Below, one piece after another: positions 1 to 64,000 of a DNA stretch of 64,000 nucleotides. Every line of letters begins with the position of its first letter. Position 1 is the stretch's first letter. A model generated the notes under the pieces. That model saw nothing but the letters and a program-made list of their open reading frames with translations, was not told the origin of the DNA and made no database searches. The translations under genes and the position numbers were made by a program. The stretch lies in NCBI GenBank assembly GCA_020619395.1, contig GCA_020619395.1_4860.1. One strand, written 5' to 3'. The stretch is from a phage.

Positions 1-35
1 GAAAGACCGCAAAAGAGCTGGTTTACGATCTCATC

Positions 36-539
36 GTGTCTCAGAATCCTGGACTGACTGGTAAGGGCGTGACAATCGATAAATTGTCGTTCGGTAACCC
101 GGCACACATCACCGTAGCCGATCCTGACCCAGAGCAATACACCAGACTGAACACCAACCTTGATGTTTCTGGTATCATTGAGAAGGGTACGTTCGGTAAG
201 ATGGGTCTTACTTATCGACGATTGGACGTAGCACATTTGTTTGAGAACGTCGTGTTGTCTGTCGATGGCACCGGTGTGTCGACTGCTGCCGATCTTGTTC
301 CCTTGCTGCGAACCAAATACAATTGGTTAATCGACACAACCGAGATTTACGCGACAGAATCAATGACCTCCTCCACGAAACACAATCTGCGTTTCAATGG
401 AAAGTCGCTGGCGTGGACAGGTACGGTTGAGGTTTATTTGACCGAAGTTCCGAGCGATGGTGTCGATATCAGTAAACTGATTACCGTTACTGAGTTGAAC
501 GGTCTGGTTTATGACGTTTCCGACATGGCTCAAGCGTAA
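36..539 (+). CDS. hypothetical protein (may be 5'-truncated; frame is open back to position 3)
   Basis: 167-aa ORF with GTG start at 36; no in-frame stop upstream to window edge; followed by hairpin terminator 556-597. Confidence 0.5.
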   Translation: MSQNPGLTGKGVTIDKLSFGNPAHITVADPDPEQYTRLNTNLDVSGIIEKGTFGKMGLTYRRLDVAHLFENVVLSVDGTGVSTAADLVPLLRTKYNWLIDTTEIYATESMTSSTKHNLRFNGKSLAWTGTVEVYLTEVPSDGVDISKLITVTELNGLVYDVSDMAQA

Positions 540-555
540 CAAAAAAAATAAGTAA

Positions 556-597
556 TGCGAGTACCCCGTTAGGGGTACTCGTTTGCTTTTATTTTTT
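556..597. terminator. bidirectional rho-independent terminator
   Basis: stem cgagtacccc/ggggtactcg with gtta loop, T-run on plus side and A-run (T-run on minus) on the other; sits between convergent genes. Confidence 0.6.
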
Positions 598-1033
598 AGC
601 GTTCGATAATCACTTTTACGATGTCTTTTACCGGAGGGTAATACCACAGTACCACGCTGTTTCGTCCCAAGTCTTTTGGAAACGTTTGGCAATATGCAAT
701 GTCGGTGCCGAAGCGCTCAGAGAGCTTTAAAACGTTCTCTGGGAACTGACAACCACCACGCCAGTCGTGTGTATAGAGTACCTGCTGTAATAACTTCACA
801 TTAGCATCGAAGAAGTACAGATTTTCTACCGGCGCAATGTGTGGTACCGGAATTGGTGTGTCGGTGAGTACGAACTCCAAACCACCGCATTGTTCTGAAC
901 GCTCCGCTAGGAATTTCAGATGCCATGGCATTAGACCGTGGTCTTCCCAGACGATATTGTTGACCAGTAAACGATCAACGTATTCGTCGTAATCAACCGT
1001 GAACAGTTTCTTCGCCATCGGTAAACGCCTCAT
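596..1033 (-). CDS. hypothetical protein
   Basis: 145-aa ORF in compact minus-strand array; no recognisable motif. Confidence 0.5.
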   Translation of the reverse strand: MRRLPMAKKLFTVDYDEYVDRLLVNNIVWEDHGLMPWHLKFLAERSEQCGGLEFVLTDTPIPVPHIAPVENLYFFDANVKLLQQVLYTHDWRGGCQFPENVLKLSERFGTDIAYCQTFPKDLGRNSVVLWYYPPVKDIVKVIIER

Positions 1034-1934
1034 CTTTTACAGTAAGGGAACCGTTTACTTCGATTTCAGCAGCGGTCATGTCTGCTTCTTTAACGAAGAT
1101 ACCGTCCGCGTTCAGGAAACCCTTACGGTCTTTGATTTCATCCCATGCCAGAGAGAAGCACTGTTCCAGCGTCATATCGTACGCATTAGCCAGCGCATTG
1201 GCGTATTCGACCATCTGAGCGAAGTGACATTCGATCATTACCGCGTCGCTGTTCTCGAAGTGTTTATATTCGAGTTGCTTATCCGAGTCGATGCCTGCCT
1301 GATCCCAGATATAATCAACCGCACAAGTAAGATGGAAACGCATTTTGTGGAACAGGTAATGACTGTTCCCGGCGTGTGGTTTCTTTGAACGTGCGTCGTT
1401 GACGTATGTGCTGATATCGGTTGAGTCAAACTTAATGAGTTCCATCAAGTTAACCAACACGACCAGAGCATCACCGATACCGTCCATGATGTAACGACGT
1501 TTGTTTTTACTGATACCGGTTGCCGCTTCACCGTCTTCTTCGTAGAGTTTGGTGGCTTGGCTATACCAGACGCCGTTATCCAGAATACCACGCGCTTTAG
1601 ACCAACCCATAACGTTAGTAATACATTGTGGGATGGTGTACAAAGGTACGTAACGCGGACGATCAACCGTACCACGATACTCGACACCTTCCAACGTCCA
1701 CGGCATTTCGAAATCATTTATTTCCAAACTCTGGTCGCCCGTGAAGACTTTACCTTCGACGTAAGTGTGACCGGTTTCACTGTTCACGCATAGGGTGTAC
1801 AGTTTCTCAAAGGACCACGGTTCAACAAACTGACGTTGGCAGAATCCAGCCAGAAGCTCATTAATCTGTGCCAGGTACTGGTTAGGTTCAACAATAACGT
1901 TATACGGAATCTGGATAATGAAACGTTCGCCCAT
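993..1934 (-). CDS. hypothetical protein
   Basis: 313-aa ORF; acidic, no recognisable catalytic motif. Confidence 0.55.
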   Translation of the reverse strand: MGERFIIQIPYNVIVEPNQYLAQINELLAGFCQRQFVEPWSFEKLYTLCVNSETGHTYVEGKVFTGDQSLEINDFEMPWTLEGVEYRGTVDRPRYVPLYTIPQCITNVMGWSKARGILDNGVWYSQATKLYEEDGEAATGISKNKRRYIMDGIGDALVVLVNLMELIKFDSTDISTYVNDARSKKPHAGNSHYLFHKMRFHLTCAVDYIWDQAGIDSDKQLEYKHFENSDAVMIECHFAQMVEYANALANAYDMTLEQCFSLAWDEIKDRKGFLNADGIFVKEADMTAAEIEVNGSLTVKDEAFTDGEETVHG

Positions 1935-1950
1935 TTTGATAGCTCCTTAA

Positions 1951-1990
1951 ACAAAAAAATAAGTAGGGTGTCCATATGGACACCCTAATA
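1951..1990 (-). terminator. rho-independent terminator (minus-strand oriented)
   Basis: palindrome agggtgtccatatggacaccct followed on minus strand by T-run (plus aaacaaaaaaat). Confidence 0.55.
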
Positions 1991-1996
1991 CGTATT

Positions 1997-2185
1997 TTAA
2001 ATCTTGCACGCACCACCGGTGCAGTTGTCGTCGTCTTTCGACGGGTCAACGCCACCTTCCACACCTGCGTCCGGGTCAAGTCCAGGGATAACCATCTCGT
2101 CATCTGGAGACATGTTTACATCCGCACCTAACCCATCACGATACATGAACGTTGTGGCTTGCCCACGACCGAGTTCTCCAGCCAT
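1997..2185 (-). CDS. hypothetical small protein (Asp/Gly-rich)
   Basis: 62-aa ORF filling gap between terminator and next gene. Confidence 0.35.
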   Translation of the reverse strand: MAGELGRGQATTFMYRDGLGADVNMSPDDEMVIPGLDPDAGVEGGVDPSKDDDNCTGGACKI

Positions 2186-2197
2186 ATTTTCCTCTAC

Positions 2198-2677
2198 TTA
2201 ATTAATCAGGTGTATCACAACGTCTGGCGTTACTACGTCGACCAGACTGCGATAGATTTTATCGTAACTGAACTTGTTGAAGAAGAAACCCGCTTCGTCG
2301 ACAATAACCAAACCGAATTTCTCGTAGCCGGATACACCAGCACCCGTCGCGCGTTTCCAACCCTCAGGCAAGTAGTTACAGTGCACGGTCAGCCATCCGA
2401 TCCCGGCAGCCTTTTCATGGAACTTCTCCACCACTTCGTTTCGTAACGCTTCGTTGTGAACCAGATACAGAACGCTGCCGTGGAACTTTGCTGACATATC
2501 AACAGCGTGTGTTGTAACGCCTTTCTGACGACCAGCGCCATAGCGGATAGTGCGGAACTCACTCAGTGCAATATGCGGTAAAAAGCCACAGCTACGGGCT
2601 TCATCGGAGTCCAGTTCGATAAGACCTTTGGACAGTTCTTTTACTACGGCACGATAATCGATCCGAGTTATAGACAT
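2198..2677 (-). CDS. hypothetical protein
   Basis: 159-aa ORF; contains VIVDEAGFF-like segment but no P-loop. Confidence 0.5.
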   Translation of the reverse strand: MSITRIDYRAVVKELSKGLIELDSDEARSCGFLPHIALSEFRTIRYGAGRQKGVTTHAVDMSAKFHGSVLYLVHNEALRNEVVEKFHEKAAGIGWLTVHCNYLPEGWKRATGAGVSGYEKFGLVIVDEAGFFFNKFSYDKIYRSLVDVVTPDVVIHLIN

Positions 2678-2688
2678 CTGTTTTCACC

Positions 2689-3456
2689 TTATTTGTAATT
2701 AACCATATACGGCGAGCCCTGCTTAGTAAAGCCAACCGTCATCTTGCTCGCCTCTTCTTTTACCCATGCGGGTAATTCTTCACGGAATGCCGGGTTCAGG
2801 AACCAAATCTGCTCATAGCGCCCGTCAATCTTTTCAACAACACGTTCCCAACCTTCGACGTACGTCAACGAGAACCATTTAGAACGCGCCTGGCGTGCCC
2901 AGTAGTGGTATTCGATGGTTCGACCGACGTGAGTCAAGACATCAATCAGAACTTGGTAGAAGCTCGGCTTTCCGATAACATGGGTATACTCGAAGATAAC
3001 AGACTCTTCGCCAGGGACGAAGTTATCTTCAAAATTCTTCTCCCCTGTTAACGGTACCATTATCGTGTCGTTGTTGATACACAGCAACCAGTGCTTATTC
3101 GAAAATATCGGCGTATCGCCTGAGAAACGAGCCCAGCGATAATTTTCAATCGCGACGCCAATCTGTGGCCGTAGTGTATCGACCACCTTCGCTATCGCTG
3201 CAGGGTCTATCGGCTCATAAACCAGACAAATCGCTTGCGCTTGCTCTCTTTCCTGCTCAGGTTCCGCAGGTCGTGGTCGCCGCCCCAGCATCAAAATCCC
3301 ACTGAGATTAGTTTCCCCAATCTCAATGATTTCTATTTCGCTAGTGGGAAGCTGCCGTTTAGCGTCCTCCATGTCGACGGCCCCTAATAACCCGTATTCG
3401 TAGTCGTCGAATTCCACCGTGTAGAATTCATCGGAGAACGCAAAGAGTTTCATCAT
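2689..3456 (-). CDS. hypothetical protein
   Basis: 255-aa ORF, tight spacing with neighbours. Confidence 0.55.
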   Translation of the reverse strand: MMKLFAFSDEFYTVEFDDYEYGLLGAVDMEDAKRQLPTSEIEIIEIGETNLSGILMLGRRPRPAEPEQEREQAQAICLVYEPIDPAAIAKVVDTLRPQIGVAIENYRWARFSGDTPIFSNKHWLLCINNDTIMVPLTGEKNFEDNFVPGEESVIFEYTHVIGKPSFYQVLIDVLTHVGRTIEYHYWARQARSKWFSLTYVEGWERVVEKIDGRYEQIWFLNPAFREELPAWVKEEASKMTVGFTKQGSPYMVNYK

Positions 3457-3457
3457 C

Positions 3458-3721
3458 TTATTTCTCCATTGTTTTAAAGAGAACGTCTACGCTGTTACGG
3501 AGCATATTCAGTTCTTCTTCTTTCTTACGCAGCAGCATTTCAGGAGCGTTCTTTGCAAACTCTTTCAATGCCATTTGGACGACATGCGAATCGGTTTCGT
3601 CCGGAAACAGGGCCTTTAATGCAACCCATTCTTCCGCCGTGAAAACATCGCCTTTGCGAACGTTACGCTGTTGTGGTAGTCGAATTGTTTTACTGAGTCG
3701 GTCAGTCATAGCTCCACCCAA
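3458..3721 (-). CDS. hypothetical protein
   Basis: 87-aa ORF, 1-nt gap to upstream gene. Confidence 0.45.
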   Translation of the reverse strand: MGGAMTDRLSKTIRLPQQRNVRKGDVFTAEEWVALKALFPDETDSHVVQMALKEFAKNAPEMLLRKKEEELNMLRNSVDVLFKTMEK

Positions 3722-4242
3722 ATCAGTTTAAAGGTATTACCTTCTAAGCCGGTCGGATGGATAATCATCGCTTCGGTATAGATAGGCTCTTCTTCTGCAA
3801 TACGGTGCTCAGCTGCTAAGCCTGAAAGGTGCATGTAGAGGTCTTCATCCATATCCCCGTTAAAAGATGAGGTCAGGATGAAAGGTGTGGATTCTGCGAT
3901 TTGCAAAAGCGTTTCTTTGCTAATCTGCATCTCCATTGTCCGACGTCGTTCCATCCAACTGCCTTGTTCGTGGATATACGGGTCGGTATTAATGCGAACG
4001 ACAGGTTCCGTAGACACACCCAGACCACGCGACATCATCTGGATGGCCAGAAGCGTCCACCATTCTTGTTCAGCTATCGGGAAACCGATAGCTTTCATCG
4101 TCCCGTCCGGTTGTGGAACGTGCAGTTGTCCACGATGTTCGTCTGGAAACTCGATGATCTTCTGTCCATTGACAGGAATAAACGGCGGTTCGTCCGTAGC
4201 AACCACCACTTTAGGTTTGAATGGAACGACGTTGTCAACCAT
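3706..4242 (-). CDS. hypothetical protein
   Basis: 178-aa ORF. Confidence 0.5.
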   Translation of the reverse strand: MVDNVVPFKPKVVVATDEPPFIPVNGQKIIEFPDEHRGQLHVPQPDGTMKAIGFPIAEQEWWTLLAIQMMSRGLGVSTEPVVRINTDPYIHEQGSWMERRRTMEMQISKETLLQIAESTPFILTSSFNGDMDEDLYMHLSGLAAEHRIAEEEPIYTEAMIIHPTGLEGNTFKLIWVEL

Positions 4243-4254
4243 AAACGCTCCTAA

Positions 4255-5292
4255 TTAGATAGCGACAGGCGCAGATATTTTTTCATGAGACTGATACCCA
4301 ACGATCTCAAAATCTTCGAATTTATAATCGAAGATAGATTCCGGTTTACGCTTGATGATCAGTTTCGGTAAAGGTAACGGCTCACGCGTCAGCTGCAGCT
4401 TGGCCTGCTCCAGATGGTTGGAGTACAGATGTACGTCACCACCACTCCAAACGAAATCGCCTGGCACCATGTTAACTTGCTGAGCTACCATGTGTACGAG
4501 TAATGCGTAAGACGCGATGTTGAACGGTGTTCCCAGGAAGAAGTCTTGGGAACGTGCATACAGCTGACATGAAAGAATGCGGCGAGGTATTTCAAGTGCG
4601 TCCATCTCAACGTGGAACACTGCGTCATCTGCTACAGCTTCATTACTAAAGCGGGAATCGTTAAATTGATCTGGAAGGTTCTTTTCAAACCAATCAAGAC
4701 GCTCGTCGATAGACAGCTCACGAGTGTAGAACTGAAAGAACGCATGACACGGAGCTAACGCCATTTGATCCAACTCACCCACATTCCATGCACTGACAAT
4801 AATACGGCGACTGTCAGGATCGTTACGCAGTTGGTCAATCACCTTGGAGATTTGGTCGTGCAGTTTCAGAAGTACACGCGCATCGAACATTTGTGAACCG
4901 TCGTCCGCGTCGCCATAATCCACGTATCCTGCATCTTGCAGTTTCTCGAGTAAAGCTGCGTTTTTCTTAGGCACCAGTTTCACATCTTTCCAACGTCTCC
5001 ACTGTTCCCCATACAGGGGGCCAAGGTTCCCATTTTCATCTTGCCACTCCCGCCAAATGGTAACGCCGTTATCTTCCAGATATTTGGTGTTGGTATCGCC
5101 ACTAAGGAACCACAGCAGTTCGTGAATAATAGAACGCAGGTGGAGTTTTTTAGTCGTGACTAACGGGAAACCTTTGCGCAAATCAAAACGCATTTGGCGA
5201 CCAAAGACGGAGAGCGTCCCTGTCCCAGTACGATCGTCCTTAACATGCCCTTCATCCAGAATATTCTGCATCATTTCAAGATACTGTTTCAC
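4255..5292 (-). CDS. thyA: thymidylate synthase family protein (ThyA-like) with two large in-frame insertions
   Basis: DRTGTGT, ALAPCH (catalytic Cys), [10 protein letters not shown] and a C-terminus near-identical to E. coli ThyA ([16 protein letters not shown]...APVAI); GTG start at 5292 directly after upstream stop; about 50-aa and about 48-aa insertions relative to E. coli ThyA. Confidence 0.85.
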
Positions 5293-5294
5293 AA

Positions 5295-6233
5295 TTATTT
5301 TCCTTTCAATAAATTCAAAATGTCTCTTAAATCGTCGTTCGCACAAATGTTTACAGCGTTACCGTCGAACTTAACATCAACGCGAGGGTTACGATTGAAC
5401 AACATTTGTTTTCTTACTATCCACGGTTCAAAGTGCGCCTTGAGAAGCTCTTGCAGCTTTTCGTTCATAATGTCCTCCATCCGCAGCAATAGCTGCGGCA
5501 TGGCGACTTCACCGTTATGTTCGGTTTGTAAATCATTCGATGTGGCCAAAAGGCAATTTACAATAATGTCGTGAACTGACTCGTTGGTTTTGTACACCGT
5601 CTGATAGGTTTGTTTCGCCAAATCATCGTCGGATAACGGCAACGATGCTTTGAGCAGTTCGCCGAGCGTGCTTGTCGTTTCAGGCGTCTTAACGAGCTTA
5701 CGATGGCCATTAAAAACAACACGGTCAAACTCCAGCCCGCAACGACACGCCAACAATTGATACTGTCTCATCAACTTACGAAGCAGCGCGCTATAACTCT
5801 TAGGGTCAGGTTCTGGTTCACGCAAAACAACACTAACGGTCTCGACTGCAATTAACATGAGCTGCTGCAGTTGTCCTTCTTTCGTGCCTGTTGTAGTACG
5901 AACAGACACCGCATCACTCAACGGAACGACAATATCACCGAGGTTAGAATGTGGACCGAGGTGTAGCAGCGCGGCAAATGTCCAAATCGATTCACCGATA
6001 CCGGCAGCCACCTTTAAGTTATCCAGTTCATCGACACCTGCTGAGATCCTGCCGAGTGTGACGTAATACTTCACCAACTGACGTTCAGTCGCTTTCTGTT
6101 GGTAAATATCTGTCTTGCGAAACCACTCTTCGACTGCCTGAACTTGCTGAATGATGCTAGGCACAGACTTCTTCCTCCCGATACGCGTAGCAGATTGCAA
6201 AGTTAAGCTGGCCGGTTGCGCGAGAAACGACAA
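5295..6233 (-). CDS. hypothetical protein
   Basis: 312-aa ORF; true start may be internal because the 5' end overlaps next gene by 77 nt. Confidence 0.5.
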
Positions 6234-6579
6234 CGGCGATAGTCTGGTCTTCTACACCAGACATCGGTGTGCCTTGGTTAACCATCTGGCCAGCGGCTTT
6301 ACTTACCGGACCCAACAAACGCCAGCTGTACAGACGGCTACGTAACGCGGCGTTTTGTAAGAAAGCGGAGCCGCAATCATAGTCGACATTAAACGCTGCA
6401 AACATTGGACCACAGTCTGCCATCGTGCCGTTTAACGGCAGCTCGCTCGTTACCACAATCTTCACAGGCTTGTCTCTGAGACGCTGTGCTAACGCTTCCC
6501 AGTTAGCGTTATTAGTGCCAGCGATGATGGTGTTGTTCAGAAGTAAGCCAACGCCTTTTTCAAACGCGATATTGTTCAT
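6157..6579 (-). CDS. hypothetical protein
   Basis: 140-aa ORF. Confidence 0.45.
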   Translation of the reverse strand: MNNIAFEKGVGLLLNNTIIAGTNNANWEALAQRLRDKPVKIVVTSELPLNGTMADCGPMFAAFNVDYDCGSAFLQNAALRSRLYSWRLLGPVSKAAGQMVNQGTPMSGVEDQTIAVVVSRATGQLNFAICYAYREEEVCA

Positions 6580-6627
6580 TATAGTTCTCCTTGAGGTCTT
6601 TTACATACGTACAGCCGTGGCCGTAAA

Positions 6628-6990
6628 TTATCGAAGAATAAGAATTTGACTACTGTCGTGCACATTGTACGTATTCATCCTGGGCTTGCTAGGCGGGTTG
6701 AATCCCATCAATAATTCGCTCAATACACGACCAGGCTGCCCACTGAAGATAACCGGGTGTGTGGTGTCTTCACTGTCCCCAAGCCTAGAGAAAGCCACGC
6801 GTGGCGACGCAGCTTGCGTGTAGAGCTGCAGCAGTTGAAACTTACCTTCTGCGAAGGGAGCAAGTTTCTCTTTCCATTCAACTTTAGACGCTTCGTCTAG
6901 TTCCAGCGTGCGTACACGTCTCCCGTCACTATCCGGAACACCACAAACAAACACGATTCCGTGACGATTAAAGAAGAAGCCGATTTGCAT
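6628..6990 (-). CDS. hypothetical protein
   Basis: 120-aa ORF. Confidence 0.45.
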   Translation of the reverse strand: MQIGFFFNRHGIVFVCGVPDSDGRRVRTLELDEASKVEWKEKLAPFAEGKFQLLQLYTQAASPRVAFSRLGDSEDTTHPVIFSGQPGRVLSELLMGFNPPSKPRMNTYNVHDSSQILILR

Positions 6991-7003
6991 TTACATACTC
7001 CTT

Positions 7004-7044
7004 AAGATAAAAAATAAAGATACCCTCTCCCGAAGGAGAGGGCA
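7004..7044 (-). terminator. rho-independent terminator
   Basis: stem ccctctcc/ggagaggg with cgaa loop, T-run on minus strand. Confidence 0.6.
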
Positions 7045-7048
7045 CGAC

Positions 7049-7708
7049 TTAGATGCGGGTTTCATTATCCCAGTAGTCCCGAATGACTTCTTGGTCATCT
7101 GGGTTAGAAGGATTGCCTGGAATAGCGTCTTCTACTGCAAACGGCAATACGTCCTTGATAGACGTCAGCTCAAATCGCTCAACTTCCAGTTCGACTTTTA
7201 CCCACTCGCCGAATGTCGTGGAGTCGCGCAGTTCGTTGACAAGGTCTTCAAACCCTGCTTGCGATTCGATAACCGGATGACCAGCCAGTTTAAAGAACAG
7301 ATCAATATCCCAATGTTTCGCACCTTGCTCTGCCAGCTCGCCTGGCTCGAGTTTGATACGACGCACGAGATGTGCAAGATTGCCATCTTCGTAGAAGGTC
7401 AGACCGGAAGCAAACCCGATATCCGAGTTCTCTTCGATACGACCATCAGATGCTTGTCGTTTTAACGTTAAGACCGCGGTTTTATCGGTGGACAACCGCA
7501 CACGACGTTTGCCGTTAACGACCGGCATGATGACATCCAGGAACGTTTCACCTGTCTGACCAAACAGCCATTGCCAACCTTCTTCAGTGGGTTTAACCCA
7601 CATGCAATACTCACGTTCCTTCTCCGTAGAGATGGACTCACGCGCAACAGTAATGACTTCTTTTTCCTGCTGTTCGTCGAGGTTTTTGAGAATATCAAAT
7701 AGTCCCAT
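7049..7708 (-). CDS. hypothetical protein
   Basis: 219-aa ORF. Confidence 0.55.
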   Translation of the reverse strand: MGLFDILKNLDEQQEKEVITVARESISTEKEREYCMWVKPTEEGWQWLFGQTGETFLDVIMPVVNGKRRVRLSTDKTAVLTLKRQASDGRIEENSDIGFASGLTFYEDGNLAHLVRRIKLEPGELAEQGAKHWDIDLFFKLAGHPVIESQAGFEDLVNELRDSTTFGEWVKVELEVERFELTSIKDVLPFAVEDAIPGNPSNPDDQEVIRDYWDNETRI

Positions 7709-8546
7709 CGTCGATTCCTAGTTTCTTCAAAAGTTCGGTTCGATCAAACGTACTGTCCTCAGGATCGATATGTTCGGCTATCATCTCAATCAGATTCGGT
7801 AGCCAGTCCCAGTGTGCCGGGAATATCTTACGCCCTTGCATCATGTAATAATGCTTAAGCGGGATACGTGCCCGCAGAATCTCCGCAAACACATTACCTA
7901 ACGAAGTCCCGTCGACCGACAGTATAAAGAGTTTATTTACCAGCGCATGGATAAAGCGGCTTTCTGTAACCGGGGTAAATGAACCGGGCTTATAACTGGT
8001 TCCTCCGTAGATTTCCGCTTTCAGATTACGACCTAACCGGATACAGTCGGTGCCATCTAGCGCACGTAACTTCTCAATATCTGGCCAGGTGTTCACCGCT
8101 TGTCGCATGATATCAAATTCCATCACCAAAGTGCGGTTATCAATTTCACGCATTAAGTAATCCAGAATACGCAGGTAATGATAATAACCTTCGAGCGTCC
8201 GGAAAGGGCCGTGGGGGGTAACAAAATACTCACCAGGGCGAGCGTAAAAGTTGCTCGCCATTCGACCTATCTCAGTTCGCCCCTGCGAATAGATGTTGAA
8301 GTGATTCAGACCGTCTGTAGACGGCGTGATATCCACCAAGGTACTCTGGTAACCCATACGCAGTAAATAGCGTACAAAGGCTTCCTTTTCTTCTGGTGGG
8401 AGGATGGGACGTAAAACAGGATATGTAGTTTCTACCGAGGCGGGCAACGTAAACCCAAAAGCAGCCGCCAAAGCATCCACCGATGCACCATCGACACGTA
8501 GACGTTCCAACGCACTACGCAAAAACTTACCTTCATCTTTCGACAT
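7695..8546 (-). CDS. hypothetical protein
   Basis: 283-aa ORF. Confidence 0.55.
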   Translation of the reverse strand: MSKDEGKFLRSALERLRVDGASVDALAAAFGFTLPASVETTYPVLRPILPPEEKEAFVRYLLRMGYQSTLVDITPSTDGLNHFNIYSQGRTEIGRMASNFYARPGEYFVTPHGPFRTLEGYYHYLRILDYLMREIDNRTLVMEFDIMRQAVNTWPDIEKLRALDGTDCIRLGRNLKAEIYGGTSYKPGSFTPVTESRFIHALVNKLFILSVDGTSLGNVFAEILRARIPLKHYYMMQGRKIFPAHWDWLPNLIEMIAEHIDPEDSTFDRTELLKKLGIDDGTI

Positions 8547-8555
8547 AGAGGTACC

Positions 8556-9830
8556 TTACAAGGCGAAATAGCTCTGCACCAGTGTACTGGCAGACTGATA
8601 TTGGACACTACCACCGGCGATAACGTACGGACGTTTCTCGGTGGTCAGGAGTGCTTGAATCGCATTACTGTTAGCGTACGTGTAAAGCTTAAGCTCAACC
8701 ATTCCAGGATTCGTTTTAGAGATATCCCAGTTTGGATTAAGCGCATTAAACAACGTTAACAGTCGCTGACCGTAGGTGCTGTAACCCACCCCCGGCTCAA
8801 CGTTAAGGTTCATCAGAAGATTCTGAATAACAGTATCTGCAATCTCAGCACCTTGACCTGGCTGTAGTTTAGGCAAGTAATACTCAACAGAATTGAGATT
8901 GCCCGCAGCCGCAGCCTGTATCATCAGTTCGCCGTACAACGCTTGTTGTGCAATAGGATCGGTGATAGCCTGAATCATCGGATCGATGCGATTCGGCAGA
9001 CCGTATTGATTGAGCTTTGTGGACATACCGTATATCAACGCAGACGAGGTGTTGATATCCAGCGAGGAGAAATTCCCACTCCCGCCCGTAAAGCTATCAA
9101 TGATCCCGTCGATAGACAAGAAGTCGTCCAGGTCCTTAAAGCTATCAAACGTGTGCGTAACATCGTCAATCAGTGCGGTGACTTGCCACTTGGCGCTATT
9201 GGCCATATCGACGTAGTTACCGATTTCACGCTGTACCTCACCAGGCAGTTTGGCAAGCTGTCCCGCGATGTTCATCGTGGACTCCAGGCGAGCTTTCACT
9301 GACGCATAATCTGTCCCGACCGCGCTTAAAGCGCTATCGCGAAGATCAGTCAGTGTATCCCATCCCTTACTTAACAGGCTACCTGCGCCACCCGGTGAGA
9401 GATAGCTCAGTGCAGTTTTCCCTTCCTGGTTTACCTTCTGAAAGGGTTCGGACACATCGCGCTTCTGCGGATCGATAACCGGCAGCGCTTCTTTCGTGTT
9501 GGAAGCAAAAGTAGGCACACGTTGTGGCGGCGATACTCCGGAAGCCGCTGAACCTGCTGCCTTTTTACCGCCTACCGTGACTTGGTCGCCACCCCCGAAC
9601 ACGTTACCAAATTTCTCACTTATCGTGTTGCCAATGTTGGAGATCTTGTCGAAAGTTTCCCCTGCTTTGGCGGTTACGTTATTGTACAAATTTTGAGCAC
9701 TTTCAATACCGCGCTCGGCATTACCAATCGTTGACTGGACACGGTTTTGAACATCGTTAACTTTGTTCTCTATTGCGCCCGTTGTGCTGCTTATCTGGTT
9801 GGTAATCCCATCAAGGTTGTTCAGTTTCAT
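8556..9830 (-). CDS. hypothetical protein (Ser/Gly/Asn/Thr-rich, possibly virion-associated)
   Basis: 424-aa ORF; composition resembles structural or injected proteins; no catalytic motif. Confidence 0.55.
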   Translation of the reverse strand: MKLNNLDGITNQISSTTGAIENKVNDVQNRVQSTIGNAERGIESAQNLYNNVTAKAGETFDKISNIGNTISEKFGNVFGGGDQVTVGGKKAAGSAASGVSPPQRVPTFASNTKEALPVIDPQKRDVSEPFQKVNQEGKTALSYLSPGGAGSLLSKGWDTLTDLRDSALSAVGTDYASVKARLESTMNIAGQLAKLPGEVQREIGNYVDMANSAKWQVTALIDDVTHTFDSFKDLDDFLSIDGIIDSFTGGSGNFSSLDINTSSALIYGMSTKLNQYGLPNRIDPMIQAITDPIAQQALYGELMIQAAAAGNLNSVEYYLPKLQPGQGAEIADTVIQNLLMNLNVEPGVGYSTYGQRLLTLFNALNPNWDISKTNPGMVELKLYTYANSNAIQALLTTEKRPYVIAGGSVQYQSASTLVQSYFAL

Positions 9831-10689
9831 TGGAACTCCAGAATCTATACGTCGCTAACGGAACGTTGTCGCTGACCTCATATTCTCTACCACTGCGATG
9901 GCGAACTTTGAAAGTGATTTCGAACTCACGTACGTCCAGCGCTTGTAAGATTATTAGAAACCAACGCCAGGTGATTGCCTCGGTGTGACGCATCGCCTGT
10001 TTCATGTTGTTTCGTCTGTCCCCACGTTTGGATGATGTGCCTGGGCACAACTTAGGGTTGTTGACGTAGTTCGTCGTCCACCGTTCCAGTTTATCGCCAT
10101 CGATTTTATACCCACGAATAACTTTGTAGATTAGACGCAGGAGAATATGCTTCATCACATGTTCGATGGTGTGGTCGATGTTCGCGACATACTCGTTAAC
10201 GTCGTGAGATGCAGGATGCTCGAAACGCTCTTTACGTTTCTTCCTATTCTCATTACGTAAGTTCTTAATGAAGTCCTCACGCACAAACGTACTGTCGAAT
10301 ACAAAACACTTCGTGTCAAAGCTTCCCCGCTTAGTCAGCAGGGTGACTGTTAGCGTTTGCATCTCCAGGATAACTAATCCCTCGATGAAACGTTTCCACG
10401 TAAAATCGACTGTCAGGTTACGTACTGAACCACCCGTAAGTGAGGTGTTCAGCCGGTTAACGCGGTCGGTCATCGTGGTCAGTTTGCTGTCGCGAAACTG
10501 TTTCAGATACTCCGGGTCGTTGACATGTTGACGGATAAGGTCTTTCCATATCCCGTCGCTAATACCCATCAACTTAACCAGATTCCAATAAGCTTTCCTT
10601 AACGGGTAGCTGGAATCTGACGCCGGTGGCGTACCGTGCCAAATTTGCTCGCGTGTGCTATTCAGCGGCGGCTTTTTCTCATCATCCAT
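9811..10689 (-). CDS. hypothetical protein
   Basis: 292-aa ORF; basic KR-rich segment. Confidence 0.5.
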   Translation of the reverse strand: MDDEKKPPLNSTREQIWHGTPPASDSSYPLRKAYWNLVKLMGISDGIWKDLIRQHVNDPEYLKQFRDSKLTTMTDRVNRLNTSLTGGSVRNLTVDFTWKRFIEGLVILEMQTLTVTLLTKRGSFDTKCFVFDSTFVREDFIKNLRNENRKKRKERFEHPASHDVNEYVANIDHTIEHVMKHILLRLIYKVIRGYKIDGDKLERWTTNYVNNPKLCPGTSSKRGDRRNNMKQAMRHTEAITWRWFLIILQALDVREFEITFKVRHRSGREYEVSDNVPLATYRFWSSNETEQP

Positions 10690-10722
10690 ACATCACCTTG
10701 TTACAAGGGAATAGATTAAAAG

Positions 10723-11253
10723 TTAGAGATAGTGTTCCACTATCACTTCTAACTCGCGGAAGATATGTGCGGTTTGATTAAACAGCGTATCCTGTTCGGG
10801 TGTTTGTTTATCAAATGCACGCTGATACAGTTCTAACATAGCGAAGACTGTGCGCAGTTTATCGCGCGCGACTTCAGGATCGGATGCACCGAAATAATGA
10901 TCAAGCCATCGTGGTTCTGAACTCTCTCCTTTTCTATCGATTGCCTCAGGCAACTCTAACCAACGTTGATTGGGAATGTTGCTACTGGATACACGGTTAT
11001 ACTCAGAAATGAAGAATTCCAATCGCTCCACCAACGTGTCAAAATCTCGAATACGTAATTCGAGTTGTCCACGCAATGAAAAAGGAAGGTATTCTTTCCC
11101 ATTATATTCCAGAGGCTCTGTAATGAGTTCTAAGCCCACCATCACTCTGTGTAGGGTGTTATGGGTATTCTTATGAAACTCAGCCTCCAAAGAGCGTCTG
11201 CGAGCTTCTACAGCCTTACGACGCAGGAGTGTTGAAAGCCATTTAAAAAGCAT
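10723..11253 (-). CDS. hypothetical protein
   Basis: 176-aa ORF. Confidence 0.5.
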   Translation of the reverse strand: MLFKWLSTLLRRKAVEARRRSLEAEFHKNTHNTLHRVMVGLELITEPLEYNGKEYLPFSLRGQLELRIRDFDTLVERLEFFISEYNRVSSSNIPNQRWLELPEAIDRKGESSEPRWLDHYFGASDPEVARDKLRTVFAMLELYQRAFDKQTPEQDTLFNQTAHIFRELEVIVEHYL

Positions 11254-11280
11254 AGGTGTTATCCTATTATGAGATGTTGT

Positions 11281-11305
11281 CTCAGATAGATAATATCTGT
11301 CTGAG
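11281..11305. promoter_or_regulatory. palindromic intergenic motif CTCAGATAGATAATATCTGTCTGAG (candidate operator/promoter element)
   Basis: imperfect 25-nt palindrome in divergent intergenic region; core AGATAATATCT recurs at 19832, 28925 and, degenerate, at 35864, 41449, 37685. Confidence 0.4.
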
Positions 11306-11329
11306 TTCTTTTTGAGATGAGGTTATCCC

Positions 11330-11800
11330 ATGAGCGAAGAAGTGAAATACCAAGCGTTCGACGGAGATGTGGACAACGAAGATTCGCTTCTCCGCCAAAC
11401 ACAACAGCTACGCGTTAAGCTCGTCACAGATATGGTGAACGACGGTGAAGTACACAAAGACTTAAAAGCCGTCGACCGAATCGAACGCCTAATCAACGGC
11501 ATCGACAAACAGGTCATGACGAAGCGGAAAATTAAAGCTGCTGAGAAAGGCGCTGAGGCGACTCAAGATTTGGCCAACAGTTTAAACGGCTTCTTAATGA
11601 CCCGTGCAGGCGTTGGTATCAAACGTCACGACGATGAAGAAGATTTAAATAACGGATACCAACCCACCGTCCCACAGATTGCCGCAGTACGGCCTCCGAA
11701 AGAAGGTGAGTTGGCACCAGTAGGCGAAAAGATTGACGTTGACCAGATCATGGCGTCTGCGTTTGCGAGTCGTCGTCCTGCTGATGACGACGAAGACTAA
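11330..11800 (+). CDS. hypothetical acidic protein
   Basis: 156-aa ORF, lone plus-strand gene; ATG preceded by motif region. Confidence 0.5.
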   Translation: MSEEVKYQAFDGDVDNEDSLLRQTQQLRVKLVTDMVNDGEVHKDLKAVDRIERLINGIDKQVMTKRKIKAAEKGAEATQDLANSLNGFLMTRAGVGIKRHDDEEDLNNGYQPTVPQIAAVRPPKEGELAPVGEKIDVDQIMASAFASRRPADDDED

Positions 11801-12476
11801 ACAGCGCAGTGTCCTTTACGTCAGTACCGACGTATTGAGCAAGAAAACGGGTGGACTCCTTAAAGGGGTTCACCTTATCTCTTTTTATTTGCGCGATGGC
11901 TTCTTCCGTTAATTCGCTGGTCAGCATACTCGGTCGGGTAATGGTGAAATCCGGAATCGGTTTCTGGAAATGGCCCGCGTGTTGTTCTATCCACGGGTAC
12001 CAGTCGTACATTATCCAACCGTCCCACGCCGAAGCAAGTCGTCCTGGTGTAAGATCGCTGTGAGGAATAACAACGACGTCTACTTGCACTTCGTTATAGT
12101 AGTAACGCAGTTCTTCCAAAAACGCATGACGTTCTTCATCATCGAGATCAGCGTACGGCCACAGGTTAAACGTTAAGACTGGTCGCTCGATAGGAGCGTG
12201 CATCTGTATCGTCATTAACATTGCCTGTACTTCGTTCTTTAGCGTAAGCAACATTTCTGTTGGCTGCGCGTTCTGCAACGCGCGTTTATCACGCTCCGCG
12301 AACTTTTTATTCCAGTCCTGAATTCCTACCACTTCGGCCCACGCATCCGTGAACCGCATCCGATACACTTCTAAATCAAGCTTCTCTAATACATCAGGCT
12401 GCAACACTTTCGCCCAACCAATTCGTGTATCGAAGATTGTGTCGATATCGACTAAGAAACGGCGTCCTAATCTCAT
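11748..12476 (-). CDS. hypothetical protein
   Basis: 242-aa ORF; 3' end overlaps convergent plus gene by about 53 nt. Confidence 0.5.
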   Translation of the reverse strand: MRLGRRFLVDIDTIFDTRIGWAKVLQPDVLEKLDLEVYRMRFTDAWAEVVGIQDWNKKFAERDKRALQNAQPTEMLLTLKNEVQAMLMTIQMHAPIERPVLTFNLWPYADLDDEERHAFLEELRYYYNEVQVDVVVIPHSDLTPGRLASAWDGWIMYDWYPWIEQHAGHFQKPIPDFTITRPSMLTSELTEEAIAQIKRDKVNPFKESTRFLAQYVGTDVKDTALFSLRRHQQDDDSQTQTP

Positions 12477-13141
12477 TCCGGGCGTCCTAAGTTGTTACCG
12501 ATGTGCATTGCTTTAAAGTACGAAGACCATGTACGCGGCGCTTTTGAACTGGTACGCTCAGCCCCTTCCAGGTTGATGCGACCTTTACCGGTTTGCCGTA
12601 GCGATTGATAGAACGCACGTTGTAACGTATCGTTACCACCACGCGCCCACAGGAACTCCTGGAGCGTTGAGTCGTGTCCATCCGAGTACATGATGTACGC
12701 TTCTGGAAACGAAACACCCGAAGCTTTGGAAGGCCCTACTACCTGACCTGAGAGTTTATCGCGGACTTTATCGTTCTTCGCCACCGCCATTTTCTTCTCT
12801 TGCATCTGCGTCTGGCGACGTGCAGGTAGCCGGAAGACTAAATGGGGGTAACGGGTACGCTGTAGGATACCGGTTTTCGGTTCCGTGAGCCACAGGCGCT
12901 GACACAAGTTCAGTCCCATCGCTTCGCAAATTTTAATATTGCGCATATGGTCAATTTTGACCTTGCCGCCAGTTGGGTTGTAAACAGGCAACCCTTCGCG
13001 CAGACGATTGAACTCTTCGTCAGACATTCGTGAGAAAGCGCGCTTGGCAGCTTCCGCGTTAATCCCGGTCGGGTCAACTAAGTTCAGTAACTGTAAAGCA
13101 TAAGCTTCTGCTTTTTTTCGCCGTGCCGGGTCTAATCTCAT
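12473..13141 (-). CDS. hypothetical protein
   Basis: 222-aa ORF, 4-nt overlap with downstream gene. Confidence 0.5.
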   Translation of the reverse strand: MRLDPARRKKAEAYALQLLNLVDPTGINAEAAKRAFSRMSDEEFNRLREGLPVYNPTGGKVKIDHMRNIKICEAMGLNLCQRLWLTEPKTGILQRTRYPHLVFRLPARRQTQMQEKKMAVAKNDKVRDKLSGQVVGPSKASGVSFPEAYIMYSDGHDSTLQEFLWARGGNDTLQRAFYQSLRQTGKGRINLEGAERTSSKAPRTWSSYFKAMHIGNNLGRPE

Positions 13142-13413
13142 TTTTTCATCCTCTCACGGAGCACTGGAAGAACCACACGTTCCAGGTCTTCAATCCAGTA
13201 CGGGATATCTTCATTGTGTTCAGGCACACCGACCGCATCAACCTTCGGTTTATCATTAATCAGGTTGCCGTAATGGGCATTTACCTGATGACTAAATTCA
13301 GACAGTGCATGTCGCGGTGCTGAGAACTCGTTATGGAACGCGGTGCTAAGTTCCTGGCTAATACCAGCGAGACCCAGACACAGACGCTCTACAATATCTT
13401 TCTGATAACGCAT
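13138..13413 (-). CDS. hypothetical protein
   Basis: 91-aa ORF, 4-nt overlap coupling. Confidence 0.45.
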   Translation of the reverse strand: MRYQKDIVERLCLGLAGISQELSTAFHNEFSAPRHALSEFSHQVNAHYGNLINDKPKVDAVGVPEHNEDIPYWIEDLERVVLPVLRERMKK

Positions 13414-13425
13414 CGCTAATCCTCA

Positions 13426-13456
13426 GGGGGAAAAAACAGGCGGGTTGCCCCGCCCA
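13426..13456 (-). terminator. rho-independent terminator
   Basis: GC stem ggcggg/cccgcc followed by T-run on minus strand. Confidence 0.5.
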
Positions 13457-13459
13457 TGC

Positions 13460-14953
13460 TTATTTCTTCTTAGTCAAGAACTTAGGTTCCAGACCATCCA
13501 CGGCCATCGCCAGTAATGACATTGCTGTTAAGCAACGCTTACCACCTTTGACTTCCTGATCCTTGAACATCCAGTATTCCACTGTATTGTCCAGAATTTC
13601 ATTCCAGTCCCACTTTTCGTCGATAACTTTATAAAGCTCCGCCGGTGAGAGATGGTATTTCATTTCCAGTCGGTGGTAGTTATTCTGCATGTACGCTAAT
13701 GCGGCGGTGATTTCCAACGCACGGCGCAAACGCGGGTTGGTGTCACACATGTCGCGAATCGTGGTACGCATGAAAGATGTACCAGGTAGCAAATCGAGGG
13801 TATAATTAGCACCACTACGTTTGTAGCCCCATTCATCTTTCAGTGTGTCGCTCAGGTAATGCCACAGTGAGAGGTGATAAAGCAGACCCATCTCCTGTGA
13901 GAAGACCATTTTGAACTTAACGCCTGTGTGACCACCTTTCGCACGGTACTGCGTGAACACGATTTCTTTCAGGTCGTTCACCGAAGCATTCATTGCTTTC
14001 GAACGCGCAGTCGGGTATTTCTCTTCGTTTACACCGGTCTTCGCGTTGTAAGTCTGATCCTGCTTCAACTCACCAGACTTGGTTGCAACCAGCAGGGAGT
14101 TAGTTAAGAACGACAACTGACGGCGCGGGATACCCGCAAACTTCAGATCATCGCCTGCATCGTCCAACAGTTTACCGTTCGCCTTCGGTCCACCACGGCC
14201 ACCTGCCGCCATTGCTTTACCCGCATCGTCGGCCAACTGAGCAACGAAGCCCATATAGAAACCACCACGCGCAAACGCAGACGGCCAACGGCTCATCATG
14301 TTCGATTTCTGCAGCGCATCGTGGGCGTTCAGGATGTTCTGTTCAGAATCACCGACCTCTGATTTGGCGTGTTTCTCTTCCAGGGAAGAGGTGTGCCATT
14401 CGGACAGGGAGTCAATCGAGTACAACCACGGGTCGAGAATCTTTTTCGCAGAGCGACGGATTGGGTCCGGGAACGGTGTTTCACGTGCCTTACCAGCCAT
14501 ATACTCTTTGAAACGTTTTTCGACTTCGTCACGGATATAAGCAGAGTAATACTCCTCACCCGCCATGATATCCGAGCCAACCATGTTGTAACGACCTTCG
14601 TGGATCAGGTCCAGCACGCCGCCTGTTGGTGATACTTCTAATCCGTTTGCTTTCGCAGCGGAGATATACCCCGTTTCCAGACGACTTAATGCTGCCGTAA
14701 CTTCGGTATCGTATTTCGATCCCCAGGCTGCATTATAACGTTGCAGAATCATGAAAATGCAGAAGTCTAATAAGGTAGACTTAAAAGTGTTCCCACGACC
14801 TGCGAAGCCCATGATGTGGGCAAAACCACCGTTGAGGTAGTACAAACCATCTTCCCCGCGCTCGTAGTTACCGAGAGCGTGGTCCATGATGGTATATACG
14901 TTAAAACGAGGGCGAATTACTTCACCCATGACTTGTTTAGCTGGACCTGCCAT
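13460..14953 (-). CDS. hypothetical protein with variant P-loop-like motif (possible RecA/UvsX-like ATPase; uncertain)
   Basis: 497-aa ORF; GFAGRGNTFKST near residue 50 resembles the UvsX-type Walker A variant (G-P-S-K-S-F-K-S); no other motif confirmed. Confidence 0.5.
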   Translation of the reverse strand: MAGPAKQVMGEVIRPRFNVYTIMDHALGNYERGEDGLYYLNGGFAHIMGFAGRGNTFKSTLLDFCIFMILQRYNAAWGSKYDTEVTAALSRLETGYISAAKANGLEVSPTGGVLDLIHEGRYNMVGSDIMAGEEYYSAYIRDEVEKRFKEYMAGKARETPFPDPIRRSAKKILDPWLYSIDSLSEWHTSSLEEKHAKSEVGDSEQNILNAHDALQKSNMMSRWPSAFARGGFYMGFVAQLADDAGKAMAAGGRGGPKANGKLLDDAGDDLKFAGIPRRQLSFLTNSLLVATKSGELKQDQTYNAKTGVNEEKYPTARSKAMNASVNDLKEIVFTQYRAKGGHTGVKFKMVFSQEMGLLYHLSLWHYLSDTLKDEWGYKRSGANYTLDLLPGTSFMRTTIRDMCDTNPRLRRALEITAALAYMQNNYHRLEMKYHLSPAELYKVIDEKWDWNEILDNTVEYWMFKDQEVKGGKRCLTAMSLLAMAVDGLEPKFLTKKK

Positions 14954-14968
14954 TTAGCGCTCCGTCAA

Positions 14969-15268
14969 TTAGCGTTTTTTCAGTGGGAGTAACAGACGAC
15001 GTTTATGCCAAACTTCGAAATGCATTTCTGCCCACTCGGTGACTTGACTGTCATCTTTAGGGTTGATATTAGAAATGCCCTTGAAGCGGTTACGGTTACG
15101 TTCGTCGATTTCGATTTCCAGAACGCGCTGACCATCAGCACGAGTGGTCACGTTCAGGATTTTACCAACCACGATCGGACTACCATCGGTATTCTTCTTC
15201 GTCGGGGTGGTGTAAATCTCAGGTTCGATACGAGAGGTTAAAGCGCGAGTCAGTAATTTGATTCTCAT
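14969..15268 (-). CDS. hypothetical protein
   Basis: 99-aa ORF. Confidence 0.45.
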   Translation of the reverse strand: MRIKLLTRALTSRIEPEIYTTPTKKNTDGSPIVVGKILNVTTRADGQRVLEIEIDERNRNRFKGISNINPKDDSQVTEWAEMHFEVWHKRRLLLPLKKR

Positions 15269-15366
15269 CAGGTGTTACCTTTTTGCAGTTCTCGTACATA
15301 AGGTTTGGGTGATACGTAAAAGACTTACTATGTAGCCCAATCCCTTATATATTCGAGGTTGATAGA

Positions 15367-16122
15367 ATGAATGTTAATCCACTTGCAGCGTTGTCGGGCT
15401 TTGTTGCCAAAGCATCCACGATTCTGCCTAAAGCCTTTAGCGGCTCTCAACAGGAACTCGCGCTGACCACCTATGACGACATGTCTGATGTGTCCAAGTG
15501 GATGCAGCAAGAGAAGTTTTTAAACTTTACCGGAATGCTTGTACCCGTACCTCCGGGCTTCAACACGTATGTGATGGACCACATAGAACGGTTGGAATCT
15601 GTATGGGCTGTGCTCCAGAAGATTCAGGAAGGGGTTTTAACACCCATCGATAAACGTTTCGGCGCGATGACCCATGACCTGGGCATGTTAACTCTGCCGA
15701 TTGGGTTTAAGTTCAAAGACCTGAACTACCCGCTGAAAAATATCAATCCAAAAGATCTGGTTGAGAAACTGGCGAAGTCGTATACCAACAACGTCATTGA
15801 CCAGCGTCCGATTGAAAAGACCTACCACAGTGCAGGCGAGATCGATGTTGCATTTAATCGTGCCAAAGCGCTGAACCTGGAAGTGACTAAGAAACTTCAG
15901 AAAAGTATTGATCGTACAGTTGAAAGCATCAATGTCTCTGTGGACATTATCTCTAATTCACAAGTCCATCCTAATGTGGCGGCAGAGTTAGTGAAAATGG
16001 CTGACATGGGTGCTGACTGGGTTGAGCTGTTCGGACTGTTTATGAAACAGATTAATGAACTGACAGAATGCCTGAACGTAACCGGTGATCGCCTCAAGAC
16101 CCTGAAAGCAAACAAAAAATAA
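15367..16122 (+). CDS. hypothetical protein
   Basis: 251-aa ORF on plus strand followed by strong terminator. Confidence 0.55.
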   Translation: MNVNPLAALSGFVAKASTILPKAFSGSQQELALTTYDDMSDVSKWMQQEKFLNFTGMLVPVPPGFNTYVMDHIERLESVWAVLQKIQEGVLTPIDKRFGAMTHDLGMLTLPIGFKFKDLNYPLKNINPKDLVEKLAKSYTNNVIDQRPIEKTYHSAGEIDVAFNRAKALNLEVTKKLQKSIDRTVESINVSVDIISNSQVHPNVAAELVKMADMGADWVELFGLFMKQINELTECLNVTGDRLKTLKANKK

Positions 16123-16135
16123 AAAAAATAAGCAT

Positions 16136-16176
16136 TACCCACTCCCCTTATGGGAGTGGGTAGGCTTTATTTTATT
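16136..16176. terminator. bidirectional rho-independent terminator (CCCACTCCC/GGGAGTGGG family)
   Basis: 9-bp GC stem, 5-nt loop, T-runs on both sides; between convergent genes. Confidence 0.65.
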
Positions 16177-17095
16177 TGCATTTAGAACCGTTGACAAATG
16201 TCGGCGGTATCCATTTCAAAATCTTTGTCCGATTCCCGTCACGTGGACCGAGCCAGTAAGTACGCCAGTGTGCACGACGCATATGCGCACATCTGCTACC
16301 TTGTGTTCTTTTCTCCGTATCAGTATCAAATTCTTCAAGATACTCGCTTTGTGCTTTTACGGTGGAGAGGACAGTCGGTTTAGATTTTGGTTCAATGTGG
16401 TAATTGGCGATACGTTTCTTTCCAGTTAATTGTCTCAGTTTGACGGGTGTAGGGTTGTGCGGGATCAGTGAGAATGTAAACATGGTAGCGCCGACAATGC
16501 GTAACGTTTTCTCATTGGCCGGCGTACCAGTTTCCGCCACACGCAAGGATACAAAGCCGTCACCCACGTCCACGATTTCAAAGGTTTCCCCCTCGATACG
16601 TTTTCCAAAAATCATCATTGTTAAACAATCTTTCCCTTTAAACATTCGCCGACCGAAAACGTAAGTCTTTTCTTGGATACCGATATCTTTAGCGCGATAG
16701 CACACTGAAAAGGAGACGGCCCAACCGGGAATCTTGTCTATCCAGCTGCGTGGTATCTCAGTGAGAACGTCGCCAAGTAGAACTTGTTCAAAAATATTAA
16801 GATCAAATTCCATCTGGATACCCCCGTATCGCCAGCCGTAGGCAAGAGACAGGAAGTCTGCGGTGCATTCTTCGGCGAAGCAGTTCTTTAGGAACGCCTC
16901 AATCGGTATAAAGTGCTGGCCTATCTCGCCACAATGGGCTATTGCGTATTGCTCGATGATGGCGGGATCTCCACTTCTGGATTTCACACGTTCGTCGATT
17001 TTAGTAAGACCGTTTAAGAAATTACTCGGGGATTCGCGCATACCGATTACATCTACATTTACCGATTCTGCCAAATCAAAAAGAAAGCTGTCCAT
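16172..17095 (-). CDS. hypothetical protein
   Basis: 307-aa ORF. Confidence 0.55.
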   Translation of the reverse strand: MDSFLFDLAESVNVDVIGMRESPSNFLNGLTKIDERVKSRSGDPAIIEQYAIAHCGEIGQHFIPIEAFLKNCFAEECTADFLSLAYGWRYGGIQMEFDLNIFEQVLLGDVLTEIPRSWIDKIPGWAVSFSVCYRAKDIGIQEKTYVFGRRMFKGKDCLTMMIFGKRIEGETFEIVDVGDGFVSLRVAETGTPANEKTLRIVGATMFTFSLIPHNPTPVKLRQLTGKKRIANYHIEPKSKPTVLSTVKAQSEYLEEFDTDTEKRTQGSRCAHMRRAHWRTYWLGPRDGNRTKILKWIPPTFVNGSKCK

Positions 17096-17117
17096 TTAAT
17101 ACTCCTTTAGATTAATG

Positions 17118-17160
17118 GTCGATTAAAATAAAACTACGGACACTCCGAAGAGTGTCCGTT
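17118..17160 (-). terminator. rho-independent terminator
   Basis: stem cggacactc/gagtgtccg with cgaa loop, T-run on minus. Confidence 0.6.
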
Positions 17161-17163
17161 TAA

Positions 17164-17706
17164 CTAGAAATTGCCAATAGTGATGGGCTGCATTGGCTCA
17201 ATCACAATTAGTATTTCTTTCAGACGTGAAACGATATGCTCCCAGACCTGTGCTTCGAGGTGACGTAGCATGGTGGTGAACTCACCCATGTACATCTCTT
17301 TATACTCGTCGCGGTTGAGATGTTCCCACGCTTCTTTCAATGGGCCTGCTTCCGGTCCAGACATCTTAATCATCATTTCGATGTCCTTCATTTCATCAAA
17401 GGCTTTACCGACCTTATCAATAACCTCATCGGTCTTGAGTTCGAGTGAGAAGCGACCCATCTTAGACTGCAGGAAGCCGTCTTCAATGTCTTCGTCGTTG
17501 TATTCGAAACACGCAATACGTTGCGCGAGTTGGTGAACTTCATTTACCGCGATATTGACATACGCTGCAGAGATAAGCCCAGCGAGGTGCTGACGATCGA
17601 TATTCTTCGGTATCAGATAGTCTTCACACTTGCGTTTAAACTCGAACAACGCCGCTGGAAATATTTCACGAAATTCGTCATCGAGTAAATCAATGAATAT
17701 TTTCAT
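17164..17706 (-). CDS. hypothetical protein
   Basis: 180-aa ORF. Confidence 0.5.
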   Translation of the reverse strand: MKIFIDLLDDEFREIFPAALFEFKRKCEDYLIPKNIDRQHLAGLISAAYVNIAVNEVHQLAQRIACFEYNDEDIEDGFLQSKMGRFSLELKTDEVIDKVGKAFDEMKDIEMMIKMSGPEAGPLKEAWEHLNRDEYKEMYMGEFTTMLRHLEAQVWEHIVSRLKEILIVIEPMQPITIGNF

Positions 17707-18242
17707 TCAATAGGTTTCCCGTATTTCTCACCGAGGTATAACAACTCACGGCGACAGATAGCCAGCACTTTCATTTCTGCTTCACGATACAACTTGGTGA
17801 TTTTGTCAATGATTGGCTGGTCAACGATGTCAGACCATGTTACCGTGTCCGTAACGTTCGACGTTTGCCCGTTAATGACCACAGCAACATATGTCTCGCC
17901 CAGGTTCTCTTGATGTAACCCCGCCAGAGATTCACCAACCTTATCAAAGGCTTCACTCAATAAGTCGGTGATTTGGTCCGTCCCTTCTACCAGTTCAAAA
18001 CGATGGGGATAATTCAGAATGTTACGCAGCCGCGTGAACATACGTTCAATAAGCTGATTTACCATATCCCCAGTGTCACAGATAGCCACATCTACACCCG
18101 AACCTATTTCGTCAGACAAACGATTTTCGTGGACGGCCAACGCATCGTGAAGTTCAAATTCCACGTCGCGTTTTAATCCTAACAGAATTTCATCTAGCTG
18201 ACGTCTCGACTCCGACAGAGCGAAGTCAATTACGATTTGCAT
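17703..18242 (-). CDS. hypothetical protein
   Basis: 179-aa ORF, 4-nt overlap. Confidence 0.5.
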   Translation of the reverse strand: MQIVIDFALSESRRQLDEILLGLKRDVEFELHDALAVHENRLSDEIGSGVDVAICDTGDMVNQLIERMFTRLRNILNYPHRFELVEGTDQITDLLSEAFDKVGESLAGLHQENLGETYVAVVINGQTSNVTDTVTWSDIVDQPIIDKITKLYREAEMKVLAICRRELLYLGEKYGKPIE

Positions 18243-18252
18243 CTAATGCTCC

Positions 18253-18726
18253 TTAAAAGTTACTTACCTCGGGCTGCGTATACCAGTATCTGCACGCTAC
18301 GAGATCCACAACGTTATATTTCAGTTGTCCACCGTGCTGTGACGTGTCTGCCAATTCATGCGCAAGCTTGTACGCCAAGTCTTCACGGTTGTCGAGGATA
18401 AGCAACACAACACGCTGCACCTCATTAAAGATATCCGGTTCACGTAAACAACTGTAGCGCTCGCTAAGATGCTTAATAACGCCTTTATAAACATCTCCTG
18501 GTACAGCAGTGCCATTTTCTGCTACGTGGAATGAAACAAGCACGATTTTAATTAAAATCTCGACAACCATGGAGTATATCATTCCACGGTTGCCGTTAAT
18601 TTCCACATGCTTTAGATACTCTTGCAAGTCCATCAATGACTCGCTATACACCTTTAACATAGCGACCACCTCTAGTTGGTTGCCGGCCACACCCCTGGCG
18701 ATGGGATTGCATCGTATCCACGCCAT
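18253..18726 (-). CDS. hypothetical protein
   Basis: 157-aa ORF. Confidence 0.5.
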   Translation of the reverse strand: MAWIRCNPIARGVAGNQLEVVAMLKVYSESLMDLQEYLKHVEINGNRGMIYSMVVEILIKIVLVSFHVAENGTAVPGDVYKGVIKHLSERYSCLREPDIFNEVQRVVLLILDNREDLAYKLAHELADTSQHGGQLKYNVVDLVACRYWYTQPEVSNF

Positions 18727-19049
18727 TTCTTAATCACGACAAGGTTCGAGCCTGGAAGGCCATCTAAATCAAAACCAACAGTAGCAACGACATCAACTTC
18801 AACATCCAGCGATACCTGATCGCGACCCTGTGTTCTGAAATGCGCAAGAGACACCAGTTTACCGCCAGTAATCGCAGTATCGCGAATAAGACGTGCCATA
18901 TTGCGCATCTCTACTGTCACTTCTCCACGAATAGCGACACTCAGCGTTGCTTTATTTAACCAGGCTTCTTGTCCCGGTTCGACAATATAGAGAATCACAC
19001 CTTCTTTGTAATACTGTTTTACCATCGTTTCAAATTCGTCTTGCGTCAT
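18672..19049 (-). CDS. hypothetical protein
   Basis: 125-aa ORF. Confidence 0.45.
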   Translation of the reverse strand: MTQDEFETMVKQYYKEGVILYIVEPGQEAWLNKATLSVAIRGEVTVEMRNMARLIRDTAITGGKLVSLAHFRTQGRDQVSLDVEVDVVATVGFDLDGLPGSNLVVIKKWRGYDAIPSPGVWPATN

Positions 19050-19062
19050 TTTAAATACTCCT

Positions 19063-19797
19063 TCAGTAGTTTAGTTTCTCAGCGACTTCTTTACGGATGC
19101 GACACATCACCACCATCGCACCATTCGGAATTTGGCTCACGCAGTTATCCGTGTAAAACTTACCTTCACACAGATAAAAGTCCAGACACATGGCATCGGT
19201 CAGCTCGTGCCACAGGGTGCCGAAACCATACTGCCAAGGGCCGGAATGAACGACATCGTAATCGCCATCAGTTATGCCAAATGCGGCAGTAGCGGAAGAC
19301 CACAGTGTTGAGGAAGTGGTATAAGTGTCATACCAGTAACCGAGCAGACGATGGTTACGACGTATCTCAGCTAACCGCTCGTACATTGGGATGAATACAT
19401 CTTCCACCTGCGTGACAAAATCAGCCAGCATCAACTTTTCCGTGAACCACTCGATCCACGCAAAGATTTGTTCTTCAACGTCTTGTTGGCTTAACCCCGT
19501 GGAAGTAATGCCTTCTTCGTAGGTGTAACCTTCGTAGACATCAACAACATTAATCTCTACATGTTCTAGCGTGAACAACCGTTCGGTGTTGATGCAGTCG
19601 TACATCTCTTGTAACCACGCAGTGAAGACTTCTATACAGACGTTGATGGCTGTGTACTTGAATTCATCGCGCAGTGGATACCACTGTGGGTTATCCTTTA
19701 GTTCGTTCTTCGCGAACGCGGGCCAATGCTTTTCGAACAACGCTTCAAAGAACTGGGGCGTGAGGTTTAAAAGCACTGGCACTTCGACTTTAAGCAT
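19063..19797 (-). CDS. hypothetical protein
   Basis: 244-aa ORF, Trp/Tyr-rich. Confidence 0.5.
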   Translation of the reverse strand: MLKVEVPVLLNLTPQFFEALFEKHWPAFAKNELKDNPQWYPLRDEFKYTAINVCIEVFTAWLQEMYDCINTERLFTLEHVEINVVDVYEGYTYEEGITSTGLSQQDVEEQIFAWIEWFTEKLMLADFVTQVEDVFIPMYERLAEIRRNHRLLGYWYDTYTTSSTLWSSATAAFGITDGDYDVVHSGPWQYGFGTLWHELTDAMCLDFYLCEGKFYTDNCVSQIPNGAMVVMCRIRKEVAEKLNY

Positions 19798-19830
19798 CGT
19801 GAATAAATTCTCCTTAAGGTTACGTCCCTG

Positions 19831-19850
19831 TAGATAATATCTATCTCAGA
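19831..19850. promoter_or_regulatory. palindromic motif TAGATAATATCTATCTCAGA
   Basis: perfect palindrome AGATAATATCT about 33 nt upstream of the minus-strand start at 19797. Confidence 0.4.
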
Positions 19851-20651
19851 TTACTTTAAGAGATGCAAGAAGCGTGCTGCCTGTTCTGTAAAGTGAAAAT
19901 ACTCGATGGTATCAGGTTCGTCCGAGTGAATGTCATCCGGGTCCAGCAGGTAGCCCGAGATATCATCCGTTAAAACCCAAGCGTCTCCCTGCAGGAAAAT
20001 ACCCATCGGTTTTTCTACCACGGACATCACCAAGTCGGAATAAGAGTTACCTTCTGCTACCTTTACAATGTCTTCACACGGGTCAACAATATACAGGTTG
20101 CAGAGACTACGATCTTTAAGACTGCGATGAAACATCGCTCGATCGTACCAAATAACCTGAGAACAATTATCTTCGTCACCCGCCACATCGACCAACTCTG
20201 TCCAGAAACGATGTAAGAACCAGTTCAACGCACCGGTTATTAGCTCGTTCGGTTTCAGCATTCTAACGTGTTCGTCGTACAACTCTTCCATTGTCCAGAT
20301 TCGACAATGCTCACGATCGATTGTCGGTAGCGGAGGTATTTGCGGCGGGACTTGTTTAGGCATCGGTTCATCACATCTTGCGTTGTAACGCGCAATTGTT
20401 TCGGTAACCAGCTCTGCCACAACATCACAAGCCGCTTCAAATCCCCACTTGTACAACACGTCGTAATCTTCCATGGGCGCAGCACCAAACTCACGGTTCG
20501 TTGCCATCCACGACATCCATCCGTATTGCTCCACACAGTTAATCAGACTTTGTGTGTGGAGCGTGAGCGATTCACTCACGACTCGCAACATGTTACACCT
20601 CTTCTTCTCGCAGTATGCGACGGTTTGCGTAATACGCACACCACAACCCAT
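19851..20651 (-). CDS. hypothetical protein
   Basis: 266-aa ORF. Confidence 0.5.
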   Translation of the reverse strand: MGCGVRITQTVAYCEKKRCNMLRVVSESLTLHTQSLINCVEQYGWMSWMATNREFGAAPMEDYDVLYKWGFEAACDVVAELVTETIARYNARCDEPMPKQVPPQIPPLPTIDREHCRIWTMEELYDEHVRMLKPNELITGALNWFLHRFWTELVDVAGDEDNCSQVIWYDRAMFHRSLKDRSLCNLYIVDPCEDIVKVAEGNSYSDLVMSVVEKPMGIFLQGDAWVLTDDISGYLLDPDDIHSDEPDTIEYFHFTEQAARFLHLLK

Positions 20652-22107
20652 GATACTCTTTACCGATATAGATTAAGAAGTAACGGATGTAGTATTTTTC
20701 AGGACGACACACCGCGATGTAATAACGGCCTTCGGGTTCTTTAATACGGTTGATTTCCGTACGTGATGGAATATCGATACCGCGAGTCAAAATAACCGAG
20801 ACCGGTCGTTTACCCATCGGAAAGTCAATCTTTAACGTTATTGACTTATCGACGCTACGGTAGTATTCCTTAACAGGCTTACCTTTGTCATCGAACAACA
20901 AGTCAGTAATATCATTTAAGACATAACCCTTTTCCTGATGCAGAACATCTCTCAACGTTGTAGCGAGTTCGTCACGAATATCGAGCGCACGGTACGACAA
21001 TAAGGGCGGGCGAAGCATTCTGGAGATGGCCAGGTCTTCAAAGAACCAGACATTGGAATCTTCCCCACTGAAATGCATCTTGTCTGCCGGTAATCCATCA
21101 CCTGCCACGTCAACGAACTTCTTACGTTTAACGAACTCATTGTTAACAACACCGATTGGATCATACTGCCGCATCTTCGGTGTATCTTTCCATGCCAGGG
21201 CGGCGTGGTTGTTTACAATCGTGTAGATGTTATCCCACGGTTGTTTAGTGAACATTACGGAAAAGTGTGCATCAGGAATCATTTTCCCAATAAACACCAA
21301 GTCGTCCTTGTTCTTTGCATGGTTGCCACCAAACATGTAATAGAAAGTTTCATCTTTCACTTTTACAGTAGGATGGTCCTCGTTCACCAACGGATAGCAA
21401 TATTTAACCGTACAAATCGGCGGATATGCCGCAAGGTTCATCCCAGCGGCGATGGGCTCGGGTTCCGCGGATGCAGGCAACTCGTCCTTCGACCAGTACG
21501 GCTGATATGGAACACCGTCGTTGGTCGCTGTGATGGCTGAACCTTTTCTAGCCAATTCGTCCGCCCGGTCGTTACCGTAGTGGCCGGAGTGTCCTTTGAT
21601 TTTGATAACCTTAACACCCCGTCCTTCTTTTTTCATCTGCTGTTTGATTTCCCAGATACGAACAATAAGTTCTTTGTTCGCCAGCGGAGTACCATCAGCA
21701 CGAACCCAACCACGTTTATGCCAGCCGTCTATCCACTCGTTAAAAGTGTTTACAACGTAACTGGCATCCACGTAGATGATATAGTTCTTCGCGCGGAAGG
21801 GCGCATTCTCAAACAACGTGATGAAGGCGATTAACTCGCCCACATCTGAGTAGAACTCTTTCGGAACGGGAATAACGGCGTCGACAAATTGAACGGTGTC
21901 CGGCAACTCCGGACACTTCACATCCTGCGGCACTTTTTTGTATCCAACAGTGGTAATCCGTTCTGAAACACCCGGATGGCTATAAGCCTGACTGTCTTCC
22001 AAATCTCCGTTGTTGAATAAATAACCATGAATACCAGCCCCCGAACCTTTCGGGGACTCAGTATGACTACCATCGGTATAAATAACCGCTACGTCGACGT
22101 CTTTCAT
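20593..22107 (-). CDS. RNase HI domain protein fused to about 310-aa uncharacterised C-terminal domain
   Basis: N-terminal about 190 aa carry RNase HI hallmarks: YTDGS, YVDASY, WHKRGW, GHSGHYGNDRADELAR (DEDD catalytic positions conserved). Confidence 0.8.
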   Translation of the reverse strand: MKDVDVAVIYTDGSHTESPKGSGAGIHGYLFNNGDLEDSQAYSHPGVSERITTVGYKKVPQDVKCPELPDTVQFVDAVIPVPKEFYSDVGELIAFITLFENAPFRAKNYIIYVDASYVVNTFNEWIDGWHKRGWVRADGTPLANKELIVRIWEIKQQMKKEGRGVKVIKIKGHSGHYGNDRADELARKGSAITATNDGVPYQPYWSKDELPASAEPEPIAAGMNLAAYPPICTVKYCYPLVNEDHPTVKVKDETFYYMFGGNHAKNKDDLVFIGKMIPDAHFSVMFTKQPWDNIYTIVNNHAALAWKDTPKMRQYDPIGVVNNEFVKRKKFVDVAGDGLPADKMHFSGEDSNVWFFEDLAISRMLRPPLLSYRALDIRDELATTLRDVLHQEKGYVLNDITDLLFDDKGKPVKEYYRSVDKSITLKIDFPMGKRPVSVILTRGIDIPSRTEINRIKEPEGRYYIAVCRPEKYYIRYFLIYIGKEYHGLWCAYYANRRILREEEV

Positions 22108-22826
22108 TATTCTCCTCGCAACTGCGGTGGAATGTATTCACCTGTGCACATTTCGCGGTGGGCTTCTAACATGCGTTCGAAGCCGTACGTACGCGCGACC
22201 AGGGCCAAATGATAGATGCGTGCCGTAGAATACGCTTCCTTCGCAGCATCAAAGCTAGCGTTATGCTCGTACGCTTCTTTGCCACGGGTCCAATGGTGCG
22301 CTTCTGCGTGCCAGTTCGGTTCCAGGCCAAACGCATATGCAATACGTTCTGCAGTCCGGTCAGAGTCCAATATAGAAAACTTGCGGTACTTGCCCGGCGG
22401 GATATCGCACTGCGCGAATGCGTTCATCAGAATTGGAGCATCGAAATCGGGACCGCGCATGGTGATAACCATTTTCACGTTGCCCAGATCATCCAACCAT
22501 TTTTTGGCCGCCCACAGTGCTTCTGGCAGTGGAGTGGTCCCAGAAAACGCTTCAATACGTGCTTTCTCGCTCGGTGCGTATTCGGGGTCGCCTTTACCTT
22601 CCCAATAACCGACCGTTTGTGGATCGATGTAGAAGATTTCTTTTGCTTTTGCATCATTGGGGTCGATTTTGTGGTAACATGAACCGATCATTTTCATTGT
22701 CGGAACATCGAATGCCACGTTTGCCAACGTTAAGATGTAGGCATCTGGACGTAAAGCCAGGGTCTCTAAGTCCGTCCCAACAACAACGGTGGGCGTTAAA
22801 ACAGGCAGAATTTTAGGATATGTCAT
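22107..22826 (-). CDS. putative DEDDh-type 3'-5' exonuclease
   Basis: motifs VVGTDLET (Exo I), PDFDAPIL (Exo II), H-x4-D in EHNASFDAAKEAY (Exo III). Confidence 0.6.
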   Translation of the reverse strand: MTYPKILPVLTPTVVVGTDLETLALRPDAYILTLANVAFDVPTMKMIGSCYHKIDPNDAKAKEIFYIDPQTVGYWEGKGDPEYAPSEKARIEAFSGTTPLPEALWAAKKWLDDLGNVKMVITMRGPDFDAPILMNAFAQCDIPPGKYRKFSILDSDRTAERIAYAFGLEPNWHAEAHHWTRGKEAYEHNASFDAAKEAYSTARIYHLALVARTYGFERMLEAHREMCTGEYIPPQLRGE

Positions 22827-22869
22827 TTCAACTCTCCACGAGATTATATATCACACTATTGACTATTAA

Positions 22870-22910
22870 CGTAAAAAAGGAAATCCCCTCTTACCCGAAG
22901 GTAAGAGGGA
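22870..22910 (-). terminator. rho-independent terminator
   Basis: stem ccctcttacc/ggtaagaggg with cgaa loop; T-run on minus. Confidence 0.6.
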
Positions 22911-22914
22911 GTTT

Positions 22915-23394
22915 TCATTGCACAAGGCAACTACTTTTGTGCCGTTCGTAGGCATGATTAAAAGACTCTCTGTCTTCGCGATAGCTGCGAATGAGAGACT
23001 TAATCTGTCGTGACAAATCACGACTAATGTCCTGAGGGCTACGAGAACCAGGGTCGAGATATATCCCGGAGGGTATATCATGAAGAGTGGGGCGAATAAA
23101 CTCTTCACAAAGCGGTGCGGCCATCGGGGTGCGCCACCCCTTAGCTTCTGCGTAATTGTTCAACGACTTAGCGTACAGATAAACGTAATAAGCATAAGCG
23201 TTCACATCCGCAACAAACATTTTCCCTGCCAGCTTTTTCGCCTCAGGACTGTTCCCACCAGCATAAACTGGTGGGTGTTCTAAAGGACGAAAAGGCCAAT
23301 CTCCGGTTGAGGAGTAATCTGGGTCTACGTGACGGATGACCCCAGGACATCCTGTCAACAATAGCACCAGTATCGCCACCAAAAATAACTTCAT
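22915..23394 (-). CDS. putative outer-membrane lipoprotein (o-spanin candidate)
   Basis: N-terminal signal with lipobox LLLTGC; immediately downstream of a type-II membrane protein. Confidence 0.45.
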   Translation of the reverse strand: MKLFLVAILVLLLTGCPGVIRHVDPDYSSTGDWPFRPLEHPPVYAGGNSPEAKKLAGKMFVADVNAYAYYVYLYAKSLNNYAEAKGWRTPMAAPLCEEFIRPTLHDIPSGIYLDPGSRSPQDISRDLSRQIKSLIRSYREDRESFNHAYERHKSSCLVQ

Positions 23395-23403
23395 GTATGC
23401 TCC

Positions 23404-23919
23404 TCATGGATTATTAAGCGTACTGATAATCTCCTGTCGGAAATCATTTGCCTCCTGCGACCCTACCGGGCGAGAAGCGGCCTGGTATTTCTTGGCAGGT
23501 GGGCTAGACGGATTTAACGGTGCCGGCGGTGTTACCGGCTTGAGTTCTACAGGCGGAACCGCGGCCTCAGTGCCTGTTCCTGTTGGAGATTTGGTACCAT
23601 CATATGGCGGTCGAGAACCCAGGCACGTGAAGAGACGATCGTACAACTTATTGTTCTCCACTTCGCCATGATCGGACTTCTCTTTTAGCTCCTTATAGGA
23701 TATCTCCAGATACTGAGTACGCGATTGAACGCTAACCAGTGTGTGGTATTGAACAATGTAGGCGTATGAGACAAATGCAGAGAACGCGATCAGTGCCACT
23801 ATCACTAGTGTCACTATTTTCCCGGCTCGTGTTACTTTCTCCCCCTCGCCCGGTTTAAATGCTTCCCACAGCATTTGTAAGAATGGAAGCAGTTTGAAAA
23901 CTGATGCTATCATGCTCAC
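23404..23919 (-). CDS. putative i-spanin-like membrane protein
   Basis: one hydrophobic TM segment (IVTLVIVALIAFSAFVSYAYIV), then predicted helical region and Pro-rich C-terminus. Confidence 0.4.
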   Translation of the reverse strand: MSMIASVFKLLPFLQMLWEAFKPGEGEKVTRAGKIVTLVIVALIAFSAFVSYAYIVQYHTLVSVQSRTQYLEISYKELKEKSDHGEVENNKLYDRLFTCLGSRPPYDGTKSPTGTGTEAAVPPVELKPVTPPAPLNPSSPPAKKYQAASRPVGSQEANDFRQEIISTLNNP

Positions 23920-23937
23920 CTCGGAGAGTTTTTAATT

Positions 23938-25317
23938 ATGTATGATTTACAAGGCTTTATTCAAATAGCGGCTCTGATTGATAATGGCCCTGGCAACACC
24001 GCTCCGGTAGGTGAGTTGTCTGAGCTGTCATATTCGTTCGCTAAAAGCAAGCAGTATTTTACTAAAGAAAATCTGCAGGTGGAACTGGTTGCTTTTACTT
24101 CTAAACGTGACGAGTTGCCTATTAAGACCCCGGCCGTCTTTAGCGACCACGTTCTTACTGTTTCCCAATGGATCTACCAACAGTCTATCCTGGGCAACTT
24201 AAGAAACGACGAAGTTGAATTCCAGCGTTTGCTGTTGGGGCAATTTAATAGCGTCATCAGCGGTGTTCAGTCTGGCGCGATGATTCAGACTAACAGTAAC
24301 TGGTTCCCACGTTGGGTCAGTTGGAAACTTGAAACCACAGCAGATAAAGTCGAAGACCCATCTGATGTGAATAACCAGATTATTCTCTGGTTTGCTGATG
24401 AAGATTTCAATCAGGACTATACCGGATTTGAAATTGAAGTCCAAATGCCGATATTACCGGTTGATACTTTCTTGGCTGTGAAATCTGTAGTCGAAAAGGC
24501 AATGGAAGGGTTCAACCTTCCGGATCACCATAATAAGATTAACGAATTAGCTGACGGTTATCCGTACACTAGCCTGATTACTAACATCTATACTTGGCAC
24601 GACCAGGAAGACTTTGATTCCACCTTACCGATACCGATGTCGGCTATCATCTACGGACGCGCGGGTCGTAACCCGAGCAGGATTAAACAAGCGTTACGTG
24701 ATTACATTTTGGCAAACTCCAGTTTTACTGTGGCGTTGGGTGTCAAGGTGTTCCCAGAAATCTTTACGACCACCAAGTTCACAATTGTTCCCGGTTGGTC
24801 AATTCGTGGGATTCCAAATGAGGAAGATGTTGCGGCATTATACTCGCCGATTCTCCCATATGATTTCTGGGTCAAAGCAATCTCCCGATTTGGGGAGTGG
24901 ACTGTTCAAACCATTACGGAAAAAAATAGTGGAGCAATCTCAACTCCAACTACCGATGTAACGGATTTACCGTCCATCTATAAATCACTAAACGCTGTAG
25001 TTATCGCAGGCCCTGAAAACGATTCACGCAAAACGACCCTGCACGATACGATTCCCGACTACGCATTAATCGGCACTAACAATGCAGATATTGCGAGAAT
25101 GTCGAAGAAAACCACCGAGTGGCTGGACTTGTTCTTCCAGGCGTTAATCGCAGCGGAAGAGTATCACCCACATTCCACCCCGCTGGATATCGTGAAGCTC
25201 GTAGACGACGTCGATCCTAACGTTTACTTCTACGTCTTCGAATTCGATAACGTGGAGTATCGTGTCTTGGCCCGCAAAGCTGTTTGGGATGTCCCTGCGG
25301 CAGAGCCAGAAGCCTAA
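23938..25317 (+). CDS. hypothetical protein
   Basis: 459-aa ORF on plus strand; ATG with AT-rich leader. Confidence 0.6.
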   Translation: MYDLQGFIQIAALIDNGPGNTAPVGELSELSYSFAKSKQYFTKENLQVELVAFTSKRDELPIKTPAVFSDHVLTVSQWIYQQSILGNLRNDEVEFQRLLLGQFNSVISGVQSGAMIQTNSNWFPRWVSWKLETTADKVEDPSDVNNQIILWFADEDFNQDYTGFEIEVQMPILPVDTFLAVKSVVEKAMEGFNLPDHHNKINELADGYPYTSLITNIYTWHDQEDFDSTLPIPMSAIIYGRAGRNPSRIKQALRDYILANSSFTVALGVKVFPEIFTTTKFTIVPGWSIRGIPNEEDVAALYSPILPYDFWVKAISRFGEWTVQTITEKNSGAISTPTTDVTDLPSIYKSLNAVVIAGPENDSRKTTLHDTIPDYALIGTNNADIARMSKKTTEWLDLFFQALIAAEEYHPHSTPLDIVKLVDDVDPNVYFYVFEFDNVEYRVLARKAVWDVPAAEPEA

Positions 25318-25327
25318 GGAGGGTTAA

Positions 25328-25951
25328 ATGGCACAACTGTTGCCTAACACGCCTCAGGTTAACCTTGAGGGGTTGTTCAAGGTTAAGGCACCTTATACGT
25401 TGCCAGATAAAGTGATTTACCGTGTTGACGCGGTACAGAACTTTCCGAAACTCCAACGTAATAATATTGACGTTTATAACAAGTATTATAAACCTGTCGG
25501 CCTAACTCGTGACGACTATATCAGCGACGCTAATGTCGAAGCCTCGATTGTAACATTAAAGTCGAGGGACGGTCAAGTCTACGAGTTGCCTGATACGTAC
25601 ATTGAGACGTATCCTGGACTGAACGGGTTAAATTATAGACGCAATGTGGTGGTTATTGACCTGGCATTAATACCCGAATACGTCGATGTCACACTGCTAA
25701 CGAACGACCTGAAAAGCATCTTAGAACGCGGTTTAGGAATCGATGCACGTGTGGACATCACATCGATGGATTACGAAGGGACGGTGACGGAAGAAGAACA
25801 CTTGCAAATGGAAGCGGTGCGTAAAGCCAAAATCCGTGAGCAGGTTCCTCTGACAGAACAAGTTGCAACACTCACTAAGCAGAATCAAGAACTGCAGGCG
25901 TTGAATGATGCGATGTTGAAAATCCTGAAAGATAACGGGTTAACAAATTAA
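25328..25951 (+). CDS. hypothetical protein
   Basis: 207-aa ORF with SD-like aaggagg upstream; followed by strong terminator. Confidence 0.6.
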   Translation: MAQLLPNTPQVNLEGLFKVKAPYTLPDKVIYRVDAVQNFPKLQRNNIDVYNKYYKPVGLTRDDYISDANVEASIVTLKSRDGQVYELPDTYIETYPGLNGLNYRRNVVVIDLALIPEYVDVTLLTNDLKSILERGLGIDARVDITSMDYEGTVTEEEHLQMEAVRKAKIREQVPLTEQVATLTKQNQELQALNDAMLKILKDNGLTN

Positions 25952-25964
25952 AGAAAAAAAAGAA

Positions 25965-26005
25965 CTACCTACTCCCTTGGGAGTAGGTAGGCTTTTATTT
26001 TTTAT
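25965..26005. terminator. rho-independent terminator (CCTACTCCC/GGGAGTAGG family)
   Basis: GC stem plus T-run; A-run upstream allows bidirectional function. Confidence 0.65.
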
Positions 26006-26009
26006 CGCA

Positions 26010-27167
26010 TTACTTGCCGATAATTTCACGCATCATTGCTTTGATTGTGGCAGCAGTACGTTTCTTTTTCGGCTGCTTGCGGATTTCCGCGTACAGCTTA
26101 TCCAGGTTCAGAGTTTTCTGTACCTGTGCAGCGATATGCATTTGCTCTTCGTCGATTTTCACTTCGACGGTCTGCTCCTGCATCTTGCCCAGTTCCTGAA
26201 TAACGCTGGCAACCGATACCGGATATGCGGTTGATTTCGGACGCTCAATGCCGAGGGTGATGAAGATTTCATCATCGATGAACACGTTTTCGATATCAGC
26301 CAGGTTTTCCAGAATGATTTCATCGTGGTCTTCATCTTCCGACGCATTCGGGTATGGACGTTTGTAGGTGTAATCCCACACGTCATAACCGAGTTTATCT
26401 GCGAGTTGTACGAAACCTTCCCAGGTTACTTCGCCGGGGTTGATAGTCTGGCCACGGAAACCGGGGTTGGCCGTAAAGACTTTCACCCAGTCGATGTTCG
26501 CGATGTTACGACACTCTTCCAGCGGCGCGTAACGATCTCCCACTTCGTCATTGTCAGTCTCTTCAACATGCTCTGCTTCACAACGCTCGAAAGTAACTGA
26601 GTGTGGTTTACCGTCGCCGAAGATAACGGAGGCAGCACGCCAGTCTTCGATAGTCCACTGGACATGAGTCAATTCAATGTAACAATGCCCAACCTTAGCA
26701 CGGCCTTGTGGGGCACTTACTGGTTTAATCAACTCACCTGGTTCGAAGAAGAATCCGTCAGAATGTGCAATGGCATACCAGACACCATCAACACCTTCAA
26801 CGAGAATAGACCAGTTATAAGGCGCGTGGCAATTTTGGAAAGCTACGCCCAGCATACTTCCCCAACGGTCATCTGGCGAATATTTCAGCGGCGGCAGGTT
26901 ATCAAACTGAAGAGTTTGAGAAGAAAGGCACAACTTATTACGCAGGTGCGGCAGCGGCAGATAAGCCTCCACATTGTTATCGACCAGCGCATTGTAAAGA
27001 TCCGGGTTGATAACACCGGTGCCAGTGACGTGTTGTGCAATCAGAGCTTCTGAATATGCACGAATACCCTCGTAGCTAAGCACATACGCACGGTCACGTA
27101 CTACACGAGCCATATCTTCGATTACGGAAATTGGAAATTGCATGTTAATAGTCCTTATAAAAGTCAA
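26010..27167 (-). CDS. hypothetical protein
   Basis: 385-aa ORF. Confidence 0.55.
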   Translation of the reverse strand: MTFIRTINMQFPISVIEDMARVVRDRAYVLSYEGIRAYSEALIAQHVTGTGVINPDLYNALVDNNVEAYLPLPHLRNKLCLSSQTLQFDNLPPLKYSPDDRWGSMLGVAFQNCHAPYNWSILVEGVDGVWYAIAHSDGFFFEPGELIKPVSAPQGRAKVGHCYIELTHVQWTIEDWRAASVIFGDGKPHSVTFERCEAEHVEETDNDEVGDRYAPLEECRNIANIDWVKVFTANPGFRGQTINPGEVTWEGFVQLADKLGYDVWDYTYKRPYPNASEDEDHDEIILENLADIENVFIDDEIFITLGIERPKSTAYPVSVASVIQELGKMQEQTVEVKIDEEQMHIAAQVQKTLNLDKLYAEIRKQPKKKRTAATIKAMMREIIGK

Positions 27168-27203
27168 TGGTATTTTCAGATGATTAGTTACTGCTGTAAA
27201 AAA

Positions 27204-27470
27204 CTAGTTACGGTCGGAATTAAAGACGTGCCAGGTACTCCGCCAGCGAAAGAATCGGGTTATGAAACCACGTATGTGGTAGCCTGAGAACAACATCCAG
27301 ATGGTAAGAAAGAGTTGCGCCCATGGAGACGTGAGTTCCATCAGATGCGCGACAATCGCACCGATCACCAACATTACCGTAGAGAATAACAAACTATACA
27401 TCATCGGAATGTTGTGGCTATAGCGTTTCTCCATCCAGTAGAGAATATTTATTAAACGTTTCACGAACAC
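27204..27470 (-). CDS. small membrane protein (2 predicted TM helices; holin-like candidate)
   Basis: 88 aa with two hydrophobic stretches and basic C-terminus. Confidence 0.4.
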   Translation of the reverse strand: MFVKRLINILYWMEKRYSHNIPMMYSLLFSTVMLVIGAIVAHLMELTSPWAQLFLTIWMLFSGYHIRGFITRFFRWRSTWHVFNSDRN

Positions 27471-27479
27471 ACACCCAAG

Positions 27480-27517
27480 AATTAAATAAAAGGTGGTCAG
27501 ACCCGAAGGTCTGACCG
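27480..27517 (-). terminator. rho-independent terminator
   Basis: stem ggtcagacc/ggtctgacc with cgaa loop, T-run on minus. Confidence 0.6.
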
Positions 27518-27521
27518 TTAA

Positions 27522-28115
27522 TTACGCTTCGGCCTCAAAGAACGGCTGGTTCGGTACCACTGCATATTCGAGCACGAAAAGATGTTCTGGGGCATCTTCT
27601 GCTCGCCACAGTTTGTGGCACGTTGCCAGTTTTTCCAGGATGGTCAACCAGCTGAGCTGGCAGAAAGCACGATCGCCGAAGAACAGTTTCTGCAGTGCAA
27701 TCGACACATCCATATACGCCTGTTTGAAGTCGAGTTCTTTATCGTAACCCGCCGACTGTCGCCACGTCAGCACGAAGCCTGCTTCGGTTTCGTTAATTGC
27801 TGGACGTAAACCACAAATCCACATCAGCGCCAGATTAACGTTCCAGTCGAATTCGATACCTTCGTCTTCGTCATCACCAAACGCCGCGTTTAACGCGTCG
27901 TAGAAACCGTGGTTCTCTGCGAACCATTCGCCGTACTCAACGTAGACAGGTGCTTCGACAGCTTCCCCATCGGCTTCACCGATAGGACGCTCAACGTAGT
28001 TCGGATTGGTTTGAACGTGTTCCGCACCCGCGCGAATCAGTTCGTAAACGTCTTTGGCGGTGATTTGTGCGGCTGTTTTAAGACCTGGATACCAGGGGCG
28101 TGTTACGAGTGTCAA
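27522..28115 (-). CDS. hypothetical protein
   Basis: 197-aa ORF. Confidence 0.5.
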   Translation of the reverse strand: MTLVTRPWYPGLKTAAQITAKDVYELIRAGAEHVQTNPNYVERPIGEADGEAVEAPVYVEYGEWFAENHGFYDALNAAFGDDEDEGIEFDWNVNLALMWICGLRPAINETEAGFVLTWRQSAGYDKELDFKQAYMDVSIALQKLFFGDRAFCQLSWLTILEKLATCHKLWRAEDAPEHLFVLEYAVVPNQPFFEAEA

Positions 28116-28834
28116 AGCAATGCTCCTTTCATGATAGTGTTATTTGCCAGTAATGTACCGGCCGCAGGTGATATTTTGGTGTACAGCGTATCCCAGATTT
28201 TCTGAAGTTCGGCGACGCGTTGGTCGTGGTCTTCCTTCGCAAAAGCAAGCTGACGTGTTTCAGCTTTCGGTGGTGTCATTTTCGCACCGTAGAATGCTGC
28301 GTCTTTTCGGTAGCTGGCCATCCAGCGTTTCCCGACCGGTGATTTCTTTTTAATCATCGCAACAGCAGCACCCTCACCGAAGCGGTAGCCTAAAGCGATT
28401 TCGGCTGTGCTCGGCTTGCGTTTGAGTTGTTTTGTCAGATGATCCTCGATGTGTTTCATGTAAACGGCAGCAAGCTGTACAGCATATTTCGGTTTATTAA
28501 GGTCCGCATTCTTTGGGATGTTAAGTTGTTTCCCATACAGACGTATCATGGAGCGTTTAGTGCCTGTCGTCATTTGGACAACACTACTAGCACTGCTCGT
28601 TTTATTCTTACCCACGTTTTTATTAAAACGGGATTCACGATAAATGGTGGTCGCGAGCATCCCGGCATGTACGCCTTGTTTTCGAGATGCGGTGACGATG
28701 AGAGGTTTAATCTCATTGAACTGGTCCTGGATAAGGACGAATTCTTTTTGGTGTTTGTTACTGGTGGTCTGGTAAGAAGCGTTGCTGTTGAACGTAGTCA
28801 TTGCTACCAGAAGAAATAAAATGGTGCGAAACAT
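28112..28834 (-). CDS. secreted protein, possible SLT-like lytic transglycosylase
   Basis: N-terminal signal peptide (MFRTILFLLVAMTTFNSNA); YRESRFN...SSVVQMTTGT loosely fits the SLT catalytic E-S...Q motif. Confidence 0.4.
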   Translation of the reverse strand: MFRTILFLLVAMTTFNSNASYQTTSNKHQKEFVLIQDQFNEIKPLIVTASRKQGVHAGMLATTIYRESRFNKNVGKNKTSSASSVVQMTTGTKRSMIRLYGKQLNIPKNADLNKPKYAVQLAAVYMKHIEDHLTKQLKRKPSTAEIALGYRFGEGAAVAMIKKKSPVGKRWMASYRKDAAFYGAKMTPPKAETRQLAFAKEDHDQRVAELQKIWDTLYTKISPAAGTLLANNTIMKGALL

Positions 28835-28924
28835 GGATGTATCTCCAAACGGATTTATACTTTTCCGTTCCCAATCCGGGAAGACGGCGCGGACGGCATT
28901 GTGCTCCTTTGTAATGTGCCCTGA

Positions 28925-28940
28925 TGATAATATCTATTTG
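28925..28940. promoter_or_regulatory. palindromic motif TGATAATATCTATTTG
   Basis: GATAATATC palindrome core in intergenic region upstream of 28834. Confidence 0.35.
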
Positions 28941-29434
28941 AAACTATTTGGGATGATTTTCTCTGCTTCCCTCAGCAGGGTGTCCGGTAAATAGAATCGA
29001 TAAGTCTGCTCCGTGTGCTGTAGTCGTTTCTGTAAGTGTATAAAGATTTCCAATCGCTCATGGTAACGTAACCAACCGTTAGCCATCCCTAGGGGCGGTA
29101 TCGCAATCCCTCCTTCTAAGTCTTCCCCTAGTCGCGCCAGCGCATCAATGCCGGACGTGACATAGTAAATCTGCGATTTATAGCGAAAATGGGTTTTAGT
29201 AGGAAGGAGTATTACCCCTTCCTCAGGATAACAATAGACCTCACCGATAACGATTTGCTCTTTACGGCATTTCTGGCGATAGTCATTATAAAGCGATGGG
29301 AAGCGTTCTCGGCACGCCAAGGCAATGCCCCTTCCCATTGCACCAACGCAGTTAACTGTAACGACCTTGAAGCGCTCAGGCGCGTTAAACAAGTCGTGGG
29401 AGATAACGGCCTCGTCGATCAGTTCGAGTGACAT
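28934..29434 (-). CDS. macro-domain protein (OARD1/TARG1-like ADP-ribose processing; candidate anti-defence)
   Basis: VNCVGAMGRGIALACRERFP matches the macro-domain G-x-G-I-A signature. Confidence 0.45.
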   Translation of the reverse strand: MSLELIDEAVISHDLFNAPERFKVVTVNCVGAMGRGIALACRERFPSLYNDYRQKCRKEQIVIGEVYCYPEEGVILLPTKTHFRYKSQIYYVTSGIDALARLGEDLEGGIAIPPLGMANGWLRYHERLEIFIHLQKRLQHTEQTYRFYLPDTLLREAEKIIPNSFK

Positions 29435-29633
29435 CTATTGCCATACCCCATTGTGAAATAACCGGAGACTGAAGCAACGATTCCAGCTCAGTAAGAACTC
29501 TGGCTTTTGCTTCTTCGCGCAACTTACGGACTTCCGGGTCAGGTTTGACTGCGCCCAAATATTGGGGTTCTGTTTGTGGGGTAGGGAAGCCACAGAAAGA
29601 ACCAACCGTTATTCCGATGATTGTTTTTTGCAT
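29385..29633 (-). CDS. hypothetical small protein
   Basis: 82-aa ORF; 50-nt overlap with downstream gene, start uncertain. Confidence 0.35.
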   Translation of the reverse strand: MQKTIIGITVGSFCGFPTPQTEPQYLGAVKPDPEVRKLREEAKARVLTELESLLQSPVISQWGMAIDVTRTDRRGRYLPRLV

Positions 29634-30056
29634 TTAGCTATTCCTTTTCACCCAGGCTTGTACCGCTGACTCGAAACCTTCGTGTTCGATACCGAGTCGT
29701 TTCATTGCCAACATAGTGTTGAGGCTATTCGTAATTTCTTCACGGTAGCGATGGTCGTCCATCTTACGCCAACACTTCTCCGGGTCAACACCTAAGCATT
29801 GGAGTAGATACGCCTCACGCACCATACCAGGCCGCCAGAATTTAGGGCGGGTAATCGCGATTTCAATCATGGGCGTCATGTCCAATGTGTGCGCGAGAAT
29901 ACTAACCGGCGTTTCCCCAACTTTATCACGTAGCGCTAAACGTAACCACCACTGAACATTTGCTTTGGTTTCAGGCAACAGGTCGTAGAATAAGGCTGTT
30001 TCTTCTTCTGATAAATGATCGTATAGTGATTTTGTTTCGCGAATAGCGGTAACCAT
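29634..30056 (-). CDS. hypothetical protein
   Basis: 140-aa ORF. Confidence 0.5.
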   Translation of the reverse strand: MVTAIRETKSLYDHLSEEETALFYDLLPETKANVQWWLRLALRDKVGETPVSILAHTLDMTPMIEIAITRPKFWRPGMVREAYLLQCLGVDPEKCWRKMDDHRYREEITNSLNTMLAMKRLGIEHEGFESAVQAWVKRNS

Positions 30057-30067
30057 TTTAATGCTCC

Positions 30068-30331
30068 TTAGGGTAAAGTTGCCTCCCAGTCGTGGTGGTG
30101 AGGCTCAGGCAGCGTACCAAGCGCTGCTTTAATACACGTACTCAGCGGAGTATCATCGAACGCAACACGCCCGATAGTACCCACGTTGATGTGTTTAGGA
30201 TTTACGGGTAAGAACTCCTTCACCCGCTCGTACTCAGCCCAACAGACATCGGTGTTTAAAGCTGAAAACCCAGGACGGTGAAACATAAATAGCACTCCTC
30301 GCGTAAAAATACCCCACTCATAGTGAGGCAT
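30068..30331 (-). CDS. hypothetical protein
   Basis: 87-aa ORF. Confidence 0.4.
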   Translation of the reverse strand: MPHYEWGIFTRGVLFMFHRPGFSALNTDVCWAEYERVKEFLPVNPKHINVGTIGRVAFDDTPLSTCIKAALGTLPEPHHHDWEATLP

Positions 30332-30356
30332 AATCGTAAGGAGTGCTAAAACAGGA

Positions 30357-30872
30357 CTATGCTACCGCAGTCCTTAAAGGTTCATCTGCTTCCGCAAGAA
30401 CCTGCTTCTTAAATTCAAGCCATTGTCCGTCTGTAGAGACGGTCTTGTCAAAACCGCGAGCGGTAAAGAACGCAATACCAGCTTCCTGGCAAGCGTATAT
30501 TCCCCCATGCGCACTGGTGAACTGTTCATTCACATCAAGCGCATCAAAAATCTGCGTCATCGTTTTACGACGGCGTGCCATTTCGGACACGAACATCGTA
30601 CGAATCTTCAGAACCCCAGCGATTACGCGATACAAACAGTAACCAACAGGGGTGCCCCCTTCCAGAGCAACACAAGCACGGTTCCCCGCCAACAGTTTCT
30701 CCAGAGTGAGGTTCGGAATCTCACCTTTTTCGATATGGAGTATGGTACGTTGGTGGTTCAGAAATTTATAATGCAGCCCCAACAGCTGTTTATTTTGTGC
30801 TTCCGTTAAATCTGAGGATGAGGAAAGAATGACAATTTCGGCCATGAGCTGAATTCCTAAGTGAGCTTTCAC
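30357..30872 (-). CDS. hypothetical protein
   Basis: 171-aa ORF; weak GNAT-like C-terminal pattern not convincing. Confidence 0.5.
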   Translation of the reverse strand: MKAHLGIQLMAEIVILSSSSDLTEAQNKQLLGLHYKFLNHQRTILHIEKGEIPNLTLEKLLAGNRACVALEGGTPVGYCLYRVIAGVLKIRTMFVSEMARRRKTMTQIFDALDVNEQFTSAHGGIYACQEAGIAFFTARGFDKTVSTDGQWLEFKKQVLAEADEPLRTAVA

Positions 30873-30991
30873 CTGCGATGAAAGCGAGTAACGAAGAATT
30901 GCGTTTGTGTTTTCTTAAGTTTACCGGTAAAGCTTAGCGGTGTATACCGCCAGAGGTGAAGACCAGTTCTCTATCGGAACCGTGTCTTTAA

Positions 30992-31270
30992 TCAGCAACG
31001 ACGTTGAAAACGTCGCGATGCTGAGGTAACCTTCCGTCGCCACATTCGCTCATGGCGCTTCTGATTACCACGCCAGTCTTCCCCGACTGTACGTGAAACT
31101 GCAAAATCATCCGGCCCGCAGACTTCCGCGATGTCTGCTAGAAGGTTCTTTGAAGACCCTATAGCCATCCCCGCGCTCGAAAGAACGATACGCCGGGTTG
31201 GCTCGGCCGCCCCTGAACCCACGACCACGGGATCAGAGACTGTTTCACTGTTACATGATACTTCTCCCAC
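30992..31270 (-). CDS. hypothetical protein
   Basis: 92-aa ORF. Confidence 0.4.
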   Translation of the reverse strand: MGEVSCNSETVSDPVVVGSGAAEPTRRIVLSSAGMAIGSSKNLLADIAEVCGPDDFAVSRTVGEDWRGNQKRHERMWRRKVTSASRRFQRRC

Positions 31271-31498
31271 TTCGTAAATGTCCTCCTGTTAAAACCAACC
31301 TTGCGTCAATGCAAGGATTGCGCCTAGGGCGTATGCGCCCGCTCCTAGTATCAGGCTACAGACGATACACCCAACCCATTTCACTAAAATAACCATGATG
31401 CCAGAAATGCTCCGATTGCACAGATGATAATCGTAATGCCAAGGTCTGTCCAGGTGGCACCATCATACGCACCTGTTGCAATCATGGCTGCGTTGACA

Positions 31499-31747
31499 CT
31501 ATTCACGACTGTCATAAGCCGGGTCCCTTAAACGCGGGGGCTTGCTCCACAGATTACCGAAGTAAACCCCTTCTAAGAACACCAAAACAACTAAGCCCCA
31601 AAAGGCAGGCGTAGCGCGAGACATGAAAATACCGAGTAGCACCACAGTGTGCATTACCACAACTGCCCAAAACTTTAAACGACCAGGTTTACGTCTTGCC
31701 ATGGAATGCCCATCCTTTCGTGCGGATAATCCAACCCCAGGCACCAC
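31499..31747 (-). CDS. small membrane protein
   Basis: 82-aa ORF (likely start at internal MARRKPG...) with two hydrophobic helices. Confidence 0.45.
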   Translation of the reverse strand: MVPGVGLSARKDGHSMARRKPGRLKFWAVVVMHTVVLLGIFMSRATPAFWGLVVLVFLEGVYFGNLWSKPPRLRDPAYDSRE

Positions 31748-31789
31748 GAATCAACCACAGTGCAATACCGGTTAATACGATACCTTCAA

Positions 31790-31981
31790 TCATGTCCGTT
31801 CCCCTATATCTCGCCACTCACAACGCGTGTCGAACAGACGTTCTTTAAGAGCAGCAGCTAAATAAACGACCGCAGCGATAACCACTACGGTTGCACAAAA
31901 GGAGAGGTACAGTACCATCACAACAAACTGAAGGAACTGAAAACCCCACCAAGCCCATAAGCGCCAACCTTTATGATGCAT
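31790..31981 (-). CDS. small membrane protein
   Basis: 63-aa ORF, Trp-rich N-terminus and TM helix. Confidence 0.4.
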   Translation of the reverse strand: MHHKGWRLWAWWGFQFLQFVVMVLYLSFCATVVVIAAVVYLAAALKERLFDTRCEWRDIGERT

Positions 31982-34481
31982 ATTTGATTATTACCCCTTC
32001 GTTATAAACCGGTGGAAGCGTTACACCTTCTGGCTCCACGACACAGTAGGTGGCTTCGTTAAGTTTAGAATGAACTTCCGCTTCATGCGAAACGACCAGC
32101 AATTGAGAAAACTCTCCCGACAACGCCAACGATTTAATGAAGTTGACCAGTCGATTTTTGTGTTCTTCATCCATGCCTTCAGAGGGTTCATCCAATAACA
32201 AAGGATAGTTTTGTAAACCAAGCGCTTTATACGCCGTTAAACGAAACATCATGTTAAAGATAATACGCTGTGCCTTCGAACCTTTCTTCACATCCGGCAC
32301 CAGTTCTTCATGGTCTTTTAATCGCACCGGGAAAGTATAATCCAAATCCCCGTCGGTTAGATCGCATGGAATAACCTGCATCGGATATGCCCACACCATT
32401 TCGATATACCGATTCATTAAATCCATGATGCGGGTAATCGCAGCATAAAAGTAACGACGCAATAATCCTTTTTCGGGTGAGACGGCATTGATAATCAATC
32501 TGGCATGATGGTGTTCTTTGAGCAACTCAGCTTGCTCTTTTTCCAATTCCGCTAAACGTGCAATAGCCCCTTCCATTTGACGAAACCGTTCACGAGCGGA
32601 AGTGTACGCATCGAGCTTCGCTTCGCGTCGGTTTAACAACTCGCGAACCACGACGTTGTTAACGGAGATGTTCATTTCCGATACCAGATGTTCGTAGCCT
32701 TTTTGGAAACGTTCGATTGCTTCTTTGGTTTGTTGCAGTTGGGTGGTTTCGCGTTCCAGCTCATTGGCTTGTCTGCGGTATTCTATCAGTCGACGGTTAG
32801 CCCCGTCCAGTTGTGAACGGATATGTTCAATTTTCTGGCTCAGCGCACCATCAACGTTACCTACTGCGGCAACAGCCTCTTGCCATTCCCGTTCCGCTGT
32901 TGCAAGCTTCGCCGATTGACGCAGATACATCATGGCCGAATCTAGCTCTTCAGTAAAGGCACGTGCAATGGCACCATAACGATCCCGCGCCGTGGTGAAG
33001 ATATCCAGCTCCTGCAGTTTACGGAAAAACAAACCGACAACAGGATGGTTGGAATACGACATGACGATTTCGCGAATCGTACGTAAGCTACGGACGTCCT
33101 CTTCAATCTCTTTGCGGTCACGCAAAAGACTATCCATTTCGTCTTTCAGCTGCTTCTTCCAACCTTCATTATCGTTGATGGCCTTTTCAATTTCAGGTAA
33201 CGACTTACGAATCCCAGGACGGAAACGGTGGTTACACTGTGGACAATCAACTTCTGCAGTTTCTAAGAAGTGTTGACGGTCGTGGTATAAACCGTGTAGC
33301 ACATTCTCACAACGTTGCAGCTTTTCAGATAGACCCGCAGAGGTTAAATCCATACCCTGTAAACGCTTCTCTAACGCTCCCAGGCGATCTGTTGTCTTTA
33401 ACTGGTCCAGATGCATGGACAACGGTAAATTCCAGTTACAGGCATCGTTTAACGCGTTCTGAATGCTATCCACATCAATGCGGGTACCTTCAAACAGAGC
33501 CGGGAACATCCAGTTCTGTTGGAACGTTGCCAGTTCCTGTTTTAAGCTGTCGATTGTTTGTTTTAGACCGGTATGGTTGCGCATCAGATACGCTTGACGC
33601 GACTCCTCATCCAGTAGCTGTGACAACTCTTTATTGTACATGTTGCATTCAGTTTCAGCAGAGGCAGCTTGCTCACGCCAGGCAACTACACGACTTTGAA
33701 ACTCGTTAATCAGTTCGTCAGAAGGCAGAACACCATAACGTTCCATAATGAGTTTTACAGCCGGTTGCAACGAAGCAATGCGTTTCCGGATACTATCAAC
33801 CGAAACGGCGTTATCTAAACCGGGTCTCGCTTCAATGGTACGGTTTAGTTCCTGAAGCTCAGCATCGAGTTCTTTCAAACGAACTTCTAAACGTGCACGA
33901 TCTTCTTCATCATCAACGACGCGCATTTTTGCTTCGCCGATTTTTCGTCCGGTGTGCTCAATGGCCCCACTTAAACTGGAAGCGAGTTTACGCAAACGTC
34001 GATAGCAACCAACAACGTACGTCAGATCAGATTCTGACATTAACGTAAACCATTTACGACGAACTTCGGTAGTGGCGTCAGTTAATAAGGTCTCACCATT
34101 AATTAACTCTTTGATTTCTTTGGTGATTCCGGTTAATTGCTCCACCATGGAGTTGTAAACTTTGGCGTTTACCGAGTCTACGATGGAGACACCTTTAGTG
34201 ATATTGAAAATACTACAAGACAAAGAAGAGCCACGACGCAGGACTTCAAACTTAAGACGGTCGTCCCCAACTAACGCGTAGTTAGTGTAGGAACCACCTT
34301 CACGGAATTCTGATTTTGCTGGAGCTAAGGGGAGAAAAACAGATAGGAGGCTTGTTTTACCGCAGCCGTTGCCACCGAGGATGATGGTAACGGTTGACTT
34401 AAGGGTGAAATCAAACGTTTCGATTTCATGTAACCCCATGCCGGTAAATCCTTTCAAAATGATACGTTCGACCTTGAGCAT
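31971..34481 (-). CDS. SbcC/Rad50-like recombination ATPase
   Basis: N-terminal Walker A GGNGCGKTS, long coiled-coil, central CPQC zinc-hook-like motif, C-terminal signature/Walker B LLLDEPSEGMD...VVSHE. Confidence 0.75.
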   Translation of the reverse strand: MLKVERIILKGFTGMGLHEIETFDFTLKSTVTIILGGNGCGKTSLLSVFLPLAPAKSEFREGGSYTNYALVGDDRLKFEVLRRGSSLSCSIFNITKGVSIVDSVNAKVYNSMVEQLTGITKEIKELINGETLLTDATTEVRRKWFTLMSESDLTYVVGCYRRLRKLASSLSGAIEHTGRKIGEAKMRVVDDEEDRARLEVRLKELDAELQELNRTIEARPGLDNAVSVDSIRKRIASLQPAVKLIMERYGVLPSDELINEFQSRVVAWREQAASAETECNMYNKELSQLLDEESRQAYLMRNHTGLKQTIDSLKQELATFQQNWMFPALFEGTRIDVDSIQNALNDACNWNLPLSMHLDQLKTTDRLGALEKRLQGMDLTSAGLSEKLQRCENVLHGLYHDRQHFLETAEVDCPQCNHRFRPGIRKSLPEIEKAINDNEGWKKQLKDEMDSLLRDRKEIEEDVRSLRTIREIVMSYSNHPVVGLFFRKLQELDIFTTARDRYGAIARAFTEELDSAMMYLRQSAKLATAEREWQEAVAAVGNVDGALSQKIEHIRSQLDGANRRLIEYRRQANELERETTQLQQTKEAIERFQKGYEHLVSEMNISVNNVVVRELLNRREAKLDAYTSARERFRQMEGAIARLAELEKEQAELLKEHHHARLIINAVSPEKGLLRRYFYAAITRIMDLMNRYIEMVWAYPMQVIPCDLTDGDLDYTFPVRLKDHEELVPDVKKGSKAQRIIFNMMFRLTAYKALGLQNYPLLLDEPSEGMDEEHKNRLVNFIKSLALSGEFSQLLVVSHEAEVHSKLNEATYCVVEPEGVTLPPVYNEGVIIKYAS

Positions 34482-34529
34482 GTTTGCCTTCTAATGAGAA
34501 AGTATTAGTCGTTCATATCCAAAAGGTCA

Positions 34530-34567
34530 TGCGTAAAAAAGAAGAAATGGAACCCCGAAGGGTTCCA
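34530..34567 (-). terminator. rho-independent terminator
   Basis: stem ggaaccc/gggttcc with cgaa loop, T-run on minus. Confidence 0.55.
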
Positions 34568-34577
34568 GAGAGGAGAG

Positions 34578-35204
34578 TTATTGCGGAATAAACTTACGGT
34601 GTCCGAGTGATTCCCAAAAACTATCGGTGCGCTCTTTGGTTAATTCGTACCACGCACGTCCGGCATCAGAATCGACAACCTTTAACGTTTCAGTAAGCAG
34701 GAATTTGAACAGTTCTGCGCTACGACCCGGTGCCACGCCGTCGAGATATATCGGGATTAAATAACCGGTTTTGATTTCTTCGTACGGTTGCGATTGGTGC
34801 TGGCCAACAACCCAGGCATCAGCAGCGCTACCGACCAAAGTGGTGTTTACAGTCAACTCATCAGAAATCCAGTTAACTGTATCAGCCATTATTGAATCGC
34901 CATTGACGTAGAAGAAAACTAAACGTTTAGGTTGCTCCACCGAACCAGCCAAATCTAATGCAGTGGTTCCGGTAAAGATCGTATTGTTAGGGTTACGTTC
35001 CGCAATAGGTAGAGCAAACCACGCTTCTAGCTGTTCCCAGCTACGCGGCAGTGCTTCTTTAAACCACTTCACCAATCGCGGGTATTCCAGAAACCCTTCT
35101 ACCTCTTCTTCCATCAGATTGATACGCAGTTTGGTATCCTGACGATTCGCTTTCTGACACGTCACCATGTCGTCGATGAAACGAATCAGGGTAATCTCGT
35201 TCAT
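34578..35204 (-). CDS. hypothetical protein
   Basis: 208-aa ORF; lacks Mre11/SbcD phosphoesterase motifs. Confidence 0.5.
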   Translation of the reverse strand: MNEITLIRFIDDMVTCQKANRQDTKLRINLMEEEVEGFLEYPRLVKWFKEALPRSWEQLEAWFALPIAERNPNNTIFTGTTALDLAGSVEQPKRLVFFYVNGDSIMADTVNWISDELTVNTTLVGSAADAWVVGQHQSQPYEEIKTGYLIPIYLDGVAPGRSAELFKFLLTETLKVVDSDAGRAWYELTKERTDSFWESLGHRKFIPQ

Positions 35205-35214
35205 GTTTAATCCT

Positions 35215-35251
35215 TCTTCAACAAAAAAAGAAGGTAGCCCGTAGGCTACCT
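35215..35251 (-). terminator. rho-independent terminator
   Basis: stem ggtagcc/ggctacc, T-run on minus. Confidence 0.55.
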
Positions 35252-35258
35252 CTCGTAT

Positions 35259-35825
35259 TTACAGCCCCATATGCATAAGGGAAATGATTGGGACCTTACG
35301 GCCACGAATCATTGCATATGGTTCGTACATTTGTGCGTTAGTTTCGAATAACTCACAGGCCGGAATACGGTCACCGGTGGAAAGTTGTAAGACTTCGATT
35401 TGGTCGCCCCAGAAATTGTTTACTAATACGTGGTCGACGGTGTTGTCTTCACGACCTTCAGGGGTTTTGCAATAAGTGGCTGCGGCGTACCAACCTTTGC
35501 GGTATACTTCATAACCCGCATGAAGCATCCGATAGTACGGACGTAGCTGTGGGGCATTCAACGCAGCATCTAACCATTCGCTGTGGATGCTGTTAATCAA
35601 TACGGTTGCTTCTGCTGGCCAGTCGGTGCGATTGAGGGTTAACTCGCCTAACAACTTCAACTTCCAGCCAGTGGAAAGAATGGCACGGGTACGTTCGGGA
35701 TTGACGTTCATCTGAGTAAAGAAAGAAGAACGGGTATCGTCGAGAATGTTCATGTTCATTTGCTTAATCCTTACGAGTAATAGTCGATTAAAAAGGACCC
35801 TGCGGCTAAGTGTTGGGGAAATCAC
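35259..35825 (-). CDS. hypothetical protein
   Basis: 188-aa ORF. Confidence 0.5.
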   Translation of the reverse strand: MISPTLSRRVLFNRLLLVRIKQMNMNILDDTRSSFFTQMNVNPERTRAILSTGWKLKLLGELTLNRTDWPAEATVLINSIHSEWLDAALNAPQLRPYYRMLHAGYEVYRKGWYAAATYCKTPEGREDNTVDHVLVNNFWGDQIEVLQLSTGDRIPACELFETNAQMYEPYAMIRGRKVPIISLMHMGL

Positions 35826-35863
35826 CGCAGGGCCAAAGTGAGATGGGTCGTCATCTCACGTTA

Positions 35864-35878
35864 TAACATCTGTCTGAA
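35864..35878. promoter_or_regulatory. degenerate copy of intergenic motif (ATAACATCTGTCTGA)
   Basis: matches ATAACATCTATCTG at 41449 and the AGATAATATCT family. Confidence 0.3.
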
Positions 35879-35888
35879 AACTTTTCGG

Positions 35889-36272
35889 TTACTGGTCGAG
35901 CGCTACTGAACCACGCACCACCCCTTGCTGTTCAATAACCAGGAGGCGTTGTTTGGTTTTCGTATTGTAAGCGAGCGACGCGCGAAGCGTCGGGTCGCAC
36001 GTTATTGTCTCTACTGGCACAATCTCTTGTGCCTTTGAGTTCAACAGAAAGTAGTAACCTGCCGGACAAGTTTCCTCGCCCTTTGCGTGGACTAGGATGT
36101 ACTCGTCGTGCCGGCTGACTTCTTCACATCTACCATCGTCGCCAGTACAGACTTCGAACGAAGGCGGGTTGTACTGATACGGTGTACCTGGTAGTAAATC
36201 TTCTACGCTGGTTGTAGCTGAAGCAGAAGCGGTAAAGAACACCGCCACGATAATACCCATAAATCCACGCAT
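35889..36272 (-). CDS. exported Cys-containing protein (paralogue family member 1)
   Basis: signal peptide ...ASASA; motif VC-x8-C-x-V ... C-P-A-G shared with neighbours. Confidence 0.5.
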   Translation of the reverse strand: MRGFMGIIVAVFFTASASATTSVEDLLPGTPYQYNPPSFEVCTGDDGRCEEVSRHDEYILVHAKGEETCPAGYYFLLNSKAQEIVPVETITCDPTLRASLAYNTKTKQRLLVIEQQGVVRGSVALDQ

Positions 36273-36285
36273 GTTGTTTCCTTAC

Positions 36286-36696
36286 TTAAAAGTCGAGTTT
36301 ATTGATGCCTACATTTTTCTTAATCGTAGGGTCATACATGATAACCGTCAGGGCATTATCGCCTGGGTCGCGAGTAAACTCGGCAACGGCTTCACCACTG
36401 CAGGCTTGGTTATCATTATAGTTCATGGATTCGGCTTGCCCGGTTGCCATGTTAATGACCCCGTATTCAGGGTCGCCACATGCGACACCGCCCATCGTTT
36501 TCACTAAGAGATAACGGTTGTTATCGGACATCGCAACGATCTGGCAGCTACCGCCTTGTACGTCAGAGTTCTGGCACCAGAACTCTCCGCCGTATTCGTG
36601 ATCGTTAACAACTTTTGGTAACTCGATACTTCCAGCGCGAGCGAAGAAGCTAATGGCCAGAGTAGCAAGTAAAACTGGTAATAAAAAATGTTTCAT
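36286..36696 (-). CDS. exported Cys-containing protein (paralogue family member 2)
   Basis: signal peptide ...FFARA; motif FWC-x8-C-x-IV ... ACGDP. Confidence 0.5.
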   Translation of the reverse strand: MKHFLLPVLLATLAISFFARAGSIELPKVVNDHEYGGEFWCQNSDVQGGSCQIVAMSDNNRYLLVKTMGGVACGDPEYGVINMATGQAESMNYNDNQACSGEAVAEFTRDPGDNALTVIMYDPTIKKNVGINKLDF

Positions 36697-36718
36697 AATA
36701 GCACCTCAATTTTTTGAG

Positions 36719-37210
36719 TTATTCTGAATAGTCGATTGTTTTGATGGTTTCCATACCGTAGTACATAGCGATGGAGGCCAGAGTTTTGGTATCCGGTCGC
36801 TGTACAAAACCGGCCCTGAAATCTTTGCTGCAAATTTTCTCCACTGATAGTTCATCACGATTAGGGATAAGCCATAACGCGTCACCATTGTGACGGTCGA
36901 CTGCACCCCACCAACCACCTGGGCAATCTTTATCGCCCGGACGGTGTACGATAGCGACACGACCGTTGAAGGATATGTCAACTACACGACACTGTTTCTT
37001 AAGCAGCTTACGCGCATTGCACCAGAACGGCTTATCATTAAGATTGATGGTGCGGGTATATGCTGGAATGCTGCCGTTAATACTGCCCTGGAACCCGCTG
37101 AATTCGTCAGCGCGTGCCTTAGAAATCCGTAGCCCAACAACAACTGACATCAACAGCACAGTAAAAAGCACCACTTTGGCCAAGTGGCGATTAACGTTAT
37201 TGCATTTCAT
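36719..37210 (-). CDS. exported Cys-containing protein (paralogue family member 3)
   Basis: likely start at internal MKCNN (ORF track extends to 37255); signal/anchor ...SKARA; motif FWC-x8-C-x-VV ... DCPGG. Confidence 0.5.
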   Translation of the reverse strand: MKCNNVNRHLAKVVLFTVLLMSVVVGLRISKARADEFSGFQGSINGSIPAYTRTINLNDKPFWCNARKLLKKQCRVVDISFNGRVAIVHRPGDKDCPGGWWGAVDRHNGDALWLIPNRDELSVEKICSKDFRAGFVQRPDTKTLASIAMYYGMETIKTIDYSE

Positions 37211-37598
37211 TTTTGATATCTCCACGATTGAGGGTGATGCGACCGACGAGCACATCGTTGTGATAAAAGCTCACAGCAACCATATTCGGTAATTCCAGTG
37301 GTGACACACTGACCGAGGTGACTTTTGGTTGATTGCACGATATGTCAATCAACCGCTGATACATTTTCAATTTCTTATCAGCGATAACCAGCCCTGTGCA
37401 GTTCTTACCGTCCGTCAGTCTGTAGATTTGTAACTGTTCGACCTCACGCATCAGTTCCGGTTTTTCATTCGGCGCAATGCCATAATCCGAATCAGCTGAT
37501 GTGTATTCAGTCACGTCTGGCTTATCGAAAGCATAAGTTGCTGCAATACCACATGCGGCCAGAACTACTACTGCTTGTAAGAACTTCTTGATAGTCAT
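37197..37598 (-). CDS. putative lipoprotein
   Basis: N-terminal signal with lipobox VLAACG; 133 aa. Confidence 0.5.
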   Translation of the reverse strand: MTIKKFLQAVVVLAACGIAATYAFDKPDVTEYTSADSDYGIAPNEKPELMREVEQLQIYRLTDGKNCTGLVIADKKLKMYQRLIDISCNQPKVTSVSVSPLELPNMVAVSFYHNDVLVGRITLNRGDIKNEMQ

Positions 37599-37615
37599 GT
37601 TTTACTCTATAGTCG

Positions 37616-37653
37616 ATTGGTTTAAAAAAGAATAGGCTACCCGAGGGTAGCCA
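37616..37653 (-). terminator. rho-independent terminator
   Basis: stem ggctacc/ggtagcc with cgag loop; T-run on minus. Confidence 0.55.
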
Positions 37654-37703
37654 GTTGAGTTAATCTCTTAACTCTCACCTAGGTAATATATATCTGAGAT
37701 ATT

Positions 37704-38300
37704 TTACAATGTGAAGGTTGTGTTAAGAATACGAAAACCCAATGCTCGCTTAGCGATTTGCATATTTGCAGGCGTGAAGTCCACCAGTTTGATTTGAACG
37801 ATCGATAAATCGTAAAGCTTGTGAAGCACTTCGATTTTGTGTCGCCAATCTGTTTTTTGGTGCAGCTCTATCGTCGTCGGTAACTCACCCAGTCTCGGCA
37901 ACTGCGCCCCAAGTAAACGATGATGGACTTTACCGTTTATAGTTGGGGTGCCTTCCGTGACCATCAGTCGCGCATCGATGTAGTTATTTCGCTTAGCGTA
38001 CTCCATAAAAGTTTTGACATTTATCTTTTCCTCGTATAGAATGCTGCGAAAGTATTCGTAAATGATGTGTCCTGCCTCCCTACCGCTTTCCGAGTCTGGA
38101 ATAACCTTATCGATGAAAATCGCAGAGACCACTTCGCTCCCACGCGAATGCATTGTAATGACCCTATCCCCGTGCTCTGCGGCAGTTAATAATCCACTCA
38201 CATCAAGCCCCACCGGAAACAAGCCACGACTACGCATTACGTGCAGGTCTTCTAACTTGTTCTCTTGCAGTCGTAAAATACGTTCTGTCATATACCACAC
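37704..38300 (-). CDS. hypothetical protein
   Basis: 198-aa ORF. Confidence 0.5.
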   Translation of the reverse strand: MWYMTERILRLQENKLEDLHVMRSRGLFPVGLDVSGLLTAAEHGDRVITMHSRGSEVVSAIFIDKVIPDSESGREAGHIIYEYFRSILYEEKINVKTFMEYAKRNNYIDARLMVTEGTPTINGKVHHRLLGAQLPRLGELPTTIELHQKTDWRHKIEVLHKLYDLSIVQIKLVDFTPANMQIAKRALGFRILNTTFTL

Positions 38301-38319
38301 CTCAAATTAATTTGAGTTA

Positions 38320-38366
38320 AGTGTAAAAAATAAGAGGACTCCAGTAACCGCGAGGGTTACTGGAGA
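38320..38366 (-). terminator. rho-independent terminator
   Basis: stem ctccagtaacc/ggttactggag, T-run on minus. Confidence 0.55.
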
Positions 38367-38370
38367 TAAA

Positions 38371-38898
38371 CTACACACTCAACGTTTCAATGAATTTGAT
38401 GCGCGCTGGGTGAAATGTGTGATAAACAGTTACTGGCGCGTGCGGGCCTTCGGCTGCGTGTATTGCGCCATCGTATCCGCTCAGCAACAGATGGTCATAT
38501 ATCGCACTACAGTTATACGCCACCGATGCCCATAGTGGTAACTTGTCAAACTCTTTAGGGTGTTGGTGGTAAACCTCCATCAAACCCTTTTCAGGATGAC
38601 TCTCTTGGATACGCTCCCACTCATTTGTTTCAATGAGCAAGTTCCCTTTCTTCTGTGCAACTGTCTGGTATTGATGCGGGGAAAGAATCTCGCGGAAATT
38701 ACCGATATCGACGAACGGGTCAGTAGGATCGTTGATAAATGGATTGGTGATTTCCAAAGAAACGTGGTTGATTAGCCAGCTGGGATTCGCTTTAACAATT
38801 TCAGCAGGGACATCGATGTCTTTATAGACAACTTGAGAACGTGAAAGGTTAGCCTCAACAAACGGCTTATCAGTAACAATATAACCTTCGAGTTTCAT
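38371..38898 (-). CDS. hypothetical protein
   Basis: 175-aa ORF. Confidence 0.5.
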   Translation of the reverse strand: MKLEGYIVTDKPFVEANLSRSQVVYKDIDVPAEIVKANPSWLINHVSLEITNPFINDPTDPFVDIGNFREILSPHQYQTVAQKKGNLLIETNEWERIQESHPEKGLMEVYHQHPKEFDKLPLWASVAYNCSAIYDHLLLSGYDGAIHAAEGPHAPVTVYHTFHPARIKFIETLSV

Positions 38899-39461
38899 TA
38901 TAAGGCTCCTTTAAAGTGGTATGTTAAGCTTTCTACGAGATGGCAGGTTTGGCTTTCAAAGAAGTGTAAAATGGGCTCAATGGGCACACCGCCGAGATTA
39001 TAGACGATTACGACATGCTTTAATCCGGCCTCGACTTCGCTAAGAAACGATTCGGTTGCGAGTTCACTCTCTGACGAGGAAAGGGTAATCGTTGTTTCCC
39101 CGTCGTCGCTACTACCAGACACGTCCTGTAAACGCAAAACTGTCGGTACGGTTTTACTGATACGAATATCTGGCGGGAGTGTAACCTCCAGTAGCGGTGT
39201 ACGGACTTTACGCGCAAGATAGTTGGTGAATAGATTGGGATCAAGCTCACTGACGCCGCAGCAAATGCAGCTCAGTAAGGTCGACAAGCTTGTCGTTTTA
39301 CGTTCAAATATCCCCTTGATCTGTTTGGCCTTATCGCTATAAAGGAACACCAGCAGCTGGTCGGGGTTATCCGGTAAATCACTTTCAACTCCTTCCCACT
39401 CCGGATCGTTGCGGATGTGCTCTTGCCAGATATCGTTTCGAATTTCTAGTAAACGGAACAT
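38898..39461 (-). CDS. hypothetical protein
   Basis: 187-aa ORF. Confidence 0.5.
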   Translation of the reverse strand: MFRLLEIRNDIWQEHIRNDPEWEGVESDLPDNPDQLLVFLYSDKAKQIKGIFERKTTSLSTLLSCICCGVSELDPNLFTNYLARKVRTPLLEVTLPPDIRISKTVPTVLRLQDVSGSSDDGETTITLSSSESELATESFLSEVEAGLKHVVIVYNLGGVPIEPILHFFESQTCHLVESLTYHFKGAL

Positions 39462-39470
39462 ACACTCACC

Positions 39471-40052
39471 TTACGCAATGTAAATACCGCGGTGGTTACG
39501 GAAACCGTGTTCTTCGGTAAGGTAACGCGCATAGGTGTGCTCGACGGATGGGGTGTAGCAAACCAGATGCAGTTCCTGACCTTCAGCTAGGCCCGGTAAC
39601 ATGACGTTTAGCCAATCCATCCCGCCGTTCTGCTGTAACGTATCTTGCGACAGCGTTAGTGGCTGAACAATATGCGCTGGGTTACTGTCGTCTTCGCTTT
39701 TCGTAAAACGAAGAATAGCCGGACGGGAACCATCTACTAGTACCGTGCGCGGTAAGTCAAAAGCAACCACCTTCGCTTTCTGTTCGTAGGATGATTTATA
39801 ACGACGTAACAGTCCAATATCGGTATCTAGTACGGTAGCCATCACGTTATACAACATCACTAGACGGGCGTCGTTATCGGTGGTGACGTGTTTTACGAAC
39901 ACCATCATCGGAATACCTTCGCGTTGGAATACCACGAAGTCTGCTTCTTTGTATTTCTCGCAACCTTCTACTACCCGTGGGGCTTTCACGCGATAGCGGC
40001 GGGTCAGTTCTTCGTAGTTCATTTCATGTTGTTCAATAATTGGTTGTGGCAT
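39471..40052 (-). CDS. hypothetical protein
   Basis: 193-aa ORF. Confidence 0.5.
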   Translation of the reverse strand: MPQPIIEQHEMNYEELTRRYRVKAPRVVEGCEKYKEADFVVFQREGIPMMVFVKHVTTDNDARLVMLYNVMATVLDTDIGLLRRYKSSYEQKAKVVAFDLPRTVLVDGSRPAILRFTKSEDDSNPAHIVQPLTLSQDTLQQNGGMDWLNVMLPGLAEGQELHLVCYTPSVEHTYARYLTEEHGFRNHRGIYIA

Positions 40053-40075
40053 GGTTAAATACTCTTTACGGTTAA

Positions 40076-40110
40076 AAAATAAGAAGGGGGTACAAGACCC
40101 CCGATGACGA
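40076..40110 (-). terminator. rho-independent terminator
   Basis: stem gggggt/accccc, T-run on minus. Confidence 0.5.
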
Positions 40111-40112
40111 GA

Positions 40113-41387
40113 TTACAGTAAACGCAAATCTGCGACAAACAACAGTTGACGGCCGTACTTAGTCACTTCTTTCCAGCCATTGTTAACACCCCATTTGATG
40201 ATAGCGTCGTAATGCCACTGTTTCAGTTCGCTGGTACCCCACGCATCCCGTACCGCCTTCGCCGACATCAAATAAGCAGGTTCGGCAACGGAGCGCATTT
40301 CAGAATCTGGCAGGCGAGAAACAACGGAACTGTTCACACGCTGCAGCGTTCCTGACACCTGTATCCAGAACGCAGGCGATATTGTATTTGTCGGTCGACA
40401 GTCAAATACCCAGGCCGTGTCATTTTCACTGGCCGGGGTCTTACGCTTATAGATGCTTAACAGTATTTCCGATTGGATAACTTCGCGGAAAACGTTAAGA
40501 AGGGTGACGACCTTCTCATTAACCACATCGCCTTTTTCGACCTTATGGTAATCTTTAAGGTTTCCGGGCTCTGCTATCGGCATTACTGACCAAACATCGG
40601 CGTCTAACATCTCACCGAAATAATGGTTAGCGTTTTCATCAGATGTCCAGAACATCGTATTGCCATCATTGGCTATGGTGGCTAGATCACGCAGTGCTTC
40701 CTTGGTGTCTTCGTCAATTTCCACAGGTTTGGCTGCTTCACGCGGTGCGTTTTTCGTGTAGAATCTGCGCTTGCTTACCGCTCTATTCCATACGGTAGTA
40801 ATTTGGTACGCAGTGAATTCGGGGAACTGCTGCACCAACACTTCTGCATCAACATCAAGCCGCTCTGAATTAAAGTTTTGTAATTTCTCATTAAACCCTG
40901 TATTCAGCTCTCCGCCAGTCCACCAGTTGCTGTCGCTTAGTGCAGGCATGTCAGGTGTTAACTCGAACACCGGTTTATCGATCAGCAGAGTAAGAATGTA
41001 GTGCACCCACATTGTGTTACCCTCAGCAATGGCGCGTCCGATGTTTTGATTACCCGATAGGTAAGCTACCCGCGAATCCCCTTCGAACGTCATGGTTAAT
41101 TCAACCCACGGCGCTAAGTCAGAGACGTGGTGGCCTAAACGACACTTTACTTCCCCTTTGTCAAGCAGACGCTTTTCGACAACGGTTGAGAGCTTTTGTG
41201 GCAGGCACGCACAATCCTGCCACGTTACGTCGCTGTAAGCCATACTCCGAACACTGAACTGCATTCCCAACAGTACAATTGTGTTAGTAATTACTGCATT
41301 AAAGAATGCTTCTTTCGGTGTCTGGTAAACTAATTCGTATTCGTTATACATTTGGTATTTCCTTTTAAAGTACACTAAAGTGACCAA
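40113..41387 (-). CDS. hypothetical protein
   Basis: 424-aa ORF (alternative start at MYNEYE, about 41351). Confidence 0.55.
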   Translation of the reverse strand: MVTLVYFKRKYQMYNEYELVYQTPKEAFFNAVITNTIVLLGMQFSVRSMAYSDVTWQDCACLPQKLSTVVEKRLLDKGEVKCRLGHHVSDLAPWVELTMTFEGDSRVAYLSGNQNIGRAIAEGNTMWVHYILTLLIDKPVFELTPDMPALSDSNWWTGGELNTGFNEKLQNFNSERLDVDAEVLVQQFPEFTAYQITTVWNRAVSKRRFYTKNAPREAAKPVEIDEDTKEALRDLATIANDGNTMFWTSDENANHYFGEMLDADVWSVMPIAEPGNLKDYHKVEKGDVVNEKVVTLLNVFREVIQSEILLSIYKRKTPASENDTAWVFDCRPTNTISPAFWIQVSGTLQRVNSSVVSRLPDSEMRSVAEPAYLMSAKAVRDAWGTSELKQWHYDAIIKWGVNNGWKEVTKYGRQLLFVADLRLL

Positions 41388-41448
41388 AAACTGTTACTAA
41401 AGAACAGTTGGTGTTTAAGCGACTGTGGGTTTATACACAATGCTCACG

Positions 41449-41464
41449 AAGATAACATCTATCT
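41449..41464. promoter_or_regulatory. degenerate copy of intergenic motif (AGATAACATCTATCTG)
   Basis: intergenic, about 60 nt upstream of the minus-strand start at 41387. Confidence 0.3.
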
Positions 41465-41472
41465 GTAAAAAC

Positions 41473-41790
41473 TTAGTATACAACCAGTACGATGCAGTCA
41501 TCGATAGCCAGATTCAGTAATGAGTAGTCGTTACTTAACCGCTGGTAACGCATCCCTTTTTCAAACTGACTTAATTGTTCAGTCGGCATGGCGTATACCG
41601 CGCTTTGCACTACTCCCGTAAACAGTTCGTCGTAGAACTGGTCTACTTCCCCGACTTTGTAAAAGCGCATTCTTTGATTGTTAGCAAAGACGCTGTCTAG
41701 CTTCCCGTTACTGGCTTTCTGTACCGCAGTAAAGGCACTGTCTGCATCATTACGCTCTAATGCACTTTTAATGGTTTGAAATAAAGACAT
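41473..41790 (-). CDS. hypothetical protein
   Basis: 105-aa ORF; last gene of the minus-strand block. Confidence 0.45.
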   Translation of the reverse strand: MSLFQTIKSALERNDADSAFTAVQKASNGKLDSVFANNQRMRFYKVGEVDQFYDELFTGVVQSAVYAMPTEQLSQFEKGMRYQRLSNDYSLLNLAIDDCIVLVVY

Positions 41791-41975
41791 GGTACTGCAC
41801 TCCTCGTTAGGTTAAAAGTCAAGGTCAACTACAAAAACAAAAAGGATGTCGGTATCCTACGGATACCTCCGTCTATGTTCGCATCCAATACATAAACCCC
41901 CTTACCCCCGTACTCTCCTCGATTGTCAAACGATGAGATCGAAACGTAAAAAGTGTAGTATGAGAGGAGGGTGGT

Positions 41976-42908
41976 ATGAATAAATCTAAGTCAGGGTTGC
42001 ACATCTTCTCGATAGGTATCGTCGCGGAAGATAAACCTCGTGGTGCCACTCGAGTTAAAGTCATCCCTATCGAAGTTAACTTTATTAATCCTACAGCTGT
42101 CGATGCAACAGAGACACCTGTAGAGAAGCAACACAACAGTTTAAGTGGTACTGACAACCTTACTGTAAAGCAAGGTAATGCCATCACTGCAAAATGGATG
42201 AAGTCCAACAGCAACCGGGTTAACCCTCCGGATGTGAAAAAAGAAGACTACGTAAGAATCTGGCGTATCGGTGAAACCGATATGTACTTCTGGGAAGATT
42301 TAAACAACAGTAACGTTAAGCGACTGGAAGATGGGGTATACGCCTGGTCTGCTGACCCAGTAAACCAGATGGCCGATGACCTCTCTAACGCCTACGTACT
42401 GAATATCTCCCCGATGGATGGTCACGTTACTTTACGCACCAGTATGACTAACGGTGAGAAAAATGCGTATCTATTTCAATTGAACACGCGCGATGGGTTT
42501 TTCCAGTTAGTAGATGACGAAGGGCGTAAGTTCTACCTTAACTCCCCAGAGGATGACTTAGGGTTTGAAAACGCCTGCCGATCGAAGGTTAATATCAATA
42601 AAGAGGACGCTTTCATTTATGCTAAACGTTCTATTAATCTCGAGACAAAAACGATTAACGAGAAGTGCGAAACTCGCAACTCTGCAGCGTCGAAAAACAT
42701 GGCATGGACGACTGAAGACTGGAAGACCGATTGTCCAACGAATCTATTTACCGGTAACCTGGAAGTAGGTAAGGATTTCCTCTATAATGGCAAGGGTGAA
42801 GGTAAGGGTACATTCACAGTTACCGAATCGGTTATCGGTGGCATCACCTTTAGTCTTCACTTGCATACTGGCCATGGTCCGGGCAACGACACTAGCACAC
42901 CGCACTAA
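41976..42908 (+). CDS. hypothetical protein (first gene of plus-strand tail-fibre module; possibly structural)
   Basis: 310-aa ORF with strong SD gagaggagg; no catalytic motif. Confidence 0.6.
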   Translation: MNKSKSGLHIFSIGIVAEDKPRGATRVKVIPIEVNFINPTAVDATETPVEKQHNSLSGTDNLTVKQGNAITAKWMKSNSNRVNPPDVKKEDYVRIWRIGETDMYFWEDLNNSNVKRLEDGVYAWSADPVNQMADDLSNAYVLNISPMDGHVTLRTSMTNGEKNAYLFQLNTRDGFFQLVDDEGRKFYLNSPEDDLGFENACRSKVNINKEDAFIYAKRSINLETKTINEKCETRNSAASKNMAWTTEDWKTDCPTNLFTGNLEVGKDFLYNGKGEGKGTFTVTESVIGGITFSLHLHTGHGPGNDTSTPH

Positions 42909-43116
42909 TTTAATTACGTGTGAGCTGTATATTGTGACAATAAACCTCCTAACTGTAACGATAACCCAAATCGCTTGTACACGGTTAGCCACTTTTTTCG
43001 CACAAAAGCCGGTTTATTGTCAACTAATTTACGAGTCGGGGCAGTTAATATGCCTCGAAGTACAAGTAGTTGAACATTGGGTTCTTCTGCTATCATTTGT
43101 TAATGGAGATAAGTAA

Positions 43117-43326
43117 ATGAGCATTCGTGAAATCACCGCAGGCAGCGACGTTTCTGGTCTGGTAGAAGCAGGCACTGTTCAGGTTTCTGGACTGAGCACC
43201 GTTACCGAAGTTACCGAAGCGCTGGCTAAGAAAGCCGAAGCTGAAGGCGGCGTAGCATTTAAAGTTACCGCTTGTGGCGGCAACAACAAAATGTTCGGCA
43301 ACGCAATCTACTACGTAAACGCGTAA
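43117..43326 (+). CDS. DUF1471 (YdgH/BhsA/McbA)-like small protein lacking a signal peptide
   Basis: 69 aa; C-terminal AEAEGGVAFKVTACGGNNKMFGNAIYYVNA parallels BhsA-family AKSFRITSVTGPNTLHGTAVIYK; own promoter-like region and terminator. Confidence 0.45.
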   Translation: MSIREITAGSDVSGLVEAGTVQVSGLSTVTEVTEALAKKAEAEGGVAFKVTACGGNNKMFGNAIYYVNA

Positions 43327-43353
43327 TCGGCCTGCAGGCAAAAAAGATATAGG

Positions 43354-43397
43354 TACCCTACTCCCATTGGGAGTAGGGTTTACCTTTTATTTTTTTC
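43354..43397 (+). terminator. rho-independent terminator (CCCTACTCCC/GGGAGTAGGG family)
   Basis: 10-bp GC stem, attg loop, long T-run. Confidence 0.65.
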
Positions 43398-44649
43398 TTG
43401 CTTTGTAGCGATGCATTTCAACAAACGGCTTACCCCAAGCCCCGAAAGGCCCGACGATTGCCTGCGCGTCGTTTACCAAATTCTGGTTATACCAACGCGC
43501 GTTCCCCAACAAAAAGTTTTCCCGGTCGAAGAATGTGGTATTAAAGACCCACTCCCCTTCTTCCCAGGTCGGCCAGTACCCTACACATTTACCAATACGG
43601 TTAAAGATAGGACCTAGCGTCTTCTTCCCATCTGGGTCAGTCGGGTCTTTTAAATAGAACCGGCCCCAGATAGCGTTGTGGCTTATTCCGTGAATCTCTT
43701 TTTCGAGATACGGGTTGTCTATCGTAAAGATAAACGAGGATTCGTGCGTCAGCAACGCTTTTAACGTTTCTGAGTTACGAATACGTTGAACGGACGTAGG
43801 CGTACTTAAATCACCTACACCGATGGCGTCCCAATCGTAATAGCGACGGGTTTCCAATACAATCTTCGCCACGCTAAGGTTTGGCAGACTCAGCATAATC
43901 GCACGGTCGCTGAAATAGCCCTGCGGTGGCAACCAATGCAGAATACCCCCGATGACGAACCCAACGGTTTTCCCTGTAATGGAATCGGGTAAGGTCAACA
44001 TTAACGAAGAATAGTAATCTCGCGTAGTATCGAGTTTGTTCATCGTTAAACCGGATATGGGGTAAGTCTTCACTTTACCAATATTCGCCATCACTAGACA
44101 GCCGATGTCGGGTGTGTTGGCTCTCCGCACGATGTTACCAGCGCCGGTTAAGCGAACACCCACTGGGTCAGATTGGTGCGGTACCCATTGACCGTTGATG
44201 TTGTACAGTACCCCAGTACGGTATTTCTCTTTCCACTCATCGTCGCAGACTACAACAACGTCGTGTGCATCATCAGGATTGAAGTCCTGAGTGTAGTGGT
44301 ACCCAGGAGGGCACAGGTGCGTTTCTACGGGCACATCTGCATTAATAGACTGGTAGTGTGCCTCAACGAATTCGAGCTTCGGTAAGCCCTTCCCAAGCGT
44401 TGGAATCGCGATTCCTGACTTGGTGTTTAACCAATCTTGCAACGTGTCCGTACGGTTTTGTAAATCAGCCAGGTGATACTGGCTATAGAAGGTATATTCA
44501 GCACCTAGTGCTTCTAGTCCTACTTCGAAAAAGTGGTAGTTAGCACAAAGGGTATTTAAGGGCTGCGTGACATCGATGGTTCCCCAAGTTCGGGTGTCTC
44601 GAGAGAAGCCAAAAGCGCTGTCGGCCCGCACTTGATAAGCAGTAGTCAC
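43387..44649 (-). CDS. hypothetical protein
   Basis: 420-aa ORF on minus strand embedded between plus-strand genes. Confidence 0.55.
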   Translation of the reverse strand: MTTAYQVRADSAFGFSRDTRTWGTIDVTQPLNTLCANYHFFEVGLEALGAEYTFYSQYHLADLQNRTDTLQDWLNTKSGIAIPTLGKGLPKLEFVEAHYQSINADVPVETHLCPPGYHYTQDFNPDDAHDVVVVCDDEWKEKYRTGVLYNINGQWVPHQSDPVGVRLTGAGNIVRRANTPDIGCLVMANIGKVKTYPISGLTMNKLDTTRDYYSSLMLTLPDSITGKTVGFVIGGILHWLPPQGYFSDRAIMLSLPNLSVAKIVLETRRYYDWDAIGVGDLSTPTSVQRIRNSETLKALLTHESSFIFTIDNPYLEKEIHGISHNAIWGRFYLKDPTDPDGKKTLGPIFNRIGKCVGYWPTWEEGEWVFNTTFFDRENFLLGNARWYNQNLVNDAQAIVGPFGAWGKPFVEMHRYKARKK

Positions 44650-44716
44650 TGGCTGTTTCCTCTAAGGATTCGGGTCATAGTATGAACTCGACGCCCTCAG
44701 AGAAAAGGAGTGTAAA

Positions 44717-47700
44717 ATGGCTGTCGTCCCTGACCCGCACTATCAAGAACCGGGGAATATGCAGACCGGTGAAGCGGTAACGCCGATCGGTACTAAGTAC
44801 CGGATGCTGTTCCCCGCACACGCCCCCTTTTATACCACATCCCTGGTGGTCAAGAGTGGCGGCAAGAAATTAACATTAGGTGATGATTACGTCATCACCC
44901 ATGCGTACGTTACGGGCATGGCCCGCACTGGCCATGTTTGTCACGGCGGCGTGTGGATTACCAACCCGAAATACCAGAGCGGCTTTACACTCGATTACCA
45001 TGCAATTGGTATCGGCGAAGCCACTGCAGAAATGATCGCCGCAGAACGAGAAGCGAATAAAGATCGCTATCCCGTAGACTGCCAATGGGATAACGTCATT
45101 GGGGATTTATATTTCCCACCGGTCGATATTAAGTTCGATTGGGAAAACTGGCGTGGCGAATCTGAGTTGATGGAAGCCATTGTTGCGGTTGGTGCTAAGC
45201 TCGGTGAAGCGATCAGTCGCGTTGACCCGATTGCTCGTAACACGTTAGACCTTCAATATCGCGCCGGCGTCACGCTTATCACATCCGAGCAGTATGCGAC
45301 GTACGACGGTACTGGCGGCTACACGTATAACGCGTCGCGTCGTCGTTATTCGTTATCTTACCAGAACACGACATTCGATGCGTATTCGTTAGCGGTAAAA
45401 CACCGTTTACCGAGCATTCCACCGGAAACAACGTTGAACCCAGGCGAGCTGATCGATTGGATGCTCTGTTACGCAAACGGCGGGACAAGTATCCTGCGTC
45501 TTCAGTTGAAGCAACGCGCGATTTATCTTACCTTAACGACAGCGATTGGTTCCGGTTCGTCTAATTACAGCTATACGTTAACTACTGGCCTGACCGATAC
45601 CGAGTTGGCGGGTGAGGTTGAGTTTAGCGTGGTCAGACGCGAAGGTAACGGCGTTTACGACATCACCGTTAAAACAAGCAAGCAAACCGTTAACTACAGC
45701 TTTAACGTTGACAACCCACCGAGCGAATTTGCACCAGGGTATCAGAAAACTGATGTCGCAAAATGGTTGAAGTTTAAATCGGACGTCAACCTAAACTGGT
45801 GGGCAGGTGAGAACGATTACGTCCAGATTCGCTCATTACCTGGCGCACCGTCGCCTGACGTTAACAATGACGTGTACCAGCTGCTGGTAAAATATCACCA
45901 GATTGTCGATAAACTGTACCGTGATGCACCGGCACACACACACGTGCCGCGCAAGGATAACCCGCATCGCGATTCGTGGGGCGCAATCCGTGCTTTGGAG
46001 AATAACGGTATTGCTTCGGACGCGACGCTGGTATACGGAAAAACGCAACCGCAGCTGACAGATTACGTTAACAATCTGTTGCCGAAACTGTCAACGCTGG
46101 CGAATAAGCTTTTACGTTTACCGACGGCTGCACAGTCTATCAACGGCACGTTCGGCATGAAGCCTGGCCTGACTTCAATAACGTCAGCAGTGGGTACCGA
46201 TGAGTCTGAAGGCGTGGGTGCACAATTTACGGTTGACCCGAGGGTTATCCGTTTTATTGGACGCGATTCGCAAACCGTTAACGCCGGGAACAATCCGATT
46301 ACATGGCAAGGTGGGGCTAACCAACTCATCCTTTATCCGGATTCCCGTGGATTGGAGTTCAACGGTAAGAAATTGTTGGACCCTACTACGGTCGGGCCGT
46401 ACCTGCCGGGCAACGAGTCGGGTGGTGATGGACTATTTTACGGAACATCCACAGCTACTGTAACCATTAACGGTAACGGTATTCAGTCTGTTCCGTTCAT
46501 TTGTACTTTTGTTCCACCGGAGTCCGACGACCTTGGCCTGATGGCTGTCCGTTTGTTGGCTACTGAATTCGGTGATCGTGAGGACTTGGCCGCAACGCCG
46601 GCACTCATCAAGAAATTGGATCAGCAGTTTACGGGCAAGTTGGTTGCCGTTAAATCGTACATCAACGACATGCCACTGACGAGTTCTATTTACATCGATA
46701 AAACTAACTTCGGCTTATCGAACGTACAGAACGTCCCAGATGTACAATTGCCGATCTCCCCGCTCCAACAAGCTGAGCTGGACAAGTATGCATTCGTTGG
46801 TCACACACACACTCCTGCTGCGCTCGGGATTAAGCGTGCAACAACGACGGAGTTCGGTTTAGTACAGTTCGGCACCGCGGTTGATGATGCCACGCTGGCA
46901 TTAGACGGCGGTGAGGTCATCCGACAGGCGGACGCCATCACAGAGATAGAGAAGGTTGCGAAGACAGTCGACTCTGGTGCTTCAATCAATATTATTCGTT
47001 ACGGTTTACCCGGCACGGATATCATTGAAAACGGCATCACTTACACCGACTGGATGGTTACTATTAAAGCGAACGATTATTTCGTTGGTCGCGAGTACAA
47101 AGTACCTCTCTCCACATTTAACTTGGCTGAGCTATTCCCAGCGACGCACGAAGATGCTGAGTTTGGCGTGTATGTTGACGCGGCGGGCGATGATGGCAAG
47201 TACATTATCTACGAAAATCCAAACACGGCAGAAACTGAGACGATGACCAAAATAGGTTCCATCATCACCAGTGAAACCGGTGTGGTTTTTGTAGAAATCC
47301 GCAACGTAACGCGTTTAGGTGAGTTTCGTGAATTAGGCGAGCATGTCGAGGACGATAACGCCCATATTCGTCGGGGTATGTCGCAAGCTGAATTCGGATT
47401 TACTTACGGTACAGGCGGGCCTGTGTGGTCCACGGGCGCGCCGGGTACAAAACGTATAGATGCTGATTGGCGTTACGCGCAGGCTAGCAGCTATACGCCT
47501 ATGTTGAAAGCGGACTACGATCCGGCTGCTGATAAATGGACGTTTAAAACAACCAGTTTATCTGTAGCCGATTATCGTTTTGTCCACAACACATTCCCGA
47601 TGTTCCAGAATAACGGCATTACCGCAACGTGGACACCTTTAACCGCAACAGCGGACAGTGTGCTAGAAACGGTAATTGGGTGTTGTCATCACTCGGCCAC

Positions 47701-48430
47701 GTTCATGCACCGTATTTCTGTACTCGTCGCACGCACCGCAGGGCGTATCACCACTCCAGGCGGCGTGAGCACGTATGCGGGAATCGCGGTTAACTACGGA
47801 CGTGCTGCACAGGTTGTTATTGGCTTGAACGGCGTTACTGGTTCCGGCCATGACTGGACGGCACTTAACCCATCGGTGCGTTTCAGCCACACGCGAACAG
47901 CGGACGGTATTTCGTTCGAGGGAACGATTAACATCGATTCCAAAACGATCAACTTTGAGCTGACGCTAACCGCGACAACAAAGACGCTGAAATACACCTT
48001 GCAGTCGACCGGCGAGTCGTGGACTGAGGATTTGTCTACCCGTCTCCGTCCTGACTATATCGACTTGACGAAACTGATTACCGATCCGAGTACGCCGATT
48101 TATCACGGCGTGGGTGGTTTGTTTAGTTCCGACACAGAAGCGCGTTTGACTTACGCTAACCTGAACACGATGCCGACAAAGAATCGTTATTACGCCACGT
48201 TCCTTGACTATGCGATTAACTATTCCGGCTTAAACCGCGCAAGATTCTTTACTGGCGTGGTGGATGCAGGTTTAACGATTAATGAGATGAACAGCGCGAT
48301 GTGCAACTATTCATACAGTTCGTTCCGACCAGTGGATGCAGGTAAAATTCCACTGGTGGCACACCCATCCAAGATGATGACGTTCAATCCGAAAAACACG
48401 TCAGCTCGAACACTTATTATTCGTGATTAA
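44717..48430 (+). CDS. tail fibre protein 1
   Basis: 1237 aa; SD aaggag; N-terminal domain shared with next three genes; T4 gp34-like fibre repeat TTTEFGLVQFGT and HTHTP motif. Confidence 0.75.
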   Translation: MAVVPDPHYQEPGNMQTGEAVTPIGTKYRMLFPAHAPFYTTSLVVKSGGKKLTLGDDYVITHAYVTGMARTGHVCHGGVWITNPKYQSGFTLDYHAIGIGEATAEMIAAEREANKDRYPVDCQWDNVIGDLYFPPVDIKFDWENWRGESELMEAIVAVGAKLGEAISRVDPIARNTLDLQYRAGVTLITSEQYATYDGTGGYTYNASRRRYSLSYQNTTFDAYSLAVKHRLPSIPPETTLNPGELIDWMLCYANGGTSILRLQLKQRAIYLTLTTAIGSGSSNYSYTLTTGLTDTELAGEVEFSVVRREGNGVYDITVKTSKQTVNYSFNVDNPPSEFAPGYQKTDVAKWLKFKSDVNLNWWAGENDYVQIRSLPGAPSPDVNNDVYQLLVKYHQIVDKLYRDAPAHTHVPRKDNPHRDSWGAIRALENNGIASDATLVYGKTQPQLTDYVNNLLPKLSTLANKLLRLPTAAQSINGTFGMKPGLTSITSAVGTDESEGVGAQFTVDPRVIRFIGRDSQTVNAGNNPITWQGGANQLILYPDSRGLEFNGKKLLDPTTVGPYLPGNESGGDGLFYGTSTATVTINGNGIQSVPFICTFVPPESDDLGLMAVRLLATEFGDREDLAATPALIKKLDQQFTGKLVAVKSYINDMPLTSSIYIDKTNFGLSNVQNVPDVQLPISPLQQAELDKYAFVGHTHTPAALGIKRATTTEFGLVQFGTAVDDATLALDGGEVIRQADAITEIEKVAKTVDSGASINIIRYGLPGTDIIENGITYTDWMVTIKANDYFVGREYKVPLSTFNLAELFPATHEDAEFGVYVDAAGDDGKYIIYENPNTAETETMTKIGSIITSETGVVFVEIRNVTRLGEFRELGEHVEDDNAHIRRGMSQAEFGFTYGTGGPVWSTGAPGTKRIDADWRYAQASSYTPMLKADYDPAADKWTFKTTSLSVADYRFVHNTFPMFQNNGITATWTPLTATADSVLETVIGCCHHSATFMHRISVLVARTAGRITTPGGVSTYAGIAVNYGRAAQVVIGLNGVTGSGHDWTALNPSVRFSHTRTADGISFEGTINIDSKTINFELTLTATTKTLKYTLQSTGESWTEDLSTRLRPDYIDLTKLITDPSTPIYHGVGGLFSSDTEARLTYANLNTMPTKNRYYATFLDYAINYSGLNRARFFTGVVDAGLTINEMNSAMCNYSYSSFRPVDAGKIPLVAHPSKMMTFNPKNTSARTLIIRD

Positions 48431-48442
48431 GGAGATTTTTGA

Positions 48443-51400
48443 ATGAAAACGTATCCTTACGATCCTCGGGGTGTAAATCCCGAGTGTCACTTCATCGAGG
48501 AACGTATCATCGACTCCGACAATCCTAACGATCGGGTGGTGATGCTAGATCATCGCCCGTTTTTCGAAGGATTGGTGGTAAGGCTCGCCGGCTCGTCCAT
48601 ACCGCTTACCCGCGGGACGGACTATGAGCTGGAGTATGCTTTAACACCGTTGGACGACTCGGTGACGACCCCGGTGTTTTGCGGGGTGCATCTTATTAAC
48701 CCTAAACTGCGTGGTGCGGTGGTCTTTGAAGGCCAGATGCTCGGGGGTACGTTTTACAGTGGTTTGATTGAGATGTTGGATGAGCTAATTAAGGCACTCA
48801 ACAACCCAACGGCTGCAGATTGGCTGCTTTTAGGTAATCGACCTTCCCTGTACCCAGCCACCCCTGCAGCGGTAGCTTGGTCAGACATGCTGAATAAAAA
48901 GTATGTTGCCTCTGCAGTGCATGATGTGGAGTTAGATGCCGGGGCGGCCAACGAGCAGATTCGTGAAAAGCTTACTGAGCTGAAAGATGCGGTTTTGGGC
49001 TTAGGAACTGAAATCGCCACATTTAACTACCCCGGACACATTGCGTCCACTAACCCTCATGGGACTACCGCGGCGCAGGCCGGTGCGCATCCTGTCAACC
49101 TGAAAACGCCAGATACTTTCCTGGCGTATGGAAAGACGTTGCGTCAGTTAACCAGCGAGGTCCGTGCACTGGGTCTGCAACAATCGGATATCGACAAGTA
49201 CATTTCTAAATGGGTATCGAAAGAATCCAAAGGGGTGTTTAATGCGACGATATCCGGTACTCGTGCCCTGTTCCGTTCTCCTGCTGGTGAATCCGAAATT
49301 GTGTTCTCTGCTGAGGCATTCACTCTTAAATCTAATGGCTCTGTTGTGTTGGCGTGTGGGTATGCCGACACTACTGGAACCGCCCGGTTTATGGAGTGGA
49401 AAGCAGGCAACAATACATTACGTATTGAGTCGACTGGCAGTGCCTTGGGGATGGATAAGCTGACGCTTAATGGTACGACGTTACTGACCACAACTGCTCT
49501 CATGGGCTATCAACAAGACCCTGGTACCGGCGGTGGTACCGTTGACCCGGATGACAACAAACTGTACATTAGCGGGGTGAACGGCATTACTTTCACGGGT
49601 AAAGGGTCAAAAGCCGATCCCGTCACCGGGAAGGTCACAGCCAAACCCGCGACGACCTCTGAACCTGGCGTTGTGACGCTGACTGATAAGCCGAGCGATG
49701 TAGTCAAGGGACAAGCAGTCACCCCAGCTTCGCTCTTACCGTACGAGGGTGATCTGTCTTCGTACGTCAGGAAAACAACGCTGCTGAATAACCAGCCGAT
49801 GGACACTGGTAGCCGAACGCTAACGAAAAAGGATTTGGGTCTGGACTTGGCTGATAACACAGCTGACGTCGATAAACCACTTTCTGATGCGTTGGCAGAA
49901 GCAGTTACCGGTCTTAGTGATAAAGATCACCATCACAACTTCGCCGATTTACAGATCCCAACGGCTTCTCAAACAGTTCCCGGTATCGCTCGATATTCTA
50001 CCAACCTAAACGGCTTGTCGGATAATCGCGGCGTTACCCCGAACGTTCTGAACGATTTGTCAAAACGTTTAGACGTAGTTGCAGCTGCGCTAGCAAACGC
50101 GAAAGAGGATTCCGTGACCGATTTTGCCGCTGTGCGCGGTAAGACTTGGACTGTGGGATCTACACGTACCACCCTCGCCGTAACGGATTTGAATTATTTC
50201 TATCTGTTAAATGGTGCACGTAAAGAGGGGACGGTATCTGGTTCGATAGACTTGCAAACCACCCCGATGTTCCAGTGGTTCTCTCCAGATAACCGTATGG
50301 AAAGAACGTGGCAGAACGCGGTAATTAATACCGGTGCCGGTATTGATTTTAGTGGGTTTGAGGTTGCCGTCCCGGAAACGAACTACGGTGCGCAGATTGG
50401 GTTAACGACAACCGGAATGGGTGATTTGTCGGTCGTTAACCTCTTGGCGAAAACGTGGGTTCGTTGCGACTCTGGTAAGCTGCGGATTTGGGTTCGTGGC
50501 GGTGGTGCTGTTTCTGTTTATCTGGACGGTGAAATTATCGGTGCGGGTATTACAGAAGCGGGGTATCTGGAGGCGAAGGTCAAGGAGGGGTGGAAGCAAC
50601 ACTGCTTAGCATTCCGTGCCGAGTGTAACGATAGCGCTAAAGCAGCCGCAATTCGTTTCACAATTTACGACGGTGACTTTGCGGTTGGGGCCTCGGATAA
50701 AAACACCAAAGTTGCCCGCCTGCAGGAGTTTGTTAAGACGCCGAACGGTTTAAGGCATTACCTTTACGTGAACATGATAACCGATGCGTTATATTCGCGC
50801 GCCGAACCTATTGTGGACACGGAAGGTATTAACCTGGAACGTGGGTATATCGGCCACATTGATGTCCCTGACGCGGGATTGGTTGCAGGCACGACTTACG
50901 AGTTTGAAACGACGTTTGATTTTGGCATGGCGTCCGAACTTAAACGGCACTTCGAAACACGTCTAGCACACGGGGTGAGTAACACCGACTGGTCGTTGAC
51001 GGATAACCCGAAAATGCTGCCGTTGAATAAGGTTGATCCATTACCTAAACAATGGCTGTATGCGTATCCAACTAACCCGTCTGTTTCTGGGGATAACCTC
51101 GTTCGTTTAGATCGTGGGTTATTTGATTATAAATTCGTAAGTGCCACCTCGCTTAGGATTCTTCTTGCGGCGGTTGTTTCCACTGAAAACGCGTCCCCGT
51201 ATTGCTGGTTTACACCAAGCAACCCGAAAGAAAATGGTATGGCGACATTCGAGGGTTCGGTGGTAATCGACACTGATTATCCTGAAGTCCCAAAAACCTC
51301 GGACGTCGAAGTTTCATTAAACTTCATGACCCCTTCTGCTGATGGGAAAGGTAAAACCAGAGTCCTGCGGTGGAGTAACACCAAGACCAGTTTAAATTGT

Positions 51401-52573
51401 GGCTTTATTGCCGCGCCGTACGATAAACCAACCGGAAGAATTGCCAGCACACAATCCAGCGTTACTAATACGCTGGTTGATGCTCCTCGTGTAATCAAGA
51501 GCGTGGATGTTCAGTCGCCTGACTGTTTAGACTATCTCCCGGTTTCAATCGCTAGCGAGTTCGCAGCCATTGGTTCGCGCTGGCTTATTCGTTATCGCTA
51601 TATTGTTGATACGCAGATACTGCGAATATCGACGATTAGTAAGATAGGTGGCCAGGCTTCGGCAACTGTTCGTGAGATAGAATACGACGTTCCGTTTGAC
51701 GCGATTGATTATTTTAAAGGTGGCGCTTTATCGATTAGTGTTACTGGCATCGAAACTGGTGAAGGCGTCACAATCAACCACGGTTTGATGGACCCCTCCA
51801 CAACAGAAGTAGATTTAAATCGTTTCCATTATCTACGCTCACTATTTGAGTCGTATATTGAGCGTTCTCCAGACAGCCAGTCTTCTGGGCATGAGGAGAT
51901 GTCGATATCAACCGTCACGTTCGCGAACTTTGGAGATAACGTCGATAACCCGGTTACGGAATACATCACGATGTCTGCTGCAAGTGAGGGTTATCCGGAA
52001 CTTGCACCGAACGGTAAACTCCCCGCACCGTTTTACAAAGGGCTGCAGAAACGTGGTGCTCCGCTACTTGAGTCGGCTCCTGCAGACTATACGTCTAACG
52101 GTGGTGAATGGAAGTACGGCTTTATGCGGGCTTATCGCCCAACTCAAAATGAGCGTTTTGTGTCGGTAAATGGGACAATGCTCTCTAACTACCCTGGATA
52201 TATCATCGTGGGTAGTGAGAAAATTCCGGGTAATGTTATACCTTTCAGTGCATCGACAACAGCTGTTCAGATATCTGGGACTCTTGCCCGCACGAAACCG
52301 ATGCAGCCAATTCACATCGTGTTCGTGCCTCCGGAAGGTTCTGTGCCGCCGCTGCAAGCGAAGTTCACTATTAATGGCGTGGGCAGTAGTGGTAATCCGA
52401 TGTTCGTGATTACTGAAACGACACCGGTGGAACTTCGCACTGGTGGCGAGACGATTCTCATTGAGAAGCGTAATCCATTCCACATCCCCACCAGGACATG
52501 GGATTGGATTTTACAAACGTTGGATACTGAACGTAGAAACGAAGGCAACAACTCGGGTGAGTGGGCCTCTTAG
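48443..52573 (+). CDS. tail fibre protein 2
   Basis: 1376 aa; SD aaggag; repeats ASQTVPGIARYST and TTSEPGVVTLT; HHH motif. Confidence 0.75.
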   Translation: MKTYPYDPRGVNPECHFIEERIIDSDNPNDRVVMLDHRPFFEGLVVRLAGSSIPLTRGTDYELEYALTPLDDSVTTPVFCGVHLINPKLRGAVVFEGQMLGGTFYSGLIEMLDELIKALNNPTAADWLLLGNRPSLYPATPAAVAWSDMLNKKYVASAVHDVELDAGAANEQIREKLTELKDAVLGLGTEIATFNYPGHIASTNPHGTTAAQAGAHPVNLKTPDTFLAYGKTLRQLTSEVRALGLQQSDIDKYISKWVSKESKGVFNATISGTRALFRSPAGESEIVFSAEAFTLKSNGSVVLACGYADTTGTARFMEWKAGNNTLRIESTGSALGMDKLTLNGTTLLTTTALMGYQQDPGTGGGTVDPDDNKLYISGVNGITFTGKGSKADPVTGKVTAKPATTSEPGVVTLTDKPSDVVKGQAVTPASLLPYEGDLSSYVRKTTLLNNQPMDTGSRTLTKKDLGLDLADNTADVDKPLSDALAEAVTGLSDKDHHHNFADLQIPTASQTVPGIARYSTNLNGLSDNRGVTPNVLNDLSKRLDVVAAALANAKEDSVTDFAAVRGKTWTVGSTRTTLAVTDLNYFYLLNGARKEGTVSGSIDLQTTPMFQWFSPDNRMERTWQNAVINTGAGIDFSGFEVAVPETNYGAQIGLTTTGMGDLSVVNLLAKTWVRCDSGKLRIWVRGGGAVSVYLDGEIIGAGITEAGYLEAKVKEGWKQHCLAFRAECNDSAKAAAIRFTIYDGDFAVGASDKNTKVARLQEFVKTPNGLRHYLYVNMITDALYSRAEPIVDTEGINLERGYIGHIDVPDAGLVAGTTYEFETTFDFGMASELKRHFETRLAHGVSNTDWSLTDNPKMLPLNKVDPLPKQWLYAYPTNPSVSGDNLVRLDRGLFDYKFVSATSLRILLAAVVSTENASPYCWFTPSNPKENGMATFEGSVVIDTDYPEVPKTSDVEVSLNFMTPSADGKGKTRVLRWSNTKTSLNCGFIAAPYDKPTGRIASTQSSVTNTLVDAPRVIKSVDVQSPDCLDYLPVSIASEFAAIGSRWLIRYRYIVDTQILRISTISKIGGQASATVREIEYDVPFDAIDYFKGGALSISVTGIETGEGVTINHGLMDPSTTEVDLNRFHYLRSLFESYIERSPDSQSSGHEEMSISTVTFANFGDNVDNPVTEYITMSAASEGYPELAPNGKLPAPFYKGLQKRGAPLLESAPADYTSNGGEWKYGFMRAYRPTQNERFVSVNGTMLSNYPGYIIVGSEKIPGNVIPFSASTTAVQISGTLARTKPMQPIHIVFVPPEGSVPPLQAKFTINGVGSSGNPMFVITETTPVELRTGGETILIEKRNPFHIPTRTWDWILQTLDTERRNEGNNSGEWAS

Positions 52574-52648
52574 GACGGACTGCCTACGGGCGGGTAGTCC
52601 GTAGGTAAACCGCCCTTCCGTTATTGGGAGGGCGGTCTCCGTTTTATT
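52574..52648 (+). terminator. tandem hairpins / probable terminator between fibre genes
   Basis: two GC-rich stem-loops (cctacgg/ccgtagg; accgccc/gggcggt) followed by ccgttttatt. Confidence 0.45.
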
Positions 52649-52668
52649 ACAGATTAGGAGTGTTTGCA

Positions 52669-55600
52669 ATGCCGAGAGAAGATGCGGCGCAGTTTAACGG
52701 TACCCTCAGTACCGCTACTTACCCGAACCGTTATTCGACGGTCATTCCCGTCGAAGCACCGTTCTATCGCATCGGGTTAACGTTAACCGTTACCGATAAA
52801 ACAACCGGAACCAAACGCAAGTTAATAGAAGGTCTTGATTATTTCTTAGGACATTACTTCCAGGAATTAGCCGAGGCTGAGAACGATGCAATATACGGCA
52901 GCATAATGCTGCTGAACGCCACAGAGGTAGAATACGAGTTGTTGTCGGTTGGTCGACAGTATCGCATCCCTGCTTCTGAAATCGGCAAGTATCTGGTTAA
53001 GACAGATATGAAAGACCCGCGTAACTGCGATTGGTCTGAGCTGATGAAATATCCGCCGATTATCTCGCCAATCGACCCGCCAAAAGATCTCGAAGAAGCC
53101 ATCCTTCGCGATGAGATTGTAAAGGCGCTGGAAGATATCCGACTGGGCATTTTAGAACGTGCCCACGAACTGGATGAGGCTTTTGCCGAAGTTACCGATT
53201 TGATTTATCAGAACGGTAAACAGGTGTTTGATGACGAAATGTATCAACACCACCTGATTAAAAATGCACATGGTTACACCTGTGGCGATATCGGTGCACT
53301 CCCTGTGCTCGGTAAGGCCGTGGATGCGACTAAGGCGTTTGGACGTACACTGGCAGAGCTAGTGACGTTAATGTCTACCAGCGGCATCCAACAGAAACAC
53401 GTTGACATGCTTCTGGATAATACCCTGGGTGATTTACTGGGCCGTATGCGTGTTCTGAATAACGACGCGATTACGTTCCAAACAACGTCTGGTCACGTTA
53501 TCAGCATGAAGGGTGAGAAGTTCATTATCACCTCGACAAAACCGCTGGTATTAAAAGCTGACCAGGATAACAACGAACCGGGTATCGCTACGGAGTTCAG
53601 TGCTGGTCTGAACACGCTTTGGGTTCACTCGGGTAAAGCAGGTGACAAGTGGGGCGCTTATGATGCAGGTGTGCTTGCACCTGTATATAACAGCGTGTAT
53701 CTCGTTACACCGGATATGGTTAAGATGTACTTGACCTCGGTGAAGATACTTCCAGCAAACGCCTACTTCAAGTCCAGCGACACGTTGAAGATTTACGGCT
53801 CTGGTAAAGAAACAAACAAAGTTTACATGAATGCGGAGCTGCCTGCAGCAACCACAACTGTGCAGGGTTTGTTTGCGATTACTAACCTCTCGGCATCCGC
53901 TGCAGCGTCCACAGCGATTTCCCAAAAAGCTGTTACTGACTTGAAGAACAAACTCGACGGATATGTGGACGACACGTATACAGTCAATGGTAAAGGGTTT
54001 GTATTAGATTCAAACGGGCAGATGCATCTGACCTTAACCGCGGCAGATTTCGGTATTGAGAAGATGAACAATACCGGACCGCTGGAGAAACCGGTTACTA
54101 ATGCGTTGCGCACCGTGCTATCAGGCAAAGCGCTTACAACGCACACCCACACCATTGCAGATCTCGATAACGTGCCGTACGCATCCACGTCTGTTACAGG
54201 TTTGGCTAAACTGTGGGATGCAATCGACACTACCTCGGATAAGATGGTCACTTCGCGTCAGGGCTTCTTGCTTGAACAAAAGATTGACACACTGAATGAC
54301 AAGATTGCTACGCTGTTGCCCGCATGGACTGTCGGCGGATCATCGTACGGCAACAATAACTTCTTGCCTATACCTGTCCAGGGGAACTACGAAGGGTATA
54401 CCAAAAACCAAACCTGGCAGAAAGGTTTGGCGCGTTACGAGTCTGGTAAGGTTTACTCGCTCCGTAACGGTTCTAACGGGAATCCACCAGGTGACTGGGC
54501 TATCTATTACGCCTATGCTGATGTGTCGCCAAGCAATACGCTGGAAAATATGCAGCAGACGTCCGTACGTTATCGACCCGCTGGAATGTCGGCGTATCCT
54601 GGGGTGAATCTGGTTGCTATTGTGATTACCGGTACCGATGCAATGATCTGCTTAGGCAGTGACGGTGCGTACTACCTGGTCATCTTCGATGGGACGATTG
54701 ACCATGCAAAACATCATCGTGTTGTTAAAGTGGTGTTGGGTGATTACAAGAACGGTAATGGTGCGGGCACAGTAACGACAGCACCGTGGGCTCCAAACGC
54801 TTCTACAGACGATTTGATTGTTTGTAATGAGCGTGTCTACCTGTTGCGTACGGTGCTTACCTCCGGTGACTATTTCGTGAGTATGCGTAGCATCGCACTC
54901 AACGAACTTAATCCGGGTGGTAGCAACACGTTTGTGGCGGATGCGTTAACAGGCGGGATATTAACGTCGGGTGAAAACGTTTATCTACGACAGGGACAGA
55001 AACGTGCAGCTTCCGATGCGCTCCCAGCACCAGTTACACAGATCTACGCAGACGCGTTAGCGAAATGGAACAATGCAATCAACTTTGTACATGGCCCTGA
55101 GTGTAATCACGCGATTGGTGTTGATGGGCTGAAATTTCGTGTTGGTTTAACGCCAACAGTCTGGTTTGCCTCCTCCACAGGACAGACGATTAACTTTAAA
55201 CAGTGGACGTCAAGCTTTGTTGTCGACTGTAGCGCATTAACGGTAACTCTGGAAGGCGCTGATCGATTCCCTATTGTGGCTGATCTTACCACGGTTCGTT
55301 ATAACAGTGGTGCTGAGATTGGGATTCCGAGCCGGAAGTGGGGCGAAGGCCAAGCTAATAACAAAACCTTTGCAACATCGCAAGACAAGTATATTGTTTC
55401 GCAAGGACATGCAGGCGATCGCGACCTAATGCCTTATGTCACGATTACAACGTTAGATGACGGTGTGAGTTGGTACGAGTACCTGTCGTGCGACTACAAC
55501 TTCACTGCCAGAAGTTTTAGTGCGGTAATGTTAAACCAAGGTCGTGGTTCTATCTACGAGCTGGGTATGGCGTATCCGCTGACTCTGGGAGCGAATTCCA

Positions 55601-57852
55601 GACTTATCTGGTTGTCACAACCGCGTTCCCGTTTGGCAATTGAAGTTGAGTTTGATCCGAACACCACTTACTCAGGTAAGGCGGGGTATGGCCCAACTAA
55701 CAATCGTCGTGTAGTAGATTCTATCACGTATGAGAATCTGTCGCAGATGTGCCACATTGTTACACCGGCGTCGCCTGGTACAGAGTTAAACGGCTGGTAT
55801 TGCACAGGACCAGAAACATTCCCTTATCACAACGTTTCTGGCACTTTCACGATTCATGCCGATCGGTTGACGCTGTCACAAGCCGAATGGGATAAGATGA
55901 AGCAGATGATCATCGACGGTGCACCGGCTGGCGCTGCGAATGGTTATGCTTCGGAATTTATCCTTGCCGCAAATAACGCAGGAAAGGCATTGTTCTCCGT
56001 TTGGTTCATCGGCATTGGTACGGCCACACCGCTCACGTTAGCACAAGTAGCATGTACGCGTACTGTGAACAACGTTAACGTGTTGGATATCTACTACTTT
56101 ACACTGAAACCAACAATCAGCAACGGGCAGGTAACATTCCCCGCAGCGATATTGGCTTTGTTTGACTTCTATAACAACCTCGACTATGGCTTGAACTATG
56201 CTACGTTGGGTGAGATAACGGGAGGAAAAACACGCCGGCCGGGACAACCTACACTGGTGTCGGTAGATGGTACTCGGTTCGGGTTGTATCTTCCACACAC
56301 GTTAACCTTGCGCCTGATTGGCGACTTGGGTGCGCTTAACTACGCTGTTGGTCTTACGCTGTCTAATGGTACTTGGACGCGTTCTTCTGCTCCACACGGC
56401 GTTGGACGTATGGCACCGGCACACACTCCAGTCAGTCCAGCTTATCTGGCCCATCGCGATCAAGTGATGCTACACAACTCATCTCTCGACTACGTCTACT
56501 GTGGTGGTATCGCAACGTCGTCGAGTGATTTTGTCGCGGCTCCTAATTTTAGTGGCCCGACTGAATCGGTTGTCATTGCTGGTGTGGAAACAGCTGAAGG
56601 TTGGCTGGTATATGTGACTGAGGAAGTTGACCTGCGTTTCGGCTCGAGCACTTATAAGCTGCCTACGTGGTATATTGACCTCAGCGCAGCATTTCCAACA
56701 AACCATCAGAACCGGACATTCTACCTGCACGCCAAGGTAGAAAATGGTACACCGAAGTACGTAATGGACGTGATTCAACATCCAGACACTGAAACGGAAC
56801 TCTATATCGGGTATGTTAAAACGGGCTCGTCGCGAGTCGTCGAGACTAACGTCGAACATGCTAAGCGATTAGGGGCGGTGAAACAACTGTTGGAACATGC
56901 GGCGGTTGAGAATAAGCATGATGTGGAGGTGGGAAGGGATGCAGCAACGGGCAGACTGGCACCATTGCGTAAAGAAGCGATGGGTCCTTTGTCGATCGAT
57001 GCTACGAAAGGCTATCTGGATAGTCAGTTGCTTTATACCGTATCCGACGCACAGCGTCGCGGTAAAGCGATGGTGTCCAAACGTTTCGAAGGCTTGAAAA
57101 CTTTGCCGGCGTTTACTCAGGCAAACAAGTCGGGGGCGTTTTGGAAACATCCTACAACAATTGCGACGGTAACGGCCGATGAGAACAGTGAAGCGACATC
57201 GTTGGGTATGGAGTGGGTAGGTATTCCAACGCCCGCTTTCGCTCCGACCTCAACAAACCTGATGGTGGTGGTGCAAAGTAAATTCGTCGTCCCAGGTACA
57301 CCGGGAGTAGAAACGACCTTTAATGTCCACGTTGCCCCATGGGAGGCGGTGGATGGCTTTTTCTACAACGTCGAGGCGGAAGGTACGGATGTTAACATTG
57401 ATGAAAATCCAGAAGTGTTATTGCCGTCACCACATACCGTGCACCACAAACAGCACTCTCTGCCAGCAGGCGTGCCGTGTACCTTTACATTTGTCGCGGC
57501 GGTAAGTTCTTCAGCGCTCGAAACAGCTAACCAGCATATTTGCTCTTGGCTTTTCACTGACGCTGGGGGACTACCAATCACCACCGATCTTTCGGATAGT
57601 AAGATTCAAATCTTACCACAGCCGGGAGAGACCAACGGCACACCAGTTGTTCTGAACAGTCGTAGCTACACGTTTACGAATGTGACAGGTGCAATCCCGG
57701 TTGTTACCACGGGCGCTCAGGGTTTATTCCCACCACCGATCGTGGCGTGGGATGGCGATGATCTTACGTTAACGATTGCGCACGATTGGGTGAACGAGAG
57801 GGGACGTCAACAGCCTGATGTTATCCAGGTCAATCTTATGTTCCGTACCTAA
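52669..57852 (+). CDS. tail fibre protein 3
   Basis: about 1727 aa from ATG at 52669 with SD aggag (ORF track extends to TTG 52624); repeats TTTVQGLFAITN, STSVTGLAKLWD; HTHTIADL. Confidence 0.75.
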   Translation: MPREDAAQFNGTLSTATYPNRYSTVIPVEAPFYRIGLTLTVTDKTTGTKRKLIEGLDYFLGHYFQELAEAENDAIYGSIMLLNATEVEYELLSVGRQYRIPASEIGKYLVKTDMKDPRNCDWSELMKYPPIISPIDPPKDLEEAILRDEIVKALEDIRLGILERAHELDEAFAEVTDLIYQNGKQVFDDEMYQHHLIKNAHGYTCGDIGALPVLGKAVDATKAFGRTLAELVTLMSTSGIQQKHVDMLLDNTLGDLLGRMRVLNNDAITFQTTSGHVISMKGEKFIITSTKPLVLKADQDNNEPGIATEFSAGLNTLWVHSGKAGDKWGAYDAGVLAPVYNSVYLVTPDMVKMYLTSVKILPANAYFKSSDTLKIYGSGKETNKVYMNAELPAATTTVQGLFAITNLSASAAASTAISQKAVTDLKNKLDGYVDDTYTVNGKGFVLDSNGQMHLTLTAADFGIEKMNNTGPLEKPVTNALRTVLSGKALTTHTHTIADLDNVPYASTSVTGLAKLWDAIDTTSDKMVTSRQGFLLEQKIDTLNDKIATLLPAWTVGGSSYGNNNFLPIPVQGNYEGYTKNQTWQKGLARYESGKVYSLRNGSNGNPPGDWAIYYAYADVSPSNTLENMQQTSVRYRPAGMSAYPGVNLVAIVITGTDAMICLGSDGAYYLVIFDGTIDHAKHHRVVKVVLGDYKNGNGAGTVTTAPWAPNASTDDLIVCNERVYLLRTVLTSGDYFVSMRSIALNELNPGGSNTFVADALTGGILTSGENVYLRQGQKRAASDALPAPVTQIYADALAKWNNAINFVHGPECNHAIGVDGLKFRVGLTPTVWFASSTGQTINFKQWTSSFVVDCSALTVTLEGADRFPIVADLTTVRYNSGAEIGIPSRKWGEGQANNKTFATSQDKYIVSQGHAGDRDLMPYVTITTLDDGVSWYEYLSCDYNFTARSFSAVMLNQGRGSIYELGMAYPLTLGANSRLIWLSQPRSRLAIEVEFDPNTTYSGKAGYGPTNNRRVVDSITYENLSQMCHIVTPASPGTELNGWYCTGPETFPYHNVSGTFTIHADRLTLSQAEWDKMKQMIIDGAPAGAANGYASEFILAANNAGKALFSVWFIGIGTATPLTLAQVACTRTVNNVNVLDIYYFTLKPTISNGQVTFPAAILALFDFYNNLDYGLNYATLGEITGGKTRRPGQPTLVSVDGTRFGLYLPHTLTLRLIGDLGALNYAVGLTLSNGTWTRSSAPHGVGRMAPAHTPVSPAYLAHRDQVMLHNSSLDYVYCGGIATSSSDFVAAPNFSGPTESVVIAGVETAEGWLVYVTEEVDLRFGSSTYKLPTWYIDLSAAFPTNHQNRTFYLHAKVENGTPKYVMDVIQHPDTETELYIGYVKTGSSRVVETNVEHAKRLGAVKQLLEHAAVENKHDVEVGRDAATGRLAPLRKEAMGPLSIDATKGYLDSQLLYTVSDAQRRGKAMVSKRFEGLKTLPAFTQANKSGAFWKHPTTIATVTADENSEATSLGMEWVGIPTPAFAPTSTNLMVVVQSKFVVPGTPGVETTFNVHVAPWEAVDGFFYNVEAEGTDVNIDENPEVLLPSPHTVHHKQHSLPAGVPCTFTFVAAVSSSALETANQHICSWLFTDAGGLPITTDLSDSKIQILPQPGETNGTPVVLNSRSYTFTNVTGAIPVVTTGAQGLFPPPIVAWDGDDLTLTIAHDWVNERGRQQPDVIQVNLMFRT

Positions 57853-57899
57853 CAGATAGCGCTATGGGGCAAGGAAGCCCCAATCAAAGGAGTTTGGCA

Positions 57900-59102
57900 A
57901 TGGCCGAAATCATTTATCAGTACCCGCTTGACCTTACCGGGACATTAACGTCGAACGCCGTTACACGGCGTATTACGTTAGGTTCTGGTAAAGTTAACCG
58001 GGCTTTTGCTTTTCCTGACGGAGCTTTCTACGCGGATACCTTCCGCTTGGCAGCTGCGAATAAACCAGGTGTCTACCCGTACAAACGCGGCACAGACTAC
58101 GAACTGATTTTTGCACATACTGCATATCAGAAAATGACCAAGAACCGCGAAGTGGTCATGGGTGTGGTGGTAACTAACTCGGCCATTCCTACTGATATCG
58201 AAGTCTCTGCGCAAGTCGTTGGTGGTTTTCAGTCCGCGAACGTCGAAGGTATCCGACAAGCGATTGCGTCGCTGAAAATTGAAGACCGTGTGGTGGACTT
58301 CAAGGATCTTCGAAACGTACCTGATACGTTCCCATCCGCCCCGACGTATAAAGACCTTGGCGATATCTACGGTTTTGAGTATATCATTACCGTACTCGCT
58401 GGGATTAAAGATGCGATTAACTCCGGCTCTGCAGTACAGCTGGAAGAAATCAAAGGTATTCTGGACGGTCTGAAAAACGACTTCCTCGATGCCTTAAATG
58501 CCCACATCAACGCCGAAGGTAACGTACACAATCTCGACATTCATCAGGTTAATGGCCTGACGGAGACGGAGATTCGTGCTCTGATTCAAAGTGTACAGAC
58601 TGCCATTGACGCCACTATCAAAGATATCGGCGACTTAAGAGCAGCAGACACGGCGTTGGGGCAACGCATCGATGCAATTGTGGCTTCGTTAGCCGCGTGG
58701 AACGACCAGCTTAATGTAGTTGCTCAAAATTACCAGAAAATGTCGTTAGCATTAGCTAACCTTAATTCTCTGGTGTTGCAATTACAGAAGATGGTTAACG
58801 ATCTTCAGTCTGCACTGAATGAAACAAATCAGCGCGTCACGGATCTTGAGAATCAGGGCAAAGACTTCCAACAGCAAATTGATAACCTGCAAGGACAAAT
58901 CAACAGTCTTAAAACTCAGGTTATAAACAACACCAACGCAATTTCGCAGGCAAACCAGAATCTGGCGAACCATGCGGCTGCGGATAACCCACACCCGAAT
59001 TACCTCCATAAACAGTATGGCGGTGTTGTGCAGGCTGCTGTTCACGTCAACAACAGCCTCACCTCGCGCGACGATGTTCAAGCTGAAGCGGGTACTAAGT
59101 AA
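57900..59102 (+). CDS. tail fibre-like protein 4 with C-terminal coiled coil
   Basis: about 400 aa from ATG 57900 (SD aaaggag); N-terminal domain homologous to fibres 1-3; Q/N/L-rich heptad region near C-terminus. Confidence 0.65.
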   Translation: MAEIIYQYPLDLTGTLTSNAVTRRITLGSGKVNRAFAFPDGAFYADTFRLAAANKPGVYPYKRGTDYELIFAHTAYQKMTKNREVVMGVVVTNSAIPTDIEVSAQVVGGFQSANVEGIRQAIASLKIEDRVVDFKDLRNVPDTFPSAPTYKDLGDIYGFEYIITVLAGIKDAINSGSAVQLEEIKGILDGLKNDFLDALNAHINAEGNVHNLDIHQVNGLTETEIRALIQSVQTAIDATIKDIGDLRAADTALGQRIDAIVASLAAWNDQLNVVAQNYQKMSLALANLNSLVLQLQKMVNDLQSALNETNQRVTDLENQGKDFQQQIDNLQGQINSLKTQVINNTNAISQANQNLANHAAADNPHPNYLHKQYGGVVQAAVHVNNSLTSRDDVQAEAGTK

Positions 59103-59167
59103 CTTGTTTACGAGCCGGACTATGTTTATGGACATAGTCCGCTCGTTCTACTTTTTAAGGAAGCGTA

Positions 59168-59560
59168 ATGGCGATATCTATTAAAGACGTCAGAAACCGC
59201 GTCCAGATAGTCGAAGCTAACATGGCGACAGGCCCCCGCATCGAGGCGCAAGTGGCCTCTAAAGCCCATAATGCAGCAGACCGATTTGGGGGTTGGACGA
59301 AAGCACAGCTAGATTGCGGCGGGACATGTTCTTGGACGTGCTCTAACGGTTGCTCGCATGGCTGTTCGAGCTGTTCAGGAAGCTGTTCTGCTTCTTGTAT
59401 CGGTAGCTGTTCTTCGACGTGTGGCGGTAACTGTTCTGGTTGCTCTGGTTGTTCTGGTGGTTGCAGTAGTAGCTGTACCGGTAACTGTTCAGGTGGTTGC
59501 GGCGGCTCTTGTTCCGCAAACTGCTCCGGGGCCTGCTCCGGCGGCTGTTCAGGTCGCTAA
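59168..59560 (+). CDS. Cys/Ser/Gly-rich precursor-like peptide A (leader + C-x3-C repeat core, 21 Cys)
   Basis: 130 aa; SD aagga; about 50-aa leader then DCGGTCSWTCS... with Cys every 4th residue; adjacent to radical-SAM genes. Confidence 0.65.
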   Translation: MAISIKDVRNRVQIVEANMATGPRIEAQVASKAHNAADRFGGWTKAQLDCGGTCSWTCSNGCSHGCSSCSGSCSASCIGSCSSTCGGNCSGCSGCSGGCSSSCTGNCSGGCGGSCSANCSGACSGGCSGR

Positions 59561-59570
59561 GGGGGATTAA

Positions 59571-59972
59571 ATGGCAATTGGATTAAAAGAACTGAATAAC
59601 CGATTAAACGCGATCGATGCAAACGCTTTAAAGAACACCACGAATGTGCAAAACTACATTCGCAATAAAGCTACGAATAACGCCGACTTGTTCGCAGGTC
59701 AAGGCCGTTCGCACTATGACTGTGGTGGCACATGCTCTTTTAGTTGCTCGAGTTGTTCTGGCGGGTGTACTGGGTCTGCTACGGGCGGTTGTGGGTCGAC
59801 TTGTTCCGCAAACTGTGTATCGGGCTGTAGCAGTAGCTGTACGGGCTGTAGCTCTTCGTGCTCGGGTGGTTGTAGCGGAACGTGTACTGGTAACTGTTCT
59901 GGGGGTTGTGGTAAATCCTGCTCCGCAAACTGCTCCGGCGCGTGTTCTGGTGGTTGTTCAGGTCCTAACTGA
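59571..59972 (+). CDS. Cys/Ser/Gly-rich precursor-like peptide B (paralogue, 20 Cys)
   Basis: 133 aa; SD ggggga; leader homologous to A; core DCGGTCSFSCS...; C-terminus near-identical to A. Confidence 0.65.
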   Translation: MAIGLKELNNRLNAIDANALKNTTNVQNYIRNKATNNADLFAGQGRSHYDCGGTCSFSCSSCSGGCTGSATGGCGSTCSANCVSGCSSSCTGCSSSCSGGCSGTCTGNCSGGCGKSCSANCSGACSGGCSGPN

Positions 59973-59983
59973 CGGAGGCTTAT

Positions 59984-60190
59984 GTGATCAGTCTCAAGAC
60001 TATTCGAAACCGTCTCGTTACGGTAGAAGGTTACATTACAACCGCACAGGCAAACAACTATATCGCTAACCAGGGCACCGTGTCGACCACAAATAACCTG
60101 GCTGGCTTACCGCTTTCTCACTATAACTGTAATGGTGGGTGTAGCTGGTCCTGCAGCGGAAGCTGTAGCCGTGGAGCGGGGAATCGATAA
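59984..60190 (+). CDS. Cys-rich precursor-like peptide C (short core, 5 Cys)
   Basis: 68 aa; GTG start with SD ggagg; leader homologous to A/B (LK-x-IRNRL); core NCNGGCSWSCSGSCS. Confidence 0.5.
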   Translation: MISLKTIRNRLVTVEGYITTAQANNYIANQGTVSTTNNLAGLPLSHYNCNGGCSWSCSGSCSRGAGNR

Positions 60191-60212
60191 CAGAAAACGT
60201 TCGGAGTATTAA

Positions 60213-61100
60213 ATGAAAAACGATTTGCATCTTGCGTATAAAACCACATTCAACCACCCGCTGCATCTATCTTCCCCAGATTCAGTGCGTGCGCACCTTG
60301 CTGACAAAGTCAGACTGATTGCACAGATTCCTGGTGAGTGGCCAAAGGTTCGTGGTCGCTTCTTGACCGACAAGAAGAACTACACCGTAGAAAATACGTT
60401 TAAGATCCGTGATATGGTTGCAGAGGCCATCGTTATCTTTAACGGCGATGGTAACTCTCGTGGCGTGTTAGTCGACGGTAAGTATTTCTTCAGTGAAGGG
60501 ATTTTGAACAACAGCGTCGATTTAGAACTGATGTTTACACCGTTTGACGAACTTGAAGCAAAACCGATGGCGCGCCGTTGGTGGAGTCCGGACTATCTGG
60601 GCTCGTTCCCTTACTACTTTGTACTGGTACCTGCCGATACGGAAACGTATTTCGACACCGAACCGTACATCGATATCGAGGGATATAAAGAACTCGGCAT
60701 CACCCGTTTAGCGGACATGATGGCGTATAGCTATAAGTTCGTGTGGGATAAAAAGCGTTCTGTCTGGTATGCGTTGACTGACGATTTTGAAATCACCAAA
60801 CGTATTCGTAAGCCGTGGATGCAACACCTGGTTCAAACCCGATATGGGGATTACCCGGCGACAGAAGCGGATTTGAGTAAGCTGGTAAGCTTCCTCTTAA
60901 CGAAGGTGGATTTAACGAAAGAAGAAGCAGAAGCTGTTTCTGAGATTCGTAGTCGTTCGGTAACGTTGGCCGATTTGAAACGCTTGAACGAAAGACACGC
61001 CGACCTGAACAAAATTTTAGCTGCCTATCACGACCCGATGTTACTGGTGCCTGGCGCTAATGTAGACGAAGATCCTTTATTCGCCATTGATTATATTTAA
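60213..61100 (+). CDS. hypothetical protein (cluster-associated, unknown function)
   Basis: 295-aa ORF with SD ggag, lying between precursor peptides and radical-SAM genes. Confidence 0.6.
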   Translation: MKNDLHLAYKTTFNHPLHLSSPDSVRAHLADKVRLIAQIPGEWPKVRGRFLTDKKNYTVENTFKIRDMVAEAIVIFNGDGNSRGVLVDGKYFFSEGILNNSVDLELMFTPFDELEAKPMARRWWSPDYLGSFPYYFVLVPADTETYFDTEPYIDIEGYKELGITRLADMMAYSYKFVWDKKRSVWYALTDDFEITKRIRKPWMQHLVQTRYGDYPATEADLSKLVSFLLTKVDLTKEEAEAVSEIRSRSVTLADLKRLNERHADLNKILAAYHDPMLLVPGANVDEDPLFAIDYI

Positions 61101-61122
61101 AAATATACTGGAGCAACCTGCA

Positions 61123-62037
61123 ATGACAGATCAAGTAGAATCCAGGATCTCGTCTGAACTGTACGACAAACCGTCAATTCTGTCGGTTGTCGCAACTTCT
61201 AAGTGTAACTTAGACTGTAGCTTCTGTGGAGGGGCTTATTACATGGATAGAGAAGATACTTCTCGTGAGTTTCAACGCGAAGAGATTCTCTCGATTTTAG
61301 AGAAGAATCCGGATATCGGTGAGATTCATTGGACGGGCGGTGAGCCGCTGTTAGCGCAGCGTAAGATTGAAGACTTCGTGAACGAGTTGAAGGAGTCTCA
61401 TCCGAACCTCCGTCATCACATGTACACCAACGGTTTAAAGATGCGTAAATCACATCTGCCGTTGCTGAAACAGTTCGACCTTATCTTTGTGTCCATTGAC
61501 GGCTACAAGAAGTCGGAACGTCCGTTTATGAACTTTGTAAACGGTGGTAATCACGAAGCGCTGGAAGTGCTGTACGAGCTGGACAACTATTACACCTGGG
61601 GTGTGATGACGCGTGACCAGTTAGGTGATAAACGCTGGTACGAAGATTTCATCGAGCTGCACCGAGCAATCTATCATTACCGTCCAGGTGGTGTGTCGTT
61701 GTTGTTTGATGCGATGATGCCGAAACCGTTATCGCCAGACCACGTCATGAACTTCATGTACGGGTATTGGAAAATACTCGACAATATCGAACGCCTTAAC
61801 ATGCAGAACGATTCTGAATGTGGGCTCGCGATCAGTAAAATGTTCGATACCGAGTGCAACACGTGCAGTGAAGTGCTGTGGCTTAACGCCGACGGTACGC
61901 AGGAGCAAATTCAGAACGCCCCAGAGATATTGGAAGTCGGCTGTAATCGCCTGGCGCGTTCTATCGGCGTTGATGCGTATAACTACATCAACCGTGTAAT
62001 TTCTGCTAAGCGTAAACGGGCGGCGAACAATGAGTAA
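61123..62037 (+). CDS. radical SAM enzyme (peptide-maturase-like)
   Basis: CNLDCSFC (CxxxCxxC) near N-terminus, GGEPLL SAM-binding motif, C-terminal extra Cys (ECG...CNTC...GC); ATG 61123 with SD tggag. Confidence 0.8.
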   Translation: MTDQVESRISSELYDKPSILSVVATSKCNLDCSFCGGAYYMDREDTSREFQREEILSILEKNPDIGEIHWTGGEPLLAQRKIEDFVNELKESHPNLRHHMYTNGLKMRKSHLPLLKQFDLIFVSIDGYKKSERPFMNFVNGGNHEALEVLYELDNYYTWGVMTRDQLGDKRWYEDFIELHRAIYHYRPGGVSLLFDAMMPKPLSPDHVMNFMYGYWKILDNIERLNMQNDSECGLAISKMFDTECNTCSEVLWLNADGTQEQIQNAPEILEVGCNRLARSIGVDAYNYINRVISAKRKRAANNE

Positions 62038-63358
62038 TAGCGAACAGCAAATCCAGTACACACCACGCACGTATCAGGTTGTGACTAACCTGTCATGTAA
62101 CCTGGACTGCGAATACTGCTACGAGCGTAAATATCCGCGTAACAACAAAGTAGCAGACGTGATTGATTTTATCCACGCTTGTTTCGAGCGCGATAAAGAT
62201 ATCCCGAACGTTGAAGTCATCATCGATATCATCGGTGGTGAGCCGTTCATGCAGCCTAAACTTCTTTTGGCGGCCTTTGAAACCGCAGAGAAGTTATGCG
62301 CAGAACACAATCGCCCGTATATGTTCAGTATCTCCACGAACGGTACGCTTCTGGACCGTCCGCTGAACAAAGAAATTATCGAGCGCTGGAAAGACAAACT
62401 GTCTATTGGGGTCTCCATCGATGGTTTACCTGAAGTCCATGACAAATATCGTATCTTTACCACGACGCGTGAAGGGTCGTACGAAGCTGCGGTACGCGGT
62501 TACAATTATCTGAAGAGTGTTGGCATCGCTGAACTGGGCGTAAAAGCGACGTTTACGATCGATACATTGCCGCACTATGCCGCCAGCATGAAATCGTTAA
62601 TTGACATGTCCGGCGGTGGTACCATTTCTGGTAATGTAACGTACGAAGATATCCTGCCGCGCCATATGGCGTTGGATATCGCGAACCAGATGATGGACGT
62701 GATGGACTACTGGATTGAGAAGGGTCTGCACACCAACCCGCGTAACACGATTACACACATCATCCCGGATGGCCTGAACTTTATGGCAACTTGGGACCCG
62801 GATTGGCGTGACAAACTCTTACACGACGACTCTGTTCGTCTCGACCCAGAACGCCTGAAACCGTACTGCGGTACGTTGACGCACATGACCTGTCTCGGCT
62901 TTGATCGCAAGATTTACGGTTGTAACCGTTTCATGTCCACGGTAACTTCCCGCTCTGCTGTAGCGGAACTGGTCGGTCGTGAGTTTGTGAGTCTGGACGG
63001 TGGTAAGCTGTTAGAAGAGATTCAAACGCAGTACACCAACTACCCAGAAACCTGTTTAGGGTGTCCGATGAAACACAGCTGCGGTAGCTGCGCAGCGGCA
63101 TCGTACGAAAACGGTGAAGGTACACTGGAAGACCGTAAAGCGTATCACGCCGAGCGTCGTCAGTGTGGTTGGACTACTGCGAAGCTGATGGCGGCGGAAT
63201 ATTGGTATCAGAAAACTGGTACGACTCGCGCATCAGATTTGCACGATAAATCCATGTGCTATTGTTCACGTTGTGTACGCCAACGTGCCGAAGCAGAAAA
63301 ATTACAAAACGGAGCCCAGAATGAAGTCAATACTGATTCACAATTTTACGAAGCGTAA
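62030..63358 (+). CDS. radical SAM/SPASM-domain enzyme (anSME/sactisynthase-like)
   Basis: CNLDCEYC (CxxxCxxC), GGEPF, C-terminal SPASM-type cluster CLGCPMKHSCGSC plus further Cys; start overlaps upstream stop (ATGAGTAATAG). Confidence 0.85.
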   Translation: MSNSEQQIQYTPRTYQVVTNLSCNLDCEYCYERKYPRNNKVADVIDFIHACFERDKDIPNVEVIIDIIGGEPFMQPKLLLAAFETAEKLCAEHNRPYMFSISTNGTLLDRPLNKEIIERWKDKLSIGVSIDGLPEVHDKYRIFTTTREGSYEAAVRGYNYLKSVGIAELGVKATFTIDTLPHYAASMKSLIDMSGGGTISGNVTYEDILPRHMALDIANQMMDVMDYWIEKGLHTNPRNTITHIIPDGLNFMATWDPDWRDKLLHDDSVRLDPERLKPYCGTLTHMTCLGFDRKIYGCNRFMSTVTSRSAVAELVGREFVSLDGGKLLEEIQTQYTNYPETCLGCPMKHSCGSCAAASYENGEGTLEDRKAYHAERRQCGWTTAKLMAAEYWYQKTGTTRASDLHDKSMCYCSRCVRQRAEAEKLQNGAQNEVNTDSQFYEA

Positions 63359-63887
63359 ACTGCACTTGGTCGATCGCTTCCTGCGCAAAAGCAAGCTGTA
63401 CAATGTGCACGCAATTGTGGCAGGGGAAGACTTCACTGATGAAATCCAAAGCCTGTTGATTAAATACGGGCTGAATGTGATGATCCCGGTCTACTGCGTT
63501 GAGAAAGGACACGAGTCTGTCGCGGAAATCGAAAAGCGCAACCCTGGCTTTGAGAAGCGACTGCTTGCATACCCACGCCACAAAATCGAACTGCTACGTC
63601 ACTCTATTGATGAAGCCAGTCCTGAAAGTTTAGTGGCATTGGGCTTGTCATTCCCGCGGATGCGTATTCGTAACTTACGCTCCAATAACCCGGTTGACGC
63701 TTATTACACAGAACGTCAAATCTTCGAAGAACACCTGCTCCCGCAGTTGGAAGAAGAAGAGCAACACAACATTTCTCTGTTGTGGGCCGGTAACCTCGAT
63801 CAGGACTTCCAGATGCTGGACTTCGGTTTGTTGTTAGAACTTGGCCTGATTGAGGAGGACGAATGTCTGTTACTGACAAAAGCTTAA
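63321..63887 (+). CDS. hypothetical protein
   Basis: about 188 aa from ATG 63321 with SD ggag (ORF track extends to 63273); start overlaps rSAM gene end. Confidence 0.5.
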   Translation: MKSILIHNFTKRKLHLVDRFLRKSKLYNVHAIVAGEDFTDEIQSLLIKYGLNVMIPVYCVEKGHESVAEIEKRNPGFEKRLLAYPRHKIELLRHSIDEASPESLVALGLSFPRMRIRNLRSNNPVDAYYTERQIFEEHLLPQLEEEEQHNISLLWAGNLDQDFQMLDFGLLLELGLIEEDECLLLTKA

Positions 63888-64000
63888 CGAACGAAGAGAT
63901 CCGCGCCCGTTATTTCCAGCGTGATTTGCCGATTGATCGTCACGGTAATTTCATGGAACGAATCGGTGCGCAGGATCAGGGTCGTACCGGATTTTGTGCA
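63862..64000 (+). CDS. hypothetical protein (3'-truncated by window edge)
   Basis: ATG 63862 preceded by SD gaggagga; open to end of window. Confidence 0.45.

Follow-up and report, generated by a model that had tools for sequence, protein, structure and literature searches.

Thymidylate synthase homologues act as hydroxymethylases in the phages SPO1, ViI, M6 and T4 (PMC8989533), and a phage gene that closely resembles bacterial thyA while carrying two large insertions raises the questions of which reaction its product performs and what the insertions are. The gene considered here lies in a 64,000-nucleotide stretch of phage DNA (hereafter the window; contig GCA_020619395.1_4860.1 of GenBank assembly GCA_020619395.1). 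A preliminary description of this locus suggested that the protein might be a dUMP or dCMP hydroxymethylase that feeds thymidine hypermodification, while also naming the alternative of a simple thymidylate synthase whose insertions are typical of its lineage. We consider it highly probable that the gene encodes an ordinary, dTMP-making thymidylate synthase of the ThyA class from an SPN3US-like jumbo phage, the inserts of which are folded surface modules that are shared across the lineage and swapped between its members.

The window is a piece of an SPN3US-like jumbo phage of the genus Seoulvirus, and its thyA is the orthologue of SPN3US gp229. By megablast, the gene is 93-99% identical in nucleotides to its counterparts in 33 Seoulvirus records that carry the annotation 'thymidylate synthase', including Salmonella phage SPLA5c (98.8%) and SPN3US gp229 itself (93.5%); the annotation as a thymidylate synthase is already known for Seoulvirus orthologues. 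The GenBank records of SPN3US and SPLA5c place the start at an ATG 21 nt downstream of the GTG adopted here (Table 1). Judged from the sequence, the GTG is better supported, since residues 2-6 of the resulting protein (KQYLE) correspond to the N-terminus of E. coli ThyA. The GTG had been described as directly following the stop codon of the preceding ORF, and this holds, with a 2-nt spacer between the two and a Shine-Dalgarno sequence (AAGGA) 8 nt upstream of the GTG. The location of the latter inside the final codons of the upstream ORF would imply that translation of thyA is coupled to that of its neighbour.

Alignment to E. coli ThyA resolves the protein into three ungapped blocks (phmmer against PDB sequences, E=3e-124), separated by two inserts of 43 and 48 aa, in agreement with the earlier account, which described a ThyA homologue bearing two sizeable insertions. 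Insert 1 replaces 7 residues of the E. coli protein (net +36) and insert 2 replaces 3 (net +45), so that the two together contribute 81 extra residues. The second had been placed between FQFY and LSCQLY with a length of about 48 aa, which is exactly where we find it and how long it is. The first had been given as an insertion of about 50 aa in the small domain; an insertion is indeed present, but it is shorter than stated and directly follows the small domain, with no gap anywhere in that domain's alignment to E. coli ThyA. Likewise, the described near-identity to E. coli ThyA applies to the catalytic motifs and the C-terminal PVAI, which are identical, but not to the protein as a whole, for which identity is 76% over the aligned columns (264 positions) and about 70% in nucleotides. 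A recent capture of the host gene, or gene conversion by it, was considered and rejected following comparison with all 5,426 E. coli genomes, where nucleotide identity is about 70% and the match falls into three pieces.

Table 1 Positions within the window of the thyA gene, its blocks and inserts, and neighbouring features
Feature	Position	Strand	Remarks
thyA-type thymidylate synthase CDS	4255..5292	minus	345 codons, 345 aa; orthologue of SPN3US gp229
Start codon GTG of thyA	5292..5290	minus
Core block N, aa 1-102	4987..5292	minus	E. coli 1-102; holds R21, E58, W80, W83, Y94
Insert 1, aa 103-145	4858..4986	minus	In place of E. coli loop 103-109; phmmer and AlphaFold2 model
Core block M, aa 146-191	4720..4857	minus	E. 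coli 110-155; holds R162/R163 (E. coli R126'/R127') and catalytic Cys182-His183
Codon of catalytic Cys182	4747..4749	minus
Insert 2, aa 192-239	4576..4719	minus	Hairpin tip, E. coli 155-158; phmmer and AlphaFold2 model
Exchanged cassette, gene nt 601-720	4573..4692	minus	Insert 2 centre; 37-47% identity to contig L010
Core block C, aa 240-345	4258..4575	minus	E. coli 159-264; holds R247, S248, D250, N258, H288, Y290 and C-terminal PVAI
Stop codon TAA of thyA	4257..4255	minus
Stop codon TAA of preceding ORF	5297..5295	minus
Shine-Dalgarno AAGGA	5301..5305	minus	8 nt 5' of GTG, within last codons of upstream ORF; read from sequence
Upstream ORF, putatively coupled; SPN3US gp228 homologue, phrog_10269	5295..6233	minus	Distant MazG-like paralogue, weak MazG-like matches; start codon uncertain
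MazG-like nucleotide pyrophosphohydrolase, phrog_7855	993..1934	minus	E=1.7e-145; 2.3 kb downstream of thyA

Profile searches assign the protein to the thymidylate synthases. Pfam PF00303 is matched at E=1.4e-112 (375.6 bits against a cut-off of 24.3), the NCBIfam equivalog for thymidylate synthase NF002499 at 437.5 bits against a curated cut-off of 405, and NCBIfam NF002497 at 409.7 bits against 327, while the PHROG match is PHROG 160 'thymidylate synthase'. Mapping of individual residues reveals that all of the 20-odd functional residues of the E. coli enzyme are retained, with the exception of Q165: these are R21, K48, H51, E58, I79, W80, W83, Y94, R126/R127 (R162/R163 in the phage protein), L143, C146-H147 (C182-H183), R166, S167, D169, F176, N177 (N258), H207, Y209 and PVAI. 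The catalytic set, consisting of C182-H183 in a P-C-H motif together with E58 and Y94, is invariant in 53 relatives. The arginines that bind the dUMP phosphate (R21, R162, R163 and R247, the second and third of which are donated to the partner subunit) and the ligands of the 3'-OH (H288 and Y290) are all present, as are W80, W83, D250 and the closing PVAI tail, which together make up the folate and hydride-transfer set. The asparagine that selects uracil, E. coli N177, is kept as N258, whereas dCMP hydroxymethylase has Asp at this position. The one exception, Q165, is a second-shell residue that helps to orient Asn177; its place is taken here by Ala246, with Gln in 36 of 49 relatives. We treat this substitution as a caveat on fine specificity, and a slight change in pyrimidine selectivity is conceivable.

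The genome of SPN3US contains the remaining components of a thymidylate pathway. Whole-genome tblastn finds a single gene of the thymidylate synthase family, together with a dihydrofolate reductase (DHFR; gp58, 42% identical to E. coli FolA in tblastn, Pfam DHFR_1 at 1e-43), and gp100 is a thymidylate kinase (Pfam Thymidylate_kin). The same trio of thymidylate synthase, DHFR and dTMP kinase has been reported from 21 SPFM phages (PMC6614189), and in SPN3US it is the canonical route to dTMP; thymidylate synthase differs from a hydroxymethylase in oxidising the folate, hence the need for a DHFR. A second thymidylate synthase has been attributed to SPN3US in the form of gp100 (PMC5694885), an identification that we reject given that both GenBank and Pfam give this protein as a thymidylate kinase and that tblastn recovers one thymidylate synthase family gene. 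Within the window, thyA is positioned between two distant MazG-like paralogues, which detect each other weakly. Pfam searches of ten neighbouring ORFs returned nothing beyond a sub-threshold MazG match. It is a matter of speculation what the MazG-like pair does: supply of dUMP from dUTP would fit a thymidylate synthase operon, and an activity degrading dTTP would fit thymine replacement equally well. Two radical-SAM genes are located at the opposite end of the window.

Three of these features, namely the replacement of Q165 by Ala, the MazG-like genes flanking thyA and the presence of radical-SAM genes in the window, are in keeping with the hydroxymethylase suggestion, under which the product would enter the DNA and become hypermodified and the inserts would remodel the active site to admit water. 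However, the balance of evidence renders this reading extremely improbable. Against characterised enzymes, identity over aligned columns is 27% to T4 gp42 and 22% to SPO1 gp29 (BLASTP E-values of 7e-3 and 3e-4, respectively), far from the value for E. coli ThyA, and the score exceeds the curated cut-off of the thymidylate synthase equivalog. The superfamily fold, the catalytic Cys, Glu58, Tyr94 and Arg166 are shared with both hydroxymethylases, but His147 and Trp83 are replaced in both of them. In T4 gp42 the Asn177 position is occupied by Asp, the PVAI tail is missing and Trp80 is kept (as W82); in SPO1 gp29 the Asn at 177 is kept, Trp80 is absent and a long and different C-terminal extension stands instead of PVAI. 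In the phage protein both N258 and an intact PVAI tail are retained, and both inserts sit in loops that are far in sequence from the catalytic residues. Furthermore, SPN3US retains both DHFR and dTMP kinase, and its genome offers no further thymidylate synthase from which T could be supplied. Companion genes known from thymine replacement and hypermodification systems comprise a dTTPase/dTMPase, 5-HMUDK and aGPT-Pplase (PMC8989533), and a search by annotation found none of this type in SPN3US or in the ~148-228 kb region of SPLA5c. The evidence thereby agrees with the plain alternative named in the preliminary description: the core is ThyA-like and, as set out below, inserts are common among relatives. 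In the sequences covered, we find no indication of thymidine hypermodification, and the enzyme is probably ordinary in function.

From the conserved residues we infer that the phage enzyme would convert dUMP and 5,10-methylene-THF to dTMP and DHF. Cys182 would attack C6 of dUMP, the phosphate of which would be held by R21 and R247 along with R162' and R163' of the partner subunit, and N258 would select uracil. Closure of W80, W83, D250 and the C-terminal carboxylate over the folate would ensure that the reaction is completed by hydride transfer and not by hydration, after which the phage DHFR would recycle the folate and the phage dTMP kinase would take dTMP onward.

If the chemistry is that of the host-like core, what are the inserts? 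In an AlphaFold2 monomer model built from the 53-sequence alignment (pLDDT 95.7, pTM 0.92), most insert residues are predicted with pLDDT above 90. Insert 1 is predicted to form a small alpha/beta unit of one strand (101-108), one helix (112-120) and two further strands (124-130 and 137-145), with a block pLDDT of 79-96, and insert 2 a helical module (helices 195-205, 207-212, 217-221 and 223-232). When the model is compared with the PDB by Foldseek, its core coincides with E. coli thymidylate synthase (TM 0.95 target-normalised, 0.73 query-normalised), and no solved structure is returned that covers either insert; the inserts alone gave no significant match when searched against PDB sequences. 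The best match in a library of viral models is the thymidylate synthase of phage 201phi2-1, with a TMq of 0.92, which indicates that the match extends over the inserts. On the strength of the model, the inserts are predicted to be confidently folded surface modules in two loops. The FQFY...LSCQLYQRS hairpin forms the heart of the dimer-interface sheet in thymidylate synthases, and R126' and R127' reach from one subunit into the active site of the other. Given this fold, insert 2, on the tip of that hairpin, may lie near the partner subunit, and from its position on the dimer-interface hairpin it could even reach the partner's active site.

These inserts are not peculiar to this phage. A HMMER search of 1.84 billion cluster representatives (50%-identity clusters) returned thousands of thymidylate synthases, and 146 of the best 149, all of them metagenomic proteins, could be mapped to E. 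coli numbering. Among these nearest clusters, the ranking of which favours insert carriers because the query itself contains inserts, an insert of at least 20 aa (median 40 aa) is present at the hairpin site (152-161) in 103 of 146, and one of at least 15 aa at site 1 (99-112) in 92, reaching 100-270 aa in 31 of those 92; 69 of the 146 have both of the inserts seen in the window, and 41 have an insert at the Lactobacillus casei site discussed below. In a word-indexed search, relatives sharing as little as 65% identity were recovered that still have both inserts, among them a group on contigs of roughly 225 kb that are syntenic with SPN3US. On a phage contig of 370 kb, a long ThyA is followed by DHFR 750 bp downstream. 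The ends of insert 2 are conserved and its centre is variable: across 49 carriers, E197 is kept in 38, R198 in 46, L230 and D231 in most, P236 in 46 and R238 in 35. We use the term 'long ThyA' for proteins with 30-70 aa at the hairpin corresponding to E. coli 155-158, with E-R following FQFYxxxLxxx and P-x-R preceding LSCQLY. The window's protein, with ELSIDER at this site, has this form, with anchors that are kept in between 35 and 46 of the 49 carriers. The inserts are the hallmark of a large, mostly phage-borne and uncharacterised subfamily; our literature search found no description of them. A neighbour-joining tree of core columns, star-like and weak and used here as a hint only, puts E. 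coli-type ThyA closest to the SPN3US-like group among sequences that lack inserts, within a bush of insert-bearing ones, which fits modules that can move between backbones.

A potential explanation for additional sequence in this gene is that the inserts are in-frame relics of mobile elements (footprints of an intron, an intein or a homing endonuclease) with no function of their own. Mobile introns and homing endonucleases are well known to target genes of the thyA/td type, and several of the phage matches, including those of PTm1, Apostate and the T4-like td genes, are split by HNH or homing-endonuclease genes. In SPLA3, a gene matching PHROG families of HNH and restriction endonucleases abuts thyA and overlaps its start. 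Moreover, the insertion at site 1 reaches 180-270 aa in some metagenomic thymidylate synthases, one of which has a weak I-HmuI NUMOD-like match; beyond that match, no Pfam domain is recognised in such giant inserts. We nevertheless regard a relic origin of the window's inserts as very unlikely. An Rfam scan of positions 3900-5700 at E<=1 returned nothing, leading us to reject a group I intron or other RNA relic, and lengths of 43-48 aa are too short for an intein or group I intron. Both inserts are predicted to be confidently folded and packed, and their anchor residues are conserved across 49 divergent sequences. Mobile nucleases do, however, constitute a plausible driver of the exchange described below.

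What is new here is that the inserts are hypervariable and that they reassort independently of the core. Five relatives (P0021-P0025) share 92-100% of the core and 98-100% of insert 1 with the window protein, yet only 31% of insert 2. In three others (P0026-P0028), core identity is 85-95% against 23-26% in insert 1 and 38-40% in insert 2, whereas a further relative (P0029) combines a core at 77-87% and an insert 1 at 74% with an insert 2 at 12%. A nucleotide comparison illustrates how sharply such changes are bounded: over most of the ~4 kb around thyA, a phage contig of 241 kb (L010) matches the window at 93-100% identity, apart from a few lower 60-nt windows (e.g. 0.67 near the thyA 3' end), the exchanged cassette in the centre of insert 2 (Table 1), and a second divergent patch at 30-68% identity that corresponds to the gene immediately upstream of thyA. 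Within one cluster of cores (at least 85% identical), three insert-1 alleles are combined with four insert-2 alleles, and clustering of alleles finds the same insert alleles again on different cores. This pattern demonstrates, at the level of sequence comparison, that recombination exchanges the insert modules without regard to the remainder of the gene. Among the relatives, insert 1 occurs in at least 10 alleles that look unrelated, and an alternative insert-2 allele is still predicted to fold as a helical module, albeit with a less confident centre. The hypervariable centres of the inserts are swapped between phages, with their conserved ends serving as the flanks at which recombination takes place.

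As to the role of such modules, our best guess is a surface for protein-protein contact, or an extension of the dimer interface, as opposed to an altered chemistry. A more specific hypothesis holds that the enzyme is a canonical thymidylate synthase, otherwise host-like, whose inserts form a modular and exchangeable interaction surface under conflict or partner-matching selection, which would explain why alleles are so readily swapped. Candidate roles for such a surface include docking to phage partners (the co-transcribed MazG-like neighbour, DHFR or a dNTP-synthesis factory), keeping the enzyme from dimerising with the host ThyA (76% identical), and evasion of recognition or inhibition by a host factor. 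In its favour, modules of similar size with conserved anchors are found in more than 100 divergent clusters, and phages that are otherwise near-identical have unrelated insert centres, which reassort independently. The inserts of the T4 enzyme have likewise been proposed as contacts within the dNTP-synthetase complex. Additionally, the putatively coupled MazG-like gene upstream is replaced in the same genome comparison as insert 2, and this thymidylate synthase cluster was flagged in a positive-selection screen (PMC6614189). However, the upstream gene and insert 2 change together in one genome pair only, and hypervariability and mosaicism are also expected from relaxed constraint combined with frequent phage recombination. 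We consider selection on an interface unlikely, both as a general account of the inserts and in the specific form of alleles swapped for conflict or partner-matching specificity, although clearly less so than a relic origin. A duller alternative is that the inserts are tolerated decoration, diverging rapidly and shuffled by ordinary phage recombination.

Irrespective of which role applies, the architecture itself is worth keeping in view, comprising a folded module on the dimer-interface hairpin that is often accompanied by a second in a nearby loop. Hypervariable, independently exchanged cassettes within a strongly conserved gene, as seen in the Seoulvirus phages, are unusual for a central metabolic enzyme, and they offer a handle either on the organisation of nucleotide synthesis in jumbo phages or on any role that such enzymes may have in conflict between phage and host.

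Comparison with known systems places these features in context. Relative to E. coli ThyA (PDB 2TSC, 1TYS), the Cys-His pair, the four phosphate arginines, Asn177, Trp80/83, Asp169, His207/Tyr209 and PVAI are the same, and the differences are the additional 81 residues in two modules and the change of Q165 to Ala. The thymidylate synthases of the phiKZ-like, nucleus-forming phages (201phi2-1 B3FJL1, PhiPA3 TMS and phiKZ gp235) are only ~35% identical, longer (457 aa) and furnished with further insertions, and their insert sequences are unrelated to those of the window at the sequence level. In PhiPA3 and 201phi2-1, thymidylate synthase-GFP stays outside the phage nucleus, and knock-down of phiKZ gp235 weakly reduces plaquing; by analogy, the enzyme described here probably works in the cytoplasm.

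T4 Td is similarly a phage thymidylate synthase that works with a phage DHFR. It has small inserts relative to the E. coli enzyme, one of them at the insert-1 loop, for which contacts in the dNTP-synthetase complex have been suggested, and both a mobile intron and a homing endonuclease target the td gene. T4-like enzymes differ from the window's protein in being ~36-38% identical and without an insert at the 155-158 hairpin, and the window's thyA differs from td in being uninterrupted. A precedent for a genuine thymidylate synthase that tolerates a large folded insert with its chemistry unchanged is provided by L. casei and Enterococcus faecalis (PDB 3UWL). Their insert of 50 aa is located elsewhere, between E. 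coli positions ~84 and 94, and in the structural alignment the 51 extra residues of the E. faecalis enzyme face gaps in the phage query, the 396 columns being made up of 264 core positions, these 51, and the 81 additional residues of the phage enzyme.

The thymidylate synthase gene thyA of this SPN3US-like jumbo phage is bracketed by two MazG-like genes, since a second MazG-like gene lies downstream of it at a distance of 2.3 kb while a distant paralogue is coupled to it upstream. In contig L010, a phage that matches the window at 93-100% identity over most of the remainder of this region, an allele of ~50% identity stands in the place of the upstream paralogue. The window copy itself shows no obvious acidic motif of the usual MazG kind. 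The downstream gene matches phrog_7855 and scores only 18.9 bits against Pfam MazG, under the cut-off. At the far end of the window, two radical-SAM genes adjoin and overlap among unannotated neighbours; they are homologues of SPN3US gp164/gp163, and no link between this pair and thyA was found.

Genes in the vicinity of thyA, and a radical-SAM pair at the far end of the window
Feature	Location	Strand	Matches
MazG-like paralogue, distant; translationally coupled to thyA	5295-6233	-	homologue of SPN3US gp228; phrog_10269
Second MazG-like nucleotide pyrophosphohydrolase	993-1934	-	phrog_7855 (E=1.7e-145)
255-aa endonuclease-like gene, overlapping the thyA start at 3000	L017 (Salmonella phage SPLA3) 2236-3003		'restriction endonuclease'/HNH endonuclease PHROG families: phrog_8790 (5e-50), phrog_374 (6e-40)
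Radical-SAM gene 1	61087-62037	+	Pfam PF04055 (1e-15)
Radical-SAM gene 2	62030-63358	+	Pfam PF04055 (1e-14)

The C-terminal third of thyA is also mosaic among Seoulvirus phages, with 87-98% identity against 95-100% in the N-terminal core. Within an 11-residue stretch that reads YQRSADFFLGV in close relatives such as the protein P0001, codon 246 of the present allele (4555-4557, minus strand) encodes Ala at the position of E. coli Gln165. The endonuclease-like gene of SPLA3 is an insertion immediately upstream of thyA that is missing from the window; this gene may encode a homing nuclease of the free-standing type, with gene conversion around it as the consequence.

In the GenBank records of SPN3US (JN641803, 197633) and SPLA5c (OR413585, 207470), thyA is annotated from an ATG 21 nt downstream (corresponding to window position 5271), giving 339 aa; translation from the GTG, which has a Shine-Dalgarno and is also the start used in SPLA3 and most database proteins, regains the conserved N-terminus MKQYLE. 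SPN3US gp100, termed a predicted thymidylate synthase in PMC5694885, is a thymidylate kinase according to both GenBank and Pfam (L003 33525-34148; Thymidylate_kin, 1.3e-16). The thymidylate synthase family is represented by a single gene in SPN3US.

Among metagenomic thymidylate synthases, the insert-1 site is occupied by 100-270 aa in ~30 cluster representatives (P0121, P0133, P0130, P0150, P0173 and others). No Pfam domain was found in these inserts, and P0130 has a weak I-HmuI NUMOD-like match; they could be uncharacterised inserted domains, or intron/homing-endonuclease read-through in gene calls.

A further variant, P0041, is the thymidylate synthase of SPN3US-syntenic jumbo phage contigs of ~225 kb from gut metagenomes (L004/L005). 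The protein also carries NCBI labels of Shigella flexneri or Salmonella, and a phage of this type is widespread, with 72 index blocks, in assemblies that bear a Shigella or Salmonella label. The motif of P0041, LSCFYMMRSND, is unusual, with Met at the Q165 position, and its RSND resembles the hydroxymethylases (T4 gp42, SPO1 gp29 type), although P0041 nonetheless retains N177, H147, W80/W83 and the C-terminal tail.

Follow-up and report, generated by a model that had tools for sequence, protein, structure and literature searches.

A directional intergenic element of an SPN3US-like jumbo phage and its correspondence to phiKZ-type early promoters

A nearly symmetric sequence of 25 nucleotides is located at 11281-11305 in a divergent gap of the phage DNA analyzed here (a stretch of 64,000 nucleotides, referred to as the window), and its inner part recurs in other intergenic gaps. 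This raises the question of what kind of element is repeated. The preliminary description, made from the letters of the window, had offered two answers, binding by a dimeric regulator or a phage-specific promoter class.

The window is SPN3US-like (Seoulvirus) jumbo phage DNA. It is approximately 97% identical to the reverse complement of positions 139,383-202,902 of Salmonella phage SPN3US, a 240-kb phiKZ-related jumbo phage of the genus Seoulvirus. Compared to SPN3US it contains an insertion of 1 kb at about 16.2-17.2 kb, and at 30069-30108 a segment of ~550 bp (~0.5 kb), corresponding to SPN3US 173,273-173,825, is deleted. The inserted DNA, absent from SPN3US, includes an ORF of 307 aa (16172-17095, minus strand) with no Pfam domain, which is preceded by its own terminator-like hairpin, the sequence AATCGACCAT and a ribosome-binding site. 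SPN3US has genes for two multisubunit RNA polymerases, a virion RNA polymerase (vRNAP) that is packaged and a non-virion RNA polymerase (nvRNAP) that is synthesized after infection. The vRNAP subunits gp42, gp218, gp240, gp241 and gp244 were identified in SPN3US virions, gp218 (222 aa) being the C-terminal beta subunit (PMC5105663).

Recurrence and composition of the element

The 11-nt sequence AGATAATATCT occurs exactly at 11288-11298 and 19832-19842. These are two matches compared to 0.01 expected, and none of 100 shuffled sequences reaches two. If one mismatch is allowed, the number rises to six in the window compared to 0.71 expected. The third copy at 28925, which had been listed together with the exact ones, is real (28925-28935, TGATAATATCT) but deviates at one position and is not perfect; the copy reported near 41449 is found at 41450-41460 (AGATAACATCT), also with one mismatch. 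The more degenerate copies near 35864 and 37685 are recovered by a weight matrix of 45 columns, which was built on SPN3US by iteration and applied with a threshold of at least 21 bits. This matrix adds no further locus to those listed originally: six intergenic loci hold seven copies, which score between 21 and 48 bits, while the next best score in the window is 15.7 bits. The observation as such is confirmed and highly significant. In the following, sites are named by their anchors, i.e. 37696, 11303, 19847, 41465, 28940 and 35876 on the minus strand, and 11283 on the plus strand.

11281..11312, minus strand: predicted early-promoter copy, 41.9 bits, core CAGACAGATATTATC at 11303-11289, predicted start G 11283
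10723-11253, minus strand: ORF behind this copy, first gene of a long minus-strand block
11274..11305, plus strand: reverse partner copy, 29.9 bits, core CAGATAGATAATATC at 11283-11297, predicted start G 11303
12473-13141, minus strand: gene of the vRNAP beta C-terminal subunit (SPN3US gp218), annotated "RNA polymerase beta subunit"
19825..19856, minus strand: predicted early-promoter copy, 39.6 bits, core GAGATAGATATTATC at 19847-19833, predicted start G 19827
28918..28949, minus strand: predicted early-promoter copy, 35.3 bits, core CAAATAGATATTATC at 28940-28926, predicted start G 28920
35854..35885, minus strand: predicted early-promoter copy, 21.4 bits, core CAGACAGATGTTATA at 35876-35862
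37674..37705, minus strand: predicted early-promoter copy, 48.2 bits, core CAGATATATATTACC at 37696-37682, predicted start G 37676
41443..41474, minus strand: predicted early-promoter copy, 39.0 bits, core CAGATAGATGTTATC at 41465-41451, predicted start G 41445

In agreement with the preliminary description, every site of the window lies in a gap between ORFs, and the distance from the end of the 15-nt core to the following start codon is 32-99 nt (30-90 nt had been given). The 11303 site, whose SPN3US counterpart is located at 191601 (39.7 bits), is accompanied by the plus-strand partner at 11283, which faces ORF 11330-11800. The 19847 copy lies 35 nt upstream of ORF 19063-19797. At 28940-28926 the core overlaps the stop of ORF 28934-29434, and the gene that follows (28112-28834) encodes an SLT transglycosylase (Pfam SLT domain, E=2.8e-6). 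The 35876 site has a spacer that is one base short, with the conserved G at 35857, and the next ORF starts at 35759. The best score of the window belongs to the 37696 site, a member of a phiKZ-like subclass upstream of ORF 37197-37598. The 41465 site (SPN3US counterpart at 161918) is followed by an ORF with its ATG at 41351. Most of the first genes downstream of the motif are without Pfam domains.

The palindrome itself is only part of the conserved sequence. The arms of the 11-nt unit, described as a perfect palindrome, do pair in the manner 5+1+5, but the centre is unpaired and the reverse complement reads AGATATTATCT. Similarly, the 25-nt sequence CTCAGATAGATAATATCTGTCTGAG is a near-perfect palindrome with a non-complementary pair (T7/G19) besides the centre. 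While the core does recur, the unit that is conserved is much longer and asymmetric. The word common to the window sites on the gene strand is CAGAYAGATRTTATC plus flanks; with up to three mismatches it is matched 14 times compared to 4.0 expected, and the seven true sites carry zero to two mismatches.

If the conserved G is counted as +1, the gene-strand consensus can be written as A(-29)A-N4-TTTCAGATAGATATTATCT-NNgt-G(+1)Ag, with approximately 38 bits after small-sample correction, or in full as A(-34).T(-32)c.A(-29)Aaaaa TTT CAGATAG ATATTAT C T..gt G(+1)Ag. It consists of A(-29) with an A-rich stretch from -28 to -24, TTT at -23 to -21, CAGATAG at -20 to -14 and an extended "-10" box, A(-13)TATTAT(-7)C or, in a subclass, TATATTAC, which is followed by a variable spacer of 4 nt and the conserved G. 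None of the 24 forward sites of SPN3US deviates at A(-29), A(-13), T(-12), T(-10) or A(-8), and T(-9) is present in 23 of them.

The 25-nt palindrome at 11281-11305 results from two copies in a divergent gap, a strong one on the minus strand and a weaker one on the plus strand, which overlap in a back-to-back arrangement. The spacer of the forward copy happens to read TATCTG, so that its complement recreates CAGATA and thereby a copy on the plus strand. As this second copy arises from the complement of the first, it has an A in place of T(-10), a position without exception in the 24 forward sites; the upstream A/T tract is absent from it as well.

Distribution in SPN3US and conservation in relatives

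A genome-wide motif scan, which had been proposed as a check, was run on the whole SPN3US genome (264 annotated genes, 93.6% coding). With 26 sites of at least 21 bits, a next best score of 16.2 bits and at most 14.9 bits in shuffled genomes, the sites are clearly set apart; scores below the threshold are mirror "shadows" of true sites. The expected intergenic enrichment was found, 24 of the 26 sites being located fully within the non-coding 6.4% of the genome. The same number of copies (24) have the orientation of the gene that follows, and their cores end 31-266 nt ahead of its start codon; the remaining two are reverse partners in divergent gaps. We further report a copy of 35.5 bits at SPN3US 25225-25239 that is located within the ACQ60_gp236 coding sequence, 266 nt ahead of the next gene, and may be an internal early promoter.

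Other searches were less informative. The k-mers enriched in upstream regions mainly reflected the ribosome-binding site, and a text search of the literature for the motif string returned unrelated primer sequences only. The 15-mer AGATAGATATTATCT has at least 120 matches in IMG/VR, which are mostly single and scattered and therefore uninformative on its distribution; they include a few contigs of SPN3US size (~224-243 kb).

The genes behind the copies are of particular importance, as all three nvRNAP gene clusters of SPN3US are preceded by the motif. Copies at 15613 and 15706 precede ACQ60_gp244/243, and gp243 matches the phiKZ nvRNAP protein gp55 (E=8e-43). A copy at 28968 precedes gp232/231 by 31 nt; gp232 has an Rpb2_6 domain (Pfam), and gp231 is the original gp35, the nvRNAP beta-prime subunit (PMC5105663). 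Copies at 72485 and 72683 precede gp190/189, where gp189 is the original gp77, an N-terminal fragment of nvRNAP beta (PMC5105663). No copy was found directly upstream of any vRNAP gene or annotated virion-protein gene in SPN3US, and the window scan revealed no early motif upstream of the vRNAP beta-C gene at 12473-13141 (minus strand).

Three genera with about 68% DNA identity (Seoulvirus, Erskinevirus and Machinavirus) retain the motif at corresponding positions, while the flanks diverge. Relatives with the motif are STsAS, pEa_SNUABM_29, SPAsTU, Asesino (Erskinevirus) and pSal-SNUABM-04 (Machinavirus), at approximately 67-81% DNA identity. In STsAS (from Salmonella) and pEa_SNUABM_29 (from Erwinia) it is retained in the gaps of the 11303, 19847, 28940, 35876 and 37696 sites, and in Erwinia phage Asesino in the same gaps except that of 35876; these three genomes are 67-74% identical to the window. 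Scores in the three relatives amount to 40-42 bits for the 11303 site, 25-27 bits for the 28940 site and 41-46 bits for the 37696 site. The counterpart of the short-spaced 35876 site in pEa_SNUABM_29 has normal spacing and 37.8 bits. When the 19847 site is aligned across five genomes, ATAGAT-TTATCT and the ribosome-binding region show no variation, whereas the end of the upstream gene is unalignable.

In SPN3US two early promoters are predicted in tandem, ~90 nt apart (15613-15735), ahead of the gene that immediately precedes the one for the N-terminal part of nvRNAP beta-prime. In all three genera each copy of this pair before ACQ60_gp244 reaches 34-44 bits. The divergent gene on the opposite side of the pair has an invariant TTCCTATGTGG approximately 21 nt before its ATG. 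A homology of ACQ60_gp244 with the nuclear-shell protein gp54 of phiKZ was considered and rejected, as BLASTP gave no similarity (E=0.67); an equivalence in "chimallin position" is not claimed here, since it rests on gene order only.

Comparison with known promoters and rival readings

The kind of element described here is already known for phiKZ-related phages. Early motifs were reportedly predicted across this group by Lavysh 2016 (Virology 495:185), and Ceyssens 2014 (J Virol) is said to be the primary paper on phiKZ. For the comparison we re-derived the phiKZ consensus from the first 50 kb of the phiKZ sequence. This part contains seven intergenic sites of the form aaaaa..TTTaAgAt.TATATTAC-6N-G, which can also be written as aaaaaaTTTgAGAttTATATTAC-6N-G. 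The SPN3US matrix applied to phiKZ ranks five of its sites on top with at least 18.7 bits, compared to a shuffle maximum of 16.7 bits. One of them lies 80 nt before PHIKZ054 (30.4 bits), a gene reported to have the early motif at its primary start (PMC8244752).

Both elements are in the same register: the A-tract from about -30 to -24, TTT at -23 to -21, AGA at -19 to -17, and TATATTAC or TATTATC ending at -7/-6, followed by six bases and a G. A G exactly 6 nt after TATTA(T/C) is present in 23 of 24 SPN3US sites and in all seven phiKZ sites examined. With 28-32 per genome, phiKZ early promoters are similar in number to the 24-26 sites of SPN3US, and they are likewise intergenic and co-oriented with genes. 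In both phages a copy precedes a gene pair that includes the homologue of the N-terminal part of nvRNAP beta-prime (gp54/gp55 in phiKZ, ACQ60_gp244/243 in SPN3US). The difference lies in the box. The main class of Seoulvirus reads CAGATAGATATTATCT, by which the palindrome AGATA-T-TATCT is created, in contrast to the non-palindromic gAGAttTATATTAC of phiKZ; only a Seoulvirus subclass of seven sites, CAGATATATATTACY, keeps the phiKZ-type TATATTAC.

The early promoters of phage AR9 were mapped by dRNA-seq as AAATATATATTAT-(6N)-G+1 at 41 sites, and starts in phiKZ and phiR1-37 are located 6 nt after the element (PMC5312081). AR9 shares the box (TATATTAT or TATTAT), the spacing of 6 nt to a conserved G, the initiating base in AR9 (TATATTAT-6N-G+1), the very high information content and the place upstream of early operons. 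It differs in having DNA that contains uracil, in its position outside the Chimalliviridae and in a plain A/T run upstream without the CAGATAG block. According to a review, all RNAP-encoding jumbo phages have a predictable and highly conserved A/T-rich early motif of ~10 nt centred near -10, which was confirmed wherever transcripts were profiled (PMC7598289). Given the base-for-base correspondence to phiKZ and AR9, the motif is the Seoulvirus version of a known element. The "phage-specific promoter class" of the preliminary description agrees with this correspondence and with an element that is directional, almost exclusively intergenic, set at a fixed place ahead of ribosome-binding sites, located before nvRNAP genes and conserved across genera.

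Its second suggestion, an operator at which a homodimeric phage DNA-binding protein represses or activates the neighboring genes, alone or on top of a promoter, would draw on the dyad AGATA-N-TATCT with outer TCA...TGA. Indeed the consensus is partly two-fold symmetric (TCAgatAGATA-T-TATCTnngTGA, 9 of 13 mirror pairs complementary), the site at 11281-11305 is a near-perfect palindrome over 25 nt, and the downstream gene ACQ60_gp165 is annotated as an HTH DNA-binding protein. However, complementary pairs are as frequent in the 24 sites as expected from the columns (e.g. 13 compared to 12.3, or 20 compared to 20.3), which argues that there is no selection for pairing as such. The information is also lopsided: positions -20 to -14 carry 0.8-1.6 bits each and their mirror positions -4 to -1 only 0.0-0.6 bits, so that -18 to -16 are strongly conserved opposite the nearly free -4 to -2. 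The upstream A/T tract and the G-A at +1 are found on one side only, and all 24 forward copies uniformly face the downstream gene. The TATATATTACY subclass (7 of 24 sites) keeps three of five inner palindromic pairs, and the phiKZ counterpart is non-palindromic. The asymmetry, the pairing at expectation, the subclass and phiKZ together do not support a symmetric dimer operator, which we consider very unlikely. The original interpretation was therefore half right, the promoter being supported and the dimeric regulator not.

Even if the element is a promoter, an enzyme other than the injected vRNAP might read it. For a middle or late promoter of nvRNAP it could be argued that thymidylate synthase, MazG and an SbcC-like protein, which are encoded downstream of copies, could equally be middle genes. 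But the nvRNAP genes themselves are located behind the motif, and another enzyme must therefore read it first. Moreover, the known nvRNAP promoters are unlike the motif, with a bare TATG in phiKZ and AACA-6N-TA/G in AR9 (PMC7598289), and a separate motif described below, TTAC-N15-TATG, is a better match to the nvRNAP type and is found before the vRNAP beta-C operon, leaving little probability for this reading. A host sigma-70 promoter appears highly improbable. TATTAT at -12 to -7 could serve as the -10 hexamer, as it matches TATAAT in five of six positions at the canonical distance from the conserved G, and sigma-70 promoters with -10 or extended -10 boxes have an A/T-rich hexamer at the same place. 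Here, though, both TGn and a -35-like hexamer, which in a sigma-70 promoter is 16-18 bp away from the -10 hexamer, are absent, and a sigma-70 scan calls none of the seven window copies. Sigma-70-like sites are not enriched either (16 compared to 21.5 expected, and 13 compared to 14.9). T(-12), T(-10) and A(-8) are invariant, while -11 and -7 vary: the strictest sigma-70 positions are the least conserved ones (A(-11) in 19 and T(-7) in 17 of 24 sites), in contrast to the highly conserved -20 to -13. The ~38 bits of the Seoulvirus element are spread over ~35 bp, which resembles promoters of phage-encoded polymerases more than those of sigma-70. In addition, phiKZ development is independent of the host RNA polymerase (PMC7598289). 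Finally, the palindrome could form an intrinsic terminator or another RNA hairpin, and a terminator scan does flag 11281-11305 on the plus strand (a stem of 11 pairs followed by TTCTTTTT). Yet both genes flanking this site begin at the gap and none ends there, whereas an intrinsic terminator has a G+C-rich hairpin and a T-run where a transcription unit ends. The T-run here corresponds to the minus-strand promoter's own A-tract, read from the complementary strand, the other six copies have an A/T-rich stem of five pairs or none, and no Rfam family matched anywhere in the window. We regard this reading as practically negligible.

A related question is whether 11281-11305 could be a true bidirectional vRNAP promoter, in which two start sites, G 11283 on the minus strand and G 11303 on the plus strand, share one -10 box. 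The partner at 11283 scores ~23 bits in two other Seoulvirus genomes and 12 bits in Asesino, and its function is doubtful; we consider firing in both directions rather unlikely. If it did occur, the 5' ends of the two transcripts would be complementary over 21 nt, and the enzyme would tolerate an A at -10, an arrangement undescribed for jumbo-phage polymerases. Bidirectional promoters as a general feature were rejected, as the second reverse copy (SPN3US 15633, minus strand, 25.6 bits) reaches at most 12 bits in four relatives.

Proposed function, neighboring elements and significance

The authors therefore favor the early promoter: with high probability each site is read by the injected vRNAP, with transcription starting at the conserved G. 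We infer the identity of the enzyme, the exact start base and the early timing, where the assignment to vRNAP and to the early phase follows from the similarity to phiKZ and AR9 and from the position of the nvRNAP genes. In the literature searched we found no Seoulvirus transcript 5' ends, timing or polymerase binding. The functional unit would be a directional promoter of ~35 bp in a phiKZ-like jumbo phage (Chimalliviridae). The multisubunit vRNAP, packaged in the capsid and injected together with the DNA, would bind the element and initiate at the conserved G without host RNA polymerase or new protein synthesis. This could launch the early operons including the nvRNAP genes, after which nvRNAP would take over. 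The same logic is known from phiKZ and AR9, where the genes for the second polymerase depend on the injected one for their initial transcription (PMC7598289).

A further aspect concerns the predicted transcripts. Of the 24 predicted early transcripts of SPN3US 12 start with a stable hairpin (z below -1.5), compared to 16% of control windows, and in most of the 12 the stem begins at or within two bases of the predicted +1 G. Examples in the window are found downstream of 37676 and 35857 (both minus strand). This pattern agrees both with protective 5' stem-loops and with the start base assigned above. On the other hand, at three copies of the window the predicted start is separated from the gene by a terminator-like hairpin followed by a T-run. 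One of them (37635-37652, minus strand) was called by the scan and two more, at ~35795-35840 and ~41385-41405 (minus strand), were found by eye. These elements argue against the early-promoter reading, as they are unexplained if the promoter is meant to express that gene. Possible explanations are that the early transcripts undergo attenuation or yield short RNAs, or that such signals are ignored by the phage polymerases.

We also observed a second motif, TTAC-N15-TATG, which occurs nine times in the window compared to 2.0 expected, while none of 100 shuffles reaches nine.

2495-2517, minus strand: TTAC-N15-TATG copy (window scan)
6604-6626, minus strand: TTAC-N15-TATG copy (window scan)
15297-15319, minus strand: TTAC-N15-TATG copy (window scan), precedes the operon with the vRNAP beta-C gene
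29712-29734, minus strand: TTAC-N15-TATG copy (window scan)
30284-30306, minus strand: TTAC-N15-TATG copy (window scan)
34514-34536, minus strand: TTAC-N15-TATG copy (window scan)
48190-48212, plus strand: TTAC-N15-TATG copy (window scan)
55668-55690, plus strand: TTAC-N15-TATG copy (window scan)
59108-59130, plus strand: TTAC-N15-TATG copy (window scan)

The motif is specific in its spacing, with 24 TTAC/TATG copies in SPN3US at a spacer of 15 nt compared to 1-5 copies at spacers of 11-14 or 16-18 nt. Among these 24 copies 15 are intergenic, TATG usually being located 24-33 nt before the ATG. It combines the middle element of phiKZ (TAC near -22) with the late element (T-3ATG+1), and it is a candidate for the nvRNAP promoter class, which was described in a review as not bioinformatically predictable in these phages (PMC7598289).

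A third, conserved element, AATCGACYAT(TA), is located 20-28 nt before the start codon and just upstream of the ribosome-binding site.

35780-35789, minus strand: AATCGACYAT
36728-36737, minus strand: AATCGACYAT
37609-37618, minus strand: AATCGACYAT
17115-17124, minus strand: AATCGACYAT

It is found at ~13 SPN3US genes, mostly in predicted early 5' leaders and in three to four cases without an early promoter, and may represent a leader or translational element, or another promoter.

The present analysis adds no new principle, as both this kind of element and its bioinformatic predictability were already published for phiKZ-related phages. What it provides is a list of predicted early transcription units together with their start bases, with seven copies (six loci) in the window and 24-26 copies genome-wide. 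Such a list helps to annotate the many genes without known function whose products are probably the first to act on the host. It offers templates for testing the still unpurified vRNAP, and could be used for expression cassettes that work inside the early infection vesicle. For the phage itself, the motif marks the most likely starting point of its infection program.

Follow-up and report, generated by a model that had tools for sequence, protein, structure and literature searches.

A predicted AdfM-type macrodomain directed against DarTG2 in a Seoulvirus jumbo phage

The window, a stretch of 64,000 nucleotides of phage DNA, encodes a single-domain macrodomain protein of 166 amino acids whose nearest kin are the macrodomains of bacterial DarG antitoxins. 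Identity and gene order assign it to AdfM ("anti-DarT factor macro"), a phage family described by Morgan et al. (Cell Rep 2026, PMC13309987). It has the conserved catalytic residues of this family, lies in a syntenic region and has no partner toxin beside it. We consider that the protein is most probably an orphan DarG2-like macrodomain that would de-ADP-ribosylate phage DNA and thereby counteract DarTG2. As the anti-DarTG2 role of the family has already been published (2026), what is new here is one more orthologue, from another genus, with an activity attributed by analogy.

The macrodomain gene, its source phage and its AdfM relatives

In the ORF listing of the window, the macrodomain ORF has an ATG start and its limits include the stop codon; the sequence-only reading had given exactly the same coordinates. 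The gene and the two upstream neighbours discussed below are as follows.

28934..29434, minus strand: macrodomain CDS, 166 aa; single-domain DarG2-type macrodomain and Seoulvirus orthologue of AdfM, based on profile, PDB and Foldseek matches and on identity to AdfMs
29385..29633, minus strand: upstream 82-aa ORF that shares 50 nt, in a different frame, with the start of the macrodomain gene; annotated in SPLA3 and MET_P1_082_240
30357-30872, minus strand: GNAT acetyltransferase, 0.9 kb upstream of the macrodomain gene and in the same orientation

The macrodomain ORF is real and not a chance reading frame, as indicated by its matches to DarG, PHROG and PDB entries, by the 78 homologues found in a large protein collection, and by its location within a long run of minus-strand genes that is kept in about 40 related phage genomes. 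The 5 kb surrounding the gene share, from end to end, 97-99% identity with about 30 jumbo phages of ~240 kb, including SPFM, SPLA, SEGD1 and JN03, for which Salmonella, Escherichia and Proteus are named as hosts. With the Seoulvirus phages SPFM and SPLA, the window shares 99% identity. The related phage records consulted are classified in the genus Seoulvirus, placed by NCBI taxonomy in Chimalliviridae. Split genes for a multi-subunit RNA polymerase are found in the window and in the related SPLA3 genome, which contains many RNA polymerase beta-subunit pieces, and split beta-subunit genes are typical of Chimalliviridae. Together these comparisons identify the source of the window as an SPN3US-like jumbo phage of the genus Seoulvirus and the family Chimalliviridae, hence a nucleus-forming phiKZ-like phage. 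A plasmid origin was rejected upon a megablast search of PLSDB that gave no match. Scanning positions 28000-31500 for promoters and terminators returned weak sigma-70-like matches only, which tell nothing about phages that transcribe their genes with RNA polymerases of their own.

The macrodomain protein shares 70% identity with gp217 of Erwinia phage Asesino in a gap-free alignment covering 166/166 residues. The order of genes is also shared with Asesino (SbcC-like, GNAT, small ORFs, macrodomain, SLT endolysin and further genes), and the GNAT neighbour is 62% identical to its Asesino counterpart. Identity to PhiKZ gp104 is 35% (E 3e-25), and the macrodomain gene is the only significant match of gp104 within the window. 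Using the macrodomain protein as a tblastn query, a single place was found in KTN4, a genome of the PhiKZ species, and this place is the gp104 orthologue (99% identical to gp104); the reverse search with gp104 found one place per Seoulvirus genome among the matches listed. In either direction, each genome among the listed records thus has a single matching place. Because of the gap-free 70% identity to Asesino gp217 and the same gene order, the protein can be assigned as an orthologue within the described and experimentally characterised AdfM family.

The named members of this family are PhiKZ gp104, PhiPA3 gp108, Goslar gp83 and Asesino gp217, and the DarG2-like macrodomain represented by gp104 is present in about half of chimalliviruses (PMC13309987). 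PhiKZ AdfM takes off the ADP-ribose that DarT2 attaches to a TNTC oligonucleotide and relieves the toxicity of DarT2, its deletion mutants lose 3-6 logs of titre on DarTG2-expressing hosts, and the titre of a PhiPA3 AdfM mutant also falls on such hosts (PMC13309987). The phage nucleus is where the AdfM proteins of Asesino, PhiKZ and PhiPA3 are found; enzymatic activity was demonstrated for PhiKZ AdfM only, Asesino gp217 having been assayed for localisation (PMC13309987). The window protein resembles these AdfMs in being a chimallivirus-encoded, single-domain DarG2-like macrodomain in the range of ~160-185 aa, with no partner toxin and with the catalytic Asn and Lys kept, but differs from them in coming from Seoulvirus, another genus, with Salmonella and E. 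coli hosts.

Fold and active site

The strongest profile matches of the protein are to DarG, both in PADLOC (E 4.3e-32, positions 7-147 of 329) and in NCBIfam (antitoxin_DarG, NF048014; E 1e-30, positions 7-150 of 338, with a score of 107.2 versus an equivalog cutoff of 250), together with PHROG 335 (E 1.3e-29), which is labelled "phosphatase". The match to Pfam Macro (PF01661) is borderline, at 21.7 bits for a gathering score of 22.0 (E 2.1e-4, profile positions 2-105 of 118), and a precomputed PF01661 match exists for several homologues that are 63% identical to the protein. A phmmer search of PDB sequences placed first the DarG macrodomains of M. tuberculosis (5m3i, E 1.9e-20) and Thermus aquaticus (5m31/5m3e, E 8.7e-19), followed by the Thermosipho DarTG fusion 7omu. 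Structures of the Appr-1''-p phosphatase Poa1p were marginal in this search (E 0.05-0.13 over 39 residues), and TARG1 gave no match.

An AlphaFold2 model built on 56 homologues (pLDDT 93.8, pTM 0.90) predicts a three-layer alpha/beta/alpha macrodomain fold of the Macro superfamily. Foldseek comparison of this model with the PDB gave 187 matches at E <= 0.001; the best 50 of these 187 are macrodomains, bar a few entries that are hypothetical proteins or hydrolases designed on related scaffolds. The first match is Thermus DarG 5m3e (E 2.6e-13, TM 0.76/0.83, rmsd 2.2 A), followed by 5m31, M. tuberculosis DarG 5m3i and Thermosipho DarTG 7omu, the DarG matches ranging from 2.6e-13 to 9.3e-12, and then by TARG1 (4j5q, 3.2e-7); viral nsP3 macrodomains stand at ~5e-7 and Poa1p (6lfr) occupies rank 30 with 16% identity. 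The nearest kin of the protein are thus the bacterial DarG antitoxin macrodomains, which are closer to it than TARG1 or any other macrodomain class.

TARG1 (OARD1; PDB 4J5Q, 4J5S) is the human terminal ADP-ribose glycohydrolase, which removes ADP-ribose linked to Glu/Asp of proteins. TARG1 and the window protein fall into one macrodomain subclass and have equivalently placed catalytic lysines, but they share only 16% identity over the structural alignment. When GLDRL of TARG1 is aligned with GWLRY, its Asp125 presumably has no counterpart in the window protein, R123 standing at that position, which provides a lead. DarG itself is structurally most similar to TARG1 (Jankevicius et al. 2016, PMC5179494). 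The sequence-only reading had proposed a macrodomain protein of the OARD1/TARG1 type. The macrodomain part is borne out by the model, by Foldseek and by the DarG profiles, with the Pfam score at the border, and DarG chains head both the PDB sequence search and the fold search. The class holds at the level of the subclass, within which DarG, and not TARG1, provides the precise nearest relatives.

We aligned the protein with the DarG proteins of Thermus and M. tuberculosis, PhiKZ gp104, Goslar gp83, 201phi2-1 gp167 and Asesino gp217, and counted conservation over 56 homologues with identity down to 28%. The active-site features located by this alignment are the following.

29321..29356, minus strand: residues 27-38, first ADP-ribose-binding loop, VNCVGAMGRGIA, with the pattern N-x-x-G-x-M-G-x-G; includes N28 (DarG/AdfM alignment)
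29195..29197, minus strand: codon of K80, within the PTK motif; corresponds to the catalytic Lys80 in Thermus DarG and to Lys84 in TARG1 (alignment)
29075..29098, minus strand: residues 113-120, second Gly-rich (diphosphate-binding) loop PPLGMANG, followed directly by W121 (alignment)

The first loop is the motif that the sequence-only reading had singled out as characteristic of these macrodomains, and the conserved Gly-rich loop that it expected on alignment is present, with G31, G34 and G36 of loop 1 and G116 and G120 of loop 2 invariant. T26, N28, M33, T79 and K80 are likewise found in 56/56 homologues. N28 aligns with N22 of Thermus DarG and N23 of PhiKZ AdfM, K80 aligns with K80 of both Thermus and M. 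tuberculosis DarG, and T26, T79, G116, N119 and G120 align with the ADP-ribose-contacting residues T20, T79, G117, N120 and G121 of the Thermus protein. In Thermus DarG, the K80A mutant is inactive, N22A is the next most damaging mutation, and loop 117-122 closes over ADP-ribose (PMC5179494); the N23A mutation reduces the activity of PhiKZ AdfM (PMC13309987).

The window protein departs from DarG at three positions of the pocket. F83 replaces the thymine-stacking Trp83 that is present in DarG and PhiKZ AdfM, a position at which W83A has little effect on Thermus DarG (PMC5179494). A118 occupies the position of Thermus G119, where G119E cripples the enzyme (PMC5179494), and PhiKZ AdfM, which is active, also has Ala there. 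W121 stands at the position of Thermus G122, in the loop that closes on ADP-ribose, where DarG and PhiKZ AdfM have Gly; of the 56 homologues, 37 have W and 15 have G at this position. The C-terminal tail also differs from those of PhiKZ AdfM and DarG. These sequence differences suggest that W121 and F83 could alter the substrate preference of the Seoulvirus/Erskinevirus clade. Given the bulky W121 in the closing loop and the Phe in place of the thymine-stacking Trp83, this branch might erase another ADP-ribose mark, for instance on another base, on RNA, or as the adduct of an undescribed enterobacterial ART defence. A branch with specificity retuned away from the DarT2 thymidine adduct, perhaps acting together with the overlapping small ORF, nonetheless seems improbable to us.

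Orphan status and predicted role against DarTG2

DarG (DarTG2; PDB 5M31, 5M3E, 5M3I, 7OMU) and the window protein share the macrodomain fold and the active site, including the equivalents of N22 and K80, but differ in overall organisation. DarG carries a C-terminal DarT-binding domain and belongs to a bacterial toxin-antitoxin locus, whereas the window protein lacks this domain and is encoded by a phage gene without an adjacent darT (DUF4433 ADP-ribosyltransferase). The lack of the C-terminal domain is deduced from the length of 166 aa, which covers the N-terminal half of the DarG models only, and from the score of 107 against a cutoff of 250. A Pfam scan of the 10 flanking ORFs (25328-35204) found no DarT or ART domain, the domains present being SLT, GNAT, SMC/AAA (SbcC-like ATPase) and DUF7194 only. 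A partner toxin or phage ART was also sought in the annotation of the whole SPLA3 genome and none was found, a negative of little weight given that the majority of SPLA3 genes carry the label hypothetical. Since DarG coverage is half and the 10 neighbouring ORFs lack a DarT/ART domain, the protein can be classed as an orphan antitoxin-like enzyme and not as part of a toxin-antitoxin module, nor in that sense as a DarG antitoxin. This organisation is compatible with function, as the isolated DarG macrodomain suffices as an antitoxin (PMC5179494).

The DarT2 toxin of DarTG2 ADP-ribosylates thymidines in TNTC motifs of single-stranded DNA (PMC11825919, PMC5179494). By analogy with the published homologues, in a host carrying DarTG2 the toxin would modify such thymidines in single-stranded phage DNA, and the pocket of the macrodomain, lined by loops N28-G36 and G116-G120, would take up the ADP-ribose. 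Lys80 would hydrolyse the thymidine-ribose bond while Asn28 would position the substrate, and the unmodified DNA restored in this way would support replication and packaging. The protein would probably be imported into the phage nucleus, where phage DNA sits. Nuclear localisation is not readable from its sequence because import by PicA depends on surface residues of the folded protein and is for the most part restricted to the cognate phage (PMC13309987). De-ADP-ribosylation of DNA, nuclear import and protection against DarTG2 are thus expected of the window protein from what has been published on its homologues. Weighing against this role are the low identity (35%) to the PhiKZ protein, whose activity was the one assayed, and the W121 and F83 substitutions. 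The sequence-only reading had suggested reversal of DarT-type ADP-ribosylation, and this is supported by the activity of the PhiKZ homologue gp104 (PMC13309987) and by the 70% identity to Asesino gp217. Its broader wording of the substrate, "proteins or nucleic acids", can be narrowed: single-stranded DNA bearing ADP-ribosyl-thymidine, and not a modified protein, is what the enzyme would be expected to act on.

Other phage factors already provide precedents for this type of counter-defence. AdfN, an orphan antitoxin directed against DarTG1, is likewise a stand-alone phage copy of an antitoxin eraser activity that neutralises DarT, but it is a NADAR protein of unrelated fold and acts on the guanine-ADPr made by DarT1 (Johannesman et al. 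2025, PMC11825919). AdfA and AdfB are also phage-carried inhibitors that neutralise DarT; both are small proteins that bind DarT and lack an enzymatic fold (PMC11825919).

An alternative interpretation is that the protein erases a different ADP-ribosylation, on protein Glu/Asp, on RNA (such as the product of defence toxins that ADP-ribosylate mRNA) or on DNA/RNA ends, with the mark coming from other defences of the host or from ADP-ribosyltransferases of the phage itself, and that DarT2 is not its main target. TARG1, a protein de-ADP-ribosylase, is indeed the next structural class after DarG, the clade-specific W121 and F83 are placed at the end of the pocket that receives the substrate, and it has been suggested that some phage ADP-ribosylglycohydrolases may detoxify further DNA/RNA ADP-ribosylating defences (Johannesman et al., PMC11825919). 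We nevertheless find this interpretation unlikely given that the DarG matches are far stronger than those to TARG1 in both searches (about 1e-20 versus none by sequence, 2.6e-13 versus 3.2e-7 by Foldseek), and that the orthologous family acts on DarT2-modified DNA (PMC13309987). The lack of an ART in the SPLA3 annotation and in the 10 neighbouring ORFs points the same way, weakly, most SPLA3 genes being annotated as hypothetical.

Less likely still is a small-molecule hydrolase, either an Appr-1''-phosphate phosphatase or an O-acetyl-ADP-ribose deacetylase, that would dispose of by-products of RNA repair or of immune signals derived from ADPr. The "phosphatase" label of PHROG 335 and the Appr-1-p labels of many phage records would fit such an enzyme but constitute inherited annotation, and Poa1p is marginal by sequence and stands far down the fold search, while the catalytic Lys of DarG/TARG1 type is kept in the PTK motif. 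Macro domains of jumbo phages have also been proposed to degrade soluble ADPr signals or toxins (Iyer et al. 2021, PMC7824862). Finally, a non-catalytic ADP-ribose binder (reader or sponge), or a decayed enzyme with another role, might be suspected from W121, from A118 near the Thermus G119 whose mutation to Glu cripples DarG (PMC5179494), and from the Pfam Macro score just under threshold, but is very unlikely as the residues important for catalysis are all kept, N28, T79 and K80 being invariant in 56 homologues, and as the active PhiKZ AdfM likewise has Ala at the G119 position.

If the protein acts against DarTG2 as proposed, the gene would predict resistance of Seoulvirus to DarTG2-carrying hosts, by analogy with the characterised AdfMs. 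Seoulvirus phages are studied for Salmonella biocontrol. More generally, phage-borne orphan antitoxin enzymes indicate that jumbo-phage DNA is incompletely shielded from host defences by the protein shell of the nucleus, a point already made for this family with AdfM in 2026. The gene also already bears a macrodomain label in some GenBank records; that the inference of the sequence-only reading, made without such records, was correct is nonetheless worth noting.

Related proteins, database records and neighbouring genes

PhiKZ AdfM shares 41-42% identity with macro proteins of phiEco32-like podophages (~77 kb), compared to 35% with the Seoulvirus protein. Because these podophage proteins are the more similar to PhiKZ gp104, the macro family is not confined to nucleus-forming phages, and DarG-type orphan macrodomains are spread well beyond chimalliviruses. 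PhiKZ AdfM also matches Streptomyces phage records, where the matching feature bears the annotation "ADP-ribosyltransferase".

GenBank labels of the same gene vary between "hypothetical protein", "phosphatase" and "protein-ADP-ribosylation protein", with "macro domain-containing protein" in JN03. Three macro proteins that are identical or 63-64% identical (P0001, P0014 and P0016) were deposited as "hypothetical protein [Salmonella enterica ...]", on contigs of up to 226 kb (P0016). Such entries probably represent genomes of jumbo phages that were assembled together with those of bacterial isolates.

Several SPFM phage proteins (P0037, P0038 and others) resemble shortened or scrambled forms of the macrodomain protein; their reading as pseudogenised copies was considered and rejected in favour of a database artefact. 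In the ENA record LR535912.1 (Salmonella phage SPFM14), the region 63149-69409, which corresponds to about positions 26000-32000 of the window, consists of consecutive 60-nt blocks that are reverse-complemented in place; a k-mer map shows that the order of blocks is kept and that 59/105 segments are exactly 60 nt. The resulting proteins, with 20-aa blocks in reverse order (P0037, P0038, P0042, P0043, P0047, P0050 and P0052), come from several ENA SPFM records, namely SPFM1, 8, 20, 6, 12, 14 and 15/5. This in-place block reversal is an artefact of data processing and does not reflect gene decay.

The 82-aa ORF that overlaps the macrodomain gene has no Pfam match. An unannotated 99-aa ORF of Asesino (L006 11457-11756, plus strand) shows the same 50-nt overlap and 44% identity to it (E 2e-15), a similarity that is partly forced by the overlap itself. 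The 82-aa ORF is possibly a real small gene and may be translationally coupled to the macrodomain gene.

In the Serratia phage Moabite, also a chimallivirus, a GNAT gene (L011 2032-2523) abuts and overlaps the macro gene. A conserved GNAT-macro pair was however rejected, as the GNATs of the window and of Moabite have no pairwise similarity (E 3.8). Because the two GNATs are dissimilar we do not claim a functional link, and the proximity of GNAT and macro genes may be coincidental. SPLA3 has at least three other acetyltransferase genes.

Two further loci of the window deserve mention. The 207-aa protein encoded at 25328-25951 (plus strand), beside a virion structural gene, gives an end-to-end match (E 2.5e-71) to Pfam DUF7194, a conserved family of unknown function. 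The adjacent and overlapping ORFs at 61087-62037 and 62030-63358 (both plus strand; 316 and 442 aa) correspond to the SPLA3 genes for "radical SAM domain-containing protein", a pair that is unusual as jumbo-phage cargo.

What the first reader, a model, noticed from the sequence alone, without database searches (positions are those of the whole stretch)
30992..31981. Run of small hydrophobic proteins downstream of the SbcC-like gene
The 63-aa and 82-aa ORFs each have two predicted membrane helices, and further sub-threshold ORFs lie between them and 30992 (for example a 54-aa ORF starting at 31515 on the minus strand, and a possible 34-aa ORF overlapping the 82-aa gene start). Clusters of tiny membrane proteins in phages often mediate host takeover, lysis timing or immunity and are routinely missed in annotation.
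Basis: seen in the sequence. Interest (0 to 1): 0.4.

Follow-up and report, generated by a model that had tools for sequence, protein, structure and literature searches.

The report
Six tiny genes after phage SbcC
Downstream of the SbcC-like nuclease gene of this SPN3US-type giant Salmonella phage lie five real, conserved genes for very small membrane proteins and a sixth, mostly unannotated, 92-residue basic protein; several are missing from public annotations and none has a known function.

Summary
The window is a Seoulvirus (SPN3US-like, 97-98.6% identical) nucleus-forming jumbo phage.

On the minus strand, from the SbcC stop codon, five tiny hydrophobic ORFs tile 693 nt. Every junction overlaps by 4-17 nt:
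- smp1, 63 aa
- smp2, 34 aa
- smp3, 67 aa (not 82)
- smp4, 43 aa (not 54)
- smp5, 31-35 aa

A GTG-initiated, non-hydrophobic 92-aa ORF (ORF92) follows.

All six are under purifying selection: dN/dS is 0.06-0.5 while synonymous sites are near saturation. The module recurs after SbcC in four genera and in metagenomic relatives. Its content varies: smp1 and smp2 are always present, while smp3, smp4, smp5 and ORF92 come and go.

No holin, defence or other named family matches. A separate plausible lysis set lies elsewhere in the window. No early-promoter-like motif precedes the unit; a conserved terminator and TATG element precedes SbcC.

Function is unresolved. My best guess is a fast-evolving accessory island of inner-membrane microproteins acting at the host envelope. 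The main rival is a membrane partner of SbcCD, an idea already raised in print for gp187. The finding is ordinary but useful for annotation.

The parts
31971..34481 (-). SbcC-like (SMC/Rad50-type) ATPase gene, SPN3US gp186 homologue. It is the first gene of the transcription unit, and its stop codon overlaps the smp1 start by 11 nt.
   Evidence: Essential in SPN3US according to PMC5105663.
31790..31981 (-). smp1, 63 aa (SPN3US gp187). It has one hydrophobic stretch of about 37 residues with a central conserved Y-x-x-F-C. The N-terminus is basic and the charged C-terminal tail carries RLFD.RCEWR. Present in every SPN3US-like lineage examined.
   Evidence: dN/dS 0.25-0.28; phrog_16515, 2.6e-29; AF2: single helix 3-62, pLDDT 84.6.
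31689..31793 (-). smp2, 34 aa. An N-terminal TM helix is followed by a Trp-rich basic tail (W.WII[RK]..KGWAF). The start overlaps the smp1 stop (ATGA). Not annotated in SPN3US or EC001. It is the most conserved member and is always present together with smp1.
   Evidence: dN/dS 0.06-0.44; phrog_13448, 5.8e-9.
The N-terminus is basic (MARRKPGRLK), there are two hydrophobic segments, and the conserved tail is PP.LRDPAYD.RE. Lost in Erwinia phage pEa_SNUABM_29 and in several metagenomic clades.
   Evidence: dN/dS 0.16-0.17; phrog_18173, 3.6e-40.
31384..31515 (-). smp4, 43 aa (SPN3US gp189). The N-terminal half is neutral to acidic and a C-terminal TM helix ends in ..WLF. There are no Lys or Arg residues. 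Found only in Seoulvirus and one metagenomic clade (L022-L025).
   Evidence: dN/dS 0.08; phrog_29196, 7.7e-33.
31289..31396 (-). smp5, 35 aa from ATG 31396, or 31 aa from GTG 31384, which shares one base with the smp4 stop codon. It has a single TM helix with an invariant C-terminus GA[IV]..LT[QH]GWF. Annotated in only a few records.
   Evidence: (dN/dS 0.17-0.50).
30992..31270 (-). ORF92, a 92-aa GTG-start gene with AGGAGG 10 nt upstream. It is not hydrophobic. It has a basic C-terminal helix and the conserved motif GEDWRG..RHER. It is unannotated or annotated in a wrong frame in most Seoulvirus records, and it co-occurs with smp5 in most lineages.
   Evidence: phrog_15402, 1e-11; dN/dS 0.23-0.41.
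34514..34567 (-). Intrinsic-terminator hairpin (34567..34548), T-run TTTTTTAC (34540..34533) and GGATATG (34518..34514) directly upstream of SbcC. This is the putative start of the transcription unit.
   Evidence: The arrangement is conserved across genera, with TATG in 9 of 13 loci by my reading of the sequences printed. The comparison with the phiKZ nvRNAP 'TATG' late promoter is taken from PMC5312081 and is an inference.
27495..27516 (-). Next strong terminator-like hairpin on the minus strand, and so the likely end of the unit. The unit runs SbcC, smp1-5, ORF92, GNAT and onward to the macro-domain gene, the signal-peptide SLT gene and gp199.
   Evidence: No comparably strong minus-strand terminator lies between 34548 and 27516.

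Best explanation
Shown: the interval holds six real protein-coding genes in a terminator-bounded unit that begins with the essential SbcC-like gene. Five encode inner-membrane-type microproteins of 31-67 aa. Their start and stop codons overlap at every junction, including the SbcC-smp1 junction, which implies translational coupling. The sixth (ORF92) is a small basic soluble protein with its own strong ribosome-binding site.

Shown: across SPN3US-like phages the module is a plastic island. smp1 and smp2 are invariant. smp3, smp4, smp5 and ORF92 are gained, lost or replaced by other tiny TM ORFs between close relatives.

Inferred: these are non-core accessory proteins made in the middle or late programme. 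They would insert into the host inner membrane, with their conserved charged or Trp-rich tails in the cytoplasm, and act on the cell envelope. Possible roles are exclusion of superinfecting phage or modulation of a host membrane machine or defence, in the manner of T4 Imm-type proteins embedded among DNA-metabolism genes. They would not serve lysis or DNA repair.

Confidence that the genes are real, membrane-directed and co-expressed is about 0.95. The confidence figure given for this explanation (0.38) is for the inferred function.
For: - Coding status: dN/dS is 0.06-0.5 with pS 0.5-0.8 for all six genes against SPAsTU, pEa_SNUABM_29 and Asesino.
- PHROG families of unknown function match smp1-4 and ORF92.
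- Hydrophobic segments and charge distribution.
- Overlaps of 4-17 nt at all junctions.
- Synteny and variable content in Seoulvirus, Erskinevirus, Machinavirus, Wellingtonvirus and metagenomic clades.
- More distant relatives go straight from SbcC to macro-domain and SLT genes (L037) or to an SLT gene (Miami, ACP1). This suggests the small genes fill a variable slot.
- Neighbours in the same unit include a GNAT, a macro domain and a secreted SLT.
- In phiKZ most small genes are dispensable and cluster in putative host-interaction regions (PMC12676376).
- T4 imm, an 83-aa 2-TM protein, sits between DNA-metabolism genes 42 and 43.
Against: - There is no sequence similarity to T4 Imm or any exclusion, defence or anti-defence family.
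- The invariant, SbcC-overlapping smp1-smp2 pair behaves less like a freely exchangeable accessory gene than the other members do.
- There are no expression, localisation or phenotype data.
- Topologies are inferred from hydropathy and the positive-inside rule only. AF2 gives smp1 as one long helix.
Confidence: 0.38

Rival explanations
1. Membrane partner of the phage SbcCD nuclease. On this view smp1, probably with smp2, is made in fixed ratio with SbcC through translational coupling. It would tether or regulate the Mre11/Rad50-type nuclease at the inner membrane. This has been suggested for T4 gp47.1 with gp46/47, and was proposed for SPN3US gp187 by Thomas et al. 2016.
For: - The smp1 start lies within -16 to +4 nt of the SbcC stop in every SPN3US-like lineage.
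- smp1 and smp2 are the only invariant members.
- Unrelated small TM genes also sit directly after SbcC in CR5/EarlPhillipIV, 201phi2-1, PhiPA3, Ralstonia FLC4-3B and Moabite.
- T4 47.1 (46 aa, predicted membrane protein) overlaps the start of gene 47, which encodes SbcD.
- The suggestion is in print in PMC5105663.
Against: - In nucleus-forming phages the replicating DNA lies inside a protein shell without a membrane, so an integral membrane anchor would keep an essential recombination nuclease away from its substrate. This follows from established chimallivirus biology and is an inference.
- phiKZ, Goslar, Deimos-Minion, Miami, phiKT1019, an EL-like phage and FLC8 have SbcC without such a neighbour.
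- The lineages compared are not independent, and the TM proteins are not detectably homologous between them.
- smp1 diverges much faster (34-55% identity) than the SbcC C-terminus (65-77%).
Confidence: 0.2
2. Lysis control. On this view one or more of the 2-TM proteins (smp1, smp3) acts as a holin, pinholin or antiholin that times activation of the Sec-exported SLT 'endolysin' encoded in the same terminator-bounded unit.
For: - The proteins are small, have one or two TM segments and carry charged C-terminal tails.
- They share a transcription unit with the signal-peptide SLT gene at 28834..28112.
Against: - No Pfam, PHROG or NCBIfam holin family matches, even at E <= 1.
- The small genes lie about 2.5 kb and about 7 genes upstream of the SLT gene.
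- A better-placed candidate exists: an 88-aa 2-TM protein at 27470..27204, two genes after the SLT gene. An i-spanin-like and lipoprotein pair lies at 23919..22915.
- Members are lost in close relatives (pEa_SNUABM_29, L022-L025, L029), which is unexpected for essential lysis functions.
- The phiKZ holin is a different type, class IIIb with a large cytoplasmic domain (PMC12894885).
Confidence: 0.1
3. Early host-takeover toxins. On this view the small hydrophobic peptides are made immediately after injection and depolarise or reprogramme the host membrane.
For: Only the general precedent of small toxic membrane peptides in phages. No tool result supports this reading specifically.
Against: - No copy of the AT-rich early-promoter-like motif (7 copies in the window against 0.49 expected) lies upstream of the unit.
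- The nearest upstream copy is separated from SbcC by two strong terminators.
- The unit starts with a recombination gene and a TATG-type element.
Confidence: 0.05
4. Chance ORFs or a non-coding element. On this view the hydrophobic ORFs are by-products of T/G-rich sequence, and the unannotated stretch of about 280 nt is a structured RNA.
For: - The 280-nt stretch is GC-richer than its surroundings (0.52-0.60).
- It is annotated inconsistently or not at all in public records.
Against: - Purifying selection acts in the proposed frames.
- Protein-level conservation persists at 30-40% identity in other genera, where the DNA no longer aligns.
- No Rfam or tRNA hit was found.
- The shuffle test gave 1 in 2000.
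Confidence: 0.02

Closest known systems
SPN3US gp187, gp188 and gp189 (hypothetical proteins), and the remark on gp187 in Thomas et al. 2016 (PMC5105663)
   Same: They are the same genes at 97-98% DNA identity. gp187 was already described as a 63-aa protein with a predicted TM domain immediately downstream of the SbcC gene.
   Different: The published annotation lacks smp2, smp5 and ORF92. It carries a probably spurious 40-aa 'gp190' in another frame. No comparative, selection or phyletic analysis had been reported, and no function is known.
T4 gp47.1 (46-aa predicted membrane protein overlapping gene 47, which encodes SbcD)
   Same: It is a tiny TM ORF translationally coupled to a gene of the phage SbcCD/Mre11-Rad50 nuclease.
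   Different: It has no sequence similarity (z <= 1.0). It lies upstream of SbcD rather than downstream of SbcC. It is a single gene rather than a run of five. T4 has no phage nucleus. The anchoring role of gp47.1 is itself only a suggestion.
T4 Imm (83 aa, 2 TM; immunity to superinfection)
   Same: It is a small inner-membrane protein encoded amid DNA-metabolism genes. It is the model for the function I favour.
   Different: It has no sequence similarity (z <= 1.5). Imm is an early gene, whereas this unit lacks an early-type promoter motif. No exclusion phenotype has been tested here.
Class II holins and pinholins (for example S21 68)
   Same: They share small size, two TM segments and a charged C-terminus with smp1 and smp3.
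   Different: There is no family match, no adjacency to the endolysin or spanins, no dual-start motif, and the genes are dispensable in relatives.

Membership tests
PHROG families of unknown function (phrog_16515, 13448, 18173, 29196, 15402) | Significant profile-HMM match over most of the protein | tested here: met
   smp1 2.6e-29, smp2 5.8e-9, smp3 3.6e-40, smp4 7.7e-33, ORF92 1e-11. smp5 has no significant match (0.016).
Holins (classes I-III, pinholins) | At least one transmembrane domain in a small protein | tested here: met
   Hydropathy analysis. The AF2 helix for smp1.
Holins (classes I-III, pinholins) | Homology to a described holin family | tested here: not met
   No holin model in Pfam, PHROGs or NCBIfam matches at E <= 1.
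Holins (classes I-III, pinholins) | Position in a lysis cassette next to the endolysin or spanin genes | tested here: not met
   The SLT gene lies about 2.5 kb downstream with about 7 genes in between. A separate 88-aa 2-TM gene and a spanin-like pair lie closer to it.
Holins (classes I-III, pinholins) | Timed lethal membrane permeabilisation that can be triggered by energy poisons | not testable with these tools
   This needs induction experiments such as those done for phiKZ gp142 (PMC12894885).
T4 Imm/Sp-type superinfection exclusion proteins | Small inner-membrane protein with 1-2 TM segments | tested here: met
T4 Imm/Sp-type superinfection exclusion proteins | Sequence relationship to Imm | tested here: not met
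   Local alignment scores are within 1.5 sd of shuffled controls.
T4 Imm/Sp-type superinfection exclusion proteins | Blocks DNA entry of a second phage | not testable with these tools
   This requires superinfection assays.
SbcCD-associated membrane protein (T4 gp47.1-like) | Tiny TM ORF translationally coupled to an sbcC or sbcD gene | tested here: met
   SbcC and smp1 overlap by 11 nt. The coupling is conserved in all SPN3US-like loci. T4 47.1 and 47 overlap.
SbcCD-associated membrane protein (T4 gp47.1-like) | Sequence relationship to gp47.1 | tested here: not met
   (z <= 1.0).
SbcCD-associated membrane protein (T4 gp47.1-like) | Physical association with the nuclease, or membrane localisation of the nuclease | not testable with these tools
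   No localisation or interaction data were found.
Known anti-phage defence or candidate defence proteins (PADLOC) | Profile match | tested here: not met
   no match at E <= 1 for any of the six proteins.

The most novel reading that the evidence does not exclude
The invariant, SbcC-coupled pair smp1-smp2 may be a dedicated membrane partner of the essential phage SbcCD nuclease. The non-homologous micro-TM genes that follow SbcC in CR5-like phages, 201phi2-1, PhiPA3, FLC4-3B and Moabite, and T4 47.1, would be analogous partners. In a nucleus-forming phage this would mean that part of the Mre11/Rad50-type machinery works at a lipid membrane outside the protein nucleus. It could act in host-chromosome destruction, or at the membrane-bound early infection vesicle.
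Probability: 0.12. Interest if true: 0.65.

Novelty: new member of a known kind. Interest (0 to 1): 0.3.

Why it matters
The practical gain is annotation. One of the best-conserved genes of the locus (smp2), smp5 and a 92-aa GTG-start gene are absent or mis-framed in most of the roughly 35 public Seoulvirus genomes. SPN3US 'gp190' is probably not a gene. Proteomic searches against those annotations cannot detect the missing proteins.

The biological gain is a compact, phylogenetically variable set of membrane microproteins in a genetically tractable nucleus-forming phage. It comes with a clear invariant core (smp1-smp2) and testable alternatives: envelope or exclusion function versus SbcCD partner. 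In its present state it is an ordinary 'small hypothetical membrane proteins' locus, not a new type of system.

Tried and rejected
- **Non-coding RNA in the unannotated 280 nt:** no tRNA and no Rfam family in the window. The stretch codes for ORF92.
- **Conserved terminator or attenuator inside the 3' end of smp5** (hairpin 31316..31299 plus T-run): the hairpin is kept only in Seoulvirus and partly in Erskinevirus. The peptide motif LT[QH]GWF is kept everywhere, so the protein is what is conserved.
- **Distant homologues:**
  - Word-indexed searches of 5.8 billion proteins with ORF92, smp3 and smp1 found only close relatives.
  - An exhaustive HMM search of 1.84 billion representatives with an ORF92 profile found 3 hits, all close.
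  - smp2 was too short to submit.
- **Named families:** nothing significant in Pfam, NCBIfam or PADLOC.
- **ORF92 fold:**
  - The AF2 model has low confidence (pLDDT 60, only a C-terminal helix), so no fold search was run.
  - A PDB profile search gave no hits at E <= 10.
  - A remembered resemblance of its N-terminal part to acyl-carrier-protein helix 1 was not supported.
  - Single-member weak Pfam hits to Rossmann-type N-termini (MurD-like_N, 0.0041) reflect only a G.G..G-like stretch.
- **Similarity to T4 gp47.1 or Imm:** none.
- **SPN3US infection proteome paper (PMC6384053):** not held. No SPN3US transcriptome was found.
- **smp4 as a paralogue of smp5:** the C-termini align loosely (..GA.LA..W.F). 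The sequences are too short to test this.

Full report
**Identity of the window and layout.** The 1.6 kb around the finding is 97-98.6% identical to Salmonella/Escherichia phages of the genus Seoulvirus, including SPN3US, EC001 and the SPFM and SPLA series. These are 240-kb phiKZ-related jumbo phages. All genes here are on the minus strand. In transcription order they are:

| Gene | Coordinates | Size | Note |
|---|---|---|---|
| SbcC-like ATPase | 34481..31971 | | SPN3US gp186; essential according to PMC5105663 |
| smp1 | 31981..31790 | 63 aa | gp187 |
| smp2 | 31793..31689 | 34 aa | |
| smp3 | 31702..31499 | 67 aa | gp188 |
| smp4 | 31515..31384 | 43 aa | gp189 |
| smp5 | 31396 or 31384..31289 | 35 or 31 aa | |
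| ORF92 | 31270..30992 | 92 aa | GTG start, AGGAGG 10 nt upstream |
| GNAT acetyltransferase | 30845..30357 | | |

Successive genes from SbcC to smp5 overlap by 11, 4, 14, 17 and 13 nt. ORF92 follows after 18 nt.

**Check of the observation.**
- The '82-aa' ORF is a GTG-extended reading of a 67-aa gene. Its ATG and basic N-terminus are conserved in relatives.
- The ORF starting at 31515 is 43 aa, not 54.
- There is a fifth hydrophobic ORF, smp5.
- The remaining 280 nt down to 30992 is a non-hydrophobic ORF with GRAVY -0.50.

By Kyte-Doolittle hydropathy, smp1 has one stretch of about 37 residues, smp3 has two segments, and smp2, smp4 and smp5 have one each. AlphaFold2 with a shallow alignment models smp1 as one continuous helix (residues 3-62, pLDDT 84.6). 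Whether smp1 spans the membrane once or as a hairpin is therefore open. Basic residues at both ends favour a hairpin, but this is an inference.

The cluster is not a composition artefact:
- Five such ORFs in 711 nt appeared in 1 of 2000 shuffles.
- No sliding 711-nt window sampled anywhere in the 64 kb held more than 4; I did not check which windows gave the counts of 3-4.
- Only one other small TM ORF lies outside long genes in the window.

**Coding status.** I compared the window with three relatives whose synonymous sites are near saturation (pS 0.5-0.8): SPAsTU, Erwinia phage pEa_SNUABM_29 and Erskinevirus Asesino. Nei-Gojobori dN/dS values were as follows.

| Gene | dN/dS |
|---|---|
| smp1 | 0.25-0.28 |
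| smp2 | 0.06-0.44 |
| smp3 | 0.16-0.17 |
| smp4 | 0.08 |
| smp5 | 0.17-0.50 |
| ORF92 | 0.23-0.41 |
| GNAT (neighbouring control) | 0.08-0.13 |

ORF92 homologues at 30-40% identity are annotated genes in Machinavirus and Wellingtonvirus. They share the motif GEDW[RQH]G..RHE/Q and a basic tail. The GTG start and the MG[ED]S.C N-terminus are conserved within Seoulvirus.

Public annotation is patchy:
- SPN3US lacks smp2, smp5 and ORF92. It carries a 40-aa 'gp190' (window 31043..30921) in another frame.
- EC001 lacks smp2 and places a 106-aa ORF in a different frame.
- pEa_SNUABM_29 annotates a third frame.
- Nothing is annotated under ORF92 in 20 of the 34 near-identical records listed.

**Distribution.** I anchored on the SbcC C-terminus and examined annotated phages and 19 IMG/VR loci.

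| Lineage | Content after SbcC |
|---|---|
| Seoulvirus | All six genes; pEa_SNUABM_29 has lost smp3 |
| Erskinevirus | No smp4 |
| Machinavirus | No smp4; smp3 divergent |
| Wellingtonvirus | A 128-aa non-TM insert, an extra 46-aa TM ORF, and a 3-TM smp3-like protein |
| Metagenomic clade L022-L025 | Only smp1, smp2 and an smp4-like gene, then GNAT directly |
| L029 | smp1, smp2 and ORF92 |
| L028 | Different tiny TM ORFs at the smp1 and smp3 positions |

smp1 and smp2 are the invariant core, and the smp1 start always lies within -16 to +4 nt of the SbcC stop. Conserved motifs are concentrated in the predicted cytoplasmic tails:
- smp1: ..RCEWR
- smp2: W.W[IV][IL][KR]..KGA[FM]
- smp3: PP.LRDPAYD.RE
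- smp5: GA[IV]..LT[QH]GWF-COOH

Further out, the picture is mixed:
- CR5-like phages have a single 112-aa multi-TM protein after SbcC.
- 201phi2-1, PhiPA3, Ralstonia FLC4-3B and Moabite have unrelated small TM genes there.
- phiKZ, Goslar, Deimos-Minion, Miami, phiKT1019, an EL-like phage and FLC8 have none.
- L037, Miami and ACP1 go from SbcC almost directly to a signal-peptide SLT gene, with or without a macro-domain gene.

**Transcription context.** A strong hairpin with a T-run (34567..34548) ends the preceding unit. It is followed by TTTTTTAC and then GGATATG about 15 nt later. This arrangement of hairpin, T-run and TATG is conserved upstream of SbcC across the four genera, with TATG in 9 of 13 loci by my reading of the sequences printed. 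It resembles the TATG late promoter reported for the phiKZ non-virion RNA polymerase, as summarised in PMC5312081. That resemblance is an inference.

An AT-rich motif, CAGATAGATRTTATCT, occurs 7 times in intergenic positions of the window against 0.49 expected. It has the character described for virion-RNAP early promoters of phiKZ-like phages. None lies upstream of this unit, and the nearest upstream copy is separated from SbcC by two terminators. The next strong minus-strand terminator is at 27516..27495. The small genes are therefore probably co-transcribed with SbcC, GNAT, a macro-domain gene and a signal-peptide SLT gene, in the middle or late programme.

**Function.** No named family matches any of the six proteins in Pfam, NCBIfam, PADLOC or annotated PHROGs. 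Deep searches found only close relatives.

*Lysis role.* This is unlikely. The window holds a separate plausible set:
- the SLT gene (28834..28112, cleavable-type signal peptide);
- an 88-aa 2-TM protein two genes further on (27470..27204);
- an i-spanin-like protein with a TM segment, a coiled coil and a Pro-rich tail (23919..23404);
- an adjacent lipoprotein with an LLTGC lipobox (23394..22915).

In addition, members of the small-gene run are dispensable in relatives. The only characterised chimallivirus holin (phiKZ gp142) is of a different type (PMC12894885).

*SbcCD partner.* The idea that gp187 anchors SbcCD, by analogy with T4 gp47.1, is already in print (PMC5105663). It gains some support from the invariant coupling of smp1-smp2 to SbcC and from the recurrence of unrelated micro-TM genes next to sbcC or sbcD, including T4 47.1. 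Three points weigh against it. It conflicts with replication inside a membrane-less protein nucleus. Such genes are absent from many chimalliviruses. There is no sequence similarity to gp47.1.

*Accessory envelope function.* The high turnover of members, the position in a variable slot of an otherwise syntenic backbone, and the company of probable host-directed enzymes fit an accessory, envelope-acting role best. T4 Imm-like exclusion or modulation of a host membrane component are examples. This is my favoured reading, but only at about 0.4. The SbcCD-partner model is at about 0.2, lysis control about 0.1, early takeover about 0.05, and artefact about 0.02.

**Verdict.** The feature is real and better defined than before: six genes, three of them largely unannotated, an invariant core pair, and defined motifs and regulatory context. 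It remains a locus of small hypothetical membrane proteins in a known phage group. One member has already been discussed in the literature. Interest is modest.

Noticed in passing
window 30921..31043 (-): SPN3US 'gp190' (40 aa) overlaps the 3' end of ORF92 in another frame and runs into poorly conserved intergenic DNA. EC001 and pEa_SNUABM_29 annotate yet other frames here. It is probably not a gene.
   Followed up: partly
window 11283-11303, 19832-19847, 28925-28940, 35861-35876, 37681-37696, 41450-41465: An AT-rich motif, CAGATAGATRTTATCT, often followed by GTGAG, occurs 7 times against 0.49 expected. All copies are intergenic or at gene ends. It is a candidate virion-RNAP early promoter of SPN3US-like phages. 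One copy sits just upstream of the signal-peptide SLT 'endolysin' gene.
   Followed up: partly
window 34514..34567 (-), and the equivalent positions in L019-L034: A terminator hairpin with a TTCG tetraloop, a T-run ending in AC, and TATG about 15 nt later are conserved upstream of SbcC across four genera. This is a candidate non-virion-RNAP promoter placed immediately after a terminator.
   Followed up: partly
window 28112..28834, 27204..27470, 23404..23919, 22915..23394 (all -): A candidate lysis set for SPN3US-like phages: an SLT-domain protein with a cleavable-type signal peptide; an 88-aa 2-TM protein two genes downstream (no PHROG match); a TM, coiled-coil and Pro-rich i-spanin-like protein; and an adjacent 159-aa lipoprotein with an LLTGC lipobox.
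   Followed up: partly
window 30068..30331 (-): A small protein (SPN3US gp192 region) whose relatives carry an EF-Tu G1-like motif, NVGTIGHVDHSRS. Huxley annotates it as 'putative elongation factor Tu'. The motif is degenerate in this window (NVGTIGRVAFDD).
   Followed up: no
window 35889..37598 (-): Four consecutive genes of 127-178 aa each have an N-terminal signal peptide or TM segment. Two of them cross-match each other's PHROGs (8968 and 17072), which suggests a paralogous family of exported proteins just upstream of the gp185/SbcC region.
   Followed up: no
L041 (Ralstonia phage FLC4-3B) 1733..2299: Directly after SbcC lie a 42-aa TM ORF and a 139-aa protein whose C-terminal TM helix ends ..SALVLKWF. 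This recalls the ..LTQGWF and ..SWLF C-termini of smp5 and smp4. It may be convergence or very remote homology.
   Followed up: no
public records LR535901, LR535903-LR535908, LR535911-LR535913, LR535917 (SPFM1, 5-10, 12, 14, 15, 20): Matches of these genomes to the 1.1-1.6 kb query break into 18-26 pieces at about 98% identity. Their small proteins are truncated or chimeric (P0004-6, P0010-13, P0016-18). This points to indel-rich assemblies that corrupt small-gene annotation.
   Followed up: no
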